IMG/VR virus record: IMGVR_UViG_3300032053_000025 | Location: 1-64,000 of that record | Direction: 5' to 3' (one strand) | DNA: 64,000 nt | Source of the DNA: a virus | Shown here: positions 1 to 64,000 of the stretch, one piece after another | Layout of the letters: each line of letters opens with the position of its first letter | Numbering within the stretch: the first letter of the stretch is position 1 | Translations under genes and position numbers: made by a program | The notes under the pieces: model-generated | What the model was told of the DNA's origin: nothing | What the model saw: only the letters and a program-made list of their open reading frames with translations | Database searches by the model: none

Positions 1-2
1 GG

Positions 3-302
3 AAGAAATCCTTTAGTGGAACCTATAATACTAAGCCTATGGTATTTGGAAGTGTACTCAATCTAATTTCAAATTTTGTTGAGGCTAAGGTAATTAAGAC
101 TGTAAAAGAAGCTAAAGAAGCCATAACTGAGCTTATGGCTCAGGGAGTTGAATTGACTAAGGCAGATTCATTTAAAAAGGCAGAAGAGAAGGATGAGTTT
201 GCTGATATTGGTGCTAAGACAGAAAAACCGGCTAAGGTTGCGGATGAGTTTGAGGAAGAGGTTGAATTGGATAAAGCAGAAACTCCTGAAGAGGAGGACT
301 GA
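3..302 (+). CDS. C-terminal part of a probable ssDNA-binding protein (truncated by window start)
   Basis: Frame is open from the window edge. Strongly acidic C-terminal tail (EEEVELDKAETPEEED) at the head of a replication cluster. SSB is an inference. Confidence 0.4.
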   Translation, partial: KKSFSGTYNTKPMVFGSVLNLISNFVEAKVIKTVKEAKEAITELMAQGVELTKADSFKKAEEKDEFADIGAKTEKPAKVADEFEEEVELDKAETPEEED

Positions 303-334
303 TTTTATTTAATGAATTAAAGACCTAAAAGGCA

Positions 335-368
335 GGGGCCGGGCATAATATATACTTATCCCGGTCCC
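335..368 (+). other. GC-rich stem-loop upstream of the tRNA-like element
   Basis: GGGGCCGGG(335-343) pairs with CCCGGTCCC(360-368); no clear U-tract. Confidence 0.5.
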
Positions 369-384
369 AGTAAGTCTAAATTTG

Positions 385-454
385 TGGGGAGTAGCTTAAA
401 CTAAAGCAGAAAGTCGCACTTTCGATATGGCTTGAGGACCCATCTCCCCTACCA
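385..454 (+). tRNA. tRNA-like cloverleaf / pseudo-tRNA with encoded CCA and non-canonical anticodon and T arms
   Basis: Acceptor (T)GGGGAG/CTCCCC(T)-A-CCA, T8A9, D stem GCTT/AAGC, stem GAAAG/CTTTC with a 5-nt loop TCGCA, T arm ATGG/CCAT. Confidence 0.6.
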
Positions 455-469
455 AAATTAAATAAGAAT

Positions 470-1030
470 ATGGGTAAAACTAAAAAGTGTGCGTGTGGAA
501 AGTTAATTTGGGAAGAATCCGAACGATGCAAATCTTGCGCAGGTATAGAAAATTATAGATTACATCCGTGGGAGATGATTGGTCAGAAAGGGGAAGAAAA
601 TCCACAATATATCGATGGGAGATCTTTAATTAAAAGGAATTGCTCGGTGTGTGGTGTCCCAGTTTCTCGTAGTAGTTTGTCGGGGTTATGCAAAAGCTGT
701 GCACATAGTGGTGATCATAATAATAATTGGAAAGGGGGTATTACAACCCACGCTTCAGGATACTTATATTTACATTCTCCCAAGCATCCTTACGCGGGTA
801 CTCATAACAGGGTTTTTATACACCGGCTTATTGTTGAAGAATATATTGGGAGGTATTTAAAGCCAACAGAACCCGTGCATCATCTTAATAAAATAAAAAA
901 CGATAATAGGCCAGAAAATTTAATGGCATTTATAAGTAATGGTGCGCATAGAAGATTCGAAAGTGGCCAAGAATGTAGGTTGGCAGAGATTATTTTTGAT
1001 GGAAGAAAATTAAAGAAAGGATTAAAATGA
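470..1030 (+). CDS. HNH homing endonuclease with N-terminal zinc fingers
   Basis: CxxC pairs, NNNWKGG motif, HRLIVEEYIGR...VHHLNKIKNDNRPENL HNH core. Confidence 0.9.
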   Translation: MGKTKKCACGKLIWEESERCKSCAGIENYRLHPWEMIGQKGEENPQYIDGRSLIKRNCSVCGVPVSRSSLSGLCKSCAHSGDHNNNWKGGITTHASGYLYLHSPKHPYAGTHNRVFIHRLIVEEYIGRYLKPTEPVHHLNKIKNDNRPENLMAFISNGAHRRFESGQECRLAEIIFDGRKLKKGLK

Positions 1031-1725
1031 TAAATTTGAGCCCCAGCAAGTTGAATATTTTAAAAGATTGTGAATGTTGTTTTTATAATATGATGAATAA
1101 CAATGTTCCTCGCCCCCGAGGAATTTTTCCTAGTTTACCGTCGGGGATCGATTCCTTAATAAAAGATCATGTTGATTCTTATCGAGGCAAACTGCCCCCC
1201 GAATTGGTGGGGAAACTTCCTGGAGCACTATACCCCGATTTTGTCAAGTTAAGTAAATGGCGAAATTGGCGAAGTGGTTTAGTAGTTAAAACGGACGAAT
1301 ATAAATTAATAGGGGCAATCGATGATTTGCTTATTGATGGGGATATTCATATTATAATTGATTTTAAAAGTAAGGGATCAGAACCTGCGACCTCGGGAGC
1401 GGAATATTATCAAACTCAATTGGATTGTTACAATTTTATGTTTAGAAAGAATGGGATGAAAACGGCAGACAAGTCATATTTAATCTATCTTTATCCGAAA
1501 ACTTCTCAACCTATGGATATTGATAAAAAAGAGGACCTTGATATAACCTTTGGAGTATCAATTAAAGAGATTGCTACTTCGGCAGATAATGCAGAGAAAT
1601 TTATTAATTATGCTGTTAAAATACTTAAAGGTAAACGACCAGAGCCTTCGGCAAAATGCGAGTATTGTAACTTTTCAAATGGGATACTGCAACTAACCAA
1701 AGGTATATTACCCAAATTAGACTAA
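1027..1725 (+). CDS. PD-(D/E)XK Cas4/RecB-like exonuclease
   Basis: LSPSKL..DC N-terminus, GAIDDL...IIDFKS, QLDCY, C-terminal CEYC. Confidence 0.85.
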   Translation: MINLSPSKLNILKDCECCFYNMMNNNVPRPRGIFPSLPSGIDSLIKDHVDSYRGKLPPELVGKLPGALYPDFVKLSKWRNWRSGLVVKTDEYKLIGAIDDLLIDGDIHIIIDFKSKGSEPATSGAEYYQTQLDCYNFMFRKNGMKTADKSYLIYLYPKTSQPMDIDKKEDLDITFGVSIKEIATSADNAEKFINYAVKILKGKRPEPSAKCEYCNFSNGILQLTKGILPKLD

Positions 1726-1752
1726 TAGGTTTTAATATAAAGGAGTCATCTA

Positions 1753-4700
1753 ATGGATTGGTATAAGCAAGCAATTTTATCTAAGTTTACCCAGTATTTC
1801 AAAATTAAGAAATACCGTTACGAACGGGACGCAATTTTGTGCCCACATTGTAAAAATCCCTCCCTCACCGCACACAGAATTGGGACTACATATTTTTTAG
1901 AATGTTTGGATCCTTCATGTATAAGTAAGGGAAAGAAATTTACATTAAAAACAATCGTTCGTACACATGAACCTGATAAGAAGGATTGGGAAGGGGATAA
2001 AATAATTCAATATCTCAAAGAATTATTGGGCATTAAAGCCCTAACTCCTATAGACAAAATCAATATCAATGAATTATTCGATAGATTTGTCAAGGAAGGC
2101 TTCTCTTTAACTCCAGTGGCCCCAAATGGGTCAGGAGTAAACGAGAAACATTGTATTGAAACTTCTTGGACTTCTTTATCCCATAAAGATAAATTAGAAT
2201 GGCAATCTTGGTTAGATGTAGGCTTAAATATTGCTATTCGTACAGGTGAAATTTCTAATTTAACTACTGTTGATATAGATCATAAAGATATTTCAGATGA
2301 GATTAAGCAATTAACTGGAGATACTTGGTGTTTAGAATCTGGTAGAGGCTTCCATTTTTATTATCATTATGATGCAGACTTGCCAAAAACGAGGATTAAT
2401 AAATTAGATATTGATATTGAAAATACTGGTGGGGCCTGTATGGTGCCCCCAAGTATTACATCCAATAAAGGTCGTAAATATATTAACGACCTCCCCATAA
2501 TAGATATTCCTCCCAAATTTAAGGAATTTTTATTGGCTAATATTGGTCGAGTAGACAAACCGAAATCAGGCGAACTTGATTTTATTATTGACGACGAATC
2601 TTATTCTTGCCCATTATTAAAAGAAGGTGAAGGCAGAAATGTATTTTTATTTCATTATGGAAGCATATTAAGCAAGAAATTTTCATCCCAACAAGTTGAA
2701 GATGCTTTAAGTGTATTTAATAAGATAGCTTGTACTCCACCATTACAATATAGAGAAATTAAAACTCTAATTGGAAGTATAAATAAGTATCGAAAATTTG
2801 ACGAAAAGGGATTAGCAGATGAAATTTTGGCATATATTACAGATGTTAAGGAAGCTACATATAAGAATGTCGAAAGAGTAATATTTGGTGATGCAAGATT
2901 AAATGCCGAGGATAAGAAAAGGATAGATAAAATTATTGCTCATTTAAAAAGACAAGATTTAATACAGGAAAGAGGAAGATTATTAATTCCTATGCAGAGA
3001 ATGAAGTTGACTACGAATTTGATTAATGTTAGTCAGCCTCTCCCATTTAAATTGCCTTATTTTAATGAGTTGGGTAAGTTCTGTATGGGGGATATAATTT
3101 TAATCGGAGCGGGAAATAAAGTCGGAAAATGTATTGCTAAAGGACTGGTATTGACTAATCAAGGACTGCGAGATATTTCCGATATTGGTAAAGATAAACC
3201 AGAGGGATGGTCTTCCGTTAATAGACATGTACGAGTTTTTATCGGCAACAAACGTAAAAAAGGATATAGGCACCCCCAAGGTTTTTATAAAGAAAAAGTC
3301 AATACTACTATAAAAATAGTCACCGATCATGGTTATGAGTTAGAAGGTACCCCCGAACACCCTATTTTGGTTCAAACAATAGGTGCCAATCAAAATTTTA
3401 AAGATTTTAAAACATTGAACGCTATTGAGATAGGAGACAAAGCAGTAATAGTTACTCCCAATTTAGAAACCAAAGTTTTAGTTAGAAAATTTAAGGATTT
3501 TAAATACCGAGAATCTAAATATGCTCATGGGCTTTGTAACTTAACCTTATCTTCTAAAATAGACGAAGATATGGCTAAATTATTTGGATATATAACTGGA
3601 GATGGCTCTCTACAAAAAAATGTTTGTAAAATTTATCAAAATAGTAAAGATTTAGGTAATATTGAAGAACTTAAAACCATATGTAGCAAGTTTAATTTAC
3701 CCTATAAATCAAATTTGTCTAAGAATGGAAAGATGACTACTATCAATATTTTTTCCGTAGTTTTTACATCGTATGTTAGGAAATATTTGTTTGAAAATAA
3801 TTTTAATAGAGATTATAATTTGAAGTCGGTAGACAGATTTATTCCCTCTATCATTTTGCAAAATACTAAATCAATTCAGCGAGCGTTTATTGAAGGGCTG
3901 TATAACTGTGAAAGTTGGGTGACCAAGAATAATGTAATCACCATAGATTTATCTAACGAAAAATTGATCAAACAATTACACGTTTTATTATTAAATTTTG
4001 GAATTGTGAGTGCTTTGAGAATGCGATGTGGATATAAAAACCGGCCTACAGGAAGATTGACATTATCCCCTGAATTTTGCCATAAGTTTTTAAAAACCTT
4101 TAGTTTGGCGAAATACAAAGATGTTCAATTTAAAGGATTCAAAAATAGATCTTTTTCTTTACAACGGTGCGGAGTGAATGGGTCTACTTTAGAACCGGCT
4201 TATTATTTAGATAAAATTGTCAGTAAAGAAGTTATTAATGAAGAAAAATATGTTTATGATTTTAACCTTGAAAGTAAAAAATATCGCATTAATAATCAAT
4301 TTTGGAGTAATGGTTTTGTAAGCCACAATTCGCATATTGCTATGAATATTATACAACAATTAGTAGAACAAAAAGTAGATATGCCTAAAGTACTAATATC
4401 TTTAGAACCGGGAAGTAGACATACTGATATTGCTCTACAATTAGGTTTGGTAGAAGGAGATTATGAATATAATGCCGAACATTATGATCCTACTGAGGTA
4501 GAATTGTGTAATAATGCAATTACAATAATTGATTGGTTAAATCCAAAAACGTTTGAAACTACTCATACTATTTTTGAACATTTTGTTAGACAAATTACTA
4601 AACACAAAGGTCTATTAATTATTTTTGCCCAATTAAAGGATCCTATAAGAGGCACTGAAGGTAACTGGTTCGCCCCAAACATGATCAAACAAATGCCCGC

Positions 4701-4932
4701 TTTAGCGGCACGATATTTTTACGATGATGATGAAGGTGAAAGTGGATATTTTCTCATTGATGTTATTAGACAACGATACTGGCACACAAAAAGAATAAGT
4801 AAAATTCCATGCAAGTTTATGAGAGAAACGGGAAAATTAGTGCCAGTAAGTGAGAATTTAATTGCTGAACAGAAAGAGAATAAAGAAGTAAAAATTGAGG
4901 ATGGTAAAGAAGAAACCGAGGAGCAAAAATAA
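1753..4932 (+). CDS. Zn-finger/Prim-Pol primase fused to RecA-fold (SF4-like) helicase, interrupted by an intein
   Basis: CPHC zinc finger; Prim-Pol motifs NIAIRTG, VDID, SGRGFHFYY, VPPS; PriCT-like EGEGRN; Walker A GAGNKVGK|S split by the intein; IIDWL and IFAQL motifs. Confidence 0.85.
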   Translation: MDWYKQAILSKFTQYFKIKKYRYERDAILCPHCKNPSLTAHRIGTTYFLECLDPSCISKGKKFTLKTIVRTHEPDKKDWEGDKIIQYLKELLGIKALTPIDKININELFDRFVKEGFSLTPVAPNGSGVNEKHCIETSWTSLSHKDKLEWQSWLDVGLNIAIRTGEISNLTTVDIDHKDISDEIKQLTGDTWCLESGRGFHFYYHYDADLPKTRINKLDIDIENTGGACMVPPSITSNKGRKYINDLPIIDIPPKFKEFLLANIGRVDKPKSGELDFIIDDESYSCPLLKEGEGRNVFLFHYGSILSKKFSSQQVEDALSVFNKIACTPPLQYREIKTLIGSINKYRKFDEKGLADEILAYITDVKEATYKNVERVIFGDARLNAEDKKRIDKIIAHLKRQDLIQERGRLLIPMQRMKLTTNLINVSQPLPFKLPYFNELGKFCMGDIILIGAGNKVGKCIAKGLVLTNQGLRDISDIGKDKPEGWSSVNRHVRVFIGNKRKKGYRHPQGFYKEKVNTTIKIVTDHGYELEGTPEHPILVQTIGANQNFKDFKTLNAIEIGDKAVIVTPNLETKVLVRKFKDFKYRESKYAHGLCNLTLSSKIDEDMAKLFGYITGDGSLQKNVCKIYQNSKDLGNIEELKTICSKFNLPYKSNLSKNGKMTTINIFSVVFTSYVRKYLFENNFNRDYNLKSVDRFIPSIILQNTKSIQRAFIEGLYNCESWVTKNNVITIDLSNEKLIKQLHVLLLNFGIVSALRMRCGYKNRPTGRLTLSPEFCHKFLKTFSLAKYKDVQFKGFKNRSFSLQRCGVNGSTLEPAYYLDKIVSKEVINEEKYVYDFNLESKKYRINNQFWSNGFVSHNSHIAMNIIQQLVEQKVDMPKVLISLEPGSRHTDIALQLGLVEGDYEYNAEHYDPTEVELCNNAITIIDWLNPKTFETTHTIFEHFVRQITKHKGLLIIFAQLKDPIRGTEGNWFAPNMIKQMPALAARYFYDDDEGESGYFLIDVIRQRYWHTKRISKIPCKFMRETGKLVPVSENLIAEQKENKEVKIEDGKEETEEQK
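3130..4329 (+). mobile_element. Intein (400 aa) with LAGLIDADG endonuclease in the helicase Walker A
   Basis: Starts CIAKG after GK; block B LEGTPEHPI; LFGYITGDGS and FIEGLYNCES; ends YVYDF...VSHN followed by Ser. Confidence 0.93.
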
Positions 4933-5570
4933 TGGATACTTGGAAGATTGCTGATATAGAGAAAATATTGAGTTCTCAAATAAGTAAAAATACGATTTCT
5001 ACGGGATGGGATGTAGCGACTCATCACACTGGAGTTTGCCGATTAGAAACAGATAACGATACTATTTATCTTAAAGAATTATTTAAAATTGATGATGTAT
5101 CTAAAGACGATATTAAAAATCGTATGGACTATTTTTTAGATAAGGTCAAGGCTCTACGCACCGAATGGCTTAAAAAGAAGTCTACTAAAAGAAATATTGT
5201 TGTAATAGAGGATACTTGGTTAGGCCCCGACTTCGATGGGGTGAAAAAGTTAATTCGATTTGGTGCTTTACTTTATGTTCGATTTAGAAAATATAGTGAT
5301 TATCTATTTTTTATAATGCCCGTGTCTGCAAGATCTCGAATTAAGTTTAACAAGAAAGATCAAATGGCAAATACTAAAATTAAAGTTGCTTGCTATACTA
5401 GAGATACTAAAGATGCACAAGGAAAGTTAAAGCATAAAAAAGGTGAAGCCAAACCTATTGATATTAAATTGTTGGTTGAGGAATATGTTAATAATATTTT
5501 TAAATTGGCTTTAGACGATTCGGATAAATGCGATGCGTTTGTATTGGCTATATGTGGATTAATAAAATGA
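4932..5570 (+). CDS. RuvC-like Holliday junction resolvase
   Basis: TGWDVATHHTG, VVIED, DDSDKCDAFVLA acidic motifs of the RNase H fold. Confidence 0.75.
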   Translation: MDTWKIADIEKILSSQISKNTISTGWDVATHHTGVCRLETDNDTIYLKELFKIDDVSKDDIKNRMDYFLDKVKALRTEWLKKKSTKRNIVVIEDTWLGPDFDGVKKLIRFGALLYVRFRKYSDYLFFIMPVSARSRIKFNKKDQMANTKIKVACYTRDTKDAQGKLKHKKGEAKPIDIKLLVEEYVNNIFKLALDDSDKCDAFVLAICGLIK

Positions 5571-5899
5571 CAACCGAAAAGAAAGACAAAGGCACCCAAT
5601 TAGAATGGATATTTGCCAATTATTTAAAGCTAATTGAGCCTAACGCTCATCCTACTCCAGGCTCCAAGCATGGGGATGTTACTTCTACGATATTTTTCCC
5701 TGAAATGAAGAATTGGAATAAAAAGAATGTAATAGTAGCAAAGAATTTATGGGATAAATTGCTTACACAGTTGCCGATAGATAGCCAAAGGGTTCCAATT
5801 TTGGTTCAGGCAAATAATCAAGGGGATATATTTGTATCAATAAGGATTGATGATTTCTTTAGAAAGTTTGTGTATCCTATTTATCAAAAAGAGGAGTAA
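5567..5899 (+). CDS. Hjc-like PD-(D/E)XK nuclease/resolvase
   Basis: KGTQLE, PGS..GDV, PEMK motifs; ATGA overlap with the upstream gene. Confidence 0.65.
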   Translation: MTTEKKDKGTQLEWIFANYLKLIEPNAHPTPGSKHGDVTSTIFFPEMKNWNKKNVIVAKNLWDKLLTQLPIDSQRVPILVQANNQGDIFVSIRIDDFFRKFVYPIYQKEE

Positions 5900-5902
5900 A
5901 TA

Positions 5903-6994
5903 ATGGCAAAAGAATTAACATTAGCACAACAACAAGCAGATCGTAAAGAGAGGGCCAAAAATTTGGCCACCAGCATGAGTAAAGATGGATTAAAAATCAC
6001 CTATGCGGCCAATTTGAAAGATAAGGGAAGGCAATTATTTGGTTATGAACCTTTAGATAAATTAACAAATGGCGGTATAAAGCGCGGAGTATTTTCGACA
6101 ATTTGGGGAGATAAATGTTGCGGGAAAACGACTTTTGCCTATCGAATGATTGCTCAAGCCCAAAGGGAAGGAAAAATCTGTGCTTATGTAGATATGGAGA
6201 GAGGATATGACGAATATTGGGCATTAAAACAGGGAGTTAATATCCAAGATTTATTGCATGTATCTTGCGATACCGCTGAACAGGCTATGGATGCAATTAT
6301 AAATTATTGTAGCCAAAAACTGGTTGACTTAATTGTACTGGACAGTATTCATGGATTGGCTCCACACAATGTTATGTATGAAAAAAAGACTAAAACTTTG
6401 AAGTCTTCTAGTAACGATCATCAAGCCCCTTTAGCTAGGAAATTATCCCAATGGTTTCCTATGGTCGTGCCCCATATATCTAATGCCGATTGTGCAGGCT
6501 TGTTAATTGGACAAACAAGAACCGCTTTAGGCGGATATGTTGCAATTGAAACTTTGACCGGGGGTAGGGCACTTAAACATAACAGTCGATTAATCATCCA
6601 TGTGTGGGCAGGTAAAGGAGAAGATGCCCCTACAAAAAAGGAAGTAACTATAGTTCCTAAATTAAATGAGGAGGGGGATCCCATATTAGATAAGAAGGGC
6701 AATTCCATGATGGCTAAGCGTACAACCGAGATAAAGATTGGCACTTCTATAGCAATAAAAATTGATAAGAGTCAAACTCCTGGATGTGTTCAAGACACTA
6801 TGATTAGAGTTCCTTTGTATTCTGAAACCGGATTAGATAAACCTATAGAAGAAACTAAGATAGAACCCATAATCCCTAATGTAAACGAAGTATTAAAGGA
6901 GTCTATTGAAATTGACAAACAACTTGAGGAAGTCTTAGGACTTCCGACCGAACCTAAAAAGAAACGTGGCAGGCCTGCCACGAAGGGTAAATAA
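5903..6994 (+). CDS. recA: RecA/UvsX-like recombinase
   Basis: GGIKRG, Walker A GDKCCGKTT, YVDME, LIVLDSI, LARKLSQ, IGQTR, TGGRALKH. Confidence 0.9.
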   Translation: MAKELTLAQQQADRKERAKNLATSMSKDGLKITYAANLKDKGRQLFGYEPLDKLTNGGIKRGVFSTIWGDKCCGKTTFAYRMIAQAQREGKICAYVDMERGYDEYWALKQGVNIQDLLHVSCDTAEQAMDAIINYCSQKLVDLIVLDSIHGLAPHNVMYEKKTKTLKSSSNDHQAPLARKLSQWFPMVVPHISNADCAGLLIGQTRTALGGYVAIETLTGGRALKHNSRLIIHVWAGKGEDAPTKKEVTIVPKLNEEGDPILDKKGNSMMAKRTTEIKIGTSIAIKIDKSQTPGCVQDTMIRVPLYSETGLDKPIEETKIEPIIPNVNEVLKESIEIDKQLEEVLGLPTEPKKKRGRPATKGK

Positions 6995-7134
6995 TATGGA
7001 GGATTAAATGTTGGTAAAAAAGACCTGGCGAACAGTTGAAGTAGGATGGATAAAAGTGAATTTAAATATTGGGAAGGTTGGTTTTTATTTGGATTAATCC
7101 CAATTTATATACGTCAAATTTAAGGAGAATTCAT

Positions 7135-7608
7135 ATGGAACCTATAAAACCTAAAATCGAGGCTAAATCGGCAGTTGAAGTTCGAGAAAAATTAAAGACA
7201 GAAGGGGGTTTGCAAGATTTGTATAATTATTGTGAAACCATCTTTGGAATTTTGGATAAAATTCATTTTGCTATTAAATCTAGACAAGTAATTGATGGCA
7301 ATCATGTTGATGAAAAATTGGATAAATTATTAGGATATAGGGGATTTATTGCACCTATTTTTGAGGCATTTGAAGCCGATATGGATGCCAACGCCAATGC
7401 GTTTTATATTAATCGTAAACATGAAATAGAACAAGCCGGAGATAAATTTGTATCTGCTTCAACTGAAAAAGCGGCCTCTTTAAGTGTATCCAAGCAAAGA
7501 GAATTAAGAAATTTGCTTCGAGGATATTTGAATCAAATCGATATTGATATTATGGTGTTACAATCTAAGTTAAAATATTATTCGGAGCGAGCAAAATTAG
7601 AAAGATAA
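7135..7608 (+). CDS. Putative UvsY-like recombination mediator (helical)
   Basis: Helical ~157 aa protein right after recA, AAGGAG RBS; UvsY assignment is positional inference. Confidence 0.4.
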   Translation: MEPIKPKIEAKSAVEVREKLKTEGGLQDLYNYCETIFGILDKIHFAIKSRQVIDGNHVDEKLDKLLGYRGFIAPIFEAFEADMDANANAFYINRKHEIEQAGDKFVSASTEKAASLSVSKQRELRNLLRGYLNQIDIDIMVLQSKLKYYSERAKLER

Positions 7609-7619
7609 AGGAGAATAAT

Positions 7620-7856
7620 ATGAAAAAATTAACACTCAAGCAAGAAATAATCGATATTTATAATGATTGGACCGCCACAAATATAAGTGAGGTATTACTT
7701 AATCGAATAATGAAAGCAATAAACAAACGAGCAAATAAAATTGATGTAGGAGAACGAATAAAACTATTAATGTGGGAATGTAAAGGAACCAACACTTTTA
7801 CTTATGGTAAAATTGCCGAAACTATTGAGCAGATGATCATCAAGGAGATGAAATGA
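7620..7856 (+). CDS. Hypothetical protein
   Basis: GGAG RBS, tightly packed ORF. Confidence 0.6.
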   Translation: MKKLTLKQEIIDIYNDWTATNISEVLLNRIMKAINKRANKIDVGERIKLLMWECKGTNTFTYGKIAETIEQMIIKEMK

Positions 7857-8092
7857 AGAGATATATAGTTAAACCCAATAAAAAACAATTAGATATAATT
7901 AAACTTCATTGGGCCATGTTTAAAGCCGAGGAAACTTTATTTTGGGCTAAAATGGGCGAATTAGAGAAGAAAATGAGCAAGGAAACTGGGATAAAAGAAC
8001 TCGAATTTTTCAACTCAGATGGCGATTGGTGTGGGGTTGGGAATTCAGACCGAACAATGAAGCTTCTGCAACGCAATATATTGGAGAAATAA
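7853..8092 (+). CDS. Hypothetical protein
   Basis: AAGGAG RBS, overlaps both neighbours. Confidence 0.6.
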   Translation: MKRYIVKPNKKQLDIIKLHWAMFKAEETLFWAKMGELEKKMSKETGIKELEFFNSDGDWCGVGNSDRTMKLLQRNILEK

Positions 8093-8889
8093 TGTTCGAT
8101 AATAAGATAACCTTATATTGTGGGGATTCCGGGGAAGTTATGAAATCTTTCCCTGATAATTGTATTGATTTGACGGTGACCTCCCCACCTTATGATAATT
8201 TAAGAACTTATAATGGTTATTCTTTTAATTTTGAATTGATTGCCCAACAATTATTTAGGGTTACTAAGCAAGGTGGAGTTGTGGTGTGGGTTGTTGGAGA
8301 TGCTACAATTAAAGGTAGTGAAACTGGAACGAGTTTTAAGCAAGCATTATATTTCAAAGAAATTGGGTTTAATTTACATGATACAATGATTTATCAAAAA
8401 ATAAATTATGTTCCATTAACGCACAATAGATACGAACAATCTTTTGAATACATGTTTATTTTATCTAAAGGTGCACCTAACATTTTCCACCCCATAAGAA
8501 TTCCTTGTAAAAATGCAGGAAAACTTGAAAAATATGGTTTAGAACGAAGGCAACATCATGGAAAAAATCATTCTATGAGACTGTATAATAAAACCACAGT
8601 AAAAGCAACGAAAGAACACAAAATCGCATCAAATATATTTTGTTATACTTTAGGAAAAGAAAAAACCGGCCATCCCGCACCCTTCCCAGAACAATTAGCA
8701 CGAGATCATATTTTATCTTGGAGTAATGAAAACAATATTATTCTTGACCCATTTGCTGGTTCGGGAACAACATTAAAAGTGGGGCTGCAATTAAATAGAA
8801 AAATAGTAGGTATTGAACTCTCCCAAAAATATATTGATGAAATAATAATCCCTAGATTAAAATCAATATCTAATAAAAAGGTGGAATAA
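8092..8889 (+). CDS. DNA methyltransferase, N4-C/N6-A beta class
   Basis: TSPPY catalytic motif, HPAPFP, LDPFAGSGTT SAM motif. Confidence 0.93.
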   Translation: MFDNKITLYCGDSGEVMKSFPDNCIDLTVTSPPYDNLRTYNGYSFNFELIAQQLFRVTKQGGVVVWVVGDATIKGSETGTSFKQALYFKEIGFNLHDTMIYQKINYVPLTHNRYEQSFEYMFILSKGAPNIFHPIRIPCKNAGKLEKYGLERRQHHGKNHSMRLYNKTTVKATKEHKIASNIFCYTLGKEKTGHPAPFPEQLARDHILSWSNENNIILDPFAGSGTTLKVGLQLNRKIVGIELSQKYIDEIIIPRLKSISNKKVE

Positions 8890-11531
8890 TGAAATCTTTA
8901 CCATTGGTAAATATATACAACAAAAAACGTGAGATCTACCTGTTTTGTAGAGATGATAAGGGCAATTTATCTATCACAAAAAATAACGAATCTTACCCGT
9001 ATTTTTACGAGCCGGATGAACAAGGTAAATATACATCCTTCGATGGCAAGAAACTCCGCAAGGTTAGTGTAACCGAACCTTCAGAGGTTCGTAGATTAGC
9101 AAGTAATCAAGCATACGAGAGCGATGTTAGATATCCGCAGCGATATATTTTAGACAATATCGATATAATTACTCCAGCTCCCTATAAATATGCCTTAATG
9201 GATATTGAATGCTTAAAAGGGGAGAATGAATTTCCCGATCCTTTAACTGCCAAATTTCCAGTTACTTCGGTATCTTTATATAATAGTAAATATAATAAAA
9301 TTCGGACGTGGTTTATCGGAGATTTCGGCACCAAACGTAAACAGGCCGAATTAGATTTATTTAAAGCCTTCGTTGAGTATATGCAGAAGGCTAAGTTTGA
9401 TTTATTAAGTGGCTGGTTTATGAATGATTTTGACTGGCCCTACCTCTATCGAAGATTTGAGCAATTCCCCCAAAAATATTTCTTTGAGAAATCAAGCCAA
9501 TATAATAATCTAGCCTCTGCCATTTCTCCTATACATATGGTTAGGGGAGGCAAGAAAGAATATGATAATTTTTACCCGGCGGGCACAAGTATAGTGGACT
9601 ACTTGATGTTTTTCAAGAAGGTTTATAAAAACGAAAAAAGCTATGCGTTAGATAAGATAGCAGAAAAATATTTAGGTAGGGGTAAGGAAGAATTTAGCAA
9701 TGTAGATTTTAGTGTTATTGACGATAATATTAAATATCGCAATATTCGAGATGTCGAACTTATGAGGGACTTAGAACTCACCAAATTTAAGTTATTGCCC
9801 ATTTATGATGAAATGAGGAGATTAACAAAATGCCAATGGGAAGATTTCGTCTATCCCATGCGGCAAATCGATCCTTTAGTTTTAACTATTGCTAAACAAA
9901 AAGGGGTAATTCTTCCTTCTGCTCAGAGAGAAATGAACGACCCCGAAACATTTAAAGGTGCAGATAGAGATGCGTTAAAAGTTGGCAGATTTTTTAAAGT
10001 AGGTAAGTACGATTTAGATGGGGCCTACCTAAATATTATTAACGATTTAAATTTAGATGCTACTAATTTAAAACAGAAAGATAATGAAAACTGTATTGCT
10101 ATTTCTATTAGAGATAGAAAGACAGATGATATAATTGAAACTCATTATATTGAACAAAATCCAGAAGCGATTATGCCTACTTTAGCTCGGCAATTAATTG
10201 AGGCTAAAGCTAAGTATAAGGCATTAAAAAAGAATACGAATCCTGAACTACCCGAATATAAGAATATTGAATTGGTATACGAAGCAGTTAAAACAATTTT
10301 CCTCGTAGCCTGGGGAACCCTCGGCAACAAATTTTATAGATTGTATAATAAAATAATCAGTGGATTAATTACTTCCTCAGTAAGATTTTTGCTCCATCAT
10401 TTAATTAGGAAAACTAATGAAGATGGAAGCGAGGTAATTTATTTCGATACGGATGCCTTATTCTGTTTAGATCAAGGAATTAATATCCAACAAAAATTGG
10501 CTTCATGGATACAAGAATGGTCTCAAGAAAATTTCTATAAACCTTCTGCAATTAGAATTGATTATGAGGGGCATTTTGAAAGCTTATTTATTATTACTAC
10601 TAATAGATATAGGGGATATTTAAACATGGGAAAAGGCACGAAAAAAGAGGACAAAGGAATTCAGGTAAAAAGAGTTGACTCCTCGTATTTTATTGCTGAA
10701 TTTCAGGACGTTTTATTGGATAAGTTATTACTGGAAAAAATTGAACGAGACGAAACAGTTACTTGGGTACTAACCGAAATTGAAAGGATGAAAGTTTCCC
10801 CTTTCATTAAATTTTCCTTTCCATGTAGATTAGCAACTAAGGCTGAGCTATACAAGACTGAAGTTACTACCAAAAAAGGAAAGACCTATACTAAACTGCC
10901 ACCTATTCATGTACAAGCTTCAATGAATGCTAAAAAATTATATGATTTAGACTTTAGAGTAGGCGAGAATTATTATTATATTTATATTAATTATAATGAT
11001 AAAATGATTCCTATGGCCTTTGATGAGAAGAGGCTATCCCATATTAAAGGGGAGAATATTAATTGGGATAAAATGGTAGAAAGAAATATTCTGAACATTG
11101 CTACCTCCATATTCGATGCCATGAAATGGCCAATGGATGAGTTAATTACCCCAAAGGTTAGGAAGCCTAGAAAGGTGGCTTCAAATGCCTCAAAAAAGGC
11201 AGGGGAATGCCCTACAATCGACGATCTAAAGCAACCTAAGGTAAGTTTACCACCCAAAATTAAGGTTAAACCTGCAAATAATACCCAACTCATTGATACT
11301 ACAAGAGTAGTAACAGAATACTACATCTCCTCCCCTTTAATTACAGGCAATGTTAGAGTAGATATAAATGAGAAAATAATTTGGGCAATTCCTGCTTGGA
11401 ATAAGTTTATTGGGTTTGATTTAAGCATGTTTGTTAAAACTATTCATGCGGATAAAGTTGAGCAAATTTTAATAGGAGAAACGGTGGTGGCTAATATAAA
11501 ATTAGCAATCGTTCCGTACTTCCAAGAATAA
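8889..11531 (+). CDS. polB: Family B DNA polymerase with 3'-5' exonuclease and C-terminal extension
   Basis: Exo I MDIE, Exo II FDWPYL, Exo III NIRDV; motif A DLDGAY, motif B KTIFLVAWG, motif C YFDTDA; KGIQVKR. Confidence 0.9.
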   Translation: MKSLPLVNIYNKKREIYLFCRDDKGNLSITKNNESYPYFYEPDEQGKYTSFDGKKLRKVSVTEPSEVRRLASNQAYESDVRYPQRYILDNIDIITPAPYKYALMDIECLKGENEFPDPLTAKFPVTSVSLYNSKYNKIRTWFIGDFGTKRKQAELDLFKAFVEYMQKAKFDLLSGWFMNDFDWPYLYRRFEQFPQKYFFEKSSQYNNLASAISPIHMVRGGKKEYDNFYPAGTSIVDYLMFFKKVYKNEKSYALDKIAEKYLGRGKEEFSNVDFSVIDDNIKYRNIRDVELMRDLELTKFKLLPIYDEMRRLTKCQWEDFVYPMRQIDPLVLTIAKQKGVILPSAQREMNDPETFKGADRDALKVGRFFKVGKYDLDGAYLNIINDLNLDATNLKQKDNENCIAISIRDRKTDDIIETHYIEQNPEAIMPTLARQLIEAKAKYKALKKNTNPELPEYKNIELVYEAVKTIFLVAWGTLGNKFYRLYNKIISGLITSSVRFLLHHLIRKTNEDGSEVIYFDTDALFCLDQGINIQQKLASWIQEWSQENFYKPSAIRIDYEGHFESLFIITTNRYRGYLNMGKGTKKEDKGIQVKRVDSSYFIAEFQDVLLDKLLLEKIERDETVTWVLTEIERMKVSPFIKFSFPCRLATKAELYKTEVTTKKGKTYTKLPPIHVQASMNAKKLYDLDFRVGENYYYIYINYNDKMIPMAFDEKRLSHIKGENINWDKMVERNILNIATSIFDAMKWPMDELITPKVRKPRKVASNASKKAGECPTIDDLKQPKVSLPPKIKVKPANNTQLIDTTRVVTEYYISSPLITGNVRVDINEKIIWAIPAWNKFIGFDLSMFVKTIHADKVEQILIGETVVANIKLAIVPYFQE

Positions 11532-11541
11532 GGAGGATAAA

Positions 11542-11676
11542 ATGTTATACAAATTATTTTATATATTAATGCTTATTGGTTATGGAGGATTAACTGTGAT
11601 GGCTCCAGATATTAAGAATAAGATTATTGGGATATTATTGTTGCTTGTAAATGGGATTCTATTTTGGAGAATTTAA
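11542..11676 (+). CDS. Small membrane protein (44 aa)
   Basis: AGGAGG RBS; MLYKLFYILMLIGYGGL...IIGILLLLVNGILFWRI; two hydrophobic segments; below the ORF-track cutoff. Confidence 0.55.
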   Translation: MLYKLFYILMLIGYGGLTVMAPDIKNKIIGILLLLVNGILFWRI

Positions 11677-11686
11677 GGAGAATAGT

Positions 11687-12103
11687 ATGCTAAACAAAGG
11701 ATTATTTACAAGTTTGTCACCAGACTGGGCAACCCCAAAATGGTTATATGAGGAATTAAATAAGGAATTTAATTTTAATTTTGATCCATGCCCTTTGCAC
11801 AATCCAGGGAACATTGATGGCTTATTAATTGATTGGAAAGAGCGAAATTATATCAACCCTCCTTATGGCCGGGCCATCATTAATTGGATTAAAAAAGCGT
11901 ATGAGGAGTCTAATAAAGGTAAATTATGTGTAATGCTAATTCCGTCAAGAACGGATACTAAATTTTGGCATGAGTATGTAATGAAGGCCAAACAAATTCG
12001 ATTTATAAAGGGTCGGTTGAAGTTTGGAGATGCTAAAGGCTCGGCTCCTTTTCCAAGTTGTATAGTAATATTTGATGGAGGAAATCATGATGAAAATCAT
12101 TAA
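11687..12103 (+). CDS. Phage DNA N6-adenine methyltransferase (Dam-like family)
   Basis: DWATPK, FDPCP, INPPY, LIPSRTDT, GRLKF, APFPS. Confidence 0.9.
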   Translation: MLNKGLFTSLSPDWATPKWLYEELNKEFNFNFDPCPLHNPGNIDGLLIDWKERNYINPPYGRAIINWIKKAYEESNKGKLCVMLIPSRTDTKFWHEYVMKAKQIRFIKGRLKFGDAKGSAPFPSCIVIFDGGNHDENH

Positions 12104-12242
12104 AATAATAGGATTGCCGATTTTTCTTATTGCACTGATATTTGCCAGTGTTGTTATCGCATTTATAGAGTTCCTAAGTAGTCACAGAGAAGACAAGCAC
12201 ACTTTTTTGGAAATGATTGGTTGGTACTGGAAGGAATTATAA
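12087..12242 (+). CDS. Small membrane protein (51 aa)
   Basis: GGAGG RBS; hydrophobic IIGLPIFLIALIFASVVIAFI. Confidence 0.5.
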   Translation: MMKIIKIIGLPIFLIALIFASVVIAFIEFLSSHREDKHTFLEMIGWYWKEL

Positions 12243-12467
12243 ATGGAACCTAAAAAAACTCGCAACTCCAAATACATCTCAAGGGACAAACTTCAAGCTC
12301 AACAAAAATTAATCCTAAATCAAAATAAATGGTGGGTTGAGATTGATCTTAAATGCTCCTTATGCAAACGTAAATTTACAGTAACTACAACCCAACCTCA
12401 ATTATATACTACCGAAATTAAGGAGAATATTATATGTGTATTTTGCCCTAAGAAGGGAGTTAAATAA
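12243..12467 (+). CDS. Small zinc-ribbon protein
   Basis: CSLC...CVFC. Confidence 0.6.
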   Translation: MEPKKTRNSKYISRDKLQAQQKLILNQNKWWVEIDLKCSLCKRKFTVTTTQPQLYTTEIKENIICVFCPKKGVK

Positions 12468-12697
12468 TGTTAAAATTCATCCAACAAAAATTGTCCTTAT
12501 TGCCACCTATGGCACCTATTGACCAGAAACGCAAAATATTGGAAGAAATTTATGATGAAGGCGAAAAAAGATATATGAAGTCTTGCGAGATTTCAGTTTT
12601 AGTTACTTCTGTTATTTATTCAAATATGACCGATGGATGTTTAGAGCTTTTACAAAAACATTATCAACCTAAAAAGGAGGATAAAGATGGCACATAA
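12467..12697 (+). CDS. Hypothetical protein
   Basis: GGGAG RBS, TAATG overlap. Confidence 0.55.
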   Translation: MLKFIQQKLSLLPPMAPIDQKRKILEEIYDEGEKRYMKSCEISVLVTSVIYSNMTDGCLELLQKHYQPKKEDKDGT

Positions 12698-12860
12698 ATA
12701 TCACATAACAATTATTTATATGGATAACACTAGTGATATATTAATTGGAGATGTAACCGCAATCGGGCCTACACTATTTACAATTTATGGGGAATCTGGG
12801 GCAACTATGCAGGTGCCTATTCGCAATGTAAAATCTTTAACATATTATGAAATCATATGA
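12687..12860 (+). CDS. Hypothetical protein (57 aa)
   Basis: AGGAGG RBS, open frame MAHKYHITII...YEII. Confidence 0.5.
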   Translation: MAHKYHITIIYMDNTSDILIGDVTAIGPTLFTIYGESGATMQVPIRNVKSLTYYEII

Positions 12861-13039
12861 TAAAAAAAGACACCACTCAATCCGAAATCAACAAAGCAAA
12901 AAAAATAATATACTCCAATGCTTCTATCAATATTAAAATCGGGGTATTATTCACTTTAATTGTTATACTTGTTAGATTAATGTTAGATTTAAGAAGCAAT
13001 ACGAAAAAGATAATGGATAAGTTTGAGGTTAAGTAAAGG

Positions 13040-13068
13040 TTGTAAGATAGCCAAATCTGTGCTATACT
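13040..13068 (+). promoter_or_regulatory. sigma70-type promoter with extended -10
   Basis: TTGTAA-17 nt-TATACT with TGn before the -10, intergenic upstream of the exonuclease. Confidence 0.7.
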
Positions 13069-13106
13069 ATAAGTAGAGAATGGATATAATTAAAAGGAGA
13101 TTAAAT

Positions 13107-13898
13107 ATGAGCGATTCGCCAAAAATCCTGTTTCTTGACATCGAAACCTCGCCAAATATTGTTTATATGTGGAATATGTGGCAAGAATGGAAAAGTATGG
13201 AGATGATAGAAAGCGAGTGGTATATCCTTTGTTGGTGTGCAAAATATCTAAATAAAAAGGGAGTAATGACTTCGGCTCTTGTAGATTTTAAAGATCAATA
13301 TAAACAAGACCCAGAGAATGATAAAAAGATGTTGCAAGTATTGTGGAAACTATTGGACGAGGCCGAGATTGTGGTCGGGCATAATTGCATAGATTTTGAC
13401 TTGAAGAAAATAAATTCTAGGTTTATGAAACATGGCATGAAGCTGCCTTCCCCTTTTAGGGTTGTTGATACCTTGCTTAGTGCAAGAAAACACTTTGCAT
13501 TCACATCCAACAAATTGGGTGATTTAGGTAAAGTTTTAGGATTAGGAGAGAAATTAGAAACCGGAGGCTTCAAACTTTGGAGAGGATGTTTAAAGGGAGA
13601 TAAGGCATCCTGGAAGCGAATGGTGGATTATTGCTCTAGGGATGTGCTTCTATTGGAAGCTATATACAATAAACTTTTACCATATATTGAGCATCATCCC
13701 AATATGGGTGCATTTGTGGATAATGAAGAACCAATGTGTCCTAATTGTGCATCGAAGAATCTAATCAAACGAGGATTTGCCATAACGAATGCGGCTAAAT
13801 ATCAACGTATACAATGTTCAGATTGTGGTAGTTGGTCAAGATTCAAGAAGAATCTTATGGTTAAAGGTCAAGTTAAAACTACAAGTATAAGAAATTAA
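13107..13898 (+). CDS. DnaQ/RNase H-like 3'-5' exonuclease with C-terminal zinc ribbon
   Basis: FLDIET, GHNCIDFD, YCSRDV; CPNC...CSDC. Confidence 0.88.
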   Translation: MSDSPKILFLDIETSPNIVYMWNMWQEWKSMEMIESEWYILCWCAKYLNKKGVMTSALVDFKDQYKQDPENDKKMLQVLWKLLDEAEIVVGHNCIDFDLKKINSRFMKHGMKLPSPFRVVDTLLSARKHFAFTSNKLGDLGKVLGLGEKLETGGFKLWRGCLKGDKASWKRMVDYCSRDVLLLEAIYNKLLPYIEHHPNMGAFVDNEEPMCPNCASKNLIKRGFAITNAAKYQRIQCSDCGSWSRFKKNLMVKGQVKTTSIRN

Positions 13899-13911
13899 TT
13901 CATCTAAATAA

Positions 13912-15186
13912 ATGCAAAATTTATTCCTCAAAGAATTAGAATTAACTAATATACAATCCCATTCACATTTGCTCATCAATTTTGTGGATGGGGTCAACAT
14001 TATTTGCGGACCCACGGATAGTGGAAAATCCTCCATTATCCGCGCAATAGGCAACCTATTCTTCAACACTGGTGGTGACCTTCGTAAAGAAGGCACCAAA
14101 AAAAGTTCAATCAAAGGCACTCTCAGCAATGGAATAATCATCGAGAAAGTTAAATCAGAATCGGTCAATAGATATATTGTAACTAAAGGCACTCAAGTAG
14201 ATACTTATGACGCTATAGGTAAAACAATTCCCGAAGATATACTTAAAATTACGCAAATGCTACCCTTTACAGTAGAAAAGGAAGAGCTTATTCTGAATAT
14301 CTCCTCTCAGATAACTCTTCCTTTTTTAATGGGCAAAGATACTTCGGCTATTTTTAGGATGAAACTTTTAAACAAATTAACCAATAACGATTTAATAGAT
14401 ATAGTATTCCAAGGTTTAAACAAGGATATTCTACAATTAGGAAGGGATGAGAAATATGAAGCCGAAAATATTTCCAAATTGGAGAAAGATTTGGGAATTA
14501 TTAGCCTTGAATTATCAACCAAAAAAGAAAAAGCGAAAGAAATAAATGATAAATTAGTTTCCTTGAAATTGAAGTTTACGAAGTTGGAAACTTATCAAGC
14601 ATTACAATTGAAACTTAAATTAAATGCTGAGGAACTTGATAAGAATAAAATATTATTAAAATCAATTAAATTCCCAGAAGCTAGTATATTAAATTTCCTT
14701 CAAAAGAAGATCAAATCGGCAATGTCATTGCAAACTTTATGGAATAGATATTGTCATACACAGGAAGAATTAAAGGATAATAAGGTTTTGCTTAAAAATA
14801 TTAAAGTGATTCCGTCAGATATTGTATCTAAACTACAATTAAAGATAACCAAGATTTTACACTTAATAGAGCTAAAAATGAAACTACAACAAGTTACTTT
14901 AGCTTTAGAAGAAGCGAAGAATAATTATAGTAAACTTGTTATACCTAAATTTAATATTGCTGAGATTAAAAAGAAGATTGATAGACTGAATTTATTGGTA
15001 GATAGGCAAGATAAAATTAGGAATATATTGGAAGATTTGGGAGAGACTTCAACATTATTGGTGGATTGTAAAAATGAAATTGATAATTCCAACAAAGAGT
15101 ATAAGGATATTTTAATGAAGGTTAAGGTGTGTCCATTGACTAATTTGCCTATTAATGGGGATTGTTTAAAGGGAGTGAAGATATGA
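13912..15186 (+). CDS. sbcC: SbcC/Rad50-like ATPase, N-terminal half (Walker A + coiled coil)
   Basis: LTNIQSH, GPTDSGKSSIIRAI, Q-loop SSQ, long coiled coil ending VCPLT; no Walker B. Confidence 0.85.
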   Translation: MQNLFLKELELTNIQSHSHLLINFVDGVNIICGPTDSGKSSIIRAIGNLFFNTGGDLRKEGTKKSSIKGTLSNGIIIEKVKSESVNRYIVTKGTQVDTYDAIGKTIPEDILKITQMLPFTVEKEELILNISSQITLPFLMGKDTSAIFRMKLLNKLTNNDLIDIVFQGLNKDILQLGRDEKYEAENISKLEKDLGIISLELSTKKEKAKEINDKLVSLKLKFTKLETYQALQLKLKLNAEELDKNKILLKSIKFPEASILNFLQKKIKSAMSLQTLWNRYCHTQEELKDNKVLLKNIKVIPSDIVSKLQLKITKILHLIELKMKLQQVTLALEEAKNNYSKLVIPKFNIAEIKKKIDRLNLLVDRQDKIRNILEDLGETSTLLVDCKNEIDNSNKEYKDILMKVKVCPLTNLPINGDCLKGVKI

Positions 15187-16106
15187 GTAAATTCCTTATC
15201 GTAACTGACATTCATCTTTCGGGTAAAAATCCTACCCAGTACATAGGTGATTATTGGCAAGATACTTTTGCCAAATTTATCGAAATCCTACAACTATCTA
15301 AGCAATATAAATGTGAAGCTATATTTTCCGGTGGGGATCTATTAGACTCCCCATTATTATCATTAACTTTAACGGATTTAATCATTGACGCTATCAACAA
15401 AAATAATATTCCTTTCTATGCAATCCCGGGCAACCATGAAGAAAATAATCATAATTGGAGCTTATCAGAAAATACAACCTTAGCACATATGTTTAGAAGG
15501 TCGGATTTGATTAAATTTTTGGATACATATGAGGATGATAAAGTTATAATTAAAGGTTGGGGATATTATCATGGCATTGAAGATGCAATTAAAGAAGGAT
15601 TGCTTAATGTACCTAAAACTAAGAAATGGAAGATCGGTCTTGTTCATGCTTTGATAACCGAAAAGAAATTCTTACCTTCGGTATTACATGTTCAAGCAGA
15701 AACAATACAATCAAATATAGATGCAATATTTTCTGGCCACTATCATCAACCATATCATATTATAGGAGATACTGAAGTATATAATTTAGGTGCAATCGGT
15801 CTTAGGGATATAAATGAAATTAAAATTAAACCTTCGGTGGTTATAATTGATACTTTAACAAGAGAGGTTACTCCAATCCAATTAAAGAATGTTAGGAAGG
15901 GCAAGGAATTGTTCGATTTGGCGGGTATAGAAGCGTCTAAAGAATATGATAAGAATATTGATGATTTTATTGCTTCATTGGAAACTTCGGTGGTGACGGA
16001 GGAAGGATTGAGGGGATCTATAGAAGGATTAGCTAAGGAAAAAAATATTGACAAGGATATAATAACCGATTTAATTAACCGAGTTGGTTTAGCGGAGGAT
16101 AAATAA
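15183..16106 (+). CDS. sbcD: SbcD/Mre11-like nuclease
   Basis: TDIH, GGDLLD, PGNHE, LVH, SGHYH metallophosphoesterase motifs next to sbcC. Confidence 0.88.
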   Translation: MSKFLIVTDIHLSGKNPTQYIGDYWQDTFAKFIEILQLSKQYKCEAIFSGGDLLDSPLLSLTLTDLIIDAINKNNIPFYAIPGNHEENNHNWSLSENTTLAHMFRRSDLIKFLDTYEDDKVIIKGWGYYHGIEDAIKEGLLNVPKTKKWKIGLVHALITEKKFLPSVLHVQAETIQSNIDAIFSGHYHQPYHIIGDTEVYNLGAIGLRDINEIKIKPSVVIIDTLTREVTPIQLKNVRKGKELFDLAGIEASKEYDKNIDDFIASLETSVVTEEGLRGSIEGLAKEKNIDKDIITDLINRVGLAEDK

Positions 16107-16107
16107 T

Positions 16108-16356
16108 ATGTTTTTAATATCGTTCTATAAAAATATTCCTTGTAAATGCGAAGAAGAAGGGTGCCCGGGTACTGAAGAATCCCATAGGGTATTAGTATTT
16201 GACCATGTGGAACTTATACAGGCACTTCAATATTTACACCAATATGAATTCCGACTTGAAGCTGTGGTGGAGGAAGAAATATGTATTGGATTATCCGACT
16301 TTAAGGAATTTATCAAAGAACAAGAGAAAGCAAAGGAGGAAAACAATGGAAAATAA
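16108..16356 (+). CDS. Hypothetical protein
   Basis: GGAGG RBS; CKCEEEGC. Confidence 0.55.
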   Translation: MFLISFYKNIPCKCEEEGCPGTEESHRVLVFDHVELIQALQYLHQYEFRLEAVVEEEICIGLSDFKEFIKEQEKAKEENNGK

Positions 16357-16582
16357 TTATCAAGAACGATTAGATTCAATTCGATCTACTGTCGAAGAAC
16401 AGAAGGTTAAGCAAGCAAGGTTGCTCGCCAAAAAGGAGCAATTAGAAAAATCTCAACAAGAAATTGTGTCTGAGCTCGCTTCTGAGGAATTAACACCGGA
16501 TAAATTACAATCAACCATCACAACTTTAGATAAGGAAGTTGCTGAGGAACTTTCTAAACTCGAAGAACAAGTAGGGATATAA
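16346..16582 (+). CDS. Coiled-coil protein (78 aa), possible SbcC arm segment
   Basis: AGGAGG RBS; heptad pattern throughout. Confidence 0.6.
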   Translation: MENNYQERLDSIRSTVEEQKVKQARLLAKKEQLEKSQQEIVSELASEELTPDKLQSTITTLDKEVAEELSKLEEQVGI

Positions 16583-16583
16583 A

Positions 16584-17207
16584 ATGAACGATAGATTAAC
16601 TCAACTATCTCAATATTCAACCCAATTAACTTCCGAAGTTAATGAACTTTCGGGCAAGTGTAATTTATTGGGGGATCAGATTGCTGAAAGTAATGGTAAA
16701 ATTGAAGTAATTCTCAAGAATAAAGTTAAATATGCAAAAGAAGTTGAGATATTATCCGCCATTCAAGAAATATCTAAATTAAAGATTCGTAATGGTCTTG
16801 AAGCTTTAATCTCCTATGCTTTAAGATATGTATTTCAGAAGGATTATCAATTTAAGGTTCTTTTTGATAAGCGCGGAAATTATGGAGAAGCCTACTTTAA
16901 GATATATCCCGAAGGCCGGCAGGAAGCCGGAGATCCTATTGATGAGAATGGAGGGGGCATATTAGATATAGTAGGATTAGCTTTACGGGTGGCATTAATG
17001 GAAATTAGTGTGCCTAAAATTAAAGGATTCCTTTGTTTAGACGAATCTACTAAGCATGTATCTTCACAATATATTGAGAATACTGGTAAATTTTTAAAGG
17101 CTATTCAGTTGAAAGTACATAGACAAATCCTACTAGTCACACATCAATCTGCTCTTATGGAATTTGGAGATAATTCTATAGATATAACCAAGGTAAAGGG
17201 GTTATAA
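16584..17207 (+). CDS. sbcC: SbcC/Rad50-like ATPase, C-terminal half
   Basis: Coiled coil, then signature ENGGG, Walker B LCLDES, H-loop LVTHQ. Confidence 0.85.
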   Translation: MNDRLTQLSQYSTQLTSEVNELSGKCNLLGDQIAESNGKIEVILKNKVKYAKEVEILSAIQEISKLKIRNGLEALISYALRYVFQKDYQFKVLFDKRGNYGEAYFKIYPEGRQEAGDPIDENGGGILDIVGLALRVALMEISVPKIKGFLCLDESTKHVSSQYIENTGKFLKAIQLKVHRQILLVTHQSALMEFGDNSIDITKVKGL

Positions 17208-17449
17208 TGAGGAAGAAATGCCACGATTGTTATTTATCTTTCAGTGTTCTTTTTGTCAATGGATTTATTTGCTCTGGCATAAGCAACAAACATACTATTC
17301 ATCCTATGGATAAACTTCATTTATGTATTAAGAGTGATATTTGCAATCGCCATCAGGAGATGACTGTCAAAGAAGCGGCTATAATTTGCTCATTATTAAC
17401 TAAAAATATGGCGGAATTGTCGCCATCTATTAAAAGGAGAATAAAATGA
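17207..17449 (+). CDS. Cys-rich hypothetical protein
   Basis: CHDC plus further Cys; TAATG overlap. Confidence 0.5.
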   Translation: MRKKCHDCYLSFSVLFVNGFICSGISNKHTIHPMDKLHLCIKSDICNRHQEMTVKEAAIICSLLTKNMAELSPSIKRRIK

Positions 17450-17655
17450 TGTTTGGGATTATTGTTATAGTTATACTTGCTATTACTGCTTGTATTGTGG
17501 ATTTTTATCTTGAGGATAAGAGGCGGGAGGAAACAGAAATTGTAAACTTGAAACAGGTGATTGCTCATCAAAAACAATTAATATTGGGGCTTCAATTAGA
17601 AAATTGCAATCTTAAAACCAAACCTGTGAAGAAATCAAAAAGGAGCAAGAAATGA
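17446..17655 (+). CDS. Small membrane-anchored coiled-coil protein
   Basis: N-terminal hydrophobic helix, AGGAG RBS. Confidence 0.55.
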   Translation: MMFGIIVIVILAITACIVDFYLEDKRREETEIVNLKQVIAHQKQLILGLQLENCNLKTKPVKKSKRSKK

Positions 17656-18038
17656 TAACATTTTCAATGAATTTGATTCAAATATTAATCACTGTTCTAA
17701 TAGGAACCTTTGGCTATGCTTCAGGTAAAGTATTAACTGGGGTATTAATCAAAGTTATATTTTCCAATCCTAAAGTTATTGCTTGGGGACAAGCAAGACA
17801 GAATAAAGCCAAAAAGAATATAGCTAAAGGTAAGCGTCAAGAAATCTATGAGCAATTACAGCACTTGGGCGAATTCATGGATTATTTAGGCACTCAACTA
17901 AAAAGAGATACTATGAAGCAAATGTACAAAGATTTTATTGATAAAGATAGGCGAAATTATTGGGTTAAAACAGTTATGGATATGTTTGCTCCTGAGCCTA
18001 TAAAACCTAAAGTTGTAGATGCAACCAAACCTAAATAA
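17652..18038 (+). CDS. Membrane-anchored hypothetical protein
   Basis: N-terminal hydrophobic stretch, AGGAG RBS. Confidence 0.55.
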   Translation: MITFSMNLIQILITVLIGTFGYASGKVLTGVLIKVIFSNPKVIAWGQARQNKAKKNIAKGKRQEIYEQLQHLGEFMDYLGTQLKRDTMKQMYKDFIDKDRRNYWVKTVMDMFAPEPIKPKVVDATKPK

Positions 18039-18529
18039 TGCATATAGGCGAAATAGAAGTATTATTAGCTAGGCATTTAGACTCAAGAATCAATTTAATA
18101 ATCCCCAATATTTCTTATGGCTTAGGCACCCACGAGATAGATTTATTGGTGGTTACACCTGCCCATTATGCTTATGAAATTGAGATTAAAACTTCTATAT
18201 CCGATCTAAAGGCAGACTTAAAGAAACCTCATGGGCATAGAAGCAATAAGATCAAACTTCTCTATTTTGCTGTGCCTAATGAAATTAAGGATAAGGCCCT
18301 AGAACTTATCCCTGAGCGGGCCGGATTATATGTATTGGAGTATAATAAAGAACGGAATTATACTTTTGTACATATCATAAAGGCCCCTATAGTTAATAAA
18401 CTAGCAAGAAAATTAACAGATAAAGAATTAATTAAGATAGGCTCCTTAGCCTGTATGAGGATTTGGAATTTAAAAGAGATTATTTACAAATTGCAGAAAG
18501 ATACAAATGGACGACTTAATAATAGATAA
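18038..18529 (+). CDS. MmcB-like PD-(D/E)XK nuclease
   Basis: EIDLLVV, YEIEIKTSISDLKAD, LYFAVP, AGL motifs. Confidence 0.75.
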   Translation: MHIGEIEVLLARHLDSRINLIIPNISYGLGTHEIDLLVVTPAHYAYEIEIKTSISDLKADLKKPHGHRSNKIKLLYFAVPNEIKDKALELIPERAGLYVLEYNKERNYTFVHIIKAPIVNKLARKLTDKELIKIGSLACMRIWNLKEIIYKLQKDTNGRLNNR

Positions 18530-18956
18530 TTCAAACGCCCATACAATCTTGGAGAGTATTAGAGGATTTAATTTAGTGGTCCTCTATACACTTCCAGATA
18601 AATCTATTAAAACCGAGATTGCTACCTATACTAATTCTTATAGTCCTCAACAAGCATTCCCAACAATTAAAGCTATACTTTTAAAAGCTTTTATGAACCA
18701 TATTATTATTGAAGGTAGTGCTTCCATTACACCCGAAACTTATTATACCGTACAGTGCCCTAAATGTAGCCATGAAGCAGAAATTGTAGACTATGTTAAT
18801 TATCAAAACTTAAAAGGCTATCCTCACGATATAATTTGCCGGCATTGTGCTGCAAGTAAGGATTCCCAAACGCAATTAGAAAATGTAATTGGAATTTGTA
18901 AACTTAATTTATTTCAACGTTCAATCAGAGAGGCCTTCAATGTCAGAAATATTTAA
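18507..18956 (+). CDS. Hypothetical zinc-ribbon protein
   Basis: CPKC...CRHC. Confidence 0.55.
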   Translation: MDDLIIDNSNAHTILESIRGFNLVVLYTLPDKSIKTEIATYTNSYSPQQAFPTIKAILLKAFMNHIIIEGSASITPETYYTVQCPKCSHEAEIVDYVNYQNLKGYPHDIICRHCAASKDSQTQLENVIGICKLNLFQRSIREAFNVRNI

Positions 18957-19098
18957 AGCTATTTTATTATTGATAGGAATTTATTGCTTATTTTTATTCA
19001 TAATTCCCGCTATATTAATGTGGTTATTTGAAAAATTAGGTACTTGGAAATTGTATAAGAAGTGGTTGAATGTTATTTTAAACGAGGATATAATATAA
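18940..19098 (+). CDS. Small membrane protein
   Basis: GAGG RBS; hydrophobic AILLLIGIYCLFLFIIPAILMWLF. Confidence 0.5.
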   Translation: MSEIFKAILLLIGIYCLFLFIIPAILMWLFEKLGTWKLYKKWLNVILNEDII

Positions 19099-20372
19099 TG
19101 AATATTGGAGTAATTTTAGCTAGCGGTTCAGGAAATAGATTTCAATCTACCATTCCTAAACAGTACACAAAATTGAATGGTAGGCCGGTTATCTACTATG
19201 TTTTAGATGAATTTATTAAGTCTAAATTATTTGATAAAATTATAGTAGTAATCGATGATTTTAGGTTTAAATATTTGCTGGATAAATATCCAGTAATTGT
19301 AATTAAAGGGGGCGATACTCGCAATCGATCCATTGGGGAAGCAATCAAATATATATCTGATTATATTCCCAATACCCGAAATGTATTATTTCACGACGCG
19401 GTTCGCCCCTTAATTAAAGCCGAAGATTTATTCCAATATATGGATAGTTTAAATGGGGAAACAGTAATAGCCTCAATTACCACTGAAAAAGTAACCGATT
19501 CTTTATTATTTATTGATAGGTCAACAACCTGTTTAGTACAAACTCCCGAAGCTTTTGATTTTGAAATATTAAAATCAAGATTTAATCCTAAAGCAAATTA
19601 TACTGCAATTTATGAGCATTTAAAGCCCGCTATTAATGAGGAAATTGCACATATAGAATTAGGGCATCCAAACTATAAAATTACATATCAATACGATTTA
19701 TATATGCTTGAGCACTTAATTAAATACAATCAATATAAATCTACAATGCCTAATTTACAAGGCAAGAATATTCTATTGTTAGGTTCGACCGGAGGTATAG
19801 GTAAGGAAGTCTATAATCAATTAAAACAATTTCAACCTTTGAATATTTATTGCCCTTTACATTCAGAGATAGATTTATCCACTTATTTTATTGACAAATT
19901 GATGTCCAAATATACCTCAATCGATGTAATAATTAACTGTGCAGGTATAGCAATTAAAGATGAGGCTGAGAACTATGATATTCAAGAAAAAATATACAAT
20001 CAAACCTTTGATATTAATGTAAAAGCTCACTTACAGTTGATTAATTTTGCTGAACGTCAAAAGAGGCGGATTAATATAGTAACTATCAGTTCATCCTCAG
20101 TTACTAAGGGCAGACCTGGATATGGGATTTATTCTGCCTCTAAAATAGCCCTACAGAGCCTCATAGAGGCACAATCGGAAGCTTTAGCTGCCTCAGGTAT
20201 CTTTGTTACGTGTATATGCCCTGAACGAGTGGCAACTTCAATGGCAACAAATTTGCATGGGGAAGTTAATTTAGATGAAATGTTAAGTGTAGCTGAAGTT
20301 GCCCAAGCAATACTCTCATATAGTGATGTAAAAATAGGCGGAAAAATAATATATTTAAGAAGGGGGTTCTAA
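19098..20372 (+). CDS. Bifunctional IspD/TarI cytidylyltransferase + SDR reductase (Bcs1-like CDP-ribitol synthase)
   Basis: ILASGSGNRF..PKQY, GGDTR, HDAVRP, VQTPEAF, NYKIT; then GSTGGIG, NCAG, SSSS, YSASK. Confidence 0.88.
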   Translation: MNIGVILASGSGNRFQSTIPKQYTKLNGRPVIYYVLDEFIKSKLFDKIIVVIDDFRFKYLLDKYPVIVIKGGDTRNRSIGEAIKYISDYIPNTRNVLFHDAVRPLIKAEDLFQYMDSLNGETVIASITTEKVTDSLLFIDRSTTCLVQTPEAFDFEILKSRFNPKANYTAIYEHLKPAINEEIAHIELGHPNYKITYQYDLYMLEHLIKYNQYKSTMPNLQGKNILLLGSTGGIGKEVYNQLKQFQPLNIYCPLHSEIDLSTYFIDKLMSKYTSIDVIINCAGIAIKDEAENYDIQEKIYNQTFDINVKAHLQLINFAERQKRRINIVTISSSSVTKGRPGYGIYSASKIALQSLIEAQSEALAASGIFVTCICPERVATSMATNLHGEVNLDEMLSVAEVAQAILSYSDVKIGGKIIYLRRGF

Positions 20373-20374
20373 AA

Positions 20375-22243
20375 ATGCCTTACCGTAACCCGAATAATGC
20401 AGTAACAGTACTAACTTCATTAACCTCCATATTAACTACTTATGGTTTGAAGTATTTTCTTGATGGAGGAACCTTACTAGGAATTATACGTCAGAAGGCT
20501 TTCATCGAAAAAGACGGAGATATGGATATTGGTATTTTTACCAATGAATGGCAAGGATCAGAAGAGCATATTATATCAGCTTTAATAAATAAGGACTTTA
20601 AAATAGATAGGAATAATCCTCAATGTTTTGCTGTTAAGAAGGACAATATTCATATTGATTGCTGGAAATTCAATGAGAGGGACAATGATTATTTTCATTA
20701 TGGCTGGCAAGGCGAGTTTAGTTTTTGTAAAGACACTTTAGATACTTTAGATAAAGTTATTTTTATGAATCAAGAATTTACAACTCCCCATAATCCTAAA
20801 AAGTATCTCAAACATTTATATGGAGAGGATTGGCAAACTCCTAAATCTATGAATAAACCTTATGATTATCCTAACTATTCTGATAAGTCAACTTCAATGA
20901 GAGGATTGGCAAACTCCTATTCAATGAGAGTATTTTTGAAACAAGTTATTGATTTGCTCAATCAAAATGAAATTAGATATACCTTGATTTGTGGCTCGTT
21001 GCTTGGCGCATATAGGGATAAAAATATAATAGAAGGGGATGATGATTTTGATTTAGGCTTATTTGCGAAGGATTATGAGAAAGTTCGGCAATTATTAATT
21101 GATAATAATATCGTAATTAAAGCTCTATGGAGGAGAGAAATTTCAATTTTATCTACTCCACCTATCCCTAAATGTCAAATAGACCTATTCTTCTTAGAAA
21201 AGGAAGGTTCAAATTTATATTTATATTTATATAGCCAGAAACCCAATCCTTTATCTAAGAAATGGAATTTAGAATGGCGAAGGCAATTTCCGGCAAAATA
21301 TTTCAAGGAATTTGTACCTATTGATTTTATTGGATTAGAGGTTATGATACCTAAAGATACAGAAAAAATATTAGAACATCATTATGGAAACTGGAAGGTT
21401 AAGGATTCTAATGCTGAAGGAAATTTATGGAAACCAGATTCGATTGACCATAATTATAGAGAAATTGCAATTGTATCTACAAATTTTTTACGTAATGACA
21501 CCACGAAAGCATTTATAGAATCTATACAAAAAATACTGCCTAAAGAATGGTATAGGATTTATTTAGCAGACCAAGGCCCCTATGATGCAGAGATGGAGTT
21601 ATATTATGCAAAATTAAGGTTAGAAGGGCATGTTATTCAATGGTTGCCATACAACTGTGGATTAAGTTTTGCGAGGAATTACTTAGTTAAACAATCTAAA
21701 GAACCATACATATATTTAATGGATAATGATTTTATCCTTACTCCAGAGAGCGATCCTTCGCCAATGTTACAAATTTTAGAAGATAATCCTAATATAGGTA
21801 TTGTTGGTGCTAAATTAATCGAACATGAAGACTATCATTTTAATTTGATATGGTCGCTAAATCCTCGCAAATTATATTATGTGCCTACTTTGCCAACTTC
21901 AATTAGGCAAACTAAAGCATATAAATGCCAGAAAGCAATTTCATATAGGTTATGTGATATTGTCCTTAATTTTGCTTTATATAAAAGAGAAGTATTAAAT
22001 GACCTTTTATGGGATGAGGAATTAAAATTAGTCGAGCACTCCTCGTATTTTTTAAAACTAAAAGAATTAAACAAATGGCAGGTTGCATATACCCCAGATG
22101 TATTAGCTATTCATACTAAAGATAGGAAGGATGAAACTTATAGGACGTTTAGAGGTATTTTAAATGCTGAAAAATGCGAACAATTATTTCTTAAAAAATG
22201 GAAATTAGATAAACAAGATATAATCAAAATAAGAGGAGTATAA
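20375..22243 (+). CDS. Tandem LicD-LicD phosphotransferase fused to a GT-A glycosyltransferase
   Basis: GGTLLGIIR...DGDMDIG and CGSLLGAYR...DDDFDLG, each followed by YL/ILxHxYG.W; GT-A with NCGLSFARN, MDNDF, CDIVLNF, EH. Confidence 0.85.
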   Translation: MPYRNPNNAVTVLTSLTSILTTYGLKYFLDGGTLLGIIRQKAFIEKDGDMDIGIFTNEWQGSEEHIISALINKDFKIDRNNPQCFAVKKDNIHIDCWKFNERDNDYFHYGWQGEFSFCKDTLDTLDKVIFMNQEFTTPHNPKKYLKHLYGEDWQTPKSMNKPYDYPNYSDKSTSMRGLANSYSMRVFLKQVIDLLNQNEIRYTLICGSLLGAYRDKNIIEGDDDFDLGLFAKDYEKVRQLLIDNNIVIKALWRREISILSTPPIPKCQIDLFFLEKEGSNLYLYLYSQKPNPLSKKWNLEWRRQFPAKYFKEFVPIDFIGLEVMIPKDTEKILEHHYGNWKVKDSNAEGNLWKPDSIDHNYREIAIVSTNFLRNDTTKAFIESIQKILPKEWYRIYLADQGPYDAEMELYYAKLRLEGHVIQWLPYNCGLSFARNYLVKQSKEPYIYLMDNDFILTPESDPSPMLQILEDNPNIGIVGAKLIEHEDYHFNLIWSLNPRKLYYVPTLPTSIRQTKAYKCQKAISYRLCDIVLNFALYKREVLNDLLWDEELKLVEHSSYFLKLKELNKWQVAYTPDVLAIHTKDRKDETYRTFRGILNAEKCEQLFLKKWKLDKQDIIKIRGV

Positions 22244-22244
22244 A

Positions 22245-23645
22245 ATGCCATATCAATTACCTATAATTACCGAAAGTTTAATGCCGATGGATCTAAAAGC
22301 TGTAGAAAATTTAATTATTCCTAAAGTGGAAAATAAGGATATAGGGATAGTATTTGATAGTTTTCTTAGGGATAAATTGGTATTTAATTTAATTGAGAGT
22401 ATATGCAAATATGCACCCGGTTATAGAATGTATATTGCAGACCAAGGAATATTTGACCCTATTAAAAATTCCCTTTATTTAAGGTTAGAAGCTAAAGGTC
22501 ATAAGATTATTTATTGCGGTTTCGATTCAGGTGTAGCAAGATGTAGAAATGAAGCAATTAAACAAGCAACAGAACCTTATGTATTCCTATGCGATGGAGA
22601 CAACATATTTATACCTCAAACTAATTTAGAAAAATTAAAAGACTTAATGAAGTCTAGATTTACTCTATATTGGCTTGCAGGTTTAGAAGTAATTGATGAT
22701 AAGCCTATGTATTATGAAAATAACTTAGCCATAAAAGATAGGGTAGTACATTATACTCCTCAGACTGAGGAGTTTAAAAATAGTAATAAAGCCGTATTTA
22801 TGTGCGATATGACTATGAATCAAGGCTTAGTTAAGACTAAGTTATTTGACATTGTTAAATATGACTCAAGAATGATGTTAGCAGAGCATCTAGATTTATT
22901 TTTGCAGATTCAGACTAAAACCAAATACAAAGTCGGTATTACTAAACTATCCTCCATAGGTAATCAAAATTTTAAAATAGACAATCCTATTTATAATAAG
23001 TATAGAGGTCGCAATAAATTGTTTTGGCAGTATTATATTGAAAAATGGGGAATAGATTATGTTAACGATTGGAAGATTGAAACTCCTGATAATAAACTCG
23101 AATATGTATTAGTAGAGGAGAAACCTATAATTCCTCTCCCAATAATTCCAATAATACCAGTTATGCCTATAGTTAAAACAGAGATTGCAATGGTTAAGCA
23201 ACCTCCAATTACAATTATACCTACACCTGTGACTGCCCCTAAACCAATACCGATAATTCCTAAACGAACAGAACCTTATAATGAAGTTACTCAAGCCTTA
23301 TTAGATTTTGCTTCAATTTTAGATTCCAATGAAAAGGATTATTATTTGCTGAAAGGCACATGCTTGAATTATTTATTGCATAAACCTTTGTTGAATAAAG
23401 TTTATATCGGTCTTGCTTTAAATAAATCTATTGTAGAAATTTTGGTTAAAAAAGGATATGAGCAAAATGCGGCCAATATATTCAGGAAGAATGGTATCGA
23501 TTTTATAATTGAGTCTTATATTCCTTCAAGGTTTAAAGAAGGCAATGCTTTAGAAGGAAAGAATTTTAAAGTTCCTTATCCTGCGGTAGCGTATTTAATC
23601 GAACAATTTGGTAAAGATTGGGCTTTAACAATATTAAAGGAATAA
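22245..23645 (+). CDS. GT-A glycosyltransferase + Pro-rich linker + degenerate LicD-like domain
   Basis: DSGVARCRN, CDGDN, CDMTMN, AEHLD; PIIP linker; YYLLKGTCL...VPYPAVAYLIEQFGKDW. Confidence 0.8.
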   Translation: MPYQLPIITESLMPMDLKAVENLIIPKVENKDIGIVFDSFLRDKLVFNLIESICKYAPGYRMYIADQGIFDPIKNSLYLRLEAKGHKIIYCGFDSGVARCRNEAIKQATEPYVFLCDGDNIFIPQTNLEKLKDLMKSRFTLYWLAGLEVIDDKPMYYENNLAIKDRVVHYTPQTEEFKNSNKAVFMCDMTMNQGLVKTKLFDIVKYDSRMMLAEHLDLFLQIQTKTKYKVGITKLSSIGNQNFKIDNPIYNKYRGRNKLFWQYYIEKWGIDYVNDWKIETPDNKLEYVLVEEKPIIPLPIIPIIPVMPIVKTEIAMVKQPPITIIPTPVTAPKPIPIIPKRTEPYNEVTQALLDFASILDSNEKDYYLLKGTCLNYLLHKPLLNKVYIGLALNKSIVEILVKKGYEQNAANIFRKNGIDFIIESYIPSRFKEGNALEGKNFKVPYPAVAYLIEQFGKDWALTILKE

Positions 23646-24418
23646 TGGCAGAATTAGCAATAATAACGACAACACTATTTAGGGATAACCTTACCAAACA
23701 ATTCTTTACTAATCTTAGAAATTTGTTAGGTAAAGGTAACTATAAATTATACCTTGCAGATTTAGGGGTTTATTCAATAGAAGCAGAGCATAATTATCAT
23801 TGGTTGTTAGAAGTTCGAGGACACCATTATGAATGGTTACCTTTCAATTGTGGATTGGGTCATACTTATAATGCCCTTTTAGCCAAAGTTAAGGAACCTT
23901 TCATATATTTTATCAATAATGATGCTATATTGGCTTTAAAGTGCCATCCTAAGCCTCTACAAGCCGTTCTGTTGCACGATCTATCTATAGGTGCAGTAGG
24001 AGGTCAAACAATAGGGAAATCGACTAATAGGCACAATTTAAGCCTATCTCACAAGCCTAAAACAAGATTATTAGTTACTCCTGTACCTTTAGCGGCAAAA
24101 AGAAAATTGCCTATAGAATCTTGTAGGAATTTGGATTATTATTTGTGTGATTATGTTGAAGGCCCAGTATTGTTCAGAAGAGAAGTATTTGAGGATATTA
24201 ACTTCGATCCTTCATTTAAGAATGGTAATTTATTGGATTTATTTTTAAGATTAAAAGCAACTGAAAAATGGAATGTTGCTCAGGTACCTACTATGCAGAT
24301 TAAGAATTTAATTAATAAAAAAAGGGGAGTATATAAGATGTTTAATTTACCTGAAGATAAGTTATTTATGGATAAATGGGGATTAAAAAAGAAAGATTTT
24401 ATTATAGTAGGAGAATAA
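23645..24418 (+). CDS. GT-A glycosyltransferase paralog (degenerate DxD)
   Basis: LYLADLG, WLPFNCGL, INNDA, CDYVEG. Confidence 0.72.
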   Translation: MAELAIITTTLFRDNLTKQFFTNLRNLLGKGNYKLYLADLGVYSIEAEHNYHWLLEVRGHHYEWLPFNCGLGHTYNALLAKVKEPFIYFINNDAILALKCHPKPLQAVLLHDLSIGAVGGQTIGKSTNRHNLSLSHKPKTRLLVTPVPLAAKRKLPIESCRNLDYYLCDYVEGPVLFRREVFEDINFDPSFKNGNLLDLFLRLKATEKWNVAQVPTMQIKNLINKKRGVYKMFNLPEDKLFMDKWGLKKKDFIIVGE

Positions 24419-24420
24419 TT

Positions 24421-25065
24421 ATGGAAAAGCTATTATTTATAGGAAGCCATTTAGACGATATAGAAATTGCAGCGGGAGGCACTGTTGCTAAAGCAATTCA
24501 AAAAGGACACGTTATAAAAACGGTCATTATGTCTAAATCCGACTATACTAACTATGACGGAAAAATATTACGGACATGGACTGAAGCCCACGAAGAAGGA
24601 ATAGAGGCCCTACATATTTTAGGCGTAACCGATATAGATATTTTATCTTTTTCCGTAAAGGATACTCCTTATGATTCTTCCTCTATAGAGGCACTTAATA
24701 AAATTATGGATAAATTTCAACCTACACAAATCATAACCCACTGGCCATTTGATACACATCAATCTCATCGCAATACTGCATTGGCTTCTATATCAGCAGG
24801 ACGGAACTTTAATAACATATTAATGTATGAATCCTTTCCACCTAGCGGAAGAAGTTATGTAGCATTTAAACCTCAAGTATATTCGGATATTACCGATGTT
24901 TTAGCACTCAAGATGCAATCCTTAAAAGCACATAAAAGTCAATATAAGAAATATGGAGAACTGTGGATAGATGCCGTAATTGGAAGAGCCCAATTAAGAG
25001 GGTGGGAATGTGGTAATAAGTATGCTGAATGTTTTGAATTATTAAGAAGCGACCTAATACTATGA
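24421..25065 (+). CDS. PIG-L/LmbE family N-deacetylase
   Basis: SHLDDIE, AGGT, DTHQSH, AHKSQ, YAECF. Confidence 0.9.
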   Translation: MEKLLFIGSHLDDIEIAAGGTVAKAIQKGHVIKTVIMSKSDYTNYDGKILRTWTEAHEEGIEALHILGVTDIDILSFSVKDTPYDSSSIEALNKIMDKFQPTQIITHWPFDTHQSHRNTALASISAGRNFNNILMYESFPPSGRSYVAFKPQVYSDITDVLALKMQSLKAHKSQYKKYGELWIDAVIGRAQLRGWECGNKYAECFELLRSDLIL

Positions 25066-25205
25066 TACATTATTATCCTCATAATGATTGGATTGAACAT
25101 AAATTAGAAGGCACTCAATGTATTTGCGAACCTAAAATTGATTGGCATTTAGGTATAGTTATTCATAATTCTGCCGATGGCAGAGAAGAGAAGGAGAGTA
25201 TATGA
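25062..25205 (+). CDS. Small His/Cys hypothetical protein (47 aa)
   Basis: MIHYYPHNDWIEH...CICEP...IVIHNSADGRE; ATGA overlaps on both sides. Confidence 0.55.
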   Translation: MIHYYPHNDWIEHKLEGTQCICEPKIDWHLGIVIHNSADGREEKESI

Positions 25206-26425
25206 TAATTTCAATTCACCAGCCCGAGGCTTTCTGTCATTTATCCCTTTTAGATACAATATCTAAATCTGAGTTGTTTATTATTGGGGACGATTTTCAA
25301 TATCAGAAATCGTACTTTGACAATCGCAATAAAATTCGATCCAACTCTAAAGAAGGCTGGTCATGGCTAACTATCCCCGTTCAAGCTTCCAACAATCATA
25401 TTGCTATAAAGGATATTAAGGTAGCTTCGGGTGATTGGAAGAATAAATTACTCAATCAATTAACATCGAGCTATCAACATGCTCCTTATTTTAATGTTTA
25501 TTTTCCTCAATTGCAAGAATTATTGAAGACACAAAGCGAATACCTTATTGATTATACTTTACCTATACTACAATGGTTCCTACTCCAATTTAAAATTTAT
25601 ACTCCAATTAAATTAATGAGCAAATTAAATATCCAATCTGATAATGGTTCTGATAAGGTTTTGGAAATTTGTAAAAAGGTGGGAACAAATACTTACTTAT
25701 CGGGTCCAAGTGGGAAGGATTATCTGAATTTAGCTTCCTTTAAGGAAGCAGGAATAGACTTGCAGTATCATAATTATTTACATCCTTATTACCAATCATT
25801 TCCAAAGGTAGATATGCTCCCAGGCTTATCTGCTTTAGATTGTTTATTCTCACATGGACCAAACTCAAACAATATTATGCAGGCTAAAGGTATAGGTAGC
25901 ATGGCTACAATTATGGGGAATATTGAATATAAACATAGGTCCATTCTTGAGGTATTTGGCGGGGATGGTACGGGCCAATTATCATCATATGGTAACACAG
26001 TTGATTGTTCTAATTTAACAATATGGGAATTAGATTTGCAAAATGTATATAAACTTAGGGATAAATATCCTCATGCTAATGTTAAGCATGTTGATTCTTT
26101 AATTGAAGCCAAAAAGACTAATCAAACCTTTGATATTATTATAATTGATACTCCGGCATTGATGTCTAACAATAAATTATTACCTCAAATATCAAACTTA
26201 CTTACCGAGGATGAGGATGGAATACTTATATTTAGAGCAATTAAACAATCGTGGAATAATCATCCTTCAGTGGAAGTTGACCAACCCATTGAATATTGGA
26301 AATTAATTTTTCAACAGGACTTTGATATTATTAATATGAAAGAAGTGCAAAGAGAATATTTTTGGAGTGAAGGTAAGTGGAAATTATGGTTAAGCAATTA
26401 CCTTTTCCAATTAAGGAGGATATAA
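25202..26425 (+). CDS. WbqC-like protein fused to a SAM-methyltransferase-like domain
   Basis: SIHQP, DDFQYQK...NRNKI, WLTIPV, YLSGPSGKDYL, LSALD; C-terminal LEVFGGDG...FDIIIID. Confidence 0.82.
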   Translation: MIISIHQPEAFCHLSLLDTISKSELFIIGDDFQYQKSYFDNRNKIRSNSKEGWSWLTIPVQASNNHIAIKDIKVASGDWKNKLLNQLTSSYQHAPYFNVYFPQLQELLKTQSEYLIDYTLPILQWFLLQFKIYTPIKLMSKLNIQSDNGSDKVLEICKKVGTNTYLSGPSGKDYLNLASFKEAGIDLQYHNYLHPYYQSFPKVDMLPGLSALDCLFSHGPNSNNIMQAKGIGSMATIMGNIEYKHRSILEVFGGDGTGQLSSYGNTVDCSNLTIWELDLQNVYKLRDKYPHANVKHVDSLIEAKKTNQTFDIIIIDTPALMSNNKLLPQISNLLTEDEDGILIFRAIKQSWNNHPSVEVDQPIEYWKLIFQQDFDIINMKEVQREYFWSEGKWKLWLSNYLFQLRRI

Positions 26426-26426
26426 A

Positions 26427-27338
26427 ATGAGTAAAATATTCAAGCCTTTTAAACTCCCTAATGACTCTGTAGATGTAAATACTCTACAATTCCCTTTATT
26501 AGCCAGCAGAAAGCTGGATGGATTGAGACTAGTTGTCAACAAGGGTGGTATGTTTACTTGTTCATTAAAACAATTTCCCAATGTGCAATTGCAGGGCAGG
26601 TTCGAGCATTTAATGAAGATTTCCAGAGGACTAAATTTACTCTTAGATGGAGAATTATTAGCTAAGAGTTTAACTTTCTATGAATTAAGTGGGCTTTGCA
26701 GGAGGCTAGACGCACCCTTACCAGAGGATTTATATTTTTATGCCTTTGATGCGGTACAAAACGAGCAATATGATATGGAGTTTAGCAAGAGGATATCTTA
26801 TTTAGACAATATAGCAAAATATTCTTATGTTAAGGTTCTAGAACAAAGATTAGTTAAATCTATAGAAGAAGTCTGGGCATTTTATGAAGAGGCATTAAAA
26901 GAAGGTCATTGTGATGGGCTAATCTTGAGAAGCCCAATGGGTAGATATAAATGTGGTAGAGCAACTATCAATGAAGGTTTGGGATATAAATTAAAGCCAT
27001 TCGAGACAATAGACTCCGCAATTATAGGGGTTGTACAAGCAACTGAGGTAGATCCAAGGGCAGAAAAGACAATCAACGAGCTGGGGCGGAGTACAACCTC
27101 TAAGAAATTAGGGGATAGAATTTTAATTGAAAAAGCCTCTGCTTTTGTTGTCAAGTATGAAGGAAAAGATTTGAAAGTTACTATTGCAATGACTGATATA
27201 GAGAAAGAAGAAATTTGGAAGAATAAGGATTCTTATATTGGAAGATGGATTGAATTCAAAGCCATGAGGGTGGGAATGCTTGAAGATGGTTTGCCAAGGC
27301 ACCCCACAACCCTGAGAATGAGAACCGATAAAGACTAA
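26427..27338 (+). CDS. lig: ATP-dependent DNA ligase
   Basis: SRKLDGLR, LDGE, YAFD, DGLILR, YKCGR, KLKP, PRHP. Confidence 0.92.
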   Translation: MSKIFKPFKLPNDSVDVNTLQFPLLASRKLDGLRLVVNKGGMFTCSLKQFPNVQLQGRFEHLMKISRGLNLLLDGELLAKSLTFYELSGLCRRLDAPLPEDLYFYAFDAVQNEQYDMEFSKRISYLDNIAKYSYVKVLEQRLVKSIEEVWAFYEEALKEGHCDGLILRSPMGRYKCGRATINEGLGYKLKPFETIDSAIIGVVQATEVDPRAEKTINELGRSTTSKKLGDRILIEKASAFVVKYEGKDLKVTIAMTDIEKEEIWKNKDSYIGRWIEFKAMRVGMLEDGLPRHPTTLRMRTDKD

Positions 27339-27339
27339 T

Positions 27340-27552
27340 ATGCACTATATGCCTAAAAATACCAACTATTTAGCGATACTCGATAAGACCGAATCCATAG
27401 GCAAACAAATTAACGCAAATAAAATGATTGATTTGCGTATAGCAAGGGGCGGTTGTTTTGTTGCCCGTTATTATATTAAGACTGCAAAAATTAAAGGTAT
27501 TGAAGTAGACTTAATGTATGAAGTCAAGATTTATGACAATCTGAAATCATAG
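27340..27552 (+). CDS. Hypothetical protein
   Basis: ORF fills the gap between ligase and FkbM. Confidence 0.45.
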   Translation: MHYMPKNTNYLAILDKTESIGKQINANKMIDLRIARGGCFVARYYIKTAKIKGIEVDLMYEVKIYDNLKS

Positions 27553-27562
27553 GAGAATAATA

Positions 27563-28258
27563 ATGGAAATTAAGCAATACAAAGACTATCAAATCCAACT
27601 TCGATCCTCCTCAGATGCAGGAGTATTCCAAGAAATTATCATTAACAATTGTTATGGTATTGATTTTAAATGGTTTGATAAAGTAAAGACCATCATTGAT
27701 ATTGGTGGCCATATAGGTATATTTAGTTTATTTATTGCTCCTTATGTTGATAAGATTTATACCTTTGAACCTTATTGGCAAAATTATAGATTATTGGTAG
27801 AAAATGTAGACCAGAATAATTTACTATCTAAAATTAAATGTCATCAAAAAGCAGTTACCCATTATGAAGGAGTAATTGATTTTTATGAATCTAAACAAAC
27901 CCATGTAAGACATACTATTGTACCTCCGGGGCAATTAAAATTTTGCGACCAAGGGGAGAAAATAATTGTGCCTTGCACTTCTCTCTTCAATATTATGTCT
28001 ACTATTGGGCATCCAACCTTATTGAAAATAGATATTGAAGGTGGAGAATATTCCTTACTATTCAATACACCCGAGCAAGCATTTAAAAATATTACTTACA
28101 TTGTTATGGAAACTCACCATGACGAATCTTCCCTTTTCAATAAAGACGATCTTATCAAAAAATTAGAAAGTTATGGCTACAAAGTTTCCTGGAAATTTAA
28201 CTGGAAAGACCCAGACTATAAAATGACAACCGGAGATTTAATAGCCATAAAAGAATAG
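27563..28258 (+). CDS. FkbM family methyltransferase
   Basis: IDIGGHIGIFS, FEP, LKIDIEGGE, METH. Confidence 0.9.
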   Translation: MEIKQYKDYQIQLRSSSDAGVFQEIIINNCYGIDFKWFDKVKTIIDIGGHIGIFSLFIAPYVDKIYTFEPYWQNYRLLVENVDQNNLLSKIKCHQKAVTHYEGVIDFYESKQTHVRHTIVPPGQLKFCDQGEKIIVPCTSLFNIMSTIGHPTLLKIDIEGGEYSLLFNTPEQAFKNITYIVMETHHDESSLFNKDDLIKKLESYGYKVSWKFNWKDPDYKMTTGDLIAIKE

Positions 28259-28265
28259 GAGTAAA

Positions 28266-29141
28266 ATGAGTTATAAACTCCAATTATTAAAAGAAAGTTT
28301 AATACCAATTACTGCCCAAGATTTAATTAATATAGGTGGAATTCCACCTATAGACCCCACCAAACAAGTGGCTATTGTTATTGATTCCTTCCTTAGAGAT
28401 AAATGTTTATTAATCCTCCTTAAAAGTATATTTAAATTCGCACCTCATTATAAAATTTATATTACAGGCCAGGGCATCTATAGTAAAGAGAAAGATGCCC
28501 TTTTTTGTTTATTGAAGGTAGCAGGCCATACCATAATTAATTGTGGCTTTGATGCAGGATTAGGTCAATGTCACAAAAAGATAGTAGAATTTGTGACTGA
28601 GCCTTATATATTTTTCTGCCATGAGGACGCTTTATTTACTGATAAAACTAACTTAGAATCAATGGTTAATATAATCAAACTTAATAGATATAGATTAGGT
28701 TGGCTATCTCCTTCTTCCTTATTCAATCAACCTTCCCATTTATTATTGAAAAATTTAAATTTAGCTATTACTCCTCTTGAAGTAGAATTTAAAAATAGTC
28801 ATAGAGATCCATTTATTTGCGATATTGCAGGTACTCAAGGTTTAGTTAAATCAACCTTATTTAGTTCAATCCAATATGATGCTCAATTTAAAATGAATGA
28901 AACTTTAGACTTAATGTTAAACATGAAATTTAATACTGTTAATAGAGTAGCAATCACCAACCAATCTATATTATGGCATCAAGAACCTTGTGAGCATCCT
29001 ATCTATCTTCAATATAAGCATAGGGAATGGTATTATGACCAATTATTAAGGACTAAATGGCAATTTACAAGTATTAATGGAAGAAAAATTAAAAGGGATA
29101 ATACTAAGTTTCTTTATGTTATGGAGGAAAATAATGGATAA
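28266..29141 (+). CDS. GT-A glycosyltransferase paralog of 22245..23645 (degenerate DxD)
   Basis: IVIDSFLRDK, CGFDAG, EPYIFFCHED, CDIAGTQGLVK. Confidence 0.72.
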   Translation: MSYKLQLLKESLIPITAQDLINIGGIPPIDPTKQVAIVIDSFLRDKCLLILLKSIFKFAPHYKIYITGQGIYSKEKDALFCLLKVAGHTIINCGFDAGLGQCHKKIVEFVTEPYIFFCHEDALFTDKTNLESMVNIIKLNRYRLGWLSPSSLFNQPSHLLLKNLNLAITPLEVEFKNSHRDPFICDIAGTQGLVKSTLFSSIQYDAQFKMNETLDLMLNMKFNTVNRVAITNQSILWHQEPCEHPIYLQYKHREWYYDQLLRTKWQFTSINGRKIKRDNTKFLYVMEENNG

Positions 29142-29889
29142 ATCTATCGCAGTAATTATGCCCTGCTTTAAACGTAACGAATTATTAGCCCAAACTGTAG
29201 AAACATATAAGCAATTTATGCCTAAAGATTGGGTATTATTAATTGGGGATCAAGACCCTTCTGAGGCTAAATTTAAGCAATATAATGCTGGCAATATTCA
29301 TTATTATCCCCTCCCCTATGATTGCGGGATTAGCTTAGCCAGAAATATGTTGATTAAAGAAGCCTCTAAATCAGGCTTCGAATACGGATTATTATCTGCC
29401 GATAGTATACCATTAATTAAAACGCCGGATTTAACTCCATATATTGAATTCCTTAAAATGGATCCTAATCATGGAATTATCGGGCTTCCTACGAGCGATA
29501 ATTTAAAGAAAGAGGATTTATGGAATGCTAATTTGTCCATTGATTCTGAGGGAATTCATTTATGGCCCGCTAACGAGTATACCGAGTTTAATGGGATTAA
29601 ATATAAGAAATGCCAGATTGTTAGCAATTTCTTTTTGTTTAAATTGCAATTAGCACTTGAGAACCCTTGGAGGGAGGAATTAAAATTAGCAGAGCATGAA
29701 TCGTTTTTCATTGACCTAATGCAGAAAACTTTATACAAGGTTTTCCATACTCCCTATAGGTTCGCTACATATATTCAATCTCGACCACCAGATTATGATA
29801 TTTATAGGCGAAGGTTGTATGATACTTATATCCCGTTGCTTCGTAAACTTTATGGGCTGAGGGCCTGGATAATTTACCATAATCGTTAA
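29134..29889 (+). CDS. GT-A glycosyltransferase
   Basis: IAVIMPCFKR, IGDQ, YDCGISLARN, SADS, VSNFFLF, LAEHESFF. Confidence 0.78.
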   Translation: MDKSIAVIMPCFKRNELLAQTVETYKQFMPKDWVLLIGDQDPSEAKFKQYNAGNIHYYPLPYDCGISLARNMLIKEASKSGFEYGLLSADSIPLIKTPDLTPYIEFLKMDPNHGIIGLPTSDNLKKEDLWNANLSIDSEGIHLWPANEYTEFNGIKYKKCQIVSNFFLFKLQLALENPWREELKLAEHESFFIDLMQKTLYKVFHTPYRFATYIQSRPPDYDIYRRRLYDTYIPLLRKLYGLRAWIIYHNR

Positions 29890-29900
29890 CAGGAGGTTTA

Positions 29901-30062
29901 ATGTTATTAGGAGCTCGAGTTCTAGCTAGGATTGACAATAAAGTCAAAGAATGTAGAGTAATTGATATTCAAGGGGACAATCTACAATTGGAAGCTGTTA
30001 CCGGCGAAATTATAAGCCGAAAATATTGGCAAGTAAATGGGGTTAAAAATGAGCAAGCCTAA
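29901..30062 (+). CDS. Hypothetical protein (53 aa)
   Basis: AGGAGG RBS; MLLGARVLAR...NEQA. Confidence 0.5.
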   Translation: MLLGARVLARIDNKVKECRVIDIQGDNLQLEAVTGEIISRKYWQVNGVKNEQA

Positions 30063-30777
30063 TCAGTTAATTATTCTTGGGGGAGGAGTATCGGTAACTG
30101 AAGGAATTGAATTAGGCCTTTGGGATAAAATTAAAGACCACTATGTTATGGGACTTAATTTTGCCTTCAAAACATTTAATCCAACCTTCACTTGTTTTGT
30201 TGACCCTATAAGTTTCTACCGAACATATAAGAGTGATATATTTAATCTGCCTTTAATTGTAGGTCGATATTCGAAAGATATTGTTAAGGATATTTGGCCC
30301 AATACAATTCTATTAAAGGATACTTGGATTTATAAGAGGGATTGCTCTGAGGGAGTTTACAATATATTTTTATGTGGAATATTTGGATTATCGTTAGCAA
30401 TTTATTTAGCAGATAAGATAGATATAAAAGAAATTTTCATGTTAGGGATAGATGGTGGAAACATAACTGGCAACCATGATAAATTTGGAAAATGGGAATC
30501 ACATTACTATAGTTCAGAATTTACCCATAAGGGAACAGGTAAAATTAAGACCTATCATAAAGATGATGCTATACATAAAATGTATAAGGCTTTTGAGCAA
30601 GTTCAAGACATCAATATTTACAATGTTTCGCCTTTAAGTAGGATTAAACAGTTTCCTAAGATTGATTATTTGACATTCTTCGATAAAATTGAGACTACAA
30701 CTTATGACCAAAACTTACTTAGACTTGATATTAAACAACATTGCATAGATTTAGCAAACTTGCAAAAACAACATTAA
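30049..30777 (+). CDS. Maf/DUF115-like (sialyltransferase-like fold) protein
   Basis: IILGGGVSV, MGLN, FVD, EIFMLGIDG, HYY, IYNVS motifs. Confidence 0.65.
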   Translation: MSKPNQLIILGGGVSVTEGIELGLWDKIKDHYVMGLNFAFKTFNPTFTCFVDPISFYRTYKSDIFNLPLIVGRYSKDIVKDIWPNTILLKDTWIYKRDCSEGVYNIFLCGIFGLSLAIYLADKIDIKEIFMLGIDGGNITGNHDKFGKWESHYYSSEFTHKGTGKIKTYHKDDAIHKMYKAFEQVQDINIYNVSPLSRIKQFPKIDYLTFFDKIETTTYDQNLLRLDIKQHCIDLANLQKQH

Positions 30778-30788
30778 TAGGTTATACT
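30760..30788 (+). promoter_or_regulatory. sigma70-type promoter
   Basis: TTGCAA-17 nt-TATACT at the end of the glycan cluster; same -10 as the 13040 promoter. Confidence 0.6.
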
Positions 30789-30792
30789 AGAG

Positions 30793-31119
30793 GTGAGAAT
30801 AATGTGGCTTAATTATTTATACATTTTTGGCATTGCATTGATAGAATCCTTTGGATTAGGATTAAATGCTAAATTTCTCCAAAGGGGCAAGAAATTACCT
30901 TGCTATATTACATCCTCTATTAATGCTTTATTATATTTGACTGTGTTAGGCGTAGCAGTTGAGAATTTACACAACTGGCCCGCCAAGTTAGTGTATGTTC
31001 AGGGTTTTGCGATCGGGGACATATTGACATTAATGTTTGATGCTAAATTAGAGAAACTTGCTAAGTCCAAAGGGATTAAAAATTTTAAGAAGAAATTAAA
31101 ACGGTGGAGGGTTAAGTGA
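30793..31119 (+). CDS. Small multi-pass membrane protein
   Basis: Three hydrophobic segments, GFAIG motif, basic tail. Confidence 0.6.
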   Translation: MRIMWLNYLYIFGIALIESFGLGLNAKFLQRGKKLPCYITSSINALLYLTVLGVAVENLHNWPAKLVYVQGFAIGDILTLMFDAKLEKLAKSKGIKNFKKKLKRWRVK

Positions 31120-31337
31120 AATATCTTAGCAATAAACCATTCTCGGTGCCTGTAGGCACCTTACCATTCAATATTAAGCCTAATTGCGATTCATGCTGGC
31201 ATTTTAAACGTTCAAACTTCTTTAGTAAACATCAATGTAATAATTGCCATTCATGGAAAAACTTCCTCAAAAAGGAAGTTAATTTTAAACAGGTTATTGA
31301 TAATTTTCTATATCAATTATTTTTGGAGAAGAAATAA
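31116..31337 (+). CDS. Cys-rich hypothetical protein
   Basis: GGAGG RBS, CDSC...CNNC. Confidence 0.5.
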   Translation: MKYLSNKPFSVPVGTLPFNIKPNCDSCWHFKRSNFFSKHQCNNCHSWKNFLKKEVNFKQVIDNFLYQLFLEKK

Positions 31338-31338
31338 C

Positions 31339-32907
31339 ATGGCAACCTTATTTACAGCAGATTTGCATGGTAATGATACAACGATTGCTCTTCTAAGAGG
31401 ATTTAAGACTAAAGAAGAGCATGATAGTTGGCTTATTCATTGTTGGAATCAACAAGTTAATAAAAATGATTTAGTATATGTATTAGGTGATTTTTGTAAA
31501 GGTAATCACCATGAAGTAAGATCATTTAGAATGAAATTAAAAGGTAAAATTATTTTAATCCTCGGAAACCACGACCATTGTTTCTCTCTTGAAACCGAAA
31601 TATTAACAACCGCCGGATATAAATCCTTTAAATATTTAAAAATGGGAGATATTATTCCCACAATTAATAAAGAACAAAATATTATAGAAATGAACCCCAT
31701 CGAAAATATAATGCAGGCATGGGTAGATCAAGCATATATGTTTAACGGAAGGTCTGCTTCGGGGGTTTTCAGTAAAAATCACGAACATATAATTTTGCAA
31801 AATACTTATTTAAAAAATAAAACCGAACCAATAGAACGTAAATGGGTTAAATTACCTTCTTCTACCATTTGGAATTATAAATCTCGTTTATTAATGCCCG
31901 CTTCATTTATAAGTGGCCAGGAAGATATTAATATTTCAGATAACTGGCTATCGTTTTTTGGATGGTTATTTAGCGATGGGGGATTTGATAAACAAGGGGC
32001 CATTACTTTATACCAAAGTAAACCAAAAAATATACCAATTATTGAACATTTATTAACACAACTTAAATTAACATATACGACTACTATAAGAAAAAATAAA
32101 ACCCCTAATTGGTATAATAACAAACTCATTAAGGGCAATTATCCAGCATTTGAATTTAGAATAAAGAGCGTAATAGGAAAACCAATATTAGAACAATTTT
32201 CCATAACCCACCGCCACCAATTACCTTCTTGGTTTTTTAATCTTTCTGATAGGCAAGTGCGGTTGTTCCTTACCTCTTATAAATTGGGAAACGGAAGCAA
32301 GGGTAATTCCCCCTCAGAGTGTGTATGGGGAACAAAAGAATTATTATCCAGTCTTATGGGACTGTGTATTACGCATGGAATAGATTGTAATCTAGTGGAG
32401 CAAAATACTAGAAAGGGGGTCTATTATTTATGTTTGCGTAACAGACCTTTTGTAAAAAATATGCAGTACAAAAGAAATTATGGCATTAGAGAGATACCAG
32501 TAACCAATAGACAAATTATTTCTTATAATAATATGATGTACGATATAGAAGTTAAAAATCACACCTTTTTTATTAGACACAATGGAAAATCTTTAATTAC
32601 AGGAAATTCTAACCGTATCCAAAATTTACCAGAATTATTCACTGGGATTTATGATATCAAGGAAATTAAAATCCGGGGATTCAAAACCACATTATGCCAT
32701 TATTCGTTACGGACATGGCCATCATCAAATTTTAATTCATTTATGCTCCACGGGCATAGTCATGGAGGCTTATTACCTCAAGGCAAGCAACTTGATGTTG
32801 ACATAGGTTCTAATCATGGAATCTTATATACTGAGGATGATATCTTAGCTATTATGAAACTTCGTGGGGACAATTTTAATTACATCGATAAATCCATAAC
32901 TCCTTAA
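31339..32907 (+). CDS. Calcineurin-like metallophosphoesterase interrupted by an intein
   Basis: TADLH, LGDF, GNHD, LCHY, LHGHSH, DVD; ~180 aa after splicing. Confidence 0.88.
   Translation: MATLFTADLHGNDTTIALLRGFKTKEEHDSWLIHCWNQQVNKNDLVYVLGDFCKGNHHEVRSFRMKLKGKIILILGNHDHCFSLETEILTTAGYKSFKYLKMGDIIPTINKEQNIIEMNPIENIMQAWVDQAYMFNGRSASGVFSKNHEHIILQNTYLKNKTEPIERKWVKLPSSTIWNYKSRLLMPASFISGQEDINISDNWLSFFGWLFSDGGFDKQGAITLYQSKPKNIPIIEHLLTQLKLTYTTTIRKNKTPNWYNNKLIKGNYPAFEFRIKSVIGKPILEQFSITHRHQLPSWFFNLSDRQVRLFLTSYKLGNGSKGNSPSECVWGTKELLSSLMGLCITHGIDCNLVEQNTRKGVYYLCLRNRPFVKNMQYKRNYGIREIPVTNRQIISYNNMMYDIEVKNHTFFIRHNGKSLITGNSNRIQNLPELFTGIYDIKEIKIRGFKTTLCHYSLRTWPSSNFNSFMLHGHSHGGLLPQGKQLDVDIGSNHGILYTEDDILAIMKLRGDNFNYIDKSITP
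31579..32607 (+). mobile_element. Intein (343 aa) with LAGLIDADG-like domain
   Basis: Starts CFSLETEILT after GNHDH; SKNHEH block B; FFGWLFSDGG; MYDIEV...ITGN followed by Ser. Confidence 0.88.
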
Positions 32908-32912
32908 CTAAA

Positions 32913-33284
32913 ATGAAAATCCCATACATATCCAAACAATGCGGCAAAGTCTTACATATTTATGATCCTGTTTATCAGCAAAACTATTACTATTTTAATT
33001 GCAGAACTCATAAAGAATATGTGAAACTCCTAAAATCTAAATTTAATATCGATAGAGAGCCTAATGAAGATATAGGTGGGAATTGTTCTATACATGAGCA
33101 TAGAGGTATATTTATCGTTTTTATATGGACAATTAGAAGAGGGCCGGATATTATTGCCCACGAAGTTTTACATGCAGTAAGTTGGATATTGAGAAATAGG
33201 GATATACCACTTAAAGATGATACCGAAGAAGCTTATGCTTATTTAACTCAATTTTTGATGAAGGAAATATTGGCTAAACGATGA
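32913..33284 (+). CDS. HExxH zinc-metalloprotease-like protein
   Basis: IAHEVLHA...EEAYAY. Confidence 0.65.
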   Translation: MKIPYISKQCGKVLHIYDPVYQQNYYYFNCRTHKEYVKLLKSKFNIDREPNEDIGGNCSIHEHRGIFIVFIWTIRRGPDIIAHEVLHAVSWILRNRDIPLKDDTEEAYAYLTQFLMKEILAKR

Positions 33285-33383
33285 CACATTCAGAAGCTTC
33301 ACCACTATTCCGATTATTCGTTCTTTTATTCCTGCCAATTATAGGTTTAATTGGTATGTTTGTATGTTTATTTGAGGAGGTTT

Positions 33384-33548
33384 ATGATGGGCAATAGATA
33401 TGAGTTTAAAATTGCAATATTAAATAAGGCATATACTAATCAACTTATAGTTGCCTTAGCACATCAAGGTTATGGTCCTTATTTAACTTCGGAAAATGAG
33501 GTAGGTATCACAATTTCTGATAGCGAATTAACTAAAATAAAGGAGTAA
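33384..33548 (+). CDS. Hypothetical protein
   Basis: GAGGAGG RBS. Confidence 0.55.
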   Translation: MMGNRYEFKIAILNKAYTNQLIVALAHQGYGPYLTSENEVGITISDSELTKIKE

Positions 33549-33550
33549 TT

Positions 33551-34144
33551 ATGGTTTATCCCGAATTTCAAGCATTTAAAAAGATACCTAGATTAAATAG
33601 AGATATAACCATCACCGAAAAAATTGATGGTTCAAATATTGTGTTTTATATTGACGAAGTAGATAATTTATTTGTCGGTAGTCATAGAAGATGGTTAGAT
33701 GAACACAATGACAACCACGGCTCATATAACTGGGCTATGGAATACAAACCAGAATTATTAAAACTGGGGGTGGGCTATCACTATGCTGAAATAATGGGGG
33801 AGGGAATACAAAGAACCTATGGTTTAAAAGAAAAAAGAGTATATTTATTCAACACGAGTCGCTGGTGTTTGCATGATGCCGAGCCCGGATTGGTCAGTAT
33901 AGACCCAAAAACCAAAATAGAAAAGTATCAGGAGCGGGCTCCCAAGTGTTGTTATATCGTTCCTGTATTATATGAGGGTATTTTTAGTATGGATGCCATT
34001 GATTATTGTTTAGAATTTTTACAAGATTTTGGGAGCCGGGCTGTAATGGGATTTAATAAGCCGGAGGGATTGGTAGTGTGGCATCATGCTGCAGGTCAAT
34101 ACTTTAAAAAAACCATTGAAAACGATGAGGGCAAACATGGATAA
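33551..34144 (+). CDS. RNA ligase (Rnl2-like adenylation domain)
   Basis: FKKIPRL, TEKIDGSN, AEIMG.GIQ, YLFN, VPVLY, PEGLVV, FKK. Confidence 0.85.
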   Translation: MVYPEFQAFKKIPRLNRDITITEKIDGSNIVFYIDEVDNLFVGSHRRWLDEHNDNHGSYNWAMEYKPELLKLGVGYHYAEIMGEGIQRTYGLKEKRVYLFNTSRWCLHDAEPGLVSIDPKTKIEKYQERAPKCCYIVPVLYEGIFSMDAIDYCLEFLQDFGSRAVMGFNKPEGLVVWHHAAGQYFKKTIENDEGKHG

Positions 34145-34664
34145 CCTTAAAAAACTATTCAAACAGTTCTACCAAGGCTTAATAATAACCTTCTGTGGCC
34201 TTCTGGGGGCTCTAGGGGGCGTTGTAAACAAGGACTATCGTAGATTTGCCTTACCTGTAATCCTTACATTATATGTAATATTTAAGCTTCCTGATTGGAA
34301 AGTTTTATCAATGTTATTTATGATGTTAGCATTTTCGATCGGATATGGAATCCCAGATTCCTTAGATTCTGGATCAGTCTTAGGTAGATTCTTTATGAAT
34401 ATATTCAATAACAATACAATATTATCCAATTTAGCTTGCAGGGGCATAGTAGCTATAATTATAATCCTATCATGTCTTTCAATCCCTATTATCAAGCATA
34501 ATTGGATACCTTATGGGGTATATTCAATAATATTTCTATGCTTATTTGCTTATATAAGCTTTCAATCATGGGGAATAATACCCTTTAGGGGTAAAGAACT
34601 GAATGTGGTTGATCTAATCGTTTATAGTTTGATCGGAATTTATGTAATTTTATTGGTTAAATAA
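34137..34664 (+). CDS. Integral membrane protein
   Basis: Five or more hydrophobic segments; LGALGG...RRF, SIGYG. Confidence 0.65.
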   Translation: MDNLKKLFKQFYQGLIITFCGLLGALGGVVNKDYRRFALPVILTLYVIFKLPDWKVLSMLFMMLAFSIGYGIPDSLDSGSVLGRFFMNIFNNNTILSNLACRGIVAIIIILSCLSIPIIKHNWIPYGVYSIIFLCLFAYISFQSWGIIPFRGKELNVVDLIVYSLIGIYVILLVK

Positions 34665-34674
34665 GGAGGATAAT

Positions 34675-34896
34675 ATGATAAAATTAAAAATAGGAGATAA
34701 AGTAGAAATATTGCAATGTTCTTGTCTAACTCACAATGCTTGTGAGCCTAATTGCATTGGCTGCTTAGGAAAAGTGATTGAGACACCTAAAGATTATCTA
34801 AACGATCCTCGCTATAAGAACCGCAATATTACAGTGCGGTTTTCTCCTACCAGTTGGTGCATGTTTAATAGAAGTGAACTTACAATATTAAAATAA
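34675..34896 (+). CDS. Small SH3/KOW-like hypothetical protein
   Basis: LKIGDKVEI...GKVIE...EL pattern; AGGAG RBS. Confidence 0.5.
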   Translation: MIKLKIGDKVEILQCSCLTHNACEPNCIGCLGKVIETPKDYLNDPRYKNRNITVRFSPTSWCMFNRSELTILK

Positions 34897-34905
34897 GGAG
34901 ACTAA

Positions 34906-35094
34906 ATGATTACAGTATCCATATTTATTAACGGCAATCCAATATTAACCCGCTCTGCGGTAAATCAATTAAAAGACACCTTAAAAGGCGAAGCGACTTA
35001 CAAGGTTGATGATGGTTCTATTATTTTACATAAACGTAGTAAAGGTGCAATACCTTTAGCTATTAAGCTTCTTAAACTAATAAAGGAGATATAA
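34906..35094 (+). CDS. Hypothetical protein
   Basis: AGGAG RBS. Confidence 0.6.
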   Translation: MITVSIFINGNPILTRSAVNQLKDTLKGEATYKVDDGSIILHKRSKGAIPLAIKLLKLIKEI

Positions 35095-35387
35095 TGATTA
35101 AACATTTCTTAGTTACTATTGATGACCATTCCAATGAATCTAATGATTATACTCCTGCCAAATTAGCCTCAATTATATTAGAAATTTTAAACGATCCCCA
35201 TTGGATTATTAATGCTCTTTCAGTCGAACCTTTAGATATTGTAGACCATAATAAATATCCCTCAACATTATGTGAATGCTCTAATCATCAATCTGGTTAT
35301 ACCTGGACTCCCAACGACCTACCACACTGTAATAAATGTGGCAAATTAGCCAGTCCTCCTACTAATACAACCAACAATAATCAATAG
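35094..35387 (+). CDS. Hypothetical protein with C-terminal zinc ribbon
   Basis: CECS...CNKC; last gene of the + arm. Confidence 0.55.
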   Translation: MIKHFLVTIDDHSNESNDYTPAKLASIILEILNDPHWIINALSVEPLDIVDHNKYPSTLCECSNHQSGYTWTPNDLPHCNKCGKLASPPTNTTNNNQ

Positions 35388-35483
35388 TAACTATCCTACC
35401 TCTACAATGCCTCAAAATCGAGCGTAGAGGCATATCCTTGCCATTATTATTCATTGAAGCATACATTCCTACTAGGCAATTCC

Positions 35484-35520
35484 AATAAAAAGGGATAGTT
35501 ATGAGCTATCCCTTATAATT
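35484..35520. terminator. Intrinsic terminator at the convergence of the two arms
   Basis: AAGGGATAGTT-ATG-AGCTATCCCTT hairpin with a flanking A tract (U tract on the - strand). Confidence 0.7.
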
Positions 35521-35541
35521 GCAATCATTTATCTATTTTAT

Positions 35542-35799
35542 TTATGCGTCTCTCCAAATACCTAACTCCAAATAACCATGCCATGAGCCTCCCTTGCCTT
35601 TAACTAATATTGAACCTTCAACTGTAATCGAATTATCCTCATGCTCAATAATCTTATGCAAACTTAAGGTTGATAGTCCATATCCAGCCTTAGGAGGCAT
35701 AAACATCCATTTAATATCCTTATCACCTTCTCTTATCCATTTTGAATATTCTCCTTGTTTAGTAGGAAATTTATTATTCTCTAGTCTTAAACCTTTCAT
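35542..35799 (-). CDS. Hypothetical protein (DUF6527-like)
   Basis: ITVEGSIL...WHGYL..GIW; GGAG RBS. Confidence 0.55.
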   Translation of the reverse strand: MKGLRLENNKFPTKQGEYSKWIREGDKDIKWMFMPPKAGYGLSTLSLHKIIEHEDNSITVEGSILVKGKGGSWHGYLELGIWRDA

Positions 35800-35811
35800 T
35801 ATAATTCTCCT

Positions 35812-36189
35812 TTATTTAATTGAAGCTTGTGGCTTTAAACCTATCAAACCATCTTTCCAAAATAAATGTGGTTTACCTCTATATTCCTTCCCGAAAGTTG
35901 TAGGTTCGTATTCTATCTTTCCTTTAATAAAATTTAGGATTATATTTAATACATCATTATCTTTTCTCACCATTAAAATTACTTTGGCGATTATTTGCCT
36001 ATTACCTTGAGGCAATATAGCATGGACTACTACATGATTATATGATTGATAGTCTGTCAATGTGACGGTTTTACCCATAAAGGAATATTTTAATTGTTTG
36101 ATATTCTTGTTAGGCATATTAAGCCATTTGGAATCTTCTGGAGATCCCCCGATAAATTCGGTTAAATCTTCAAATATAATGCTGTACAT
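35812..36189 (-). CDS. Hypothetical protein
   Basis: GGAGG RBS; N-terminus resembles 41418..41837 (IIFED vs VIFKD). Confidence 0.6.
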   Translation of the reverse strand: MYSIIFEDLTEFIGGSPEDSKWLNMPNKNIKQLKYSFMGKTVTLTDYQSYNHVVVHAILPQGNRQIIAKVILMVRKDNDVLNIILNFIKGKIEYEPTTFGKEYRGKPHLFWKDGLIGLKPQASIK

Positions 36190-36198
36190 TTTACCCTC

Positions 36199-36708
36199 CT
36201 AATTAAATCCCATTGCAACTTTTACTTGCAAATTAGTATAAATTGCAGGTTGATTCTCCCAAATATCATTAATGATTTCTATACCTACAAATAGATCCAT
36301 ATTGTATGATTCCGCAATTATATTTGATTTGGGGGAATGTTCGTGCATAATAAAGGTAGTATTAATCATAATTGCACTACAATTATCAAACCTTTGCAAA
36401 TCGTCAATTAATTCTTGAGGCCCCTTAAAAATTAGATTTGTATGTATAGAAGGAATTTTACAAATTGGAATTCCTAGTATAGGCACACTAAAAGCAGAAA
36501 TATAAGTGTCAGATCCCACGGACCAATAATCTATAGTTTGCCAATCGCTTTCATAATGATTGGCTTTCTTCATATAATTAATTTCTAAGGTTCGGGTTTT
36601 CTTAGTTAATCTATCTTGGGATTGTTTTAATTTACTTATTTCTTCTTTAGAAGTTATAGTTTTAACCCAAGTTTTATATATTTTGTTTTTAGTGGATTTA
36701 TATTGCAT
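36199..36708 (-). CDS. Putative tail/fibre-associated protein, KNK-W paralog 3
   Basis: N-terminal YKSTKNKIYKTW shared with the two upstream genes. Confidence 0.55.
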   Translation of the reverse strand: MQYKSTKNKIYKTWVKTITSKEEISKLKQSQDRLTKKTRTLEINYMKKANHYESDWQTIDYWSVGSDTYISAFSVPILGIPICKIPSIHTNLIFKGPQELIDDLQRFDNCSAIMINTTFIMHEHSPKSNIIAESYNMDLFVGIEIINDIWENQPAIYTNLQVKVAMGFN

Positions 36709-37756
36709 ATTTTTTGGACTCCATAAAAGTATTAGGGGCGGTTAAACTCACAATTAATTTAACTTTAGCTTGCATTAATTTAGTTTGATACCAAGGTAGA
36801 TTAGTCGAGGTATCTATAGTTTTAGTCCAACTCACAGGCTCCACATTCTCATAATATACATCCCATAATGGAATCCAATCCTCCCAAACATCCCCACTTA
36901 ATTCTAATGGAAATCTACATATAGTCTGCCCCTCAACTATTAATCTATACCTATTATCCCCTGTTTTTACAAAATATTGATTAGACCAAATTGAATCTAC
37001 AATTGAAGCCGAAGTTACCTCTTCGGATTCAGTATATAAAATACTTTTATACCTGCCAGTTCTATATACCTCCCCACCGGGGCCGGCAGATGTAAATCCA
37101 CTATTATACAAATCATATATAGGTAAAGTTGAATCAAACGGGCGACGCACATGCACTGAAACCATACCCGCAAAGGAAAAAAAACCATCCTTTTCCTCCT
37201 GAGTCTGTAATCGCCAGCCCACGTAGGGAGTCGTTGACCAATAAGGGAAAATAGGGTATTTGCAATAAGAATTTTCGTCCCAAGGATGATAATACAAAAA
37301 ATGAGCAGTAGCAGTGCCAGGAACGGGGTGGTCCTGGCCTTTATAGATTAATTCTCCTTCGCTATAAAGCTCCATTTCATCATAATGATAAGTAAAGGTC
37401 CCTACATTATCGGCAATTCCAGAAAAAGGAAGTGCCCCCGGAATATTAAATATAGCTTTAGCATTAACATAAGGAAGCATATCTTCACTAATATCTAAAT
37501 CAATAGAAAAAGTATATGGAATCGGAGTATAAAATACCTTATTCATTATATCTGGCACATTCCTATAATCAATTGAAACTTGGGTGCCACCCACTTGAAT
37601 AACCTGCCATGCAGTTTCATAAGCAGGTTTAGCAATTAAACTATCCTGGGTAAGAATAGGAGTAACCTTATGAATAATTTTATTAGTCTTATTCTTAATT
37701 GTCTGGGATTGCTCCCACATTTTAGCAATTTTATTTTTGTTTTGTTTGTATAACAC
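36698..37756 (-). CDS. Putative receptor-binding/tail protein, KNK-W paralog 2
   Basis: YKQNKNKIAKMW N-terminus; aromatic-rich central insert. Confidence 0.55.
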   Translation of the reverse strand: MLYKQNKNKIAKMWEQSQTIKNKTNKIIHKVTPILTQDSLIAKPAYETAWQVIQVGGTQVSIDYRNVPDIMNKVFYTPIPYTFSIDLDISEDMLPYVNAKAIFNIPGALPFSGIADNVGTFTYHYDEMELYSEGELIYKGQDHPVPGTATAHFLYYHPWDENSYCKYPIFPYWSTTPYVGWRLQTQEEKDGFFSFAGMVSVHVRRPFDSTLPIYDLYNSGFTSAGPGGEVYRTGRYKSILYTESEEVTSASIVDSIWSNQYFVKTGDNRYRLIVEGQTICRFPLELSGDVWEDWIPLWDVYYENVEPVSWTKTIDTSTNLPWYQTKLMQAKVKLIVSLTAPNTFMESKKYAI

Positions 37757-38186
37757 CTATGTCCCTCCAATTATTAATATACAAATAAAAATTTGCTAAT
37801 AATGGGCCTTGACCTGCCCAGCTCCCAACAGAAATATAAACAAAGGCATAGAAATTATTATTCAATTCTCGAACAAACATAACAACAGAATTCATGCTTG
37901 GTTCTACCCCATAATCTGCTTTAGAAAAAGGAATAAATACAGGTACCAATTTTAAATCTGAACTATCAGAAGCTTCCCAATTATCTAATTTAATTTCAGC
38001 ATAATAAGGAGCATCATAAACCACATTATAATTCTCTTCAATTAGGTATATATTTTTCCCTTTTTGATAGTTGGCAGACTTATAATTAATATTCAATCGT
38101 TCAATTTGGGCAACTGTAAGTTCATTACGTTGGATTTGTTCCCAAATTAAAGATAATTTATTTTTTGTTTGGTTATAGTTTTCCAT
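37731..38186 (-). CDS. Putative tail protein, KNK-W paralog 1
   Basis: YNQTKNKLSLIW N-terminus; directly downstream of the large tail protein. Confidence 0.55.
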   Translation of the reverse strand: MENYNQTKNKLSLIWEQIQRNELTVAQIERLNINYKSANYQKGKNIYLIEENYNVVYDAPYYAEIKLDNWEASDSSDLKLVPVFIPFSKADYGVEPSMNSVVMFVRELNNNFYAFVYISVGSWAGQGPLLANFYLYINNWRDIGVIQTKQK

Positions 38187-41100
38187 TATTTTATTTCTTC
38201 TCCAGTAGATACATCATATTTAGAACATTGCTTAATAAGTTTCTCTGGGATAGGTAAAGGTTCTACAGGATAATAATTATTCACCCCACCTGAAACGGGG
38301 ATTGAATTTGCTTGTGTATCAAAAGGAACATTGTCTGCTTGAAGATCCGCAGACATGCTTGAAGCATCAATAGTTAAAGTCTTAACAATTAAAGGGAATC
38401 CATTATCATTCTTATAAATATTTAGCATCGTGGTGTTGACCAAATTAATCCTGCTTAATAATGTTACCCCATAAAATTCGATTGCATCTAAAGTTAACTT
38501 AATTGAAGCTGAAGTTTCAATTTTACTTGTATCCCCATTAGAATCACATAATAGTTTATATTCTTCTAAGGCTACGGCCTTGGCAAAAGCAACATTATCA
38601 TAATGTTCGGCAATAACCCAATATAAACCATCTTCCTTCTCTTCTAATTTAGCCTTAGCAATATATCTTCCATTTGCACAAGATACCTCTTTATAAGGAG
38701 CAGAGCCTACATAATAATATCCCAACTCAGTCTCTTTATTTTCGCGCACCGACTGCCTTTTGTAACCAGCATTTACAAACTTAAACAAACTATTAGCCAC
38801 AGGCTGAAGAGAAGTTCCAACATAATAAGAACCCCAAACCCCATTAGGCATCCAACCATAACCAAAATCTCCAGGAAGGCCAAATTTTTCAATAGATACC
38901 CACCAAAAATAAGTAAAATTGGGTACAAATTCAAATGTACCATTATTCAATTTATCTATCTCATAAGTCCCGGGATTAAACGAACTCCATAAAGCTACTT
39001 GCTCCTCAATTTGAGTACCTAAATCAACCATTATACCTCTGCAATCTTCGTCAGAAGCCTGCTCATTAGTAGGAACTATAGTTTTGACTATAGGTTTATT
39101 TATTTTAATATTGTTTACAATAACATCATACCAATGTAATTGAGAATTTAATGTAACCAAAGGAAGTTCAATAATATTAGCGTTTTTAGCAGCATAACCT
39201 AAACAAGAAAGGCTTATTAATTCGGATTTACTATCCATATCAATATCATTAATATAACCATCAAAAACAAGCCTGCTTCTAATGTAAATTTTAATCCTAT
39301 TCTTACTTGTTATAGGAGAATCAACTCCTGCTAAAGTATGATTGGGGTCATCATGTTTCCTTATTAAATTAAAAGTAGCGGTAGCAGTAAATGCAGTTTC
39401 ATCACCACTATCTTGATAAGTAACTTTAATTGAAGGTAATTGTACATCGCTTAATAAAACATCGGTACCCCCAACATCTAAATATACAGAAAAATCATCT
39501 AAAATAATATTATCGAAAGTTGAAGGAGATAAATTTGCGAGTTTGTTAAAACATAGTTTAGTATTAACAAAATAAACATACTTTTGTAAAAATGCAAGTT
39601 TAGTATTGATAATCTTCTTAAATACAAAGGCTAATAATGTTTGAATCTTATATGAAGTTTCCTTAAGAAACGCTAATTTAGTATTGATAATTGAAGCTTC
39701 GCTTTCATCCAATAAATATAAACTATCTTCCTCTGTATCCCCTACATAAGTAAAATTAAAATCCTCTTTGATACTTATTGAGTTTAATTGTATTGTATCT
39801 CCCGTAGGAAAAGTAGTTCTTATTGAAGGATCTAATAAATCGAATTTGACTATATTTCCATTATCACAAGCAATATAACCTTGATGAGTGGTAAAATTAA
39901 TTGCTATGGCTTTAGCCTTGCTTTCGGACAAAGTATAGGTTTCGGAAGTGGGAATAGCTTCATCAATATTTACTTTGATTAGGGTAGCTGGAGTTGTATC
40001 TGTAATTATATATAAACTATCATCATGAATAAATTTAGATTCATATAAACTTCCAAATCTAATATTGGAAGTTATTGAAGCATTGGCAACCTTGTAAAAT
40101 TGGATATTTGAGGTTATTGATTCTTGAACATTAGACTTGTAAAATTTAATGTTTGAATTAATTAACTCTTGAATTCCTATTTTATAAAATGTAATATTAG
40201 AATTAAGAACTTCTTGGACTCCAGCTTTGTAAAATTTGATATTAGAATTAATAGAGGAAACTACTGTTTTATAAAATGTAATTAACGAGATTATACTCTC
40301 CGAATTAGTTGATCCATAAAAATAAATATTAGAAGTTATAGTTTGATTGTTCGTCTTTTTAAATAGAACATTAGAATTAATTGATTCTGAGCCCCTTAAA
40401 GTAATAAATTTGATATTGGAGGTTATAGATTCAGTTGCAGTTTTATAGAATTTGATTAAAGAATTAATGCTTTGATTATTAATTTTCTTAAATAAAATAT
40501 TAGATGTTATTGATGAGGTTGCTACTTTGAAAAATTTAATTATTGAGGTTATTGTTTGGGAATTAGTAACTACTTCATTAAACTCATAACATCCCATGTC
40601 GGGATTTGCCCCTGAATAAGTTTCTACATATCCGGAAACCACAACCCCTGCATTTTTACAGGGGGAATTTGTAGGCCATGTAGCTACAGTTGCCGAATCG
40701 AACAAAGGATTGGTAATTATATCATTTGCTCCCAAATTACCATTGCTCCGATTTGTCGTATTATTATAAAAACAATTATAGTTTTCTGTTATTGTATTCC
40801 CATATAAAGCAACTCGATTGCCCTCAAATATACAATCATATGCTGTTATGGTTCCATTATCTGTTCTAAACGCCGAAGAATTGCTCCCCCCATATGTTAC
40901 TCCAAAACCCCGTATTGTACTTTTATAACCTTTGGTTCCTCCACCTAAATTATATGTAGCAAAAACTATGTTTGTCCAGTTAATCGCTCGTATGAAACAA
41001 TTTCTAATATAAACCAAATTTCCAGTATTGGTGCTTGTAGCAATAACAGTATTATATGTTTTTTCTCCAGCAATAAAATCCTTATCATAAATAATAGTTA

Positions 41101-41416
41101 AATCTTGTAATGTAATATTACATCCTGTTGCTGTAAAACCCAACCAAGTACCCCACGAAGAATTCCAACTCTGAACCGAAGTTGCGGGTTTAATAATTAC
41201 TTTAGTCCAATCCCCCGAAGTACCCCGTATAGTAAGAGTAGCTAAAGTAGATATCAACCCAACTTCATCGTCATATGTCCCATCTGCCAACCATATAGTG
41301 TCGGTGGTTGCAGCAACAGAGACTGCCTTGCCAACAGTTTTGTATGGATGTGCCTGACTCCCATCACCCGGAGCGGCATCCAAACCATCTATGTCATCTA
41401 CATACCAATTTGCCAT
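38186..41416 (-). CDS. Large tail tip/fibre protein: beta-helix N-domain, beta repeats, propeller-like segment, hub-like C-terminus
   Basis: WYVD...GDGSQAHPYKTV..A..DTIWLADGTY beta-helix start; SPCKNAG...PDMGCYE; repeats; VFDGYINDID hub-like motif. Confidence 0.7.
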   Translation of the reverse strand: MANWYVDDIDGLDAAPGDGSQAHPYKTVGKAVSVAATTDTIWLADGTYDDEVGLISTLATLTIRGTSGDWTKVIIKPATSVQSWNSSWGTWLGFTATGCNITLQDLTIIYDKDFIAGEKTYNTVIATSTNTGNLVYIRNCFIRAINWTNIVFATYNLGGGTKGYKSTIRGFGVTYGGSNSSAFRTDNGTITAYDCIFEGNRVALYGNTITENYNCFYNNTTNRSNGNLGANDIITNPLFDSATVATWPTNSPCKNAGVVVSGYVETYSGANPDMGCYEFNEVVTNSQTITSIIKFFKVATSSITSNILFKKINNQSINSLIKFYKTATESITSNIKFITLRGSESINSNVLFKKTNNQTITSNIYFYGSTNSESIISLITFYKTVVSSINSNIKFYKAGVQEVLNSNITFYKIGIQELINSNIKFYKSNVQESITSNIQFYKVANASITSNIRFGSLYESKFIHDDSLYIITDTTPATLIKVNIDEAIPTSETYTLSESKAKAIAINFTTHQGYIACDNGNIVKFDLLDPSIRTTFPTGDTIQLNSISIKEDFNFTYVGDTEEDSLYLLDESEASIINTKLAFLKETSYKIQTLLAFVFKKIINTKLAFLQKYVYFVNTKLCFNKLANLSPSTFDNIILDDFSVYLDVGGTDVLLSDVQLPSIKVTYQDSGDETAFTATATFNLIRKHDDPNHTLAGVDSPITSKNRIKIYIRSRLVFDGYINDIDMDSKSELISLSCLGYAAKNANIIELPLVTLNSQLHWYDVIVNNIKINKPIVKTIVPTNEQASDEDCRGIMVDLGTQIEEQVALWSSFNPGTYEIDKLNNGTFEFVPNFTYFWWVSIEKFGLPGDFGYGWMPNGVWGSYYVGTSLQPVANSLFKFVNAGYKRQSVRENKETELGYYYVGSAPYKEVSCANGRYIAKAKLEEKEDGLYWVIAEHYDNVAFAKAVALEEYKLLCDSNGDTSKIETSASIKLTLDAIEFYGVTLLSRINLVNTTMLNIYKNDNGFPLIVKTLTIDASSMSADLQADNVPFDTQANSIPVSGGVNNYYPVEPLPIPEKLIKQCSKYDVSTGEEIK
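40052..40564 (-). repeat. About 12 tandem 14-15 aa repeats (consensus ESITSNIKFYK)
   Basis: QTITSIIKFFK, SSITSNILFKK, QSINSLIKFYK, ESITSNIKF, ESINSNVLFKK ... ASITSNIRF. Confidence 0.85.
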
Positions 41417-41417
41417 T

Positions 41418-41837
41418 TTATTCTCCTACCATAAAGTTGCCAGTTAAATCGTCTATTTGAAATATAATCTTATGATTTTCATTGGTTATTGAATTATACT
41501 GTAACCCCAATATATGTTTAGTATTAATTATATCTTCTATTTGTTGCCCTACTGCAAGCAAGGTATCCCGTTTCCTATAATAAATTAATCTTATATTATG
41601 CTTGCCTTTATTAAATTCAAATACTTCTTCCTGCCGTTCGCCAAATCCTATTATACCTAATAAAACATCAACCATAAATACTTTAGATTTATCCTTGTTT
41701 AATAATAAGAAATATGATATATCGGAGAATCGTTCCCGTACTTCGGTCCAATGTATATCTAAACCGTCGGCCCCATGTTGTTCGATTGTGGAGTTATCCT
41801 TAAATATAACTATCCAATTAAAATTTAGTTCGTTCAT
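41418..41837 (-). CDS. Hypothetical protein
   Basis: AAAGGA RBS before MNELNFNW; RLIYYR, LGLQ. Confidence 0.6.
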   Translation of the reverse strand: MNELNFNWIVIFKDNSTIEQHGADGLDIHWTEVRERFSDISYFLLLNKDKSKVFMVDVLLGIIGFGERQEEVFEFNKGKHNIRLIYYRKRDTLLAVGQQIEDIINTKHILGLQYNSITNENHKIIFQIDDLTGNFMVGE

Positions 41838-41860
41838 TATATTTCCTTTTGTTAAATGGT

Positions 41861-42766
41861 TTACATCTTGTCTTGAAAAAAATTTACCCAATAAGTTCTA
41901 TTATAATTGGCTCGGACATTACATATAAGGCATAAAGTAAGCAAATTATTTTTATTACAATTGTCTTTGTTATAATCTATATGATGTACATGCAAAATCT
42001 CGTTAAATTAGGCTAAATGTTCTTCTTCGGTCATGCCACAATTCTGGCATTTGTAGTCGTCGCGTTTACGGATTAAATCTTTTAACTGGCAATTAAATTC
42101 ATATGGATATTCTCCTTTAGAACATCCACCCAACCAATTTGGGTTTTTATCTCCTCGGAATTTTTCACCATTACCATAATTCGGGTTGTTTGGTCCTTCC
42201 ATATGTCTATTCAACTGGGCCATACTGAATTTAGCTTTAACTTCGGGGCGTTTAGAGGAAGAACGATCCCCCCGTAATTTAAAATTAGGTCTATAGCCTT
42301 TAATATATTCAGAAAACCCATATAGATTTAAATATTTGCAGATAGTCCCATAACTCAACCCATACATCTTGGCAATATCAGTACTAGACTTCAATTCTAC
42401 TACATACAATCTATATAAATCTTCTTTTTTAATTTTGACTTCGTTTCCCTTGCTTCCACAATTTCTAATAGAAACTCCTGCTTTTTTTAATCGAACTATA
42501 AGAGCACCACAAGACATATTAAATTGCTTAGATAACTCCGTTGTGGGTTTGCCTTCTTGGCAATACAATTTTATTAACAAATCAGAATCAATATACCTGC
42601 GTTCTTTACACAAATTATGATGGCGAGGAATATCATATCTCCATAAATTTTTTATCACTGCTTTGCGAGTACAATTTAGGATAATGGAAACGTCTCCCGC
42701 TGAATTATTTTCTTCGACATATAATTTATATAAAAGTTGTTTATCTAAAACTATTTTCTTGCTCAT
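41861..42766 (-). pseudogene. HNH homing endonuclease with HTH repeats, interrupted by an in-frame TAA at 42008-42010
   Basis: Reading through the stop gives CQNCGMTEEEHLA*FNEILHVHHIDYNKDNCNKNNLLTLCLICN...QDKM*. Confidence 0.8.
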
Positions 42767-42847
42767 TAATGGCTCCTGGCGGTTCCATTGTATTGAACCC
42801 GCCTATCTATAACATTTTATTGTTATAACTACTTGCGATTAAACAAG

Positions 42848-43342
42848 TTACAACTCGTCCCATTGGACTTTGATGACCTTCTCATTTCCAACTCCTGTAG
42901 GCGTACTTACACTCGAACTAGTCTGCAAAACAATATACTTAGAATATCCAACTTCGGTAAATAAAGTCTCATCTTCAAGAGACTCATCTTCCAAGGATTG
43001 AATAGCCAAAGCACTTTCGATAGCTGTAGGAATTGCACTTACAGCCTTAGCAGATTCAGTATTAACTGGTTGTGTATAAGTCTGATTAGCTATAGCCTTA
43101 ATTAACTCATCCGTTTTGTAAGTTCCCGATAACTTAAACAATTTCATGTTTGATAATTCGGCAAATGTTCCACCAACCTTAATTTTAAGATATTTCTCAA
43201 ACGAAAATTCTCCTACTGCAACCTTATAGGTTGAAGTATTAAGATTAGGCGAATCGTTTGACCCGAAGTTTAAATTTGTTAAACTATCGGTAACTGATTG
43301 TCCAACACCATTTGCTTCCGAAAAACTCACGCTTGCTGGCAT
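42848..43342 (-). CDS. Putative tail structural protein
   Basis: beta-rich, within the tail module, strong RBS. Confidence 0.55.
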   Translation of the reverse strand: MPASVSFSEANGVGQSVTDSLTNLNFGSNDSPNLNTSTYKVAVGEFSFEKYLKIKVGGTFAELSNMKLFKLSGTYKTDELIKAIANQTYTQPVNTESAKAVSAIPTAIESALAIQSLEDESLEDETLFTEVGYSKYIVLQTSSSVSTPTGVGNEKVIKVQWDEL

Positions 43343-43380
43343 GGTTCTCACCCCCTTTCTTTAAATTGTTGTATATCTAT

Positions 43381-43944
43381 CTAACTAATTGTAAATATCT
43401 CATAACTATTCCCCGATTCGATACTAACCTTCACCAAATCAATAGGAGTATTCGATGTATAAATCCATAAGTTACCACTTGCATCTAAATCGATCCTTTT
43501 AGCATTACTTACTAATTGCCCAGACTCATCTAAAGTTAATGTTGAAACAAATGTAAATGCAGCATAATCCACTAATATTATTGAGGTTATTGAACCTCCA
43601 ATTAAAAAGTATAAGTAAGTATCATCATTAATTAAATCTACCGAAGGTTCTGTAATTCCTAAAGGTAAAGCTAAGTATGTTGCAACCATTGTAGATATTA
43701 CTACTTGGACGGCCAAATTAGTGTCATCATCTAAACATAAATATAGATTAAGCCCGCCAACCATAATCCTTGTAATTTCGGTGGCGGTTATTGCTAATTC
43801 ATAGTAAACTATAGAAGGATCGAATGCGGAGCATTTTAATAAATAGCAAGTATCTTCTACAGAGTCTGTGACTCCTAAATAAAGATAATTGCCAGATATT
43901 ATGCTGGCTGTTATTGTTCGATTTGGATATGTATAATTTTTCAT
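43381..43944 (-). CDS. Putative tail protein, beta-propeller-like
   Basis: Repeated YLYL/LYL strands; LWIYTSNTPIDLVKV resembles LYIITDTTPATLIKV in the 1076-aa protein. Confidence 0.5.
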   Translation of the reverse strand: MKNYTYPNRTITASIISGNYLYLGVTDSVEDTCYLLKCSAFDPSIVYYELAITATEITRIMVGGLNLYLCLDDDTNLAVQVVISTMVATYLALPLGITEPSVDLINDDTYLYFLIGGSITSIILVDYAAFTFVSTLTLDESGQLVSNAKRIDLDASGNLWIYTSNTPIDLVKVSIESGNSYEIFTIS

Positions 43945-43964
43945 TTGATTGTCCTTTAATTAAC

Positions 43965-44600
43965 TCACGCTGTGGTAAATATCACTACCAGGCATGGCGT
44001 TTCTAACGCCCCTTCACTATTGGCTTTGATTATGCATTTAAGATTACAATATAAATCCTTTGCGGCCTCAAGAGGGCCCTTACCATCGTTCAAAAATAAA
44101 AAGTGCCCATCTGCGCTAGAACCAAGCTTAGATCCAACCCAATGGTCTCCTGGAGGAGTTAAAGTAGTACAAATCCCCCACCAAAAACTTTGGGTCGGGT
44201 CACCCTCACCTAATGATAGAAAATCAATGGTATCCAAATCACTAGAATCCCATAACTCTAAAACCGGCTCACTACCAGTAATGCCTGAGAAGGCAAAACA
44301 GAATGGATATTGACCTGCCCCATCAGCACTACCAAATCCTAACACTTCCTTCAATAAATTAGCATCATTATCGGCCAAGAAGCATTTTGGCACCTCTACA
44401 GCTATAGCACCAATAGGCACACCAGCGGCCACTATCTTGGCCGTAATAGGCAAGGATTCTCCATCAGCAACACTTACACTACCATTACTAAATAACAAAT
44501 AATCTAATACCAAAGAAAGTAATGTAAATTCTACTCCACTTTCTCCTCTTGCAGAATCTATATCTCCAGTATTAACATATATTGAACACGTTGTAGACAT
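43965..44600 (-). CDS. Putative tail/baseplate structural protein
   Basis: Position after the distal-tail-like gene; AAGGAGG RBS. Confidence 0.5.
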   Translation of the reverse strand: MSTTCSIYVNTGDIDSARGESGVEFTLLSLVLDYLLFSNGSVSVADGESLPITAKIVAAGVPIGAIAVEVPKCFLADNDANLLKEVLGFGSADGAGQYPFCFAFSGITGSEPVLELWDSSDLDTIDFLSLGEGDPTQSFWWGICTTLTPPGDHWVGSKLGSSADGHFLFLNDGKGPLEAAKDLYCNLKCIIKANSEGALETPCLVVIFTTA

Positions 44601-44643
44601 TATTTATTCCTCCTTATAAAATCTTTTAAACTACTATTATCTA

Positions 44644-45060
44644 TCACCAAGAATTGCAACGAAAAGTCAGTTTTAATTCAACTACATTCGTAATATTTCC
44701 ATTAGGCACTCTTTCAATTGCTAGCAATCTTTTAACATTACAATCATAAGTAGCAATCGAAGATTTATCTATTTTTAATACTCCTGGATAATTAATTGGA
44801 ATTGCCGACTCTAAAGTGTCTATTAATGCCATTAAGGCTGTATAATTTGCGCCTTTAAGAAAGAAATGAATAGTTAAATCATAAGCTTTTAAACCACCAT
44901 CAATAACTAAACTTCCTTTGGCCCTAGGATTTTCATGTTCTATAATATGCTTTTCCGTGTGAGGAAAAGGACCACTATCCTTTTGTACATATAGAAATGT
45001 ATATACTAGCGTAGTGCCGTCTGCTTGAAATAACTTGAATGAAGGTTTCCAGTCTGCCAT
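44644..45060 (-). CDS. Distal tail (Dit)-like protein
   Basis: Immediately after tape measure; HENPRAKGSLVIDGG...LTIHF...LTFR tube-like pattern. Confidence 0.55.
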   Translation of the reverse strand: MADWKPSFKLFQADGTTLVYTFLYVQKDSGPFPHTEKHIIEHENPRAKGSLVIDGGLKAYDLTIHFFLKGANYTALMALIDTLESAIPINYPGVLKIDKSSIATYDCNVKRLLAIERVPNGNITNVVELKLTFRCNSW

Positions 45061-45061
45061 T

Positions 45062-47779
45062 TTATCCTCCCTTACCACCAAAAGTTTGTTCTTTGATTCT
45101 TCTATTTAATGCTTGTGCGATTCCCGAAGAAGGATTATCTATTGAATTTTTAAATGCAGATAGAACCTTATCAACTAAAGATTCAGAGTCAATATTTACA
45201 TTGATTTGAGACTCTACTTGTACAGGAATTGTTTGATTGATTATTGATGGGCTTCTTTTAGCCTCTTCAAAACCTTGAAAGATTGCATCCCTAATGCCAG
45301 ATAAGCCACGTTCGCTGAAATCCTGTGGAAGAGGATTTCCTGCTTCATCTCGTAAAGGAGATAATCCCCTGGGAGGCTCAATTCCCTTAGCCATAGGAGT
45401 AGTTAATTCGGGGGTTAATTTATATTTGTCCCTAATCCCCATTAGATATCGTAAACTCGCAGTTTGGTCAGGAAACATAATATCTTCCAAAACCCCTGCG
45501 GTTTTGTAAAATTCTTTTGCTTGATAATCCTTAAACATATCTGCAAATTCGGCTTTAAAGGCATCTAAAGATTTGCCACTTAACGATTCTACTTTGCCCC
45601 CCTGTAAAACCTTAGCAATATCAATTGCTACATCGGAACCATATTTTTGGGATACTTCAAAAATCTTCATTTGATCTGAAGTAACTTTATTTTGATGTAA
45701 TTTTTCTCTCGTAATTTCCTGTTCTAAAGACAATTTTCGTTTCAACAAATCATTATTATCTAAAGTTATTCCTAAAGCATCATGCAATCGAGCTTCCTGT
45801 TCTAATAAGGTTTTGGCAGAAGCTCCCCTTAATTTCAATTTCTCCATTTCAGCATTAATTAACATATCGGTTAATTTAGTTTCTTCTGCTAAGGCCGCTT
45901 CGGCTTCTTCCTTAGTCAAAGCCAAGACTCCATTTTTATCAGTTAAACCTTTAACCTGTTTATCAATCTCAGTATTTTCTGCTTTGCCGAGTTCAATTAT
46001 CTCTTGCTCCCATTTTTTATATTGTATTTGAGAAGCAATAACATTCTGCAAACCAGAGTTGCCCTTAATTTCGGGATATTTTCCTTGGTCATACATCTGC
46101 ATTTGGGATTTAATGGTAGCAACTTCGGGGGCATATTTTTCCCTAACACTCAATACGATTTCTTTCACTCTCTCTAGTTTAGTAAATTCATCTAATTTTT
46201 TATTCGCAACCTCTAACTCCGTGAAATCTACCTTTCCTAAACGAGGATTGACTTGTGTTAAGTTATTTAAAGCTACATCAATAGCCTTCACCATAGCAAT
46301 GGTAGAATTAGATTGTGGGGCTTTTGAATACACATCCCTTAATTTAATTAATTCCTTAAAATTAGCAATACTCGATAATTTGGTTTCTATATTGGTGCGT
46401 TCAATAGCATTAGCTTTAGCCATTTCGGATTGATCGACTTTACTTCTATCAATTAAAGAAGAAATAACCAGGAGAATTTTAGACATCATGTCTAAACTTT
46501 CTTTAAAAGGAGCCGTATTTGCAACTACAGTAGTCAGCAAATTCCAAGAGGAGGTTAATTGTTTAGCTTTATAGGCAGTAGTGCCCATCATAATTTGCAG
46601 GGCCTTCTCAGCTTGTCCCGCTGAGGATAATGAGTCCACTCTAGCTAAAACTGCCCTATCATAATTCTGCATTAAAGCCATAAATGCAGTCATCTGCCTT
46701 CTTGAAGCTATCCCTTGTGCAATATCCAATTTTTGTTTTTGAGTTAAATTATCCCATTTAGCGGCAACTTCATCTAAAATTGTTCCAGCACTTCTATATA
46801 TGCCCGTATTTTGTTGTACTGCTTTGCCTGAAGCATCCATATAAACAGGAACCCTAGCTATACTTGATATTACTTTTGCCCCTGTAGTTAAAATTCGAGA
46901 ATACATGAACTGTAAAGAATTGCCGGCTTCAGTGCCGGATTTTCTTGTAACTTCGATGATTCCAGTTACATGGCCTAAAAAGGAATCTATAGTTATACCC
47001 AACTGATTAGCGGTAGCTCCTGCACGTTTAGTTGCTTCTGCTAAATCAGTCGCAGTAACGGCATATTGCCGTTCAACATTAATCCATTTGTCTAATATTT
47101 GTGCACTCTCATTAATTGGGAGGTTGAAGCCTTCTATGGCTGCGGTTAAGGCATTGACCGTTTCTTTTAATCCCATACCCATAGTTACAGAACCTATCAT
47201 AGCTAGACGGGTAAGTTGAATCGTATCCGCAACTGTTCTTCCTTGCTGTTGGAAGGTTTTGGCTGCTTCAATAGCTTCAGAAGCAGAAGTACCATAAGCC
47301 TGCGCCAATCCAATTAAGGCAATCTTCATATAACTATATTCTTGAGTTGTACCTTTACCTACAATTTGAATATGTGCTAACGCAGTTTCCATTTCAACTA
47401 AAAATTTAGATTGCTCTTGAATTAATGAGAATACACCCATCATAGCCATCCTTAAAGCCATCCATACAGGGGCAACAATAGCAGCTCGCCTCAAGGCTCG
47501 TTCAAAATCACCCATTGCACTTGCGGATTTTGGTGCACCTCTATTAATCATTTCAAAAGTCTTACCAGAAGCAGTTGAAATTTTCAACATAGACTGCTCA
47601 CTAACTTTTCCATATTTATCCATAACAGGAATAGACATCCCTACAGCTTTGGTCACAGTTTCACTAGATTTCCCCATACCATTAAGATAAAGTTGAGCCT
47701 TGGTTAGGTCGGAATCTAACTTCTGCAAACCTGTAGTATCCGCAGTTACTTGTATAAGTTTTTTATACACATCATCCAT
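45062..47779 (-). CDS. Tail tape measure protein
   Basis: 905 aa Ala-rich helical protein; TP901-type core (ETALAHI, LAQAYG, DLAEA, SGTEAGNSL). Confidence 0.88.
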   Translation of the reverse strand: MDDVYKKLIQVTADTTGLQKLDSDLTKAQLYLNGMGKSSETVTKAVGMSIPVMDKYGKVSEQSMLKISTASGKTFEMINRGAPKSASAMGDFERALRRAAIVAPVWMALRMAMMGVFSLIQEQSKFLVEMETALAHIQIVGKGTTQEYSYMKIALIGLAQAYGTSASEAIEAAKTFQQQGRTVADTIQLTRLAMIGSVTMGMGLKETVNALTAAIEGFNLPINESAQILDKWINVERQYAVTATDLAEATKRAGATANQLGITIDSFLGHVTGIIEVTRKSGTEAGNSLQFMYSRILTTGAKVISSIARVPVYMDASGKAVQQNTGIYRSAGTILDEVAAKWDNLTQKQKLDIAQGIASRRQMTAFMALMQNYDRAVLARVDSLSSAGQAEKALQIMMGTTAYKAKQLTSSWNLLTTVVANTAPFKESLDMMSKILLVISSLIDRSKVDQSEMAKANAIERTNIETKLSSIANFKELIKLRDVYSKAPQSNSTIAMVKAIDVALNNLTQVNPRLGKVDFTELEVANKKLDEFTKLERVKEIVLSVREKYAPEVATIKSQMQMYDQGKYPEIKGNSGLQNVIASQIQYKKWEQEIIELGKAENTEIDKQVKGLTDKNGVLALTKEEAEAALAEETKLTDMLINAEMEKLKLRGASAKTLLEQEARLHDALGITLDNNDLLKRKLSLEQEITREKLHQNKVTSDQMKIFEVSQKYGSDVAIDIAKVLQGGKVESLSGKSLDAFKAEFADMFKDYQAKEFYKTAGVLEDIMFPDQTASLRYLMGIRDKYKLTPELTTPMAKGIEPPRGLSPLRDEAGNPLPQDFSERGLSGIRDAIFQGFEEAKRSPSIINQTIPVQVESQINVNIDSESLVDKVLSAFKNSIDNPSSGIAQALNRRIKEQTFGGKGG

Positions 47780-47780
47780 T

Positions 47781-48134
47781 TTATTTATCCTTTTTCTTTG
47801 GAGTAAAGAAACTAATTCTTGCTTGTGGTTCTGGTCCTTGTTTAGATTTAGGATTATCTATTTCTTTTTGTTCTCTATCTATCTTCCCTACAAAATAAGC
47901 CTCAGATCTAATTTGGTCTTTAATAACTTCTTCACAAAGGTTAGGTTTTTTTATTGCCAAATCTTGGTATAATTGATGTATTTCATTCAGATACGACATA
48001 AAGAATAATTGCAATCTAGTAAAATCCGAAGTGTTATTAAATAATTGAACCCCATCAAGCTCCTTCGAGTTATTAAATAAACTCTGCCATTTATAAGACC
48101 TCGCCAGGATTCGTAGTGGCTCTTCTTTATACAT
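47781..48134 (-). CDS. Putative tail assembly chaperone
   Basis: Directly upstream of tape measure. Confidence 0.45.
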   Translation of the reverse strand: MYKEEPLRILARSYKWQSLFNNSKELDGVQLFNNTSDFTRLQLFFMSYLNEIHQLYQDLAIKKPNLCEEVIKDQIRSEAYFVGKIDREQKEIDNPKSKQGPEPQARISFFTPKKKDK

Positions 48135-48363
48135 TTTTCGCCCTAATCTTTTTAATTATTCGGTTAAATTTTCGTTTAGTTTCTACAAACTCAATTTTGT
48201 CCTGCAAAAGCAGGAACCCTTGTAGTAGTATTTGTTCGGATAATATAAACTTCTGTTTAATCCCCGAGTGATTCTTAAACATAGATTTTAAAGTAGAATA
48301 ATTCTTATCCATATCTGAATAAATTGTATTTAATATACGAATTTGCTGGGTTAATTTATCCAT
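48127..48363 (-). CDS. Hypothetical protein
   Basis: GAGG RBS, fills the gap. Confidence 0.5.
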   Translation of the reverse strand: MDKLTQQIRILNTIYSDMDKNYSTLKSMFKNHSGIKQKFILSEQILLQGFLLLQDKIEFVETKRKFNRIIKKIRAKNV

Positions 48364-48374
48364 AGAAACCTCGC

Positions 48375-49031
48375 TTATTGCTCGTTGTCTTTATTAATCT
48401 TATATATCACCATAGAAAAATAATTCGTGGCTTGCATTTTAATTTGTTCTTTAGCATTCATAAATAATTCATAACTATCAAACGCCTTAACCCACTTATC
48501 TTCTTGAAATTTTTCCAATGCAAGATATGTAGAAAAGGAAGTATTAAGGTAAACCAATTCAGACTCTATAGTATAAGATAAATGTTCAATCTTCTCTTCA
48601 GATATATTATTTATGTCCTGTTTTAATTGATAAATTTGACCCCTTAAATTGACAATCATTGGGTCGTCGTTATTAGAGACATCGCCAAACTCAGCTAATT
48701 TAAGCTGTAAATCTTTGATTTGTTCGTTGATTTGCAATTGTTCGTTTGTCATTGCCTCAATATCTACACCCTTAGCCTTCAGCAATATTATAACCTGCTT
48801 CCTGAATAGAAATTTACTATCCTTTAGAAGTTCAGTATGCCTTTTTAACATTGCTTCTCTTAACAATTGTTGTTTAGGATAATCTAAGGCTTTAACCTTA
48901 TACTTAACTTCATTAAAATCCCATTCAATTTCATTATCCTTGAGCATTTGCTCAAGCCTTTGTAAATCTTCTTGCAATATTAATTTATCGGTTGCTTCTT
49001 GTGCAATTTGGTCTCTGTCTAAATTTTCCAT
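48375..49031 (-). CDS. Putative tail assembly chaperone (coiled coil)
   Basis: Between tail tube and tape measure; GGAG RBS. Confidence 0.45.
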   Translation of the reverse strand: MENLDRDQIAQEATDKLILQEDLQRLEQMLKDNEIEWDFNEVKYKVKALDYPKQQLLREAMLKRHTELLKDSKFLFRKQVIILLKAKGVDIEAMTNEQLQINEQIKDLQLKLAEFGDVSNNDDPMIVNLRGQIYQLKQDINNISEEKIEHLSYTIESELVYLNTSFSTYLALEKFQEDKWVKAFDSYELFMNAKEQIKMQATNYFSMVIYKINKDNEQ

Positions 49032-49058
49032 TTTATTCTCCATAATTGGCGCGGCCAC

Positions 49059-49089
49059 AAAAATAGCCAGTCCGTTACTTCGGCTGGCT
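49059..49089 (-). terminator. Intrinsic terminator
   Basis: - strand AGCCAGCCG-AAGTAA-CGGACTGGCT followed by ATTTTT. Confidence 0.6.
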
Positions 49090-49320
49090 CTGAGTAAAAT
49101 CTATAATGGTCGGAATTTTAGCATTGATAATTCGTTTCAATCCCCGGGCATTCTCATATATAACGTTCCGGGCAATAGACAAATATACCTGCTTCAATTG
49201 ATCTTGGGATAATGGAGGATTAGCAACTTGCAAATCTTCCAACCTCTTAATCAAAGTCCCGACTAAAATTCTTGATTGATCATCAATAAGATTAAATATA
49301 ATTCCGAGTAAATTTTCCAT
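49075..49320 (-). CDS. Hypothetical protein
   Basis: GGAGG RBS before MENLLG. Confidence 0.55.
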   Translation of the reverse strand: MENLLGIIFNLIDDQSRILVGTLIKRLEDLQVANPPLSQDQLKQVYLSIARNVIYENARGLKRIINAKIPTIIDFTQSQPK

Positions 49321-49352
49321 ACAGTCTATCCTCCGCATACATGAATATCTAT

Positions 49353-49395
49353 GGGATGGAGGGAGAGCACCGAGGCTCTCCCTAACACCAATCCC
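49353..49395 (-). other. Long GC stem-loop after the tail tube gene (mRNA stabiliser or processing site)
   Basis: AGGGAGAGC-CTCGGT-GCTCTCCCT core extended by GGGAT/ATCCC; no U tract. Confidence 0.5.
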
Positions 49396-49402
49396 GATTA
49401 TG

Positions 49403-50620
49403 TTATATGTCTCCTTCGGTCTCGCTGATTGTCAACGATTGCCCCGTAAGGGTATTTCCTTGTGATGTATAAGCCCCAACTGCGGTTGTACCTTTCAATT
49501 CAGATATTGCTAAATTAATCGCCTTATACCCTATTGAAAAAGTATCCTTAGTATTGTCGGTGTATATTTTTACCTTTATGGTGTTATCATCGGCAAAATC
49601 CCTTAATGATAATTTGCCGAATCCTGCGGCTTGACCAGAAAGTGCTTCTTCCAATGTATAAGTTTCAAGCAACTTTCCTATTGTAATTGTAACTGTCTTT
49701 TTGTTTACCCCGAACAATATTTTTTCGGGATTGCCGATTTCTCCTTCATCGGCCCTATCTAATTTGACATCGATTGTAACACTCTGTATTCTTGTCAATC
49801 GACCACCAGTAACCAAGAATAAATCTGCACAATCGGCCTTTAAGGCTCCCACATCGGAAGTATTGGTAGTAAATACTGTTTGCCCGCCTATAAAGGTAGT
49901 TGCGGTATACCAATATTTTATTGTTTCCCCAACTGCACAATCATCAACAGTTAAAACCCCACCAAGATAAGAATAATCCGTAACTTTTGTAAGTTCAGTG
50001 GCTACTCCTAGTGCAGTAATTTTAACTACTCTCAAAATTACATCTGCTGTTTTAGGGTCTGCAACTGCAACAGGGTCAGAAACCGTAATATCCACGTGGT
50101 CTAATGACTCGAGATCCCCAGACTCTACAACTTTTTGTTTGAAAATTAAATACTTATTATCCCCTTGCCAGTTAATCCAGTCCTCACTAATAAAATCGAA
50201 ACTACGTTCAATTTGAGCCGTAGGGCTTCCTATAGTGATTGAAAAACCAGACACTCTAGCTTTAGGAATCCATAAGGTGCCTAAAAAGGTGCCCCCATCT
50301 TTAGTTAAATAGCTTGCAAAATCAAATACAGAAGTGGAAAAATCACTTAATGTTAATGTATCATCTGAATCTGCAACATTGGCTATTTTACGAAAGAAGT
50401 CTAACTTGCCATATTCTTTCTGTGTTAATCTAACAGGAACATTGGGAGTGCCTTCTACCCAATCTACTGTACCATCGGTACCTACTTCTTCAATTTCTTC
50501 TCTGTTGGATGTGCCTGTATTATCGATATTTTGAACTCTATCGATTTGCGCCCAATCGCCTAAACCCATCACAGGTATACATCTTAATCCCACAGCCGAA
50601 AACCTGACCATATTACTCAT
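49403..50620 (-). CDS. Major tail (tube) protein with inserted Ig-like domain
   Basis: 405 aa, Thr/Val/Gly-rich, after the tail terminator and before chaperones/TMP; two similar halves (RVQNI..REEIEEVG / RIQSV..DEGEIG). Confidence 0.7.
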   Translation of the reverse strand: MSNMVRFSAVGLRCIPVMGLGDWAQIDRVQNIDNTGTSNREEIEEVGTDGTVDWVEGTPNVPVRLTQKEYGKLDFFRKIANVADSDDTLTLSDFSTSVFDFASYLTKDGGTFLGTLWIPKARVSGFSITIGSPTAQIERSFDFISEDWINWQGDNKYLIFKQKVVESGDLESLDHVDITVSDPVAVADPKTADVILRVVKITALGVATELTKVTDYSYLGGVLTVDDCAVGETIKYWYTATTFIGGQTVFTTNTSDVGALKADCADLFLVTGGRLTRIQSVTIDVKLDRADEGEIGNPEKILFGVNKKTVTITIGKLLETYTLEEALSGQAAGFGKLSLRDFADDNTIKVKIYTDNTKDTFSIGYKAINLAISELKGTTAVGAYTSQGNTLTGQSLTISETEGDI

Positions 50621-50743
50621 ATTTTTTGCCCTCCTTTGGCAAAAGCTAAATTTTATTAACCGTTTCTCTCCAATAGAATTGGTTAATGATATTTATTACA
50701 ATTCTTTTTAAAATCATACGATTATCTATAAGCACTTACTTAA

Positions 50744-50995
50744 TTATTTACCCAACTTGCCTCTGACATATCCGTTTAAGTCTGCTAAATCGACTTTAAC
50801 CGAAGCAACATCATCCTTGATATTTCCCAGTTCTTTTGTATTCGCAGTGACATCGTCCTGCAAATGTTTTAAATGATTTGACTCTATTCTGCGAGTAACT
50901 AAAAAATTATATACCAATGCAATGCCAGTGAAGCCGAACCCAGCTACCGTCAGTATTGATGGAAAAACAAGCATTCGAGTAAATGACCAGTCCAT
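50744..50995 (-). CDS. Holin-like membrane protein with coiled coil
   Basis: One hydrophobic helix, then NHLKHL and a coiled coil. Confidence 0.45.
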   Translation of the reverse strand: MDWSFTRMLVFPSILTVAGFGFTGIALVYNFLVTRRIESNHLKHLQDDVTANTKELGNIKDDVASVKVDLADLNGYVRGKLGK

Positions 50996-50996
50996 A

Positions 50997-51521
50997 TTAA
51001 TCCTCAACTTTCGTTTTTGTAACATGCAAAGTTATCAAAGTTCTAAATCTATCATCGAGTTCCAATTGAGATTTATCAATATCCCCACCTACGGGAACAT
51101 CATCAATTAAATCTACTATGATTCTACCATCAGTATCAGGTCCCGATTCGAAACTTGCATCGGAAGAAACCCCACCAATAGTAGTATATTCGTAGTATGT
51201 AAATCCATTTTTTAAATAATCACAAATCATATCCGTTAAATCTTCAACTTGTCCACCCGAAGTTCCTTTAACATGGATTAATATTAGACTTTTTCTTAAT
51301 TTAGAATTAGATCCAACTTCTACATTGTCTCGTATTGTTGACCCCAACAAAACGCAAATTACTGCGTTTTTAGTTTCTCTGCTTAAAGGAGTATTAGCAA
51401 ATTCTTTGAAGGATTTTACACATGTAACATTAGTATAGGGATTTGGATTTGCAGTTAATCCTGCCGATATTGCAATTATACAACTCTTGATTATATTTCG
51501 TTTTTCTCTATAGATACCCAT
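50997..51521 (-). CDS. Tail terminator/completion protein
   Basis: Position before the tail tube; EVGS...LILIHV...DLTDMICDYL pattern. Confidence 0.55.
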   Translation of the reverse strand: MGIYREKRNIIKSCIIAISAGLTANPNPYTNVTCVKSFKEFANTPLSRETKNAVICVLLGSTIRDNVEVGSNSKLRKSLILIHVKGTSGGQVEDLTDMICDYLKNGFTYYEYTTIGGVSSDASFESGPDTDGRIIVDLIDDVPVGGDIDKSQLELDDRFRTLITLHVTKTKVED

Positions 51522-51887
51522 TTAGCTCTCCCGATAAAGTTGGATACGGCAATAAATACTGCTCAGGTCTTTTATTTGGCAACGACCGTCATTTGTTTTG
51601 TAGCCTACATACTCAACCCCATCTATGACAAATTTCTGAGATAGTTTAAGTAGAGGTTTATAACGAATAAAAGTGATAATCTCCATTCCTTGGGATGTAG
51701 ATATACCGCCCATCTTCCATTTAACTTGTTCAGAAGTTAAAGGGTTGCAGATAGCTTGAATTGGAATGGAACCTGTAAGGATAACTTTCTTATCCTGTTC
51801 TTCGGGGTCGCTTATAATACTGCGACCTACATATACTTGGATTTTTTTGCCTTGTTCGGACATTAAATCATCTAAAGGGTCGAGCAT
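51522..51887 (-). CDS. Head-closure (stopper)-like protein
   Basis: 121 aa beta protein in the neck module; FVIDGVEY. Confidence 0.5.
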   Translation of the reverse strand: MLDPLDDLMSEQGKKIQVYVGRSIISDPEEQDKKVILTGSIPIQAICNPLTSEQVKWKMGGISTSQGMEIITFIRYKPLLKLSQKFVIDGVEYVGYKTNDGRCQIKDLSSIYCRIQLYRES

Positions 51888-51899
51888 TTATATTACTCC

Positions 51900-52409
51900 T
51901 TATTTATTAAGTGTAGCCACCAATTGATTCACTTCATTAGTAATCTGAAAGGTTGCAACTTCGATGTAATTCATAGCTGTAATCGCCTTCCGGGGGGTCA
52001 TGGGGTAAAACCCTTTTTCAAATCTACCTATACCCGACCCAGGTTTGAATTCCCCTCTAATTTTAGGGTTTTCATCATATCCGGGAGGAATCGTTCTTCC
52101 GCTTTTTGCCACCCCCCAGTTTAACCATCTCCAAAAAGGGGCCATAGAGTTCATCTTATCAAGATCCCCAATCCAGAACCCATATCCCTTACCTAATTCA
52201 TTAAAAAACTTATATTCAATAGCATTTTCTAATTTGCTATCGCTACCAGGACGAGTTTTCTTATTCTTAATAATGGAAATCATTAATTGATGAACTCGTT
52301 GGCCCAGCAAATCCAACTTAGCAGGTAACTCCTGCTCAAAAATCTTGTGCATCCTCGAACCAAAATCAATTAAATTCTCTCCGCTATCTATAACTCTAAT
52401 GCTTATCAT
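51900..52409 (-). CDS. Neck protein (HK97 gp10-like)
   Basis: SKLENAI, APFWRWLNWG, AMNYIE pattern; position. Confidence 0.5.
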   Translation of the reverse strand: MISIRVIDSGENLIDFGSRMHKIFEQELPAKLDLLGQRVHQLMISIIKNKKTRPGSDSKLENAIEYKFFNELGKGYGFWIGDLDKMNSMAPFWRWLNWGVAKSGRTIPPGYDENPKIRGEFKPGSGIGRFEKGFYPMTPRKAITAMNYIEVATFQITNEVNQLVATLNK

Positions 52410-52416
52410 AAATCAC

Positions 52417-52758
52417 CTATAACAAATCATTATCCTTAATCTCATATTCAAATCTGCCCAAGAAATAACTATTGGTGCCTATTATTGCTTTTAGAGTTAA
52501 ATAATGAGATTCAAGAGCAGACATATCATTAGTATTAGCTTTAGGAATATGAATTGACAATAGCCCCCCAGATTCAGCAACACAATCAGAACTTTCCAAT
52601 AATTGTGAATCTGAAACTCCTAACTCTGCTTCAAATGTAAGATCAGTAAAATCCGTAACTAAATCTCCATAAGAGTCGTAGATAGCAAATGTTAAATATA
52701 TATCCTCATTCTGGAAAAATTTAGATTTTTGCTCTAATAAAACTGCGGAATATTGCAT
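52417..52758 (-). CDS. Ig-like/BppU-like virion protein
   Basis: LTFAIYD..G..VTDFT, GLLSIHIP..T pattern. Confidence 0.45.
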   Translation of the reverse strand: MQYSAVLLEQKSKFFQNEDIYLTFAIYDSYGDLVTDFTDLTFEAELGVSDSQLLESSDCVAESGGLLSIHIPKANTNDMSALESHYLTLKAIIGTNSYFLGRFEYEIKDNDLL

Positions 52759-52775
52759 AATTTACTCCTATCAAT

Positions 52776-53342
52776 TTAGCTTAAATCTAGTATAGTGTTA
52801 CAACCTATTCTATCATGAGAAAATTTTAAGATTAGTTTTTCTATTCTTTCTTCTTTGGATAACTTGTTTGGGTATCTTACCGATACTGTGCCTGTACTAT
52901 AAGAAACAAAATCGGGTCTAATTAAAATTGAGGCTACCATTACAATTAAAGATTGTTCTTTGACTTGAGGTATTGGATATACTTCGGTTTCGTCTGCACT
53001 TAGATCGAAGTGTATTGAATAATTATAGCTATCTAAATACACTAAAGCAGACTTGATAAAATCCAATAATTCGGCGGTTGAATATTTATAATAAGTAAAA
53101 GTTATACTTACTACATTCCCACTTGCAACACTACCTACATTGATAGTTACTGTTTGTGAAGCATAAGTATAAAGATTGGTTGCTAAGGTAGTTCCGTTGA
53201 CCGCCACCGAAGTAACCGCTTGAACGTTAGAGCAAGCTATAGTGAATGTTCGACCACTACCGGCCTCATAGACCTCAGTGTCCGTCCTTAATTTATCCTC
53301 CACAGTGCTACGGATTTTAGTCTCGATCTTGTTTATAGTCAT
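52776..53342 (-). CDS. Head-tail adaptor protein with beta insert
   Basis: Helical ends (IRSTVED; YSTAELLDFI) around a beta insert; downstream of the capsid. Confidence 0.5.
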   Translation of the reverse strand: MTINKIETKIRSTVEDKLRTDTEVYEAGSGRTFTIACSNVQAVTSVAVNGTTLATNLYTYASQTVTINVGSVASGNVVSITFTYYKYSTAELLDFIKSALVYLDSYNYSIHFDLSADETEVYPIPQVKEQSLIVMVASILIRPDFVSYSTGTVSVRYPNKLSKEERIEKLILKFSHDRIGCNTILDLS

Positions 53343-53916
53343 TTTTATCCCTCGGGTCATACTTCAATATTTTTGTTGGTTCATATATTATCTTAGCTAA
53401 AAGCAATTCATTTCCTCGTAATCCTACACAAACCCAACCATTAATATAAAATACTTTTAATATAGGGTCAGCACTTTTCAATTTAACAAAAAGTGTGGAA
53501 ACATTTATATTCTTTTTCCCACCCTTATAATCATTGACTTCGATTGCCTCTTGAAATAACGTATCAATAACAAAATTCAAATATGTTAATAGTCTATTAG
53601 CCCCTTGAGGGGTTTTTGCCAATAAAACTAAATATTTTCGAGTTGGAACCATCTTGGAGATATTGGTATTTATATCTGTAATTTCTACTTGTTTATCTGC
53701 GAAACCTGTAATAACTCCTATTGCATCATTTTCGCCAAATATAACCTTATCCCCAAATTTTAACTTCTTAAATAATACATCTAAGTTAGATTTAATTGAT
53801 AGGCGCAATCTTTGTTGAGTAATGTAAAATTCACTGAATATGTCTGGAGTTTCTTTGATTTGGATTGCAATTTGAAGCTTTTCTTGCTTAGTTAATGTGC
53901 TTTTTAGTTTAAACAT
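53317..53916 (-). CDS. Hypothetical protein
   Basis: 199 aa ORF with GAGG RBS. Confidence 0.55.
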   Translation of the reverse strand: MFKLKSTLTKQEKLQIAIQIKETPDIFSEFYITQQRLRLSIKSNLDVLFKKLKFGDKVIFGENDAIGVITGFADKQVEITDINTNISKMVPTRKYLVLLAKTPQGANRLLTYLNFVIDTLFQEAIEVNDYKGGKKNINVSTLFVKLKSADPILKVFYINGWVCVGLRGNELLLAKIIYEPTKILKYDPRDKNDYKQDRD

Positions 53917-53946
53917 GTGTGCCTCGGTTGTGGTAAATCATTGATT

Positions 53947-53980
53947 AAAATAGGAACGGGGGAGCAATCTCCCGTTCCTA
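53947..53980 (-). terminator. Intrinsic terminator after the major capsid gene
   Basis: TAGGAACGGG...CCCGTTCCTA stem followed by TTTT on the - strand. Confidence 0.8.
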
Positions 53981-53986
53981 ACTTAC

Positions 53987-55009
53987 TCACGCATGAAGGT
54001 AGCTAGAAAGATCCCCGGACTTGATTATAGCATTGGGGAGGTTGCAAAACCATATAATGCTCTCGTAACCATACACACCAAAACCCAGAACTTCAGTACC
54101 AGCAACCTGAGTCGGTGCAGGGTCAACAAAGATAGCCCTATAGGTTTTCGCATCAATTTCGGCACCCATCATCTTCGCAATAGCGGGAGAAATCTTCCGT
54201 CTTACAAAGGTAATAGGTTTGCCCATTCCGATACGAGTATTCCGAGCCATAAAGATCATTTTGTTAGCATCCAACAGTGCAGTAACGGCACTGTCATCCG
54301 CATATCCACCGGAACCGATATTATGAGCTCCACCGGTCCATTTTACTGTCCCGAAGATTTTCATAACATCAATGCCGAGTTCCTTGAGTTTAGCAAGCAA
54401 CCCAACATTGTAATTCCAAGTGTCCGCATAATCTTTATCATAGGTGTCAATTTTTTCCTTTATCGTAGACCCACACAGTAAAAGATAATCGTTTCCGTAA
54501 TCTTCAACTGCATGCTTCATGGCAAAAATTATGTCATAAATGTCGTCCGCCGATTCAGGAAGTACTGCCGCTATTGCATCTTCCAACGCATGAGTTCCAC
54601 CAACCATTCCAGGAGTCTTGCCATCTATAATGGCGTTAAGAATCATGCGAAGCTCCAATTTATCAAGAGCCCCTATAATTCTTTCTTTCTTCCTAGAAAA
54701 GATTGTAGTGTCGGGAGAATCCATTACATCAGGCACCAACACATACTGCTTTTTGGAATTCAAATGCTTAAAAGTCAACAGCGTGTCCGCTACAGGACTC
54801 GTCTTTACAGCCGTAATAACGCCGGTGGAAGTGGCTACGTCCAATATTTCGTCCGCATCCGTATCCTGAGCATCATAACGGTACACATGTTCCCCGGGTT
54901 CGGCTTCATCCAAATTAGCGAGTGCGCTAACCTCAACAGGAGTGTTGAGTGACGGATTAACCGGAACGCCGATGGTCTTTGCTATTTTCAATACTAATTC
55001 TTCGTACAT
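53987..55009 (-). CDS. Major capsid protein (putative)
   Basis: 340 aa, downstream of protease/scaffold, followed by a strong terminator, more GC-rich codons than its neighbours; fold not verified. Confidence 0.65.
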   Translation of the reverse strand: MYEELVLKIAKTIGVPVNPSLNTPVEVSALANLDEAEPGEHVYRYDAQDTDADEILDVATSTGVITAVKTSPVADTLLTFKHLNSKKQYVLVPDVMDSPDTTIFSRKKERIIGALDKLELRMILNAIIDGKTPGMVGGTHALEDAIAAVLPESADDIYDIIFAMKHAVEDYGNDYLLLCGSTIKEKIDTYDKDYADTWNYNVGLLAKLKELGIDVMKIFGTVKWTGGAHNIGSGGYADDSAVTALLDANKMIFMARNTRIGMGKPITFVRRKISPAIAKMMGAEIDAKTYRAIFVDPAPTQVAGTEVLGFGVYGYESIIWFCNLPNAIIKSGDLSSYLHA

Positions 55010-55086
55010 TTTTGTTACCACCTTTTTTGAGATTTGTTACATTTACTTTATCTTTTTATACAATCTATCTTTACTACATTATCTTC

Positions 55087-56835
55087 CTATTTTTTGGACC
55101 AGTGTAATCTTGCTACCATTTTATCGTCAACTTCTTTACGCACCTTTTTATAATGCTCATCATCCGCACTAGGTTTATCTCCCACATGAGTTGAGGCCGT
55201 TTTTAACACAACTTTCTTAGCTATTGCCAATTGATACTGAGCCTCATCAATCAACTGGTCATCAGTTAAATCCTTGGCTAAATCGCCAAGTTCACTACGC
55301 CTATCTCCAACCAATTTTGCTTGGGCAAAATATAATACTTTCGCTTCACCCAACTGCTTAGTTAAATCCACTATCTGAGTTTCTTGAGTTAAACTTGCAA
55401 TTGCTAAAGTATCAACTTTAGTCAAAGTTTCAACTAAAGAAGCCTTCGCCAATTTTGAATCGTTCTTCGCTTTGCGGATTTTTTCCGCAGCCTTCTTCAA
55501 TAATACCTGTATACTTGCCTTATCCATCTTCCAAACCGCTGGATCCATTGCTAATTCCTCCTTATTAGGAATATGCTTCGCTTCCGCAAAGCTTTCAATT
55601 TCTCGTTTAGTATTGTGTGCAATATCTAATGGTGTTTTTAATCCACATTTAGCACATTTTACTTCTATCTTATCCATGTCAGAGGAAATTGCATAGGGGT
55701 TTTCCATATTGCAAGCCAAACATCTGACAGTACCCTGACGTAAAAACTTCAACCTCTTTAATAATTCATTGGGAGTTTGATCTTTAAACTTTACATCATA
55801 CTCTTTTGCACAGGATTGGCATTTTAAAGTTGCCTCTAATGTGGCATTCTTTAAGATTAACCAATTGCTTCCTCTGCAATTTGCACATGAAAAATCGAAA
55901 TCAATCTTCTGTGCAGGCAGTAATACTTTGCCTGCCTTGTCTACTATTGATAAACAATTTGGGCATTTTATTGGGCTTGTTGAGCCTTGTATGAATATTG
56001 ACTCGAAGTTGCTTCCGCAATGCGCACAGATTATTTTTATAGGCCCTTCGGGAGTTGGAGGCACAATTGGGGGAGGTACAATTGTTGCTCCTAATTGCTG
56101 GTCTGCTTGAGCAAATAACATACTTTTGCAGACTTCGTTACAACCACCTTCACCTTTACATTTATCACACATTAAAGTGTTGTCCTTTAAAAAGGAAGTA
56201 TTTAATGATGCAACCGCCAAATCACTCATCAATAAAGTATCATAATGCTGTTTTGCTACTTCTAATACTAACGCATCGGGAGAAGCCGCAATAGTGTTCC
56301 CATCTAAATTTAACAAAATAGCACAACCGGCAAACTGAAATTTCTCAATTATATAATTTCCATTAGCTAAATTTTTGACATCTTTTTTATTATGCCAGAC
56401 TTCATAAGACACCTTAAGGGTTTTCTTCTTAAACATTTCCTGAACTTTAGCCCATTCAGTATTAAATATTTTTTTATAAAAGGTCCCCCAAATTATAACC
56501 TTTTTCTCCTTTTCTATGTAGCGAAATTCAATAACCGCCCCACAAACATAACGCCGCACGTGATCTATATTAACAGGCTTCGCAATAAGAGTGGGTAATT
56601 TGCGTAAAATCTCAACACTAGGCAAAATTTCTTTATTATTATTTGCCTTGTCTGCCCAACAATAAGAAGCCTTGAAAATAGCTAAATCTACGGAATCTTC
56701 AAGAACAATTCCCTTAGCTTTTGCAATTTGCAATATCTCACTACGCTCCTCAGCAGTTTCTAAGAATAATACCTCGGAATTTTCCTGCATTTCCATTAAA
56801 AAATTCTCTAATTCTATCATATTATAATCCATCAT
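55087..56835 (-). CDS. Prohead protease-like domain + zinc ribbons + scaffold coiled coil
   Basis: ANNNKE, KPVNIDH, VSYEV, FAGCAILL, AASPDA protease-like motifs; seven CxxC; C-terminal coiled coil. Confidence 0.7.
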   Translation of the reverse strand: MMDYNMIELENFLMEMQENSEVLFLETAEERSEILQIAKAKGIVLEDSVDLAIFKASYCWADKANNNKEILPSVEILRKLPTLIAKPVNIDHVRRYVCGAVIEFRYIEKEKKVIIWGTFYKKIFNTEWAKVQEMFKKKTLKVSYEVWHNKKDVKNLANGNYIIEKFQFAGCAILLNLDGNTIAASPDALVLEVAKQHYDTLLMSDLAVASLNTSFLKDNTLMCDKCKGEGGCNEVCKSMLFAQADQQLGATIVPPPIVPPTPEGPIKIICAHCGSNFESIFIQGSTSPIKCPNCLSIVDKAGKVLLPAQKIDFDFSCANCRGSNWLILKNATLEATLKCQSCAKEYDVKFKDQTPNELLKRLKFLRQGTVRCLACNMENPYAISSDMDKIEVKCAKCGLKTPLDIAHNTKREIESFAEAKHIPNKEELAMDPAVWKMDKASIQVLLKKAAEKIRKAKNDSKLAKASLVETLTKVDTLAIASLTQETQIVDLTKQLGEAKVLYFAQAKLVGDRRSELGDLAKDLTDDQLIDEAQYQLAIAKKVVLKTASTHVGDKPSADDEHYKKVRKEVDDKMVARLHWSKK

Positions 56836-57398
56836 TATTCCTCCAGAAGCCCAACCGCAATTAAAATATTAGTAATATCTTTCCGCCCCGTGCTAACAAT
56901 CAGCCTATTTACTCCTATTTTTTTCACACCATTAAAATCCCTGCTTACTTGAATCTTGCCTAATTTTATTCCTTGTAAATTTCCTTCTATTAAACTTGTA
57001 AATCCCTTAATCCCACTTAGAAGTTTCTTTATTGAAATATTAAAATCCTTGATTCCTGATATTTGTTGGTCTTTTAAAACTGTAAATTGTTTGGTGCCTG
57101 TAAATTTTCTATCAATCTTACCTTCACACAGTTTGTTGCCTACTAAACCAAACTGCAAACTTGAATCAAATCCTTTGCTTCCTAAAATGCTATATTCTAA
57201 TTCAACTGGAAATTGTTTAACCCCATTTAAATCAAACTCATATTTGAATGGTACGTATACTGCTAATTTCTTCCTCTTTTTTGTGGTGGTTCCTCCATGT
57301 CTTTTAACAACCGGAGGGATTATAATTTCTTCAACCCCACCTAAACCCCAAGTAATTAATTTTTGTAAGTATCCTAAACCTCTTGTAATTAGGTTCAT
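56835..57398 (-). CDS. Virion protein with 15-aa GxK repeats
   Basis: LITRGLG/LITWGLG N-terminus; LNGVKQF, ILGSKGF, LVGNKLC, FTGTKQF, ISGIKDF, LSGIKGF, LQGIKLG, FNGVKKI, STGRKDI. Confidence 0.6.
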   Translation of the reverse strand: MNLITRGLGYLQKLITWGLGGVEEIIIPPVVKRHGGTTTKKRKKLAVYVPFKYEFDLNGVKQFPVELEYSILGSKGFDSSLQFGLVGNKLCEGKIDRKFTGTKQFTVLKDQQISGIKDFNISIKKLLSGIKGFTSLIEGNLQGIKLGKIQVSRDFNGVKKIGVNRLIVSTGRKDITNILIAVGLLEE

Positions 57399-57853
57399 TA
57401 AATTATTGGCTCCCTCTTAAAAGGATCTGTCATTGTAGGTAATCCATTGGAATCTAAAAGATTAAATTGATATAAAACCGCTATTCCGTCCTCAGCATAT
57501 AAAATAAGCTTATTTTCCTTGATTTCCCATTTGCCCTTCTCGATATTTAAAATTGTAGTTACATTCAATCCAATTGTAGTTAAACTTGCTTGTTCGGCTA
57601 AACCACCTGTATTATTAGTAGCCGATTGGTATCGTTCGTAATTATTTAATGAGGCACCGCCATCGGTGCGTATTGCATAATCTTTGGTGTCATCATACTC
57701 GGCAAATTCATAGGAATAAAATCCCTCGGCAACTTCATTCATTGAGGCATCAGTAATTACTAAAGAATTATCCGATAAATCTCTAATTCTGATAGTGGGA
57801 GTTAATCCGGTCTTAGGTATTCCATTATCTGTAAAGAATGAAGTTATTAACAT
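57398..57853 (-). CDS. Putative head decoration/fibre protein
   Basis: PKTGLTPTIRI...MNEVAEGFYSYEF Ig-like pattern. Confidence 0.5.
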   Translation of the reverse strand: MLITSFFTDNGIPKTGLTPTIRIRDLSDNSLVITDASMNEVAEGFYSYEFAEYDDTKDYAIRTDGGASLNNYERYQSATNNTGGLAEQASLTTIGLNVTTILNIEKGKWEIKENKLILYAEDGIAVLYQFNLLDSNGLPTMTDPFKREPII

Positions 57854-59553
57854 ATTTTATCCTTGTCAGTATAAATATATTTTTTACCTGTTATTTTTTC
57901 AAGGTCTTTAACGGCATTAAACATGTCTACAGTAATTTCTTTTTTTCCTTTTTCACTATGATATGACCAAGCCATTCCATCACTTTCTATTTGTGTCATC
58001 TCTATAATTTCTTTCGGAATATTTTTAAAATTATGTGGTGAAATTGTAGTAATATTTCCTGCCTCATCTCTTACTCTACATTCTGCCAAACCTACTGAAT
58101 AAAAATTATCAATATAAAATATGTTTTCTGCATCGGCATTTAAAATTGTTATTATAATTGAATCAATAGCATCTTTATTTGCATCACTTACTGCAGAAAT
58201 ATCCCAAGTTACTGATTCCTGAGTATTTGCAACTAATACAGTATAAGTTTTTTCTGTAGTAGTTCCCCCACTATCATGTATTCCTATTTTTATATTCGCT
58301 CCAGTTCTTGAAGAATATATATCGAATTTTAGAGTTTTTATTTTTGTCAAATCTATTACTGGAGATACTGTACGAGTAAGGGTTTTATTAAGACTGCCTG
58401 TTATCGCCGCCACTCCTTTTAATGAATAAGAACCTTGAGTTTTGATGGTGACTTCGGAGTAGGATTGAAGAGAATGTAAATTTAACTCCATCATTTCTAC
58501 TTCATTCATAAAAAATGCTGTTGTAGAATTATCATTACCAGCAGTTCCAATTATTCTATAATATCTATAAGAGGTGGAATTTGAAAAGGTAAATTCTTGC
58601 CATTCATACTTCCCCCCATCTCCATCACCAGAACTGATTGTAGTCCAATTAGAATTATCATTAGAACCATCAAAATTAAAATTACCAAAACAATATGCTA
58701 CATTTTGTAAATTAATAAATCTTAACTTTCTTACCTTCTTTGTTACTCCGCTACCAAAATCATATTTCCACCAACCGCCATTAACCCCGTCATTTATTAA
58801 ATAAGTAGCCGTATTACCATCTGCTGAAAGAGATGCTGGATTACCTACTCTTTCAGCATTTGATGTGGCAGTTCCACCAGTTACAACATTAGAACCATAA
58901 GTATCATTCAATCCATTACTCACATACGCTGCCTGTGCCGCTCCATCAGAAGCATATTCCATATTATCTATTGCAATATCTGTAGCATCTGCATACAGCT
59001 GAACCTCATCTACCGGACTTGAACTCGGAATTGTTCCTTTTTTTATTGCTATAACACCTACTCCATTTGTACCTACAGTACCTCCATTTACTAAAATATT
59101 TATCAAACCTTGATATAAAGGATCAAAATAAGTTTTTAACGTAGATTTTACAACACTCCATAGATTTTTCTTTAAAACATTTGAAGCGGCACTATCAATA
59201 ATTGGAATTTCATCATTATCAGCAAAAGAGGTTTTATCCGTTGCTGCATGTAATAAAGTAGCTATTGTGGTCGCTGTTTCTACCGGAGACAATTCAGTCC
59301 AAGAAGAAATATATTTATAAAATTTATCCTCGTCTTTAATATAAACTATCATTCCTTCTTTAGGGGTAATAAAATCCCAACCTGCACCATTGTCATCAAC
59401 TATATAATTATCCTTTAAATTCCAAGCACCAGTCGCCCCAGCTCCAACAATATATCGTTTGCCTTTAGAATAGGCAGGAGGACTTGTTAAATCTTTGTCC
59501 TCTACTGCGGGTTGAAAAAATGAAGTCTCTCGTGGGTCAACCTTGTACGACAT
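57847..59553 (-). CDS. Fibre protein: DUF2793-like N-domain + F5/8 (discoidin) + carbohydrate-binding-like domain
   Basis: PP...GKRYIVGAGATGAW...PKEGMIVY; SADGNTAT, WWKYDFG, GSNDNSNWT, YRYYRI; QGSYSLK...LKFDIYS...FYIDNF. Confidence 0.72.
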   Translation of the reverse strand: MSYKVDPRETSFFQPAVEDKDLTSPPAYSKGKRYIVGAGATGAWNLKDNYIVDDNGAGWDFITPKEGMIVYIKDEDKFYKYISSWTELSPVETATTIATLLHAATDKTSFADNDEIPIIDSAASNVLKKNLWSVVKSTLKTYFDPLYQGLINILVNGGTVGTNGVGVIAIKKGTIPSSSPVDEVQLYADATDIAIDNMEYASDGAAQAAYVSNGLNDTYGSNVVTGGTATSNAERVGNPASLSADGNTATYLINDGVNGGWWKYDFGSGVTKKVRKLRFINLQNVAYCFGNFNFDGSNDNSNWTTISSGDGDGGKYEWQEFTFSNSTSYRYYRIIGTAGNDNSTTAFFMNEVEMMELNLHSLQSYSEVTIKTQGSYSLKGVAAITGSLNKTLTRTVSPVIDLTKIKTLKFDIYSSRTGANIKIGIHDSGGTTTEKTYTVLVANTQESVTWDISAVSDANKDAIDSIIITILNADAENIFYIDNFYSVGLAECRVRDEAGNITTISPHNFKNIPKEIIEMTQIESDGMAWSYHSEKGKKEITVDMFNAVKDLEKITGKKYIYTDKDKIC

Positions 59554-59563
59554 ATATTTTCCT

Positions 59564-60991
59564 TTATTTTTTTATTGCATTAACCAAATAAATTATATTC
59601 CCAGTTGGATTATCTTGTAATCGCCATTCACCCTGCCAACCAAATTTATATATATCTTGAATATCTATCAAACTACCCAATCTTTCCTTAATTACTTGCT
59701 CATTATAAACTCTTAAATGACTTTCATCCAAAAAATTGGGTACTGAAAATATTAACCTTTTTTCTTTAGGTATATTTGATAAAATCTTATAATCATCTAA
59801 ATGCTCTAATACTTCGGTGGCAATATAGGTATCATATTCGCCTTCATAATTTGATTTATCATAAGCATTACCCACAACAACTTGAGGACTATTGGCAATT
59901 TTAACTGCTTCGTGTGAGAAATCAAACCCGTTATAATTTTTAATAAAATTTTTTAAATTTGCAATTCCACATCCGATATCTAAACATCTATCTTCGCCAA
60001 CTAACTGCCCTATTTTATTGTACAGATGGTAATACCTAGACATGTCTGAAGAATTTGCAAATAATTTGTCATAATAATCCGATTTTTTTTCAACTTTAGA
60101 TCGTATAGTTAATACGTTATTATTGGTTGCTAATTCTGCATATTCTAACCATTTAATCCGGTTATTCGGTCCACATAACTCTGCCATAAATTCTATGGCT
60201 TCTTTAAAATCTGCGTTTACTTTAATTGCTTGTAAGCAGGCATCCTTGGCCTCATCATTTTTGTTAAGTGCCCAATAACATCTAGCCAACATTAACCAGG
60301 CTTCTGCCCATTCGGGGGGCCAATTTGTCCGGGTCAAATAATCTTTATACCAGTAAATTGCAGTAATCCAATCCTTACGATACCAAAATTCCCGCGCCAG
60401 ATAGAAACATTCACGAATCAGATTAGGATTATTACTTAATTCTTGTTTCAATATCCTTAATGCTCTATCAGGATCGTGTTGATGTGCCTTGCTATAGCCA
60501 AAGGTAATTTTTATATCCGACTTGTTATTATCGGTATAACTCAAATAATTATGAATGTTACCTTTCCAATATACTTCTGGGCATCGCTTGAATAATCGAG
60601 GAAAATAAAATTGGTCGCCCGTTATATTGGCTTCCATTATACAATTAATAGTTTTTTGATTGTGTGATTCCGCAAATTCTATTGCCTTGCGGATTTTTAG
60701 TAGCCCTCCGATTTCGAGAGATTCATCTGCATCAATGCTAAGGATAAAATCGGTATCGGCTTTGGATAAAATAAAATTGCGGGCGGAACAAAATGAATCG
60801 TGCCAAACATCCTCGGTATAAATATTATCGGTATATTTCTTTGCTATTTCAATAGTATTATCTTGGCTGCCGGTGTCTGAAATATAGAGTGCATCTGCCT
60901 CTTTTATACTTTCAAGGCACTTGGCCAGACATTCCGACTCATTTTTTACAATTAGGCACACACCAATAGTAAGCTTTTTATTTTGTTCCAT
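59564..60991 (-). CDS. GT2 glycosyltransferase + TPR + class I methyltransferase
   Basis: CLIVKNE, DTGSQDNT, SFCSARN, SIDADE, IHN; TPR FYLARE/AWLMLARCY; LDIGCG, TEVLEH, SVPN. Confidence 0.88.
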   Translation of the reverse strand: MEQNKKLTIGVCLIVKNESECLAKCLESIKEADALYISDTGSQDNTIEIAKKYTDNIYTEDVWHDSFCSARNFILSKADTDFILSIDADESLEIGGLLKIRKAIEFAESHNQKTINCIMEANITGDQFYFPRLFKRCPEVYWKGNIHNYLSYTDNNKSDIKITFGYSKAHQHDPDRALRILKQELSNNPNLIRECFYLAREFWYRKDWITAIYWYKDYLTRTNWPPEWAEAWLMLARCYWALNKNDEAKDACLQAIKVNADFKEAIEFMAELCGPNNRIKWLEYAELATNNNVLTIRSKVEKKSDYYDKLFANSSDMSRYYHLYNKIGQLVGEDRCLDIGCGIANLKNFIKNYNGFDFSHEAVKIANSPQVVVGNAYDKSNYEGEYDTYIATEVLEHLDDYKILSNIPKEKRLIFSVPNFLDESHLRVYNEQVIKERLGSLIDIQDIYKFGWQGEWRLQDNPTGNIIYLVNAIKK

Positions 60992-61069
60992 AAAATATTA
61001 AAGCATATATTGCCAATTATAGTTTTATAAAATTGTTCCCAATAAACACGATTCCGATTTGCTAAAGAA

Positions 61070-61645
61070 TTATGTGGTAGAAATAATTAAGCAGCCATAG
61101 TCAGAAGAATACGTAGCACCCGGCCCAGTTTGGCCTTGGGGCCCTGTAATACCAATAGTTCCTCGATCCCCTTTACTTCCTTTGGTACCCTGTATGCCCT
61201 GAGATCCTAATGTACCTCGATCTCCCTTAGTTCCCTGAATACCTTGAGAACCCAAGGTACCTCTATCGCCCTTACTACCTTTGGTGCCTTGAATTCCGGC
61301 AGTCCCTTGTATACCTTGGGACCCTAAAGTTCCTCTATCACCTTTGGTGCCTTGAATACCCTGTTGGCCCAAATATTCTGCCCAAGTAGTGCCACTAGTA
61401 CAATGATAATACTTATCTTCGTCGTCTACCCATACTATCATACCTTCCAAAGGTGTGTCATAAAGAAAAGAAGTAGCCGCTACATTACAATAAGCTATCT
61501 GTCCTACATTTGCGCCATCAGTAAGTAAATACCTATCACCTTTTGCGGCTGCTCCAGTTAAACTAATTAATCCTGCCGCTGTAACTCTGTCCTTCACACT
61601 TGGTTGCCAAACAAAATTTTCTAAAACGGGTACTCTGTAACTCAT
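61070..61645 (-). CDS. Collagen-like fibre protein with DUF2793-like N-domain
   Basis: KGDRYLL...PLEGMIVWVDDEDK followed by Gly-X-Y repeats. Confidence 0.8.
   Translation of the reverse strand: MSYRVPVLENFVWQPSVKDRVTAAGLISLTGAAAKGDRYLLTDGANVGQIAYCNVAATSFLYDTPLEGMIVWVDDEDKYYHCTSGTTWAEYLGQQGIQGTKGDRGTLGSQGIQGTAGIQGTKGSKGDRGTLGSQGIQGTKGDRGTLGSQGIQGTKGSKGDRGTIGITGPQGQTGPGATYSSDYGCLIISTT
61115..61369 (-). repeat. Collagen Gly-X-Y repeat (~28 triplets; unit GTKGDRGTLGSQGIQ)
   Basis: Direct translation. Confidence 0.9.
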
Positions 61646-61657
61646 ATTAATTCTCCT

Positions 61658-61855
61658 TTACTCCAAAATAAAAAACTTCAATATGGAATCATAGATTCCA
61701 GTTATCTTAGCATTCAAACTATCTTTTACCAATTTTTCTGTAGGATAATGGGTATCATCTGGAGTGGCTTGGAAAGAAGAAACCTTGTTGGTTTTATCTT
61801 CCTTCCCATTAATATCCTGAACTCCACTAGTTTTGCGAGTTAATATTGATTTCAT
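61658..61855 (-). CDS. Small fibre-associated protein
   Basis: KEDKTNKV...DTHYPTEKLVKD motif typical of phage fibre segments. Confidence 0.55.
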   Translation of the reverse strand: MKSILTRKTSGVQDINGKEDKTNKVSSFQATPDDTHYPTEKLVKDSLNAKITGIYDSILKFFILE

Positions 61856-61864
61856 TGATTATCC

Positions 61865-62194
61865 TTATTCGCACAAACCTTCACCAGCAATCTGGATTGA
61901 AGTTTTTGTAGATTTTAACCCTTGACGCAAGTCTAAACTTGCGTTCCATTGTAAGTCTATTTTAGCTTTACCTTCGGGAGGTAAAGATGTAGGTGCCGAT
62001 AAAATTGAAATTTCGGCATTATTTAACGTTACTTTGATATTGATAATTGGGATAAATTTACCTCTATCATCCTTTTCATCGTTTAGAATGTAGACTGACA
62101 AATTTGATTGAGTGCCTGCTGGCACTACACCAAATGTAATCTCATCATCTAAAGAGATTTCTTCAGTATATTGGCTGTCTTTATAGAGTTTCAT
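61865..62194 (-). CDS. Ig-like virion protein
   Basis: ITFGVVPAG...VYILN...PTSLPPEG..IDLQW. Confidence 0.5.
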   Translation of the reverse strand: MKLYKDSQYTEEISLDDEITFGVVPAGTQSNLSVYILNDEKDDRGKFIPIINIKVTLNNAEISILSAPTSLPPEGKAKIDLQWNASLDLRQGLKSTKTSIQIAGEGLCE

Positions 62195-63999
62195 TATTTG
62201 TCCTCTTTTTTATTCAAGGATTGTAAATAGTCGATTAATTGGGTTTGTTTTGCCATTAATGCAGCCTTCGCCTTCTGGAACAATCCCGCTTCTTCCGCTT
62301 TCTTTAAATTTCTTACTTGGCTCCATGCAACCTTAAATGAATATGCCTCGATTTTCTTGTTGTTGCCGGGAAATTTCTTTTGAGCAGACTTCCATGCAGA
62401 ATTAAATACCTGCATGAATTTTCGTTGGCCCTCAATTCCTAATTCGGTCTGAACTGCTTGAGGAAGCTCAGCAATATTTTGATATGGGGCTCCAGCAAGT
62501 TCCAACTCTTTCTGAGCCCGATCTAATAACCATTTTTTAGCTTTTTTGATATCCCAATCATTCTGCTTATTGAAGATAAAAGACTGGATCTCAACTTTCT
62601 CCGAATCAATTCGTTTAGCGACCAAGGCAGAAATTCCTAACTCTGCATCAATAACTTCGGTCTTAAATGATTCTTTGTCACATTCTTTTGGATCGATTTG
62701 TCGCACACGAATATAGTTGGTAGTGCTAAAATCTCTCTTCCATTTGGCGACTGAAAAATTCTCCTCAATCTCTTCATCACCATATAAAACATCATCGTCT
62801 AAATATTCTCCCTCAGAACTTTGAGGCTGTAAGGATGCTTGCTTAAAATTCATTTTTTCTGGGCCCTGCTTACTTTCGGGCATTTTCTCAACTTTATCGG
62901 GATACTGTTTTTGTCTTAATATTTCCTCACCGGTAACATTTTGTTCGTTGTTCTGGGTAATCTTCGCGTACATAAAATATTCGTCCCCTTGCTTGGATTC
63001 CCTTAAACGATACCGTCTTTCCAACTCATAATCAACTTGTCCCTTAGAAGTAATAAAATCAGCAGTCTCATTAGAAATCAATCCTCTATCCGACATACTT
63101 CTCATCATTGTACAGAAAGCATCCGACATAAATTCCGTAACCGGCTTATAGCCAACAATCCACTTCTTAGAATTAGATTTAGTCGAATTTACATTCTTCT
63201 CTTTAATCAACGATATTAAATCATTTAAAATTGCGGCGAAATCTTTAATCCCAGTATTAACTTCTTTCATAAAAACTAAAGGCGATAATACACTTTCTCT
63301 TCGGCTTGCGGACGAAATATCCACGACCTCTACAAATCCGAACCCTGCCAATATATTCTTCTCAGCAGAAGTAAATAAAGCCTGTTTAAACATAGGTTCA
63401 ACTTCGGGAATAATCTGATTAATTTTCTCACCAAAATTCCCGACCCTTAATGGCATTTTATTCGATAACTGCAATCCATCGTTCCCATTAACATCAAATC
63501 GATTTACTTTATCCATCATTTCTTGTAAATCATTTTTGATTACTTTTAATTCTTCTTTACTCCAAGTAATCCCGGCCTTTAATAAATCGGGATCCCCCTC
63601 TAAAACCTGTAGCATATAAGGTATAACTTTTTCAACAAGATTTATTTCCTTGTCTTTTAACATATCTATAATTTTCCAGTTTTTATAAATGCCACGTCTA
63701 AATAAAAATGGTACTGGATATTTATCGAAAATTCTAACCCCGGGCTTATATAAGAAGTGAGATTCTGCTTCAATTGGTTCTCTATCCTTAACATCTGAAC
63801 CTATAAAATAATCGTAAGCAAATAAATCCTGTTTGCCAGTTTTTTCCTTGTCCTCTGCATACACACTTCCACCATCTGCAAAAACCATAGAAACAGGTAA
63901 ATTTATACCATCAATTTCTTCCCATTTAAGAATCTTCAATACTGGGAAGGATGCACATTTCCATAATTCTTTATAATACTCTTTCTGTAATCCTCTTAA
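62194..63999 (-). CDS. Putative portal protein with C-terminal extra domains including ChaB (5' end outside window)
   Basis: Frame open to the window edge; position upstream of the head genes; ILAGFG and MSDRGLIS portal-like segments; PYQNIAELP...FMQVFNSAW...FKVAWSQVR matches ChaB. Confidence 0.6.
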   Translation of the reverse strand, partial: LRGLQKEYYKELWKCASFPVLKILKWEEIDGINLPVSMVFADGGSVYAEDKEKTGKQDLFAYDYFIGSDVKDREPIEAESHFLYKPGVRIFDKYPVPFLFRRGIYKNWKIIDMLKDKEINLVEKVIPYMLQVLEGDPDLLKAGITWSKEELKVIKNDLQEMMDKVNRFDVNGNDGLQLSNKMPLRVGNFGEKINQIIPEVEPMFKQALFTSAEKNILAGFGFVEVVDISSASRRESVLSPLVFMKEVNTGIKDFAAILNDLISLIKEKNVNSTKSNSKKWIVGYKPVTEFMSDAFCTMMRSMSDRGLISNETADFITSKGQVDYELERRYRLRESKQGDEYFMYAKITQNNEQNVTGEEILRQKQYPDKVEKMPESKQGPEKMNFKQASLQPQSSEGEYLDDDVLYGDEEIEENFSVAKWKRDFSTTNYIRVRQIDPKECDKESFKTEVIDAELGISALVAKRIDSEKVEIQSFIFNKQNDWDIKKAKKWLLDRAQKELELAGAPYQNIAELPQAVQTELGIEGQRKFMQVFNSAWKSAQKKFPGNNKKIEAYSFKVAWSQVRNLKKAEEAGLFQKAKAALMAKQTQLIDYLQSLNKKEDK

Positions 64000-64000
64000 A

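Follow-up and report, generated by a model that had tools for sequence, protein, structure and literature searches.

The locus and its three-domain protein

The window analysed here is a 64,000-nucleotide stretch of viral DNA (IMG/VR record IMGVR_UViG_3300032053_000025, positions 1 to 64,000). It contains an operon of approximately 11.7 kb (19062-30777); all features described within it are on the plus strand. The second gene (20375-22243) has an ATG start and an open and intact reading frame for a 622-aa protein. A Pfam scan of this protein returned LicD (PF04991) in two separate copies and Glycos_transf_2 at aa 370-544, and a six-frame search of the record returned the same four LicD pieces in one stop-free frame. 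The original prediction, made from the sequence, was of two complete LicD domains followed by a GT-A glycosyltransferase domain, and this three-domain make-up is confirmed. Scanned alone, aa 1-180 and aa 181-355 match Pfam LicD with 45.7 bits (E 1.1e-11) and 56.6 bits (E 5e-15), respectively, against a gathering cut-off of 22.6 bits. The motifs quoted for the two domains, GGTLLGIIRQKAFIEKDGDMDIG and CGSLLGAYRDKNIIEGDDDFDLG, are both present in the translation. The AF2 model of the protein has a pLDDT of 86.8. The fusion is not an assembly slip; it recurs in another contig at 86% identity (P0002) and, in diverged form, in P0036, P0049 and P0094.

LicD1 (20375-20854, aa 1-160) and LicD2 (20909-21409, aa 179-345) are joined by a disordered linker (20855-20908, aa 161-178), which has pLDDT below 50 in the model and carries an indel in P0002. 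The middle of PF04991 (positions ~46-180) is unmatched in both domains, indicating that they are compact LicDs. Human FKRP is the only solved LicD relative of both domains, with phmmer E-values of 2.9e-5 for LicD1 (HIDCWKF aligned with FKRP HVDLWPF) and 7.8e-6 for LicD2. The expected nucleotidyltransferase (NTase) fold is present in the model of LicD1, which superposes on FKRP chain 6kal_B (VIA-align) with Z 18.6 and rmsd 2.4 Å over 160 residues (model residues 1-161). For LicD2 the same fold is suggested by a secondary-structure order identical to that of LicD1 in the AF2 model, by the hhalign match between the LicD1 and LicD2 families (99.9%) and by Foldseek FKRP rows of unstated range. The VIA-align list for the 622-aa model is filled by GT-A chains and does not isolate a LicD2-FKRP match, and the likeness of LicD2 to FKRP is best described as one of sequence and profile.

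FKRP residues D360, D362, D364 and D416 are four essential acidic residues according to the available text of PMC6965139, from which the residue roles were taken; the residue numbers were mapped onto the alignment by us. The hG[GS] motif of FKRP and the four Asp are matched in LicD1 (G31-G32-T33; D47, D49, D51 and D95) and in LicD2 (G207-S208; D222, D224, D226 and D270). In LicD2, G207, L209, L210, G211, R214 and the same four Asp are invariant across 20 homologs. It is likely that both domains, with these catalytic residues kept, transfer an alcohol-phosphate from a CDP donor.

The GT-A domain (21428-22243, aa 352-622) contains the motifs D450-N-D452 and E554-H555. Among 20 homologs, D450 is conserved in 90% or more and D452 without exception. 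The C-terminal 267 aa match Pfam GT2 with 37.1 bits (cut-off 23.3). The closest solved relative is human B4GALNT1 (GM2/GD2 synthase; PDB 9H6J-9H6L), an inverting GT-A enzyme that we take to belong to CAZy family GT12. This relationship is found by phmmer (E 2.5e-7, MDNDF aligned with B4GALNT1 VDDDF), by Foldseek (E 9.7e-16) and by VIA-align (Z 25.1, rmsd 2.5 Å over 239 residues, 23% identity), where the next-ranked family scores Z 19. TarS, TarP and RmlT, all of them wall teichoic acid glycosyltransferases, are among the top fold rows. Unlike B4GALNT1, to which they are ~21-23% identical, the phage enzymes are predicted to be soluble and are LicD-fused.

The operon encodes four further B4GALNT1-like paralogs and a catalytically dead LicD-derived domain. 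The next gene (22245-23645) encodes a second multidomain protein of 466 aa, consisting of a B4GALNT1-like GT-A domain (aa ~29-280; Pfam GT2 match; D117-G-D119 and E214-H215), a disordered Pro/Ile-rich linker (aa 281-344) and a C-terminal domain (aa ~345-466) from which the DxDxD loop is deleted. Its AF2 model (pLDDT 75.8, linker below 50) was built on a shallow 12-row alignment, and a word-indexed search for relatives found one homolog, at 92%. The GT-A domain matches B4GALNT1 by VIA-align with Z 24.9, in a list filled by GT-A chains that left the degenerate domain to hhalign. The hhalign comparison of the C-terminal family with the LicD1 family (96.2%, E 2.5e-9) and the LicD2 family (93.0%) suggests that this domain is LicD-derived; it has clearly lost catalysis, yet it is conserved. 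The next paralog (23645-24418) was recognised from a five-way paralog alignment and tblastn cross-matches to the GT domains of related loci; it has no Pfam match, reads N-N-D at the DxD position and has lost the EH motif, and may be non-catalytic. Its reading frame is listed from TTG 23618. The paralog at 28266-29141, likewise recognised by alignment and tblastn and without a Pfam match, has H-E-D instead of DxD and the E without the H. The last paralog, GTd (29077-29889), keeps EH and matches Pfam GT2 (E 1e-4) in addition to the paralog alignment. Homologs of GTd (35-41% identical by tblastn) follow the LicD-GT gene in four related phages (L007, L009, L014 and L016).

The probable donor gene and the remainder of the operon

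The gene upstream (19062-20372, the true start of which is likely ATG 19098) encodes a fusion of an IspD-family cytidylyltransferase (aa 17-219; Pfam IspD, E 7.9e-27) and an SDR reductase (aa ~235-420; Pfam adh_short at aa 275-412, E 9.6e-23). It ends 2 nt before the ATG of the LicD-LicD-GT gene, and its domains agree with the earlier description of the neighbour as CDP-ribitol-synthase-like. The translation contains GSGNRF, an NAD(P)-binding TGGIG and a catalytic YSASK motif, and the PDB relatives are IspD/TarI/ISPD and SDRs. The two-domain make-up is that of Haemophilus influenzae Acs1/Bcs1, an enzyme with both ribulose-5-phosphate reductase and CDP-ribitol pyrophosphorylase activity (cited in the available text of PMC4873967, refs 30-31), and the phage protein is probably a CDP-alditol synthase of this type with CDP-ribitol as the product. 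Unlike Acs1/Bcs1, it scores under the ribitol-specific cut-off (80.9 bits against NF001183, D-ribitol-5-phosphate cytidylyltransferase, cut-off 166), and other CDP-alditols are possible. The score against TIGR00453 (ispD) is 115.1 bits, with a cut-off of 181.3. The context indicates that the donor is probably a CDP-alditol, with ribitol below the family-model cut-offs. A role of IspD in the MEP pathway of isoprenoid synthesis was rejected, given the fused SDR, the LicD context and no other MEP family in the Pfam matches.

The pairing of a reductase with a cytidylyltransferase is found in other viral loci. IspD-SDR lies directly upstream of a LicD gene in L007, L016, L031 and L034 and is split in L014 (5 of 28 loci, tblastn). 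Among the nine loci also scanned with Pfam, two (L010 and L020) have an SDR and a TagD-like cytidylyltransferase beside a mini-LicD and a LicD-GT gene, a replacement of IspD that again distinguishes these phages from Acs1/Bcs1. The pair is therefore a recurring partner of LicD, although by these scans 21 of the 28 loci hold no cytidylyltransferase in the flanks examined.

The other operon genes encode predicted tailoring enzymes. A PIG-L family de-N-acetylase (24376-25065; PF02585, E 3.6e-17) lies beside LicD-GT in L007 as well, and a WbqC-like protein (25202-26425; aa 7-223, PF08889, E 3.8e-54) is kept there too; a methyltransferase-like glycine motif can be read in the translation of the C-terminal region of the latter. 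An FkbM-family methyltransferase (27563-28258; PF05050, E 4.7e-11) has a counterpart after the LicD-GT gene in L008. The final gene (30037-30777) encodes a weakly GT42-like protein with homologs in L008-L011, L014, L016 and L020. Seven of nine PDB matches of its family profile are GT42 sialyltransferases (Cst-II, Lst; best E 0.02), and PF01973 (MptE-like/Maf domain) is found in three of six family members (best E 6.2e-6); the product is possibly a CMP-sugar transferase.

The cassette sits in the replication block of the genome, not the structural block, in a long co-directional run with replication genes. SbcCD-like and MmcB-like genes lie upstream of it and a DNA ligase gene within the replication/repair block, and the polymerase, which matches PHROG 262 and T4-like cyanophage polymerases, is family-B-like. 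The integrase-family gene of the record (L005 14871-15650) does not lie beside the cassette. Elsewhere, a GT2-TPR-methyltransferase gene lies between tail-fibre and collagen-like genes, and the cassettes of L015 and L021 abut terminase and portal genes. Some related loci carry sulfotransferases and APS kinase, which are uninformative on the acceptor.

Distribution and origin of the fusion

LicD is joined to a B4GALNT1-like GT in 43 of 195 fetched proteins, five of which have two LicDs, and forms of ~900 aa exist to which extra GT and dead-LicD modules are added. Searches of the genomes of 185,579 species gave five matches only, each of them in a MAG and confined to the GT domain. The conserved core of the family is LicD2-GT, and the family occurs almost exclusively in viral or metagenomic DNA. 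When the cassette was compared at the nucleotide level with 50,697 phage records, no match was returned, and a protein search of the phage collection gave a 137-aa stretch of the GT domain only, in 184 Salinibacter phage records annotated as hypothetical. A single-protein scan of viral contigs found no relative; the relatives described here came from an alignment-based scan.

The phylogeny of each LicD domain was examined in a quick tree with SH-aLRT support of 111 of the 224 near-full-length LicD domains (all 48 GT-linked, all others from the loci and 45 drawn at random from the remainder). LicD1 clusters with stand-alone mini-LicDs of 170-200 aa, its nearest relatives, and LicD1 and LicD2 fall in different clades. 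Together with stand-alone LicDs, the distal LicD domains fall into two distinct clades, and at least two origins follow from the starred branches. The extra N-terminal LicD has its source in stand-alone mini-LicD genes and became fused at least twice, independently. In L010 the two are unfused, their genes lying 1 nt from each other. That the two LicDs arose by tandem duplication was rejected, given their 24% identity and different clades. That a second LicD was joined to LicD-GT recurrently and independently argues that both LicD activities act on one product.

A proposed pathway and its alternatives

The results suggest the following pathway. The IspD-SDR enzyme would reduce a host ketose-phosphate, most likely ribulose-5-phosphate, and with CTP activate the product to a CDP-alditol, which in that case would be CDP-ribitol. 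LicD2 and the GT-A domain would be the core pair catalysing neighbouring steps, with the GT-A domain adding a sugar, probably of the beta-HexNAc type, and LicD2 releasing CMP as it transfers an alditol-phosphate into phosphodiester linkage. LicD1, the recruited mini-LicD, may add a second alditol-phosphate onto the first, as FKTN and FKRP do, or to an adjacent residue. Extension and trimming of the chain could be the work of the remaining GT-A paralogs, together with the deacetylase, the methyltransferases and the GT42-like protein. There are no lipid-carrier genes in the operon, and the acceptor would most likely be a cytoplasmic macromolecule made by the phage, virion proteins foremost; none of these is tied to the cassette in the record. 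That the 622-aa protein is such a soluble, three-activity glycan-building enzyme, supplied by IspD-SDR and acting on a phage-made acceptor, is the best explanation as a whole and one we hold to be somewhat more probable than its contrary.

In animals, FKRP and fukutin together with ISPD place tandem ribitol-phosphate on alpha-dystroglycan (PDB 6KAJ-6KAN). The phage locus is similar in having an IspD-family donor enzyme, two NTase-fold LicD transferases and a GT-A-fold domain in the same chain, since the stem of FKRP is an inactive GT-A look-alike in the available text of PMC6965139. Unlike fukutin and FKRP, the phage protein lacks an N-terminal stem, the zinc-finger loop (FKRP G288-C318) and a membrane anchor, of which the stem and the loop shape how the acceptor is recognised; its GT-A domain is C-terminal and looks active, two LicDs share one chain, and the donor gene has its own reductase. 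LicD1 begins at residue 1, aligning from FKRP residue 313 onward, and LicD2 is preceded by the 18-residue disordered linker alone. The proposed analogy to the animal linker is upheld in part: homology to FKRP and the four Asp are retained, but neither domain is the specific counterpart, or ortholog, of fukutin or FKRP: both the stem domain and the zinc-finger loop are missing, and LicD1 belongs with the mini-LicDs. The bacterial module of Acs1/Bcs1 plus LicD is a closer frame than the animal system. In Streptococcus pneumoniae two LicD paralogs, LicD1 and LicD2, serve each repeat unit, decorating each of two neighbouring sugars. They transfer phosphocholine onto a lipid-linked unit, unlike the activity proposed here. 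A fukutin-then-FKRP-like tandem and the pneumococcal pattern fit the phage protein equally well. The pneumococcal licD2 paper is reference 90 of PMC8008677.

Adjacent ispD and licD genes in phages are already published. Some 'Flandersviridae' gut phages, of a similar size class, carry an insertion of both in the replication module (Benler et al. 2021, PMC8008677), and in literature searches on phage LicD, CDP-ribitol or ribitol phosphate this paper alone was found to report phage licD. Unlike the present locus, the two are single-domain genes there, read as having isoprenoid and phosphocholine functions, and the available text of that paper mentions neither an SDR nor a GT fusion nor a second LicD. 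The 'Flandersviridae' LicDs gave no match to the 622-aa protein at E 1e-5 in the phage collection.

The most serious alternative, though we consider it unlikely, is remodelling of the host envelope. The enzymes would act on undecaprenyl- or other lipid-linked precursors at the inner membrane face, changing a teichoic acid, capsule, O-antigen or protein O-glycan and leading to a superinfection block or an altered lysogen surface. Bacterial LicD enzymes normally work on lipid-linked surface glycans, and the fold rows of TarS, TarP and RmlT point in the same direction. Benler et al. (PMC8008677, available text) proposed such a role for phage licD, and the integrase-family gene makes lysogeny possible. 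However, the 88.6-kb, 95%-complete record has no match to PF02397, PF00953 or PF01943 (Bac_transf, Glycos_transf_4 and Polysacc_synt), families for which the control searches were positive in 10-13 of 14 genomes. Of the parts of a Wzx/Wzy- or ABC-type envelope locus, the record thus gave no match for an initiating phosphoglycosyltransferase or a flippase/exporter, although the host could supply them. A sequence scan found no transmembrane-like segment in any cassette enzyme, and all are predicted to be soluble. Approximately eight transferase domains would need to make a glycan acceptable to the host export machinery. Furthermore, the cassette is co-directional with replication genes and away from the integrase, and cellular genomes almost entirely lack the LicD-GT family.

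It is also conceivable, at a distinctly lower probability, that one LicD only transfers alditol-phosphate, while the other uses host CDP-choline, CDP-glycerol or CDP-ethanolamine or mainly binds the acceptor. LicD enzymes are able to use CDP-choline or CDP-glycerol. LicD1 and LicD2 are diverged members of different clades, the cassette already has a conserved, catalytically dead LicD-derived domain, and the best NCBIfam match of the 622-aa protein is a cholinephosphotransferase model, at 92.9 bits far under the cut-off of 225. Acceptor binding by the stem domain of FKRP offers a model for a non-transferring LicD. Against this, none of the catalytic residues tested in FKRP is missing from either domain, and no choline- or glycerol-3-phosphate-activating gene is among the Pfam matches of the record. 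Moreover, members of both clades lie directly downstream of IspD-SDR, the mini-LicD clade in L031 and L034 and the LicD2 clade in L007 and L016.

Little weight is given to a polymerase, in which LicD2 and the GT would alternate to make a teichoic-acid-like [sugar-alditol-phosphate]n primed or capped by LicD1. Multi-domain capsule polymerases join a glycosyltransferase to a TagF-like alditol-phosphate transferase, and known two-activity polymerases carry a pair of transferases on a single chain. In agreement, LicD and GT are invariably fused in the 43 proteins, and the ~900-aa forms carry further GT and dead-LicD modules. However, we know of no LicD enzyme that polymerises. FKRP and FKTN each add one unit (PMC6965139, available text), chain-length and export parts are absent, and the many extra single transferases and tailoring enzymes of the operon are typical of a defined oligosaccharide.

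Yersinia phage YerA41 encodes an IspD-SDR fusion of the same layout (YerA41_151; 26% identity over 94% of the query, E 8e-17) in a sugar-gene block beside replication genes, including the DNA polymerase gene. The thymidine modification of this phage is ~1 kDa, contains phosphate and has repeated, unexplained 184-Da units (PMC9023294 and PMC12686479, available text). Known DNA-modifying phage GT-A enzymes resemble TarP (preprint 10.1101/2023.12.21.572611, available text), and the present cassette lies inside a replication/repair block with its SbcCD-like, MmcB-like and DNA ligase genes. An alditol-phosphate or sugar chain on a phage DNA base, as in SP-15, YerA41 or Carin-5, could protect against host nucleases. 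YerA41, which has no LicD, relies on a 5-hmdU route, a PolA-UDG polymerase of the SP15 type and KpsC-like proteins, none of which was seen in the present record. The record has no match to a thymidylate-synthase-like hydroxymethylase (PF00303; control positive in 10 of 14 genomes), and C5-MTase and dioxygenase, which accompany the GT in TET/5mYOX-dependent DNA glycosylation clusters, are absent from the Pfam matches of ORFs of at least 100-120 aa; TET/JBP (PF12851) also gave no match, but its control matched in no genome either. Ordinary metagenomes sufficed to assemble this genome and 28 related contigs, whereas DNA of the YerA41 type resists standard sequencing (PMC7354516 and PMC13697223, available text). 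With some eight transferase domains implying a chain bigger than any known DNA adduct, hypermodification of DNA is the most doubtful of the alternatives.

Alditol-phosphate glycans are components of bacterial walls and capsules and of one animal glycan, the loss of which leads to muscular dystrophy. It is likely that this uncultured tailed phage builds its own phosphate-linked sugar chain. If so, the phage-restricted LicD-GT family would put viruses among the makers of alditol-phosphate glycans, and an operon that varies, makes its own donor and has no export machinery would point to a type of phage-made glycoconjugate that has yet to be examined. A carrier-free precedent is found in the multi-domain glycosyltransferases of chloroviruses (PBCV-1 A064R), cytoplasmic enzymes in which several transferase domains add one residue each; these are without a LicD domain. 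The compact, soluble LicD domains (~160 aa) may be tractable models for the chemistry of FKRP and fukutin and tools for making phosphodiester-linked glycans.

A broader reading, which we offer tentatively as falling a little short of probable, is that tailed phages of this lineage autonomously build, in the cytoplasm, a two-alditol-phosphate, teichoic-acid- or dystroglycan-like glycan without lipid carriers on a phage macromolecule, with the hypervariable cassette as a 'serotype' locus. In this broader reading the chain would be made on virion proteins or on the DNA itself, the latter being hinted at by the YerA41 IspD-SDR block. As a corollary, the IspD-SDR enzyme of YerA41 would make a tetritol-phosphate, and this would be the 184-Da unit of the phage's DNA; by our arithmetic a tetritol-phosphate residue would account for 184.08 Da. 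The YerA41 link provides a concrete, testable guess at an unsolved DNA modification. The cassette variants among the relatives involve alditol-phosphate, sulfate, pyruvate and methyl groups.

A double-LicD protein with a B4GALNT1-like domain

The ORF at 20375-22243 is intact and its product is a 622-aa protein in which Pfam recognizes two LicD domains and one Glycos_transf_2 domain. The LicD halves, scored separately, reached 45.7 and 56.6 bits against a gathering score of 22.6, and a six-frame search recovered the same LicD pieces in a single frame without stops. The original prediction of two LicD domains and a GT-A domain in one polypeptide is therefore confirmed. The LicD motifs it quoted are present in the translation, and the gene does lie directly after the CDP-ribitol synthase-like gene, as the preceding IspD-SDR ORF stops 2 nt before the ATG. 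Both LicD copies align only to the ends of the 227-position profile and are thus compact LicDs of ~160 aa. The fusion was seen again in P0002, a relative with 86% identity on another contig, and in the diverged relatives P0036, P0049, and P0094, which excludes an assembly artefact.

An AlphaFold2 model built with 20 homologs (mean pLDDT 86.8) predicts domains at residues 1-160, 179-344, and 352-622, with disordered linkers between them. The only solved sequence relatives of the protein are human B4GALNT1, matched by the GT domain (aa 355-582, E 2.5e-7), and human FKRP, matched by LicD2 (aa 184-341, E 7.8e-6) and LicD1 (aa 17-150, E 2.9e-5). The modelled GT domain matches B4GALNT1 with Z 25.1 (rmsd 2.5 Å, 239 residues), the next GT-A families reaching Z 19, and modelled LicD1 matches the FKRP catalytic domain with Z 18.6 (rmsd 2.4 Å, 160 residues). 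Foldseek concurs with both structure matches. The available text of PMC6965139 names an hG[GS] motif in FKRP and shows that D360, D362, D364, and D416 are each essential. LicD1 has G31-G32-T33, D47, D49, D51, and D95, and its HIDCWKF aligns with FKRP HVDLWPF; in LicD2, G207-S208, D222, D224, D226, and D270 are invariant in 20 homologs. The GT domain retains D450-N-D452 at the position of the B4GALNT1 DDD. In neither LicD domain is the modelled fold or the motif missing.

The proposed parallel with ISPD, fukutin, and FKRP of animals holds for the enzyme families and the chemistry, but it is not specific. The phage LicD domains have neither the stem nor the zinc-finger parts on which the sequential specificity of FKTN and FKRP depends. 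A closer relative of the phage system is the bacterial module of Acs1/Bcs1 and LicD; PMC4873967 cites the CDP-ribitol synthase Acs1/Bcs1 of Haemophilus. A tandem ribitol-phosphate product is an unproven candidate reading for the phage enzyme.

The LicD-GT family and the origin of the second LicD

A search of 5.8 billion clustered proteins gave 47 relatives of the 622-aa protein. The commonest form is a LicD-GT of ~440 aa equivalent to residues ~180-622, and forms of ~900 aa carry extra GT and dead-LicD modules, the latter LicD-derived but without the DxDxD loop. LicD is joined to a B4GALNT1-like GT in 43 of the 195 proteins fetched from the searches with the whole protein and with LicD1 alone, and five of these 43, including the protein described here, have two LicDs. 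Another 24 of the fetched proteins have at least two LicDs without a B4GALNT1-like GT; thus, tandem LicDs per se are not unique. LicD1 and LicD2 share 24% identity. When LicD1 was searched alone, 4,607 proteins were matched at E <= 1e-3, and the best matches beyond its own lineage were stand-alone LicDs of 170-200 aa (mini-LicDs), such as P0048 (172 aa, 41% identity).

A quick maximum-likelihood tree computed for 111 LicD domains places those adjacent to a GT in a single clade (SH-aLRT 95). Distal LicDs fall in two places: the window's, with those of P0002 and P0049, lies among the stand-alone mini-LicDs, and those of P0036 and P0094 form a clade (support 98) with the stand-alone LicDs of the viral contig loci L010, L020, L031, and L034. 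These well-supported branches require at least two independent fusions for the double-LicD form, which is new. The unfused state is that of L010, in which the mini-LicD gene and the LicD-GT gene downstream of it are 1 nt apart. That fusion has recurred is an argument that LicD-GT and the second LicD act on one product.

A search of genomes from 185,579 prokaryotic species yielded only five matches, each in a MAG and each covering just the GT domain, and 28 loci of the family were found in viral contigs. The LicD-B4GALNT1-like core defines a new family that, in the collections searched, occurs almost exclusively in viral and unassigned metagenomic DNA. Separately, residues 426-562 (137 aa), within the GT domain, match hypothetical proteins at ~34% identity in 184 records of Salinibacter ruber M8 phages; B4GALNT1-like GTs are therefore present, unannotated, in cultured halophage genomes.

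The glycan cassette and its probable activated donor

The 622-aa gene is the second in a tightly packed, co-directional block at 19062-30777. The next gene (22245-23645) encodes a 466-aa protein composed of a B4GALNT1-like GT-A (Z 24.9 against B4GALNT1), a Pro/Ile-rich disordered linker, and a C-terminal domain of ~120 aa (aa ~345-466, window 23277-23642). This last domain derives from LicD but has lost the DxDxD loop; hhalign matches it at 96.2% to the mini-LicD family and at 93.0% to LicD2. It is kept at the C-terminus of many LicD-GT relatives (proteins P0014, P0026, P0030, P0038, and P0049; loci L007, L009, and L014) and represents a new conserved module. This third LicD-derived domain is predicted to be catalytically dead, and may function in substrate binding or as a scaffold.

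Three more GT-A paralogs lie downstream, making five B4GALNT1-like paralogs in all. In the alignment, three of the five keep both DxD-type and EH motifs. The other two may be non-catalytic: the paralog at 23645-24418 has N-N-D at the DxD position and no EH, and that at 28266-29141 has H-E-D in place of DxD, and the E but no H. A PIG-L deacetylase, a WbqC-like protein, a DNA ligase, and an FkbM methyltransferase are encoded among or after these paralogs. The protein at 30037-30777 belongs to no Pfam family and is conserved in cassettes; its profile gives weak yet coherent matches to GT42 sialyltransferases (Cst-II, Lst; best E 0.02), and its homologs match a Maf/MptE-like domain (E 6e-6). It is possibly a CMP-sugar transferase, though the record showed no gene for CMP-sugar synthesis. 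Just 5' of the cassette, three small ORFs (window 17446-18038 and 18889-19098) have strongly hydrophobic segments (KD19 up to 2.97).

The IspD-SDR fusion at 19062-20372 has the Acs1/Bcs1 layout. Donor genes were surveyed by tblastn with the window's proteins over 28 loci, and by Pfam on 137 ORFs in nine loci. IspD-SDR immediately precedes the LicD gene in L007, L016, L031, and L034 and is split into two genes in L014 (five of the 28), and in L010 and L020 Pfam found an SDR and a TagD-like cytidylyltransferase next to mini-LicD and LicD-GT. The recurring partner is therefore a reductase plus a cytidylyltransferase, which points to a CDP-alditol as the donor rather than CDP-choline or CDP-glycerol. 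The alditol would most likely be ribitol, but family models for the IspD-SDR protein stay below the ribitol cut-off. Cassettes of other relatives in the nine loci instead hold APS kinase, sulfotransferases, pyruvyl transferase, and methyltransferases, and these differing tailoring genes mark the cassette as a variable glycan locus. Those of L008, L011, and L020 contain APS kinase, several sulfotransferases, a pyruvyl transferase, a PHO4 phosphate transporter, and a KpsC/KpsS-like Capsule_synth protein, implying that the phage glycan has sulfated and pyruvylated variants.

The acceptor and the phage genome

The acceptor could well be a virion protein or another phage protein, and this reading is tentatively favored. 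The cassette enzymes appear soluble, none having a transmembrane-like segment; the record is without carrier or export genes, with no match anywhere in it to initiating phosphoglycosyltransferases or Wzx-type flippases; and the LicD-GT family is largely restricted to viral DNA. In two related viral loci, L015 and L021, the cassettes abut terminase and portal genes. A fusion of GT2, TPR, and methyltransferase (59564-60991, minus strand), a candidate virion-protein glycosyltransferase, lies between a tail-fibre gene with DUF2793 and F5/8 type C domains (57847-59553) and a collagen-repeat protein gene (61070-61645).

A host envelope acceptor would accord with the customary role of bacterial LicDs and with the integrase-family gene in the record, and it was proposed for phage licD by Benler et al. 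(PMC8008677), but it seems rather unlikely. According to that 2021 paper, ispD and licD stand side by side within the replication module of certain gut phages, where they were assigned isoprenoid and phosphocholine functions; literature searches turned up no further account of a phage LicD. The chance that the acceptor is something other than phage protein, host envelope, or DNA is slightly smaller again.

Modification of DNA has a striking precedent in Yersinia phage YerA41, in which an IspD-SDR fusion with the same layout as the window's (YerA41_151, MW570730.1 93990-95357) lies in a sugar-gene block adjoining the polymerase, a link to the IspD-SDR/LicD phage cassette that is new. As described in the available parts of PMC9023294 and PMC12686479, YerA41 thymidine bears a phosphate-containing adduct of ~1 kDa with unexplained 184-Da repeats, and a 154-Da C3H7O5P ion is reported for Carin-5. 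By our arithmetic, the former would be the mass of a tetritol-phosphate residue (C4H9O6P, 184.08), and the latter would have the composition of a glycerol-phosphate residue. Even with the cassette inside the replication block, DNA is an improbable acceptor, as a hydroxymethylase homolog was not found in the record, the polymerase type differs, YerA41 is without LicD, and the lineage assembles easily from ordinary metagenomes.

The record (88,621 bases, rated ~95% complete in IMG/VR; the window is the first 64 kb, with G+C ~33%) is assigned to a tailed phage by PHROG and Pfam matches. These include a primase-polymerase with an intein, a UvsX-like recombinase, a family-B-type DNA polymerase with a separate exonuclease subunit, an SbcCD-like nuclease, a DNA ligase, and tape measure, tail fibre, and collagen-like proteins; no PurZ-like gene is among them. 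The phage has no cultured close relative, its polymerase being ~24% identical to T4-like cyanophage enzymes. In the later part of the record (L006 4377-5428, record ~84377-85428), MazG, a dATP/dGTP diphosphohydrolase N-terminal domain protein (PF18909), and a TSCPD protein are encoded consecutively, a predicted nucleotide-pool editing set of the kind that accompanies non-canonical purines. The primase-polymerase gene (window 1753-4932) holds its intein with a LAGLIDADG homing endonuclease (Pfam Intein_splicing, LAGLIDADG_3), and an intein is also found in P0015, a LicD-GT relative on another contig.
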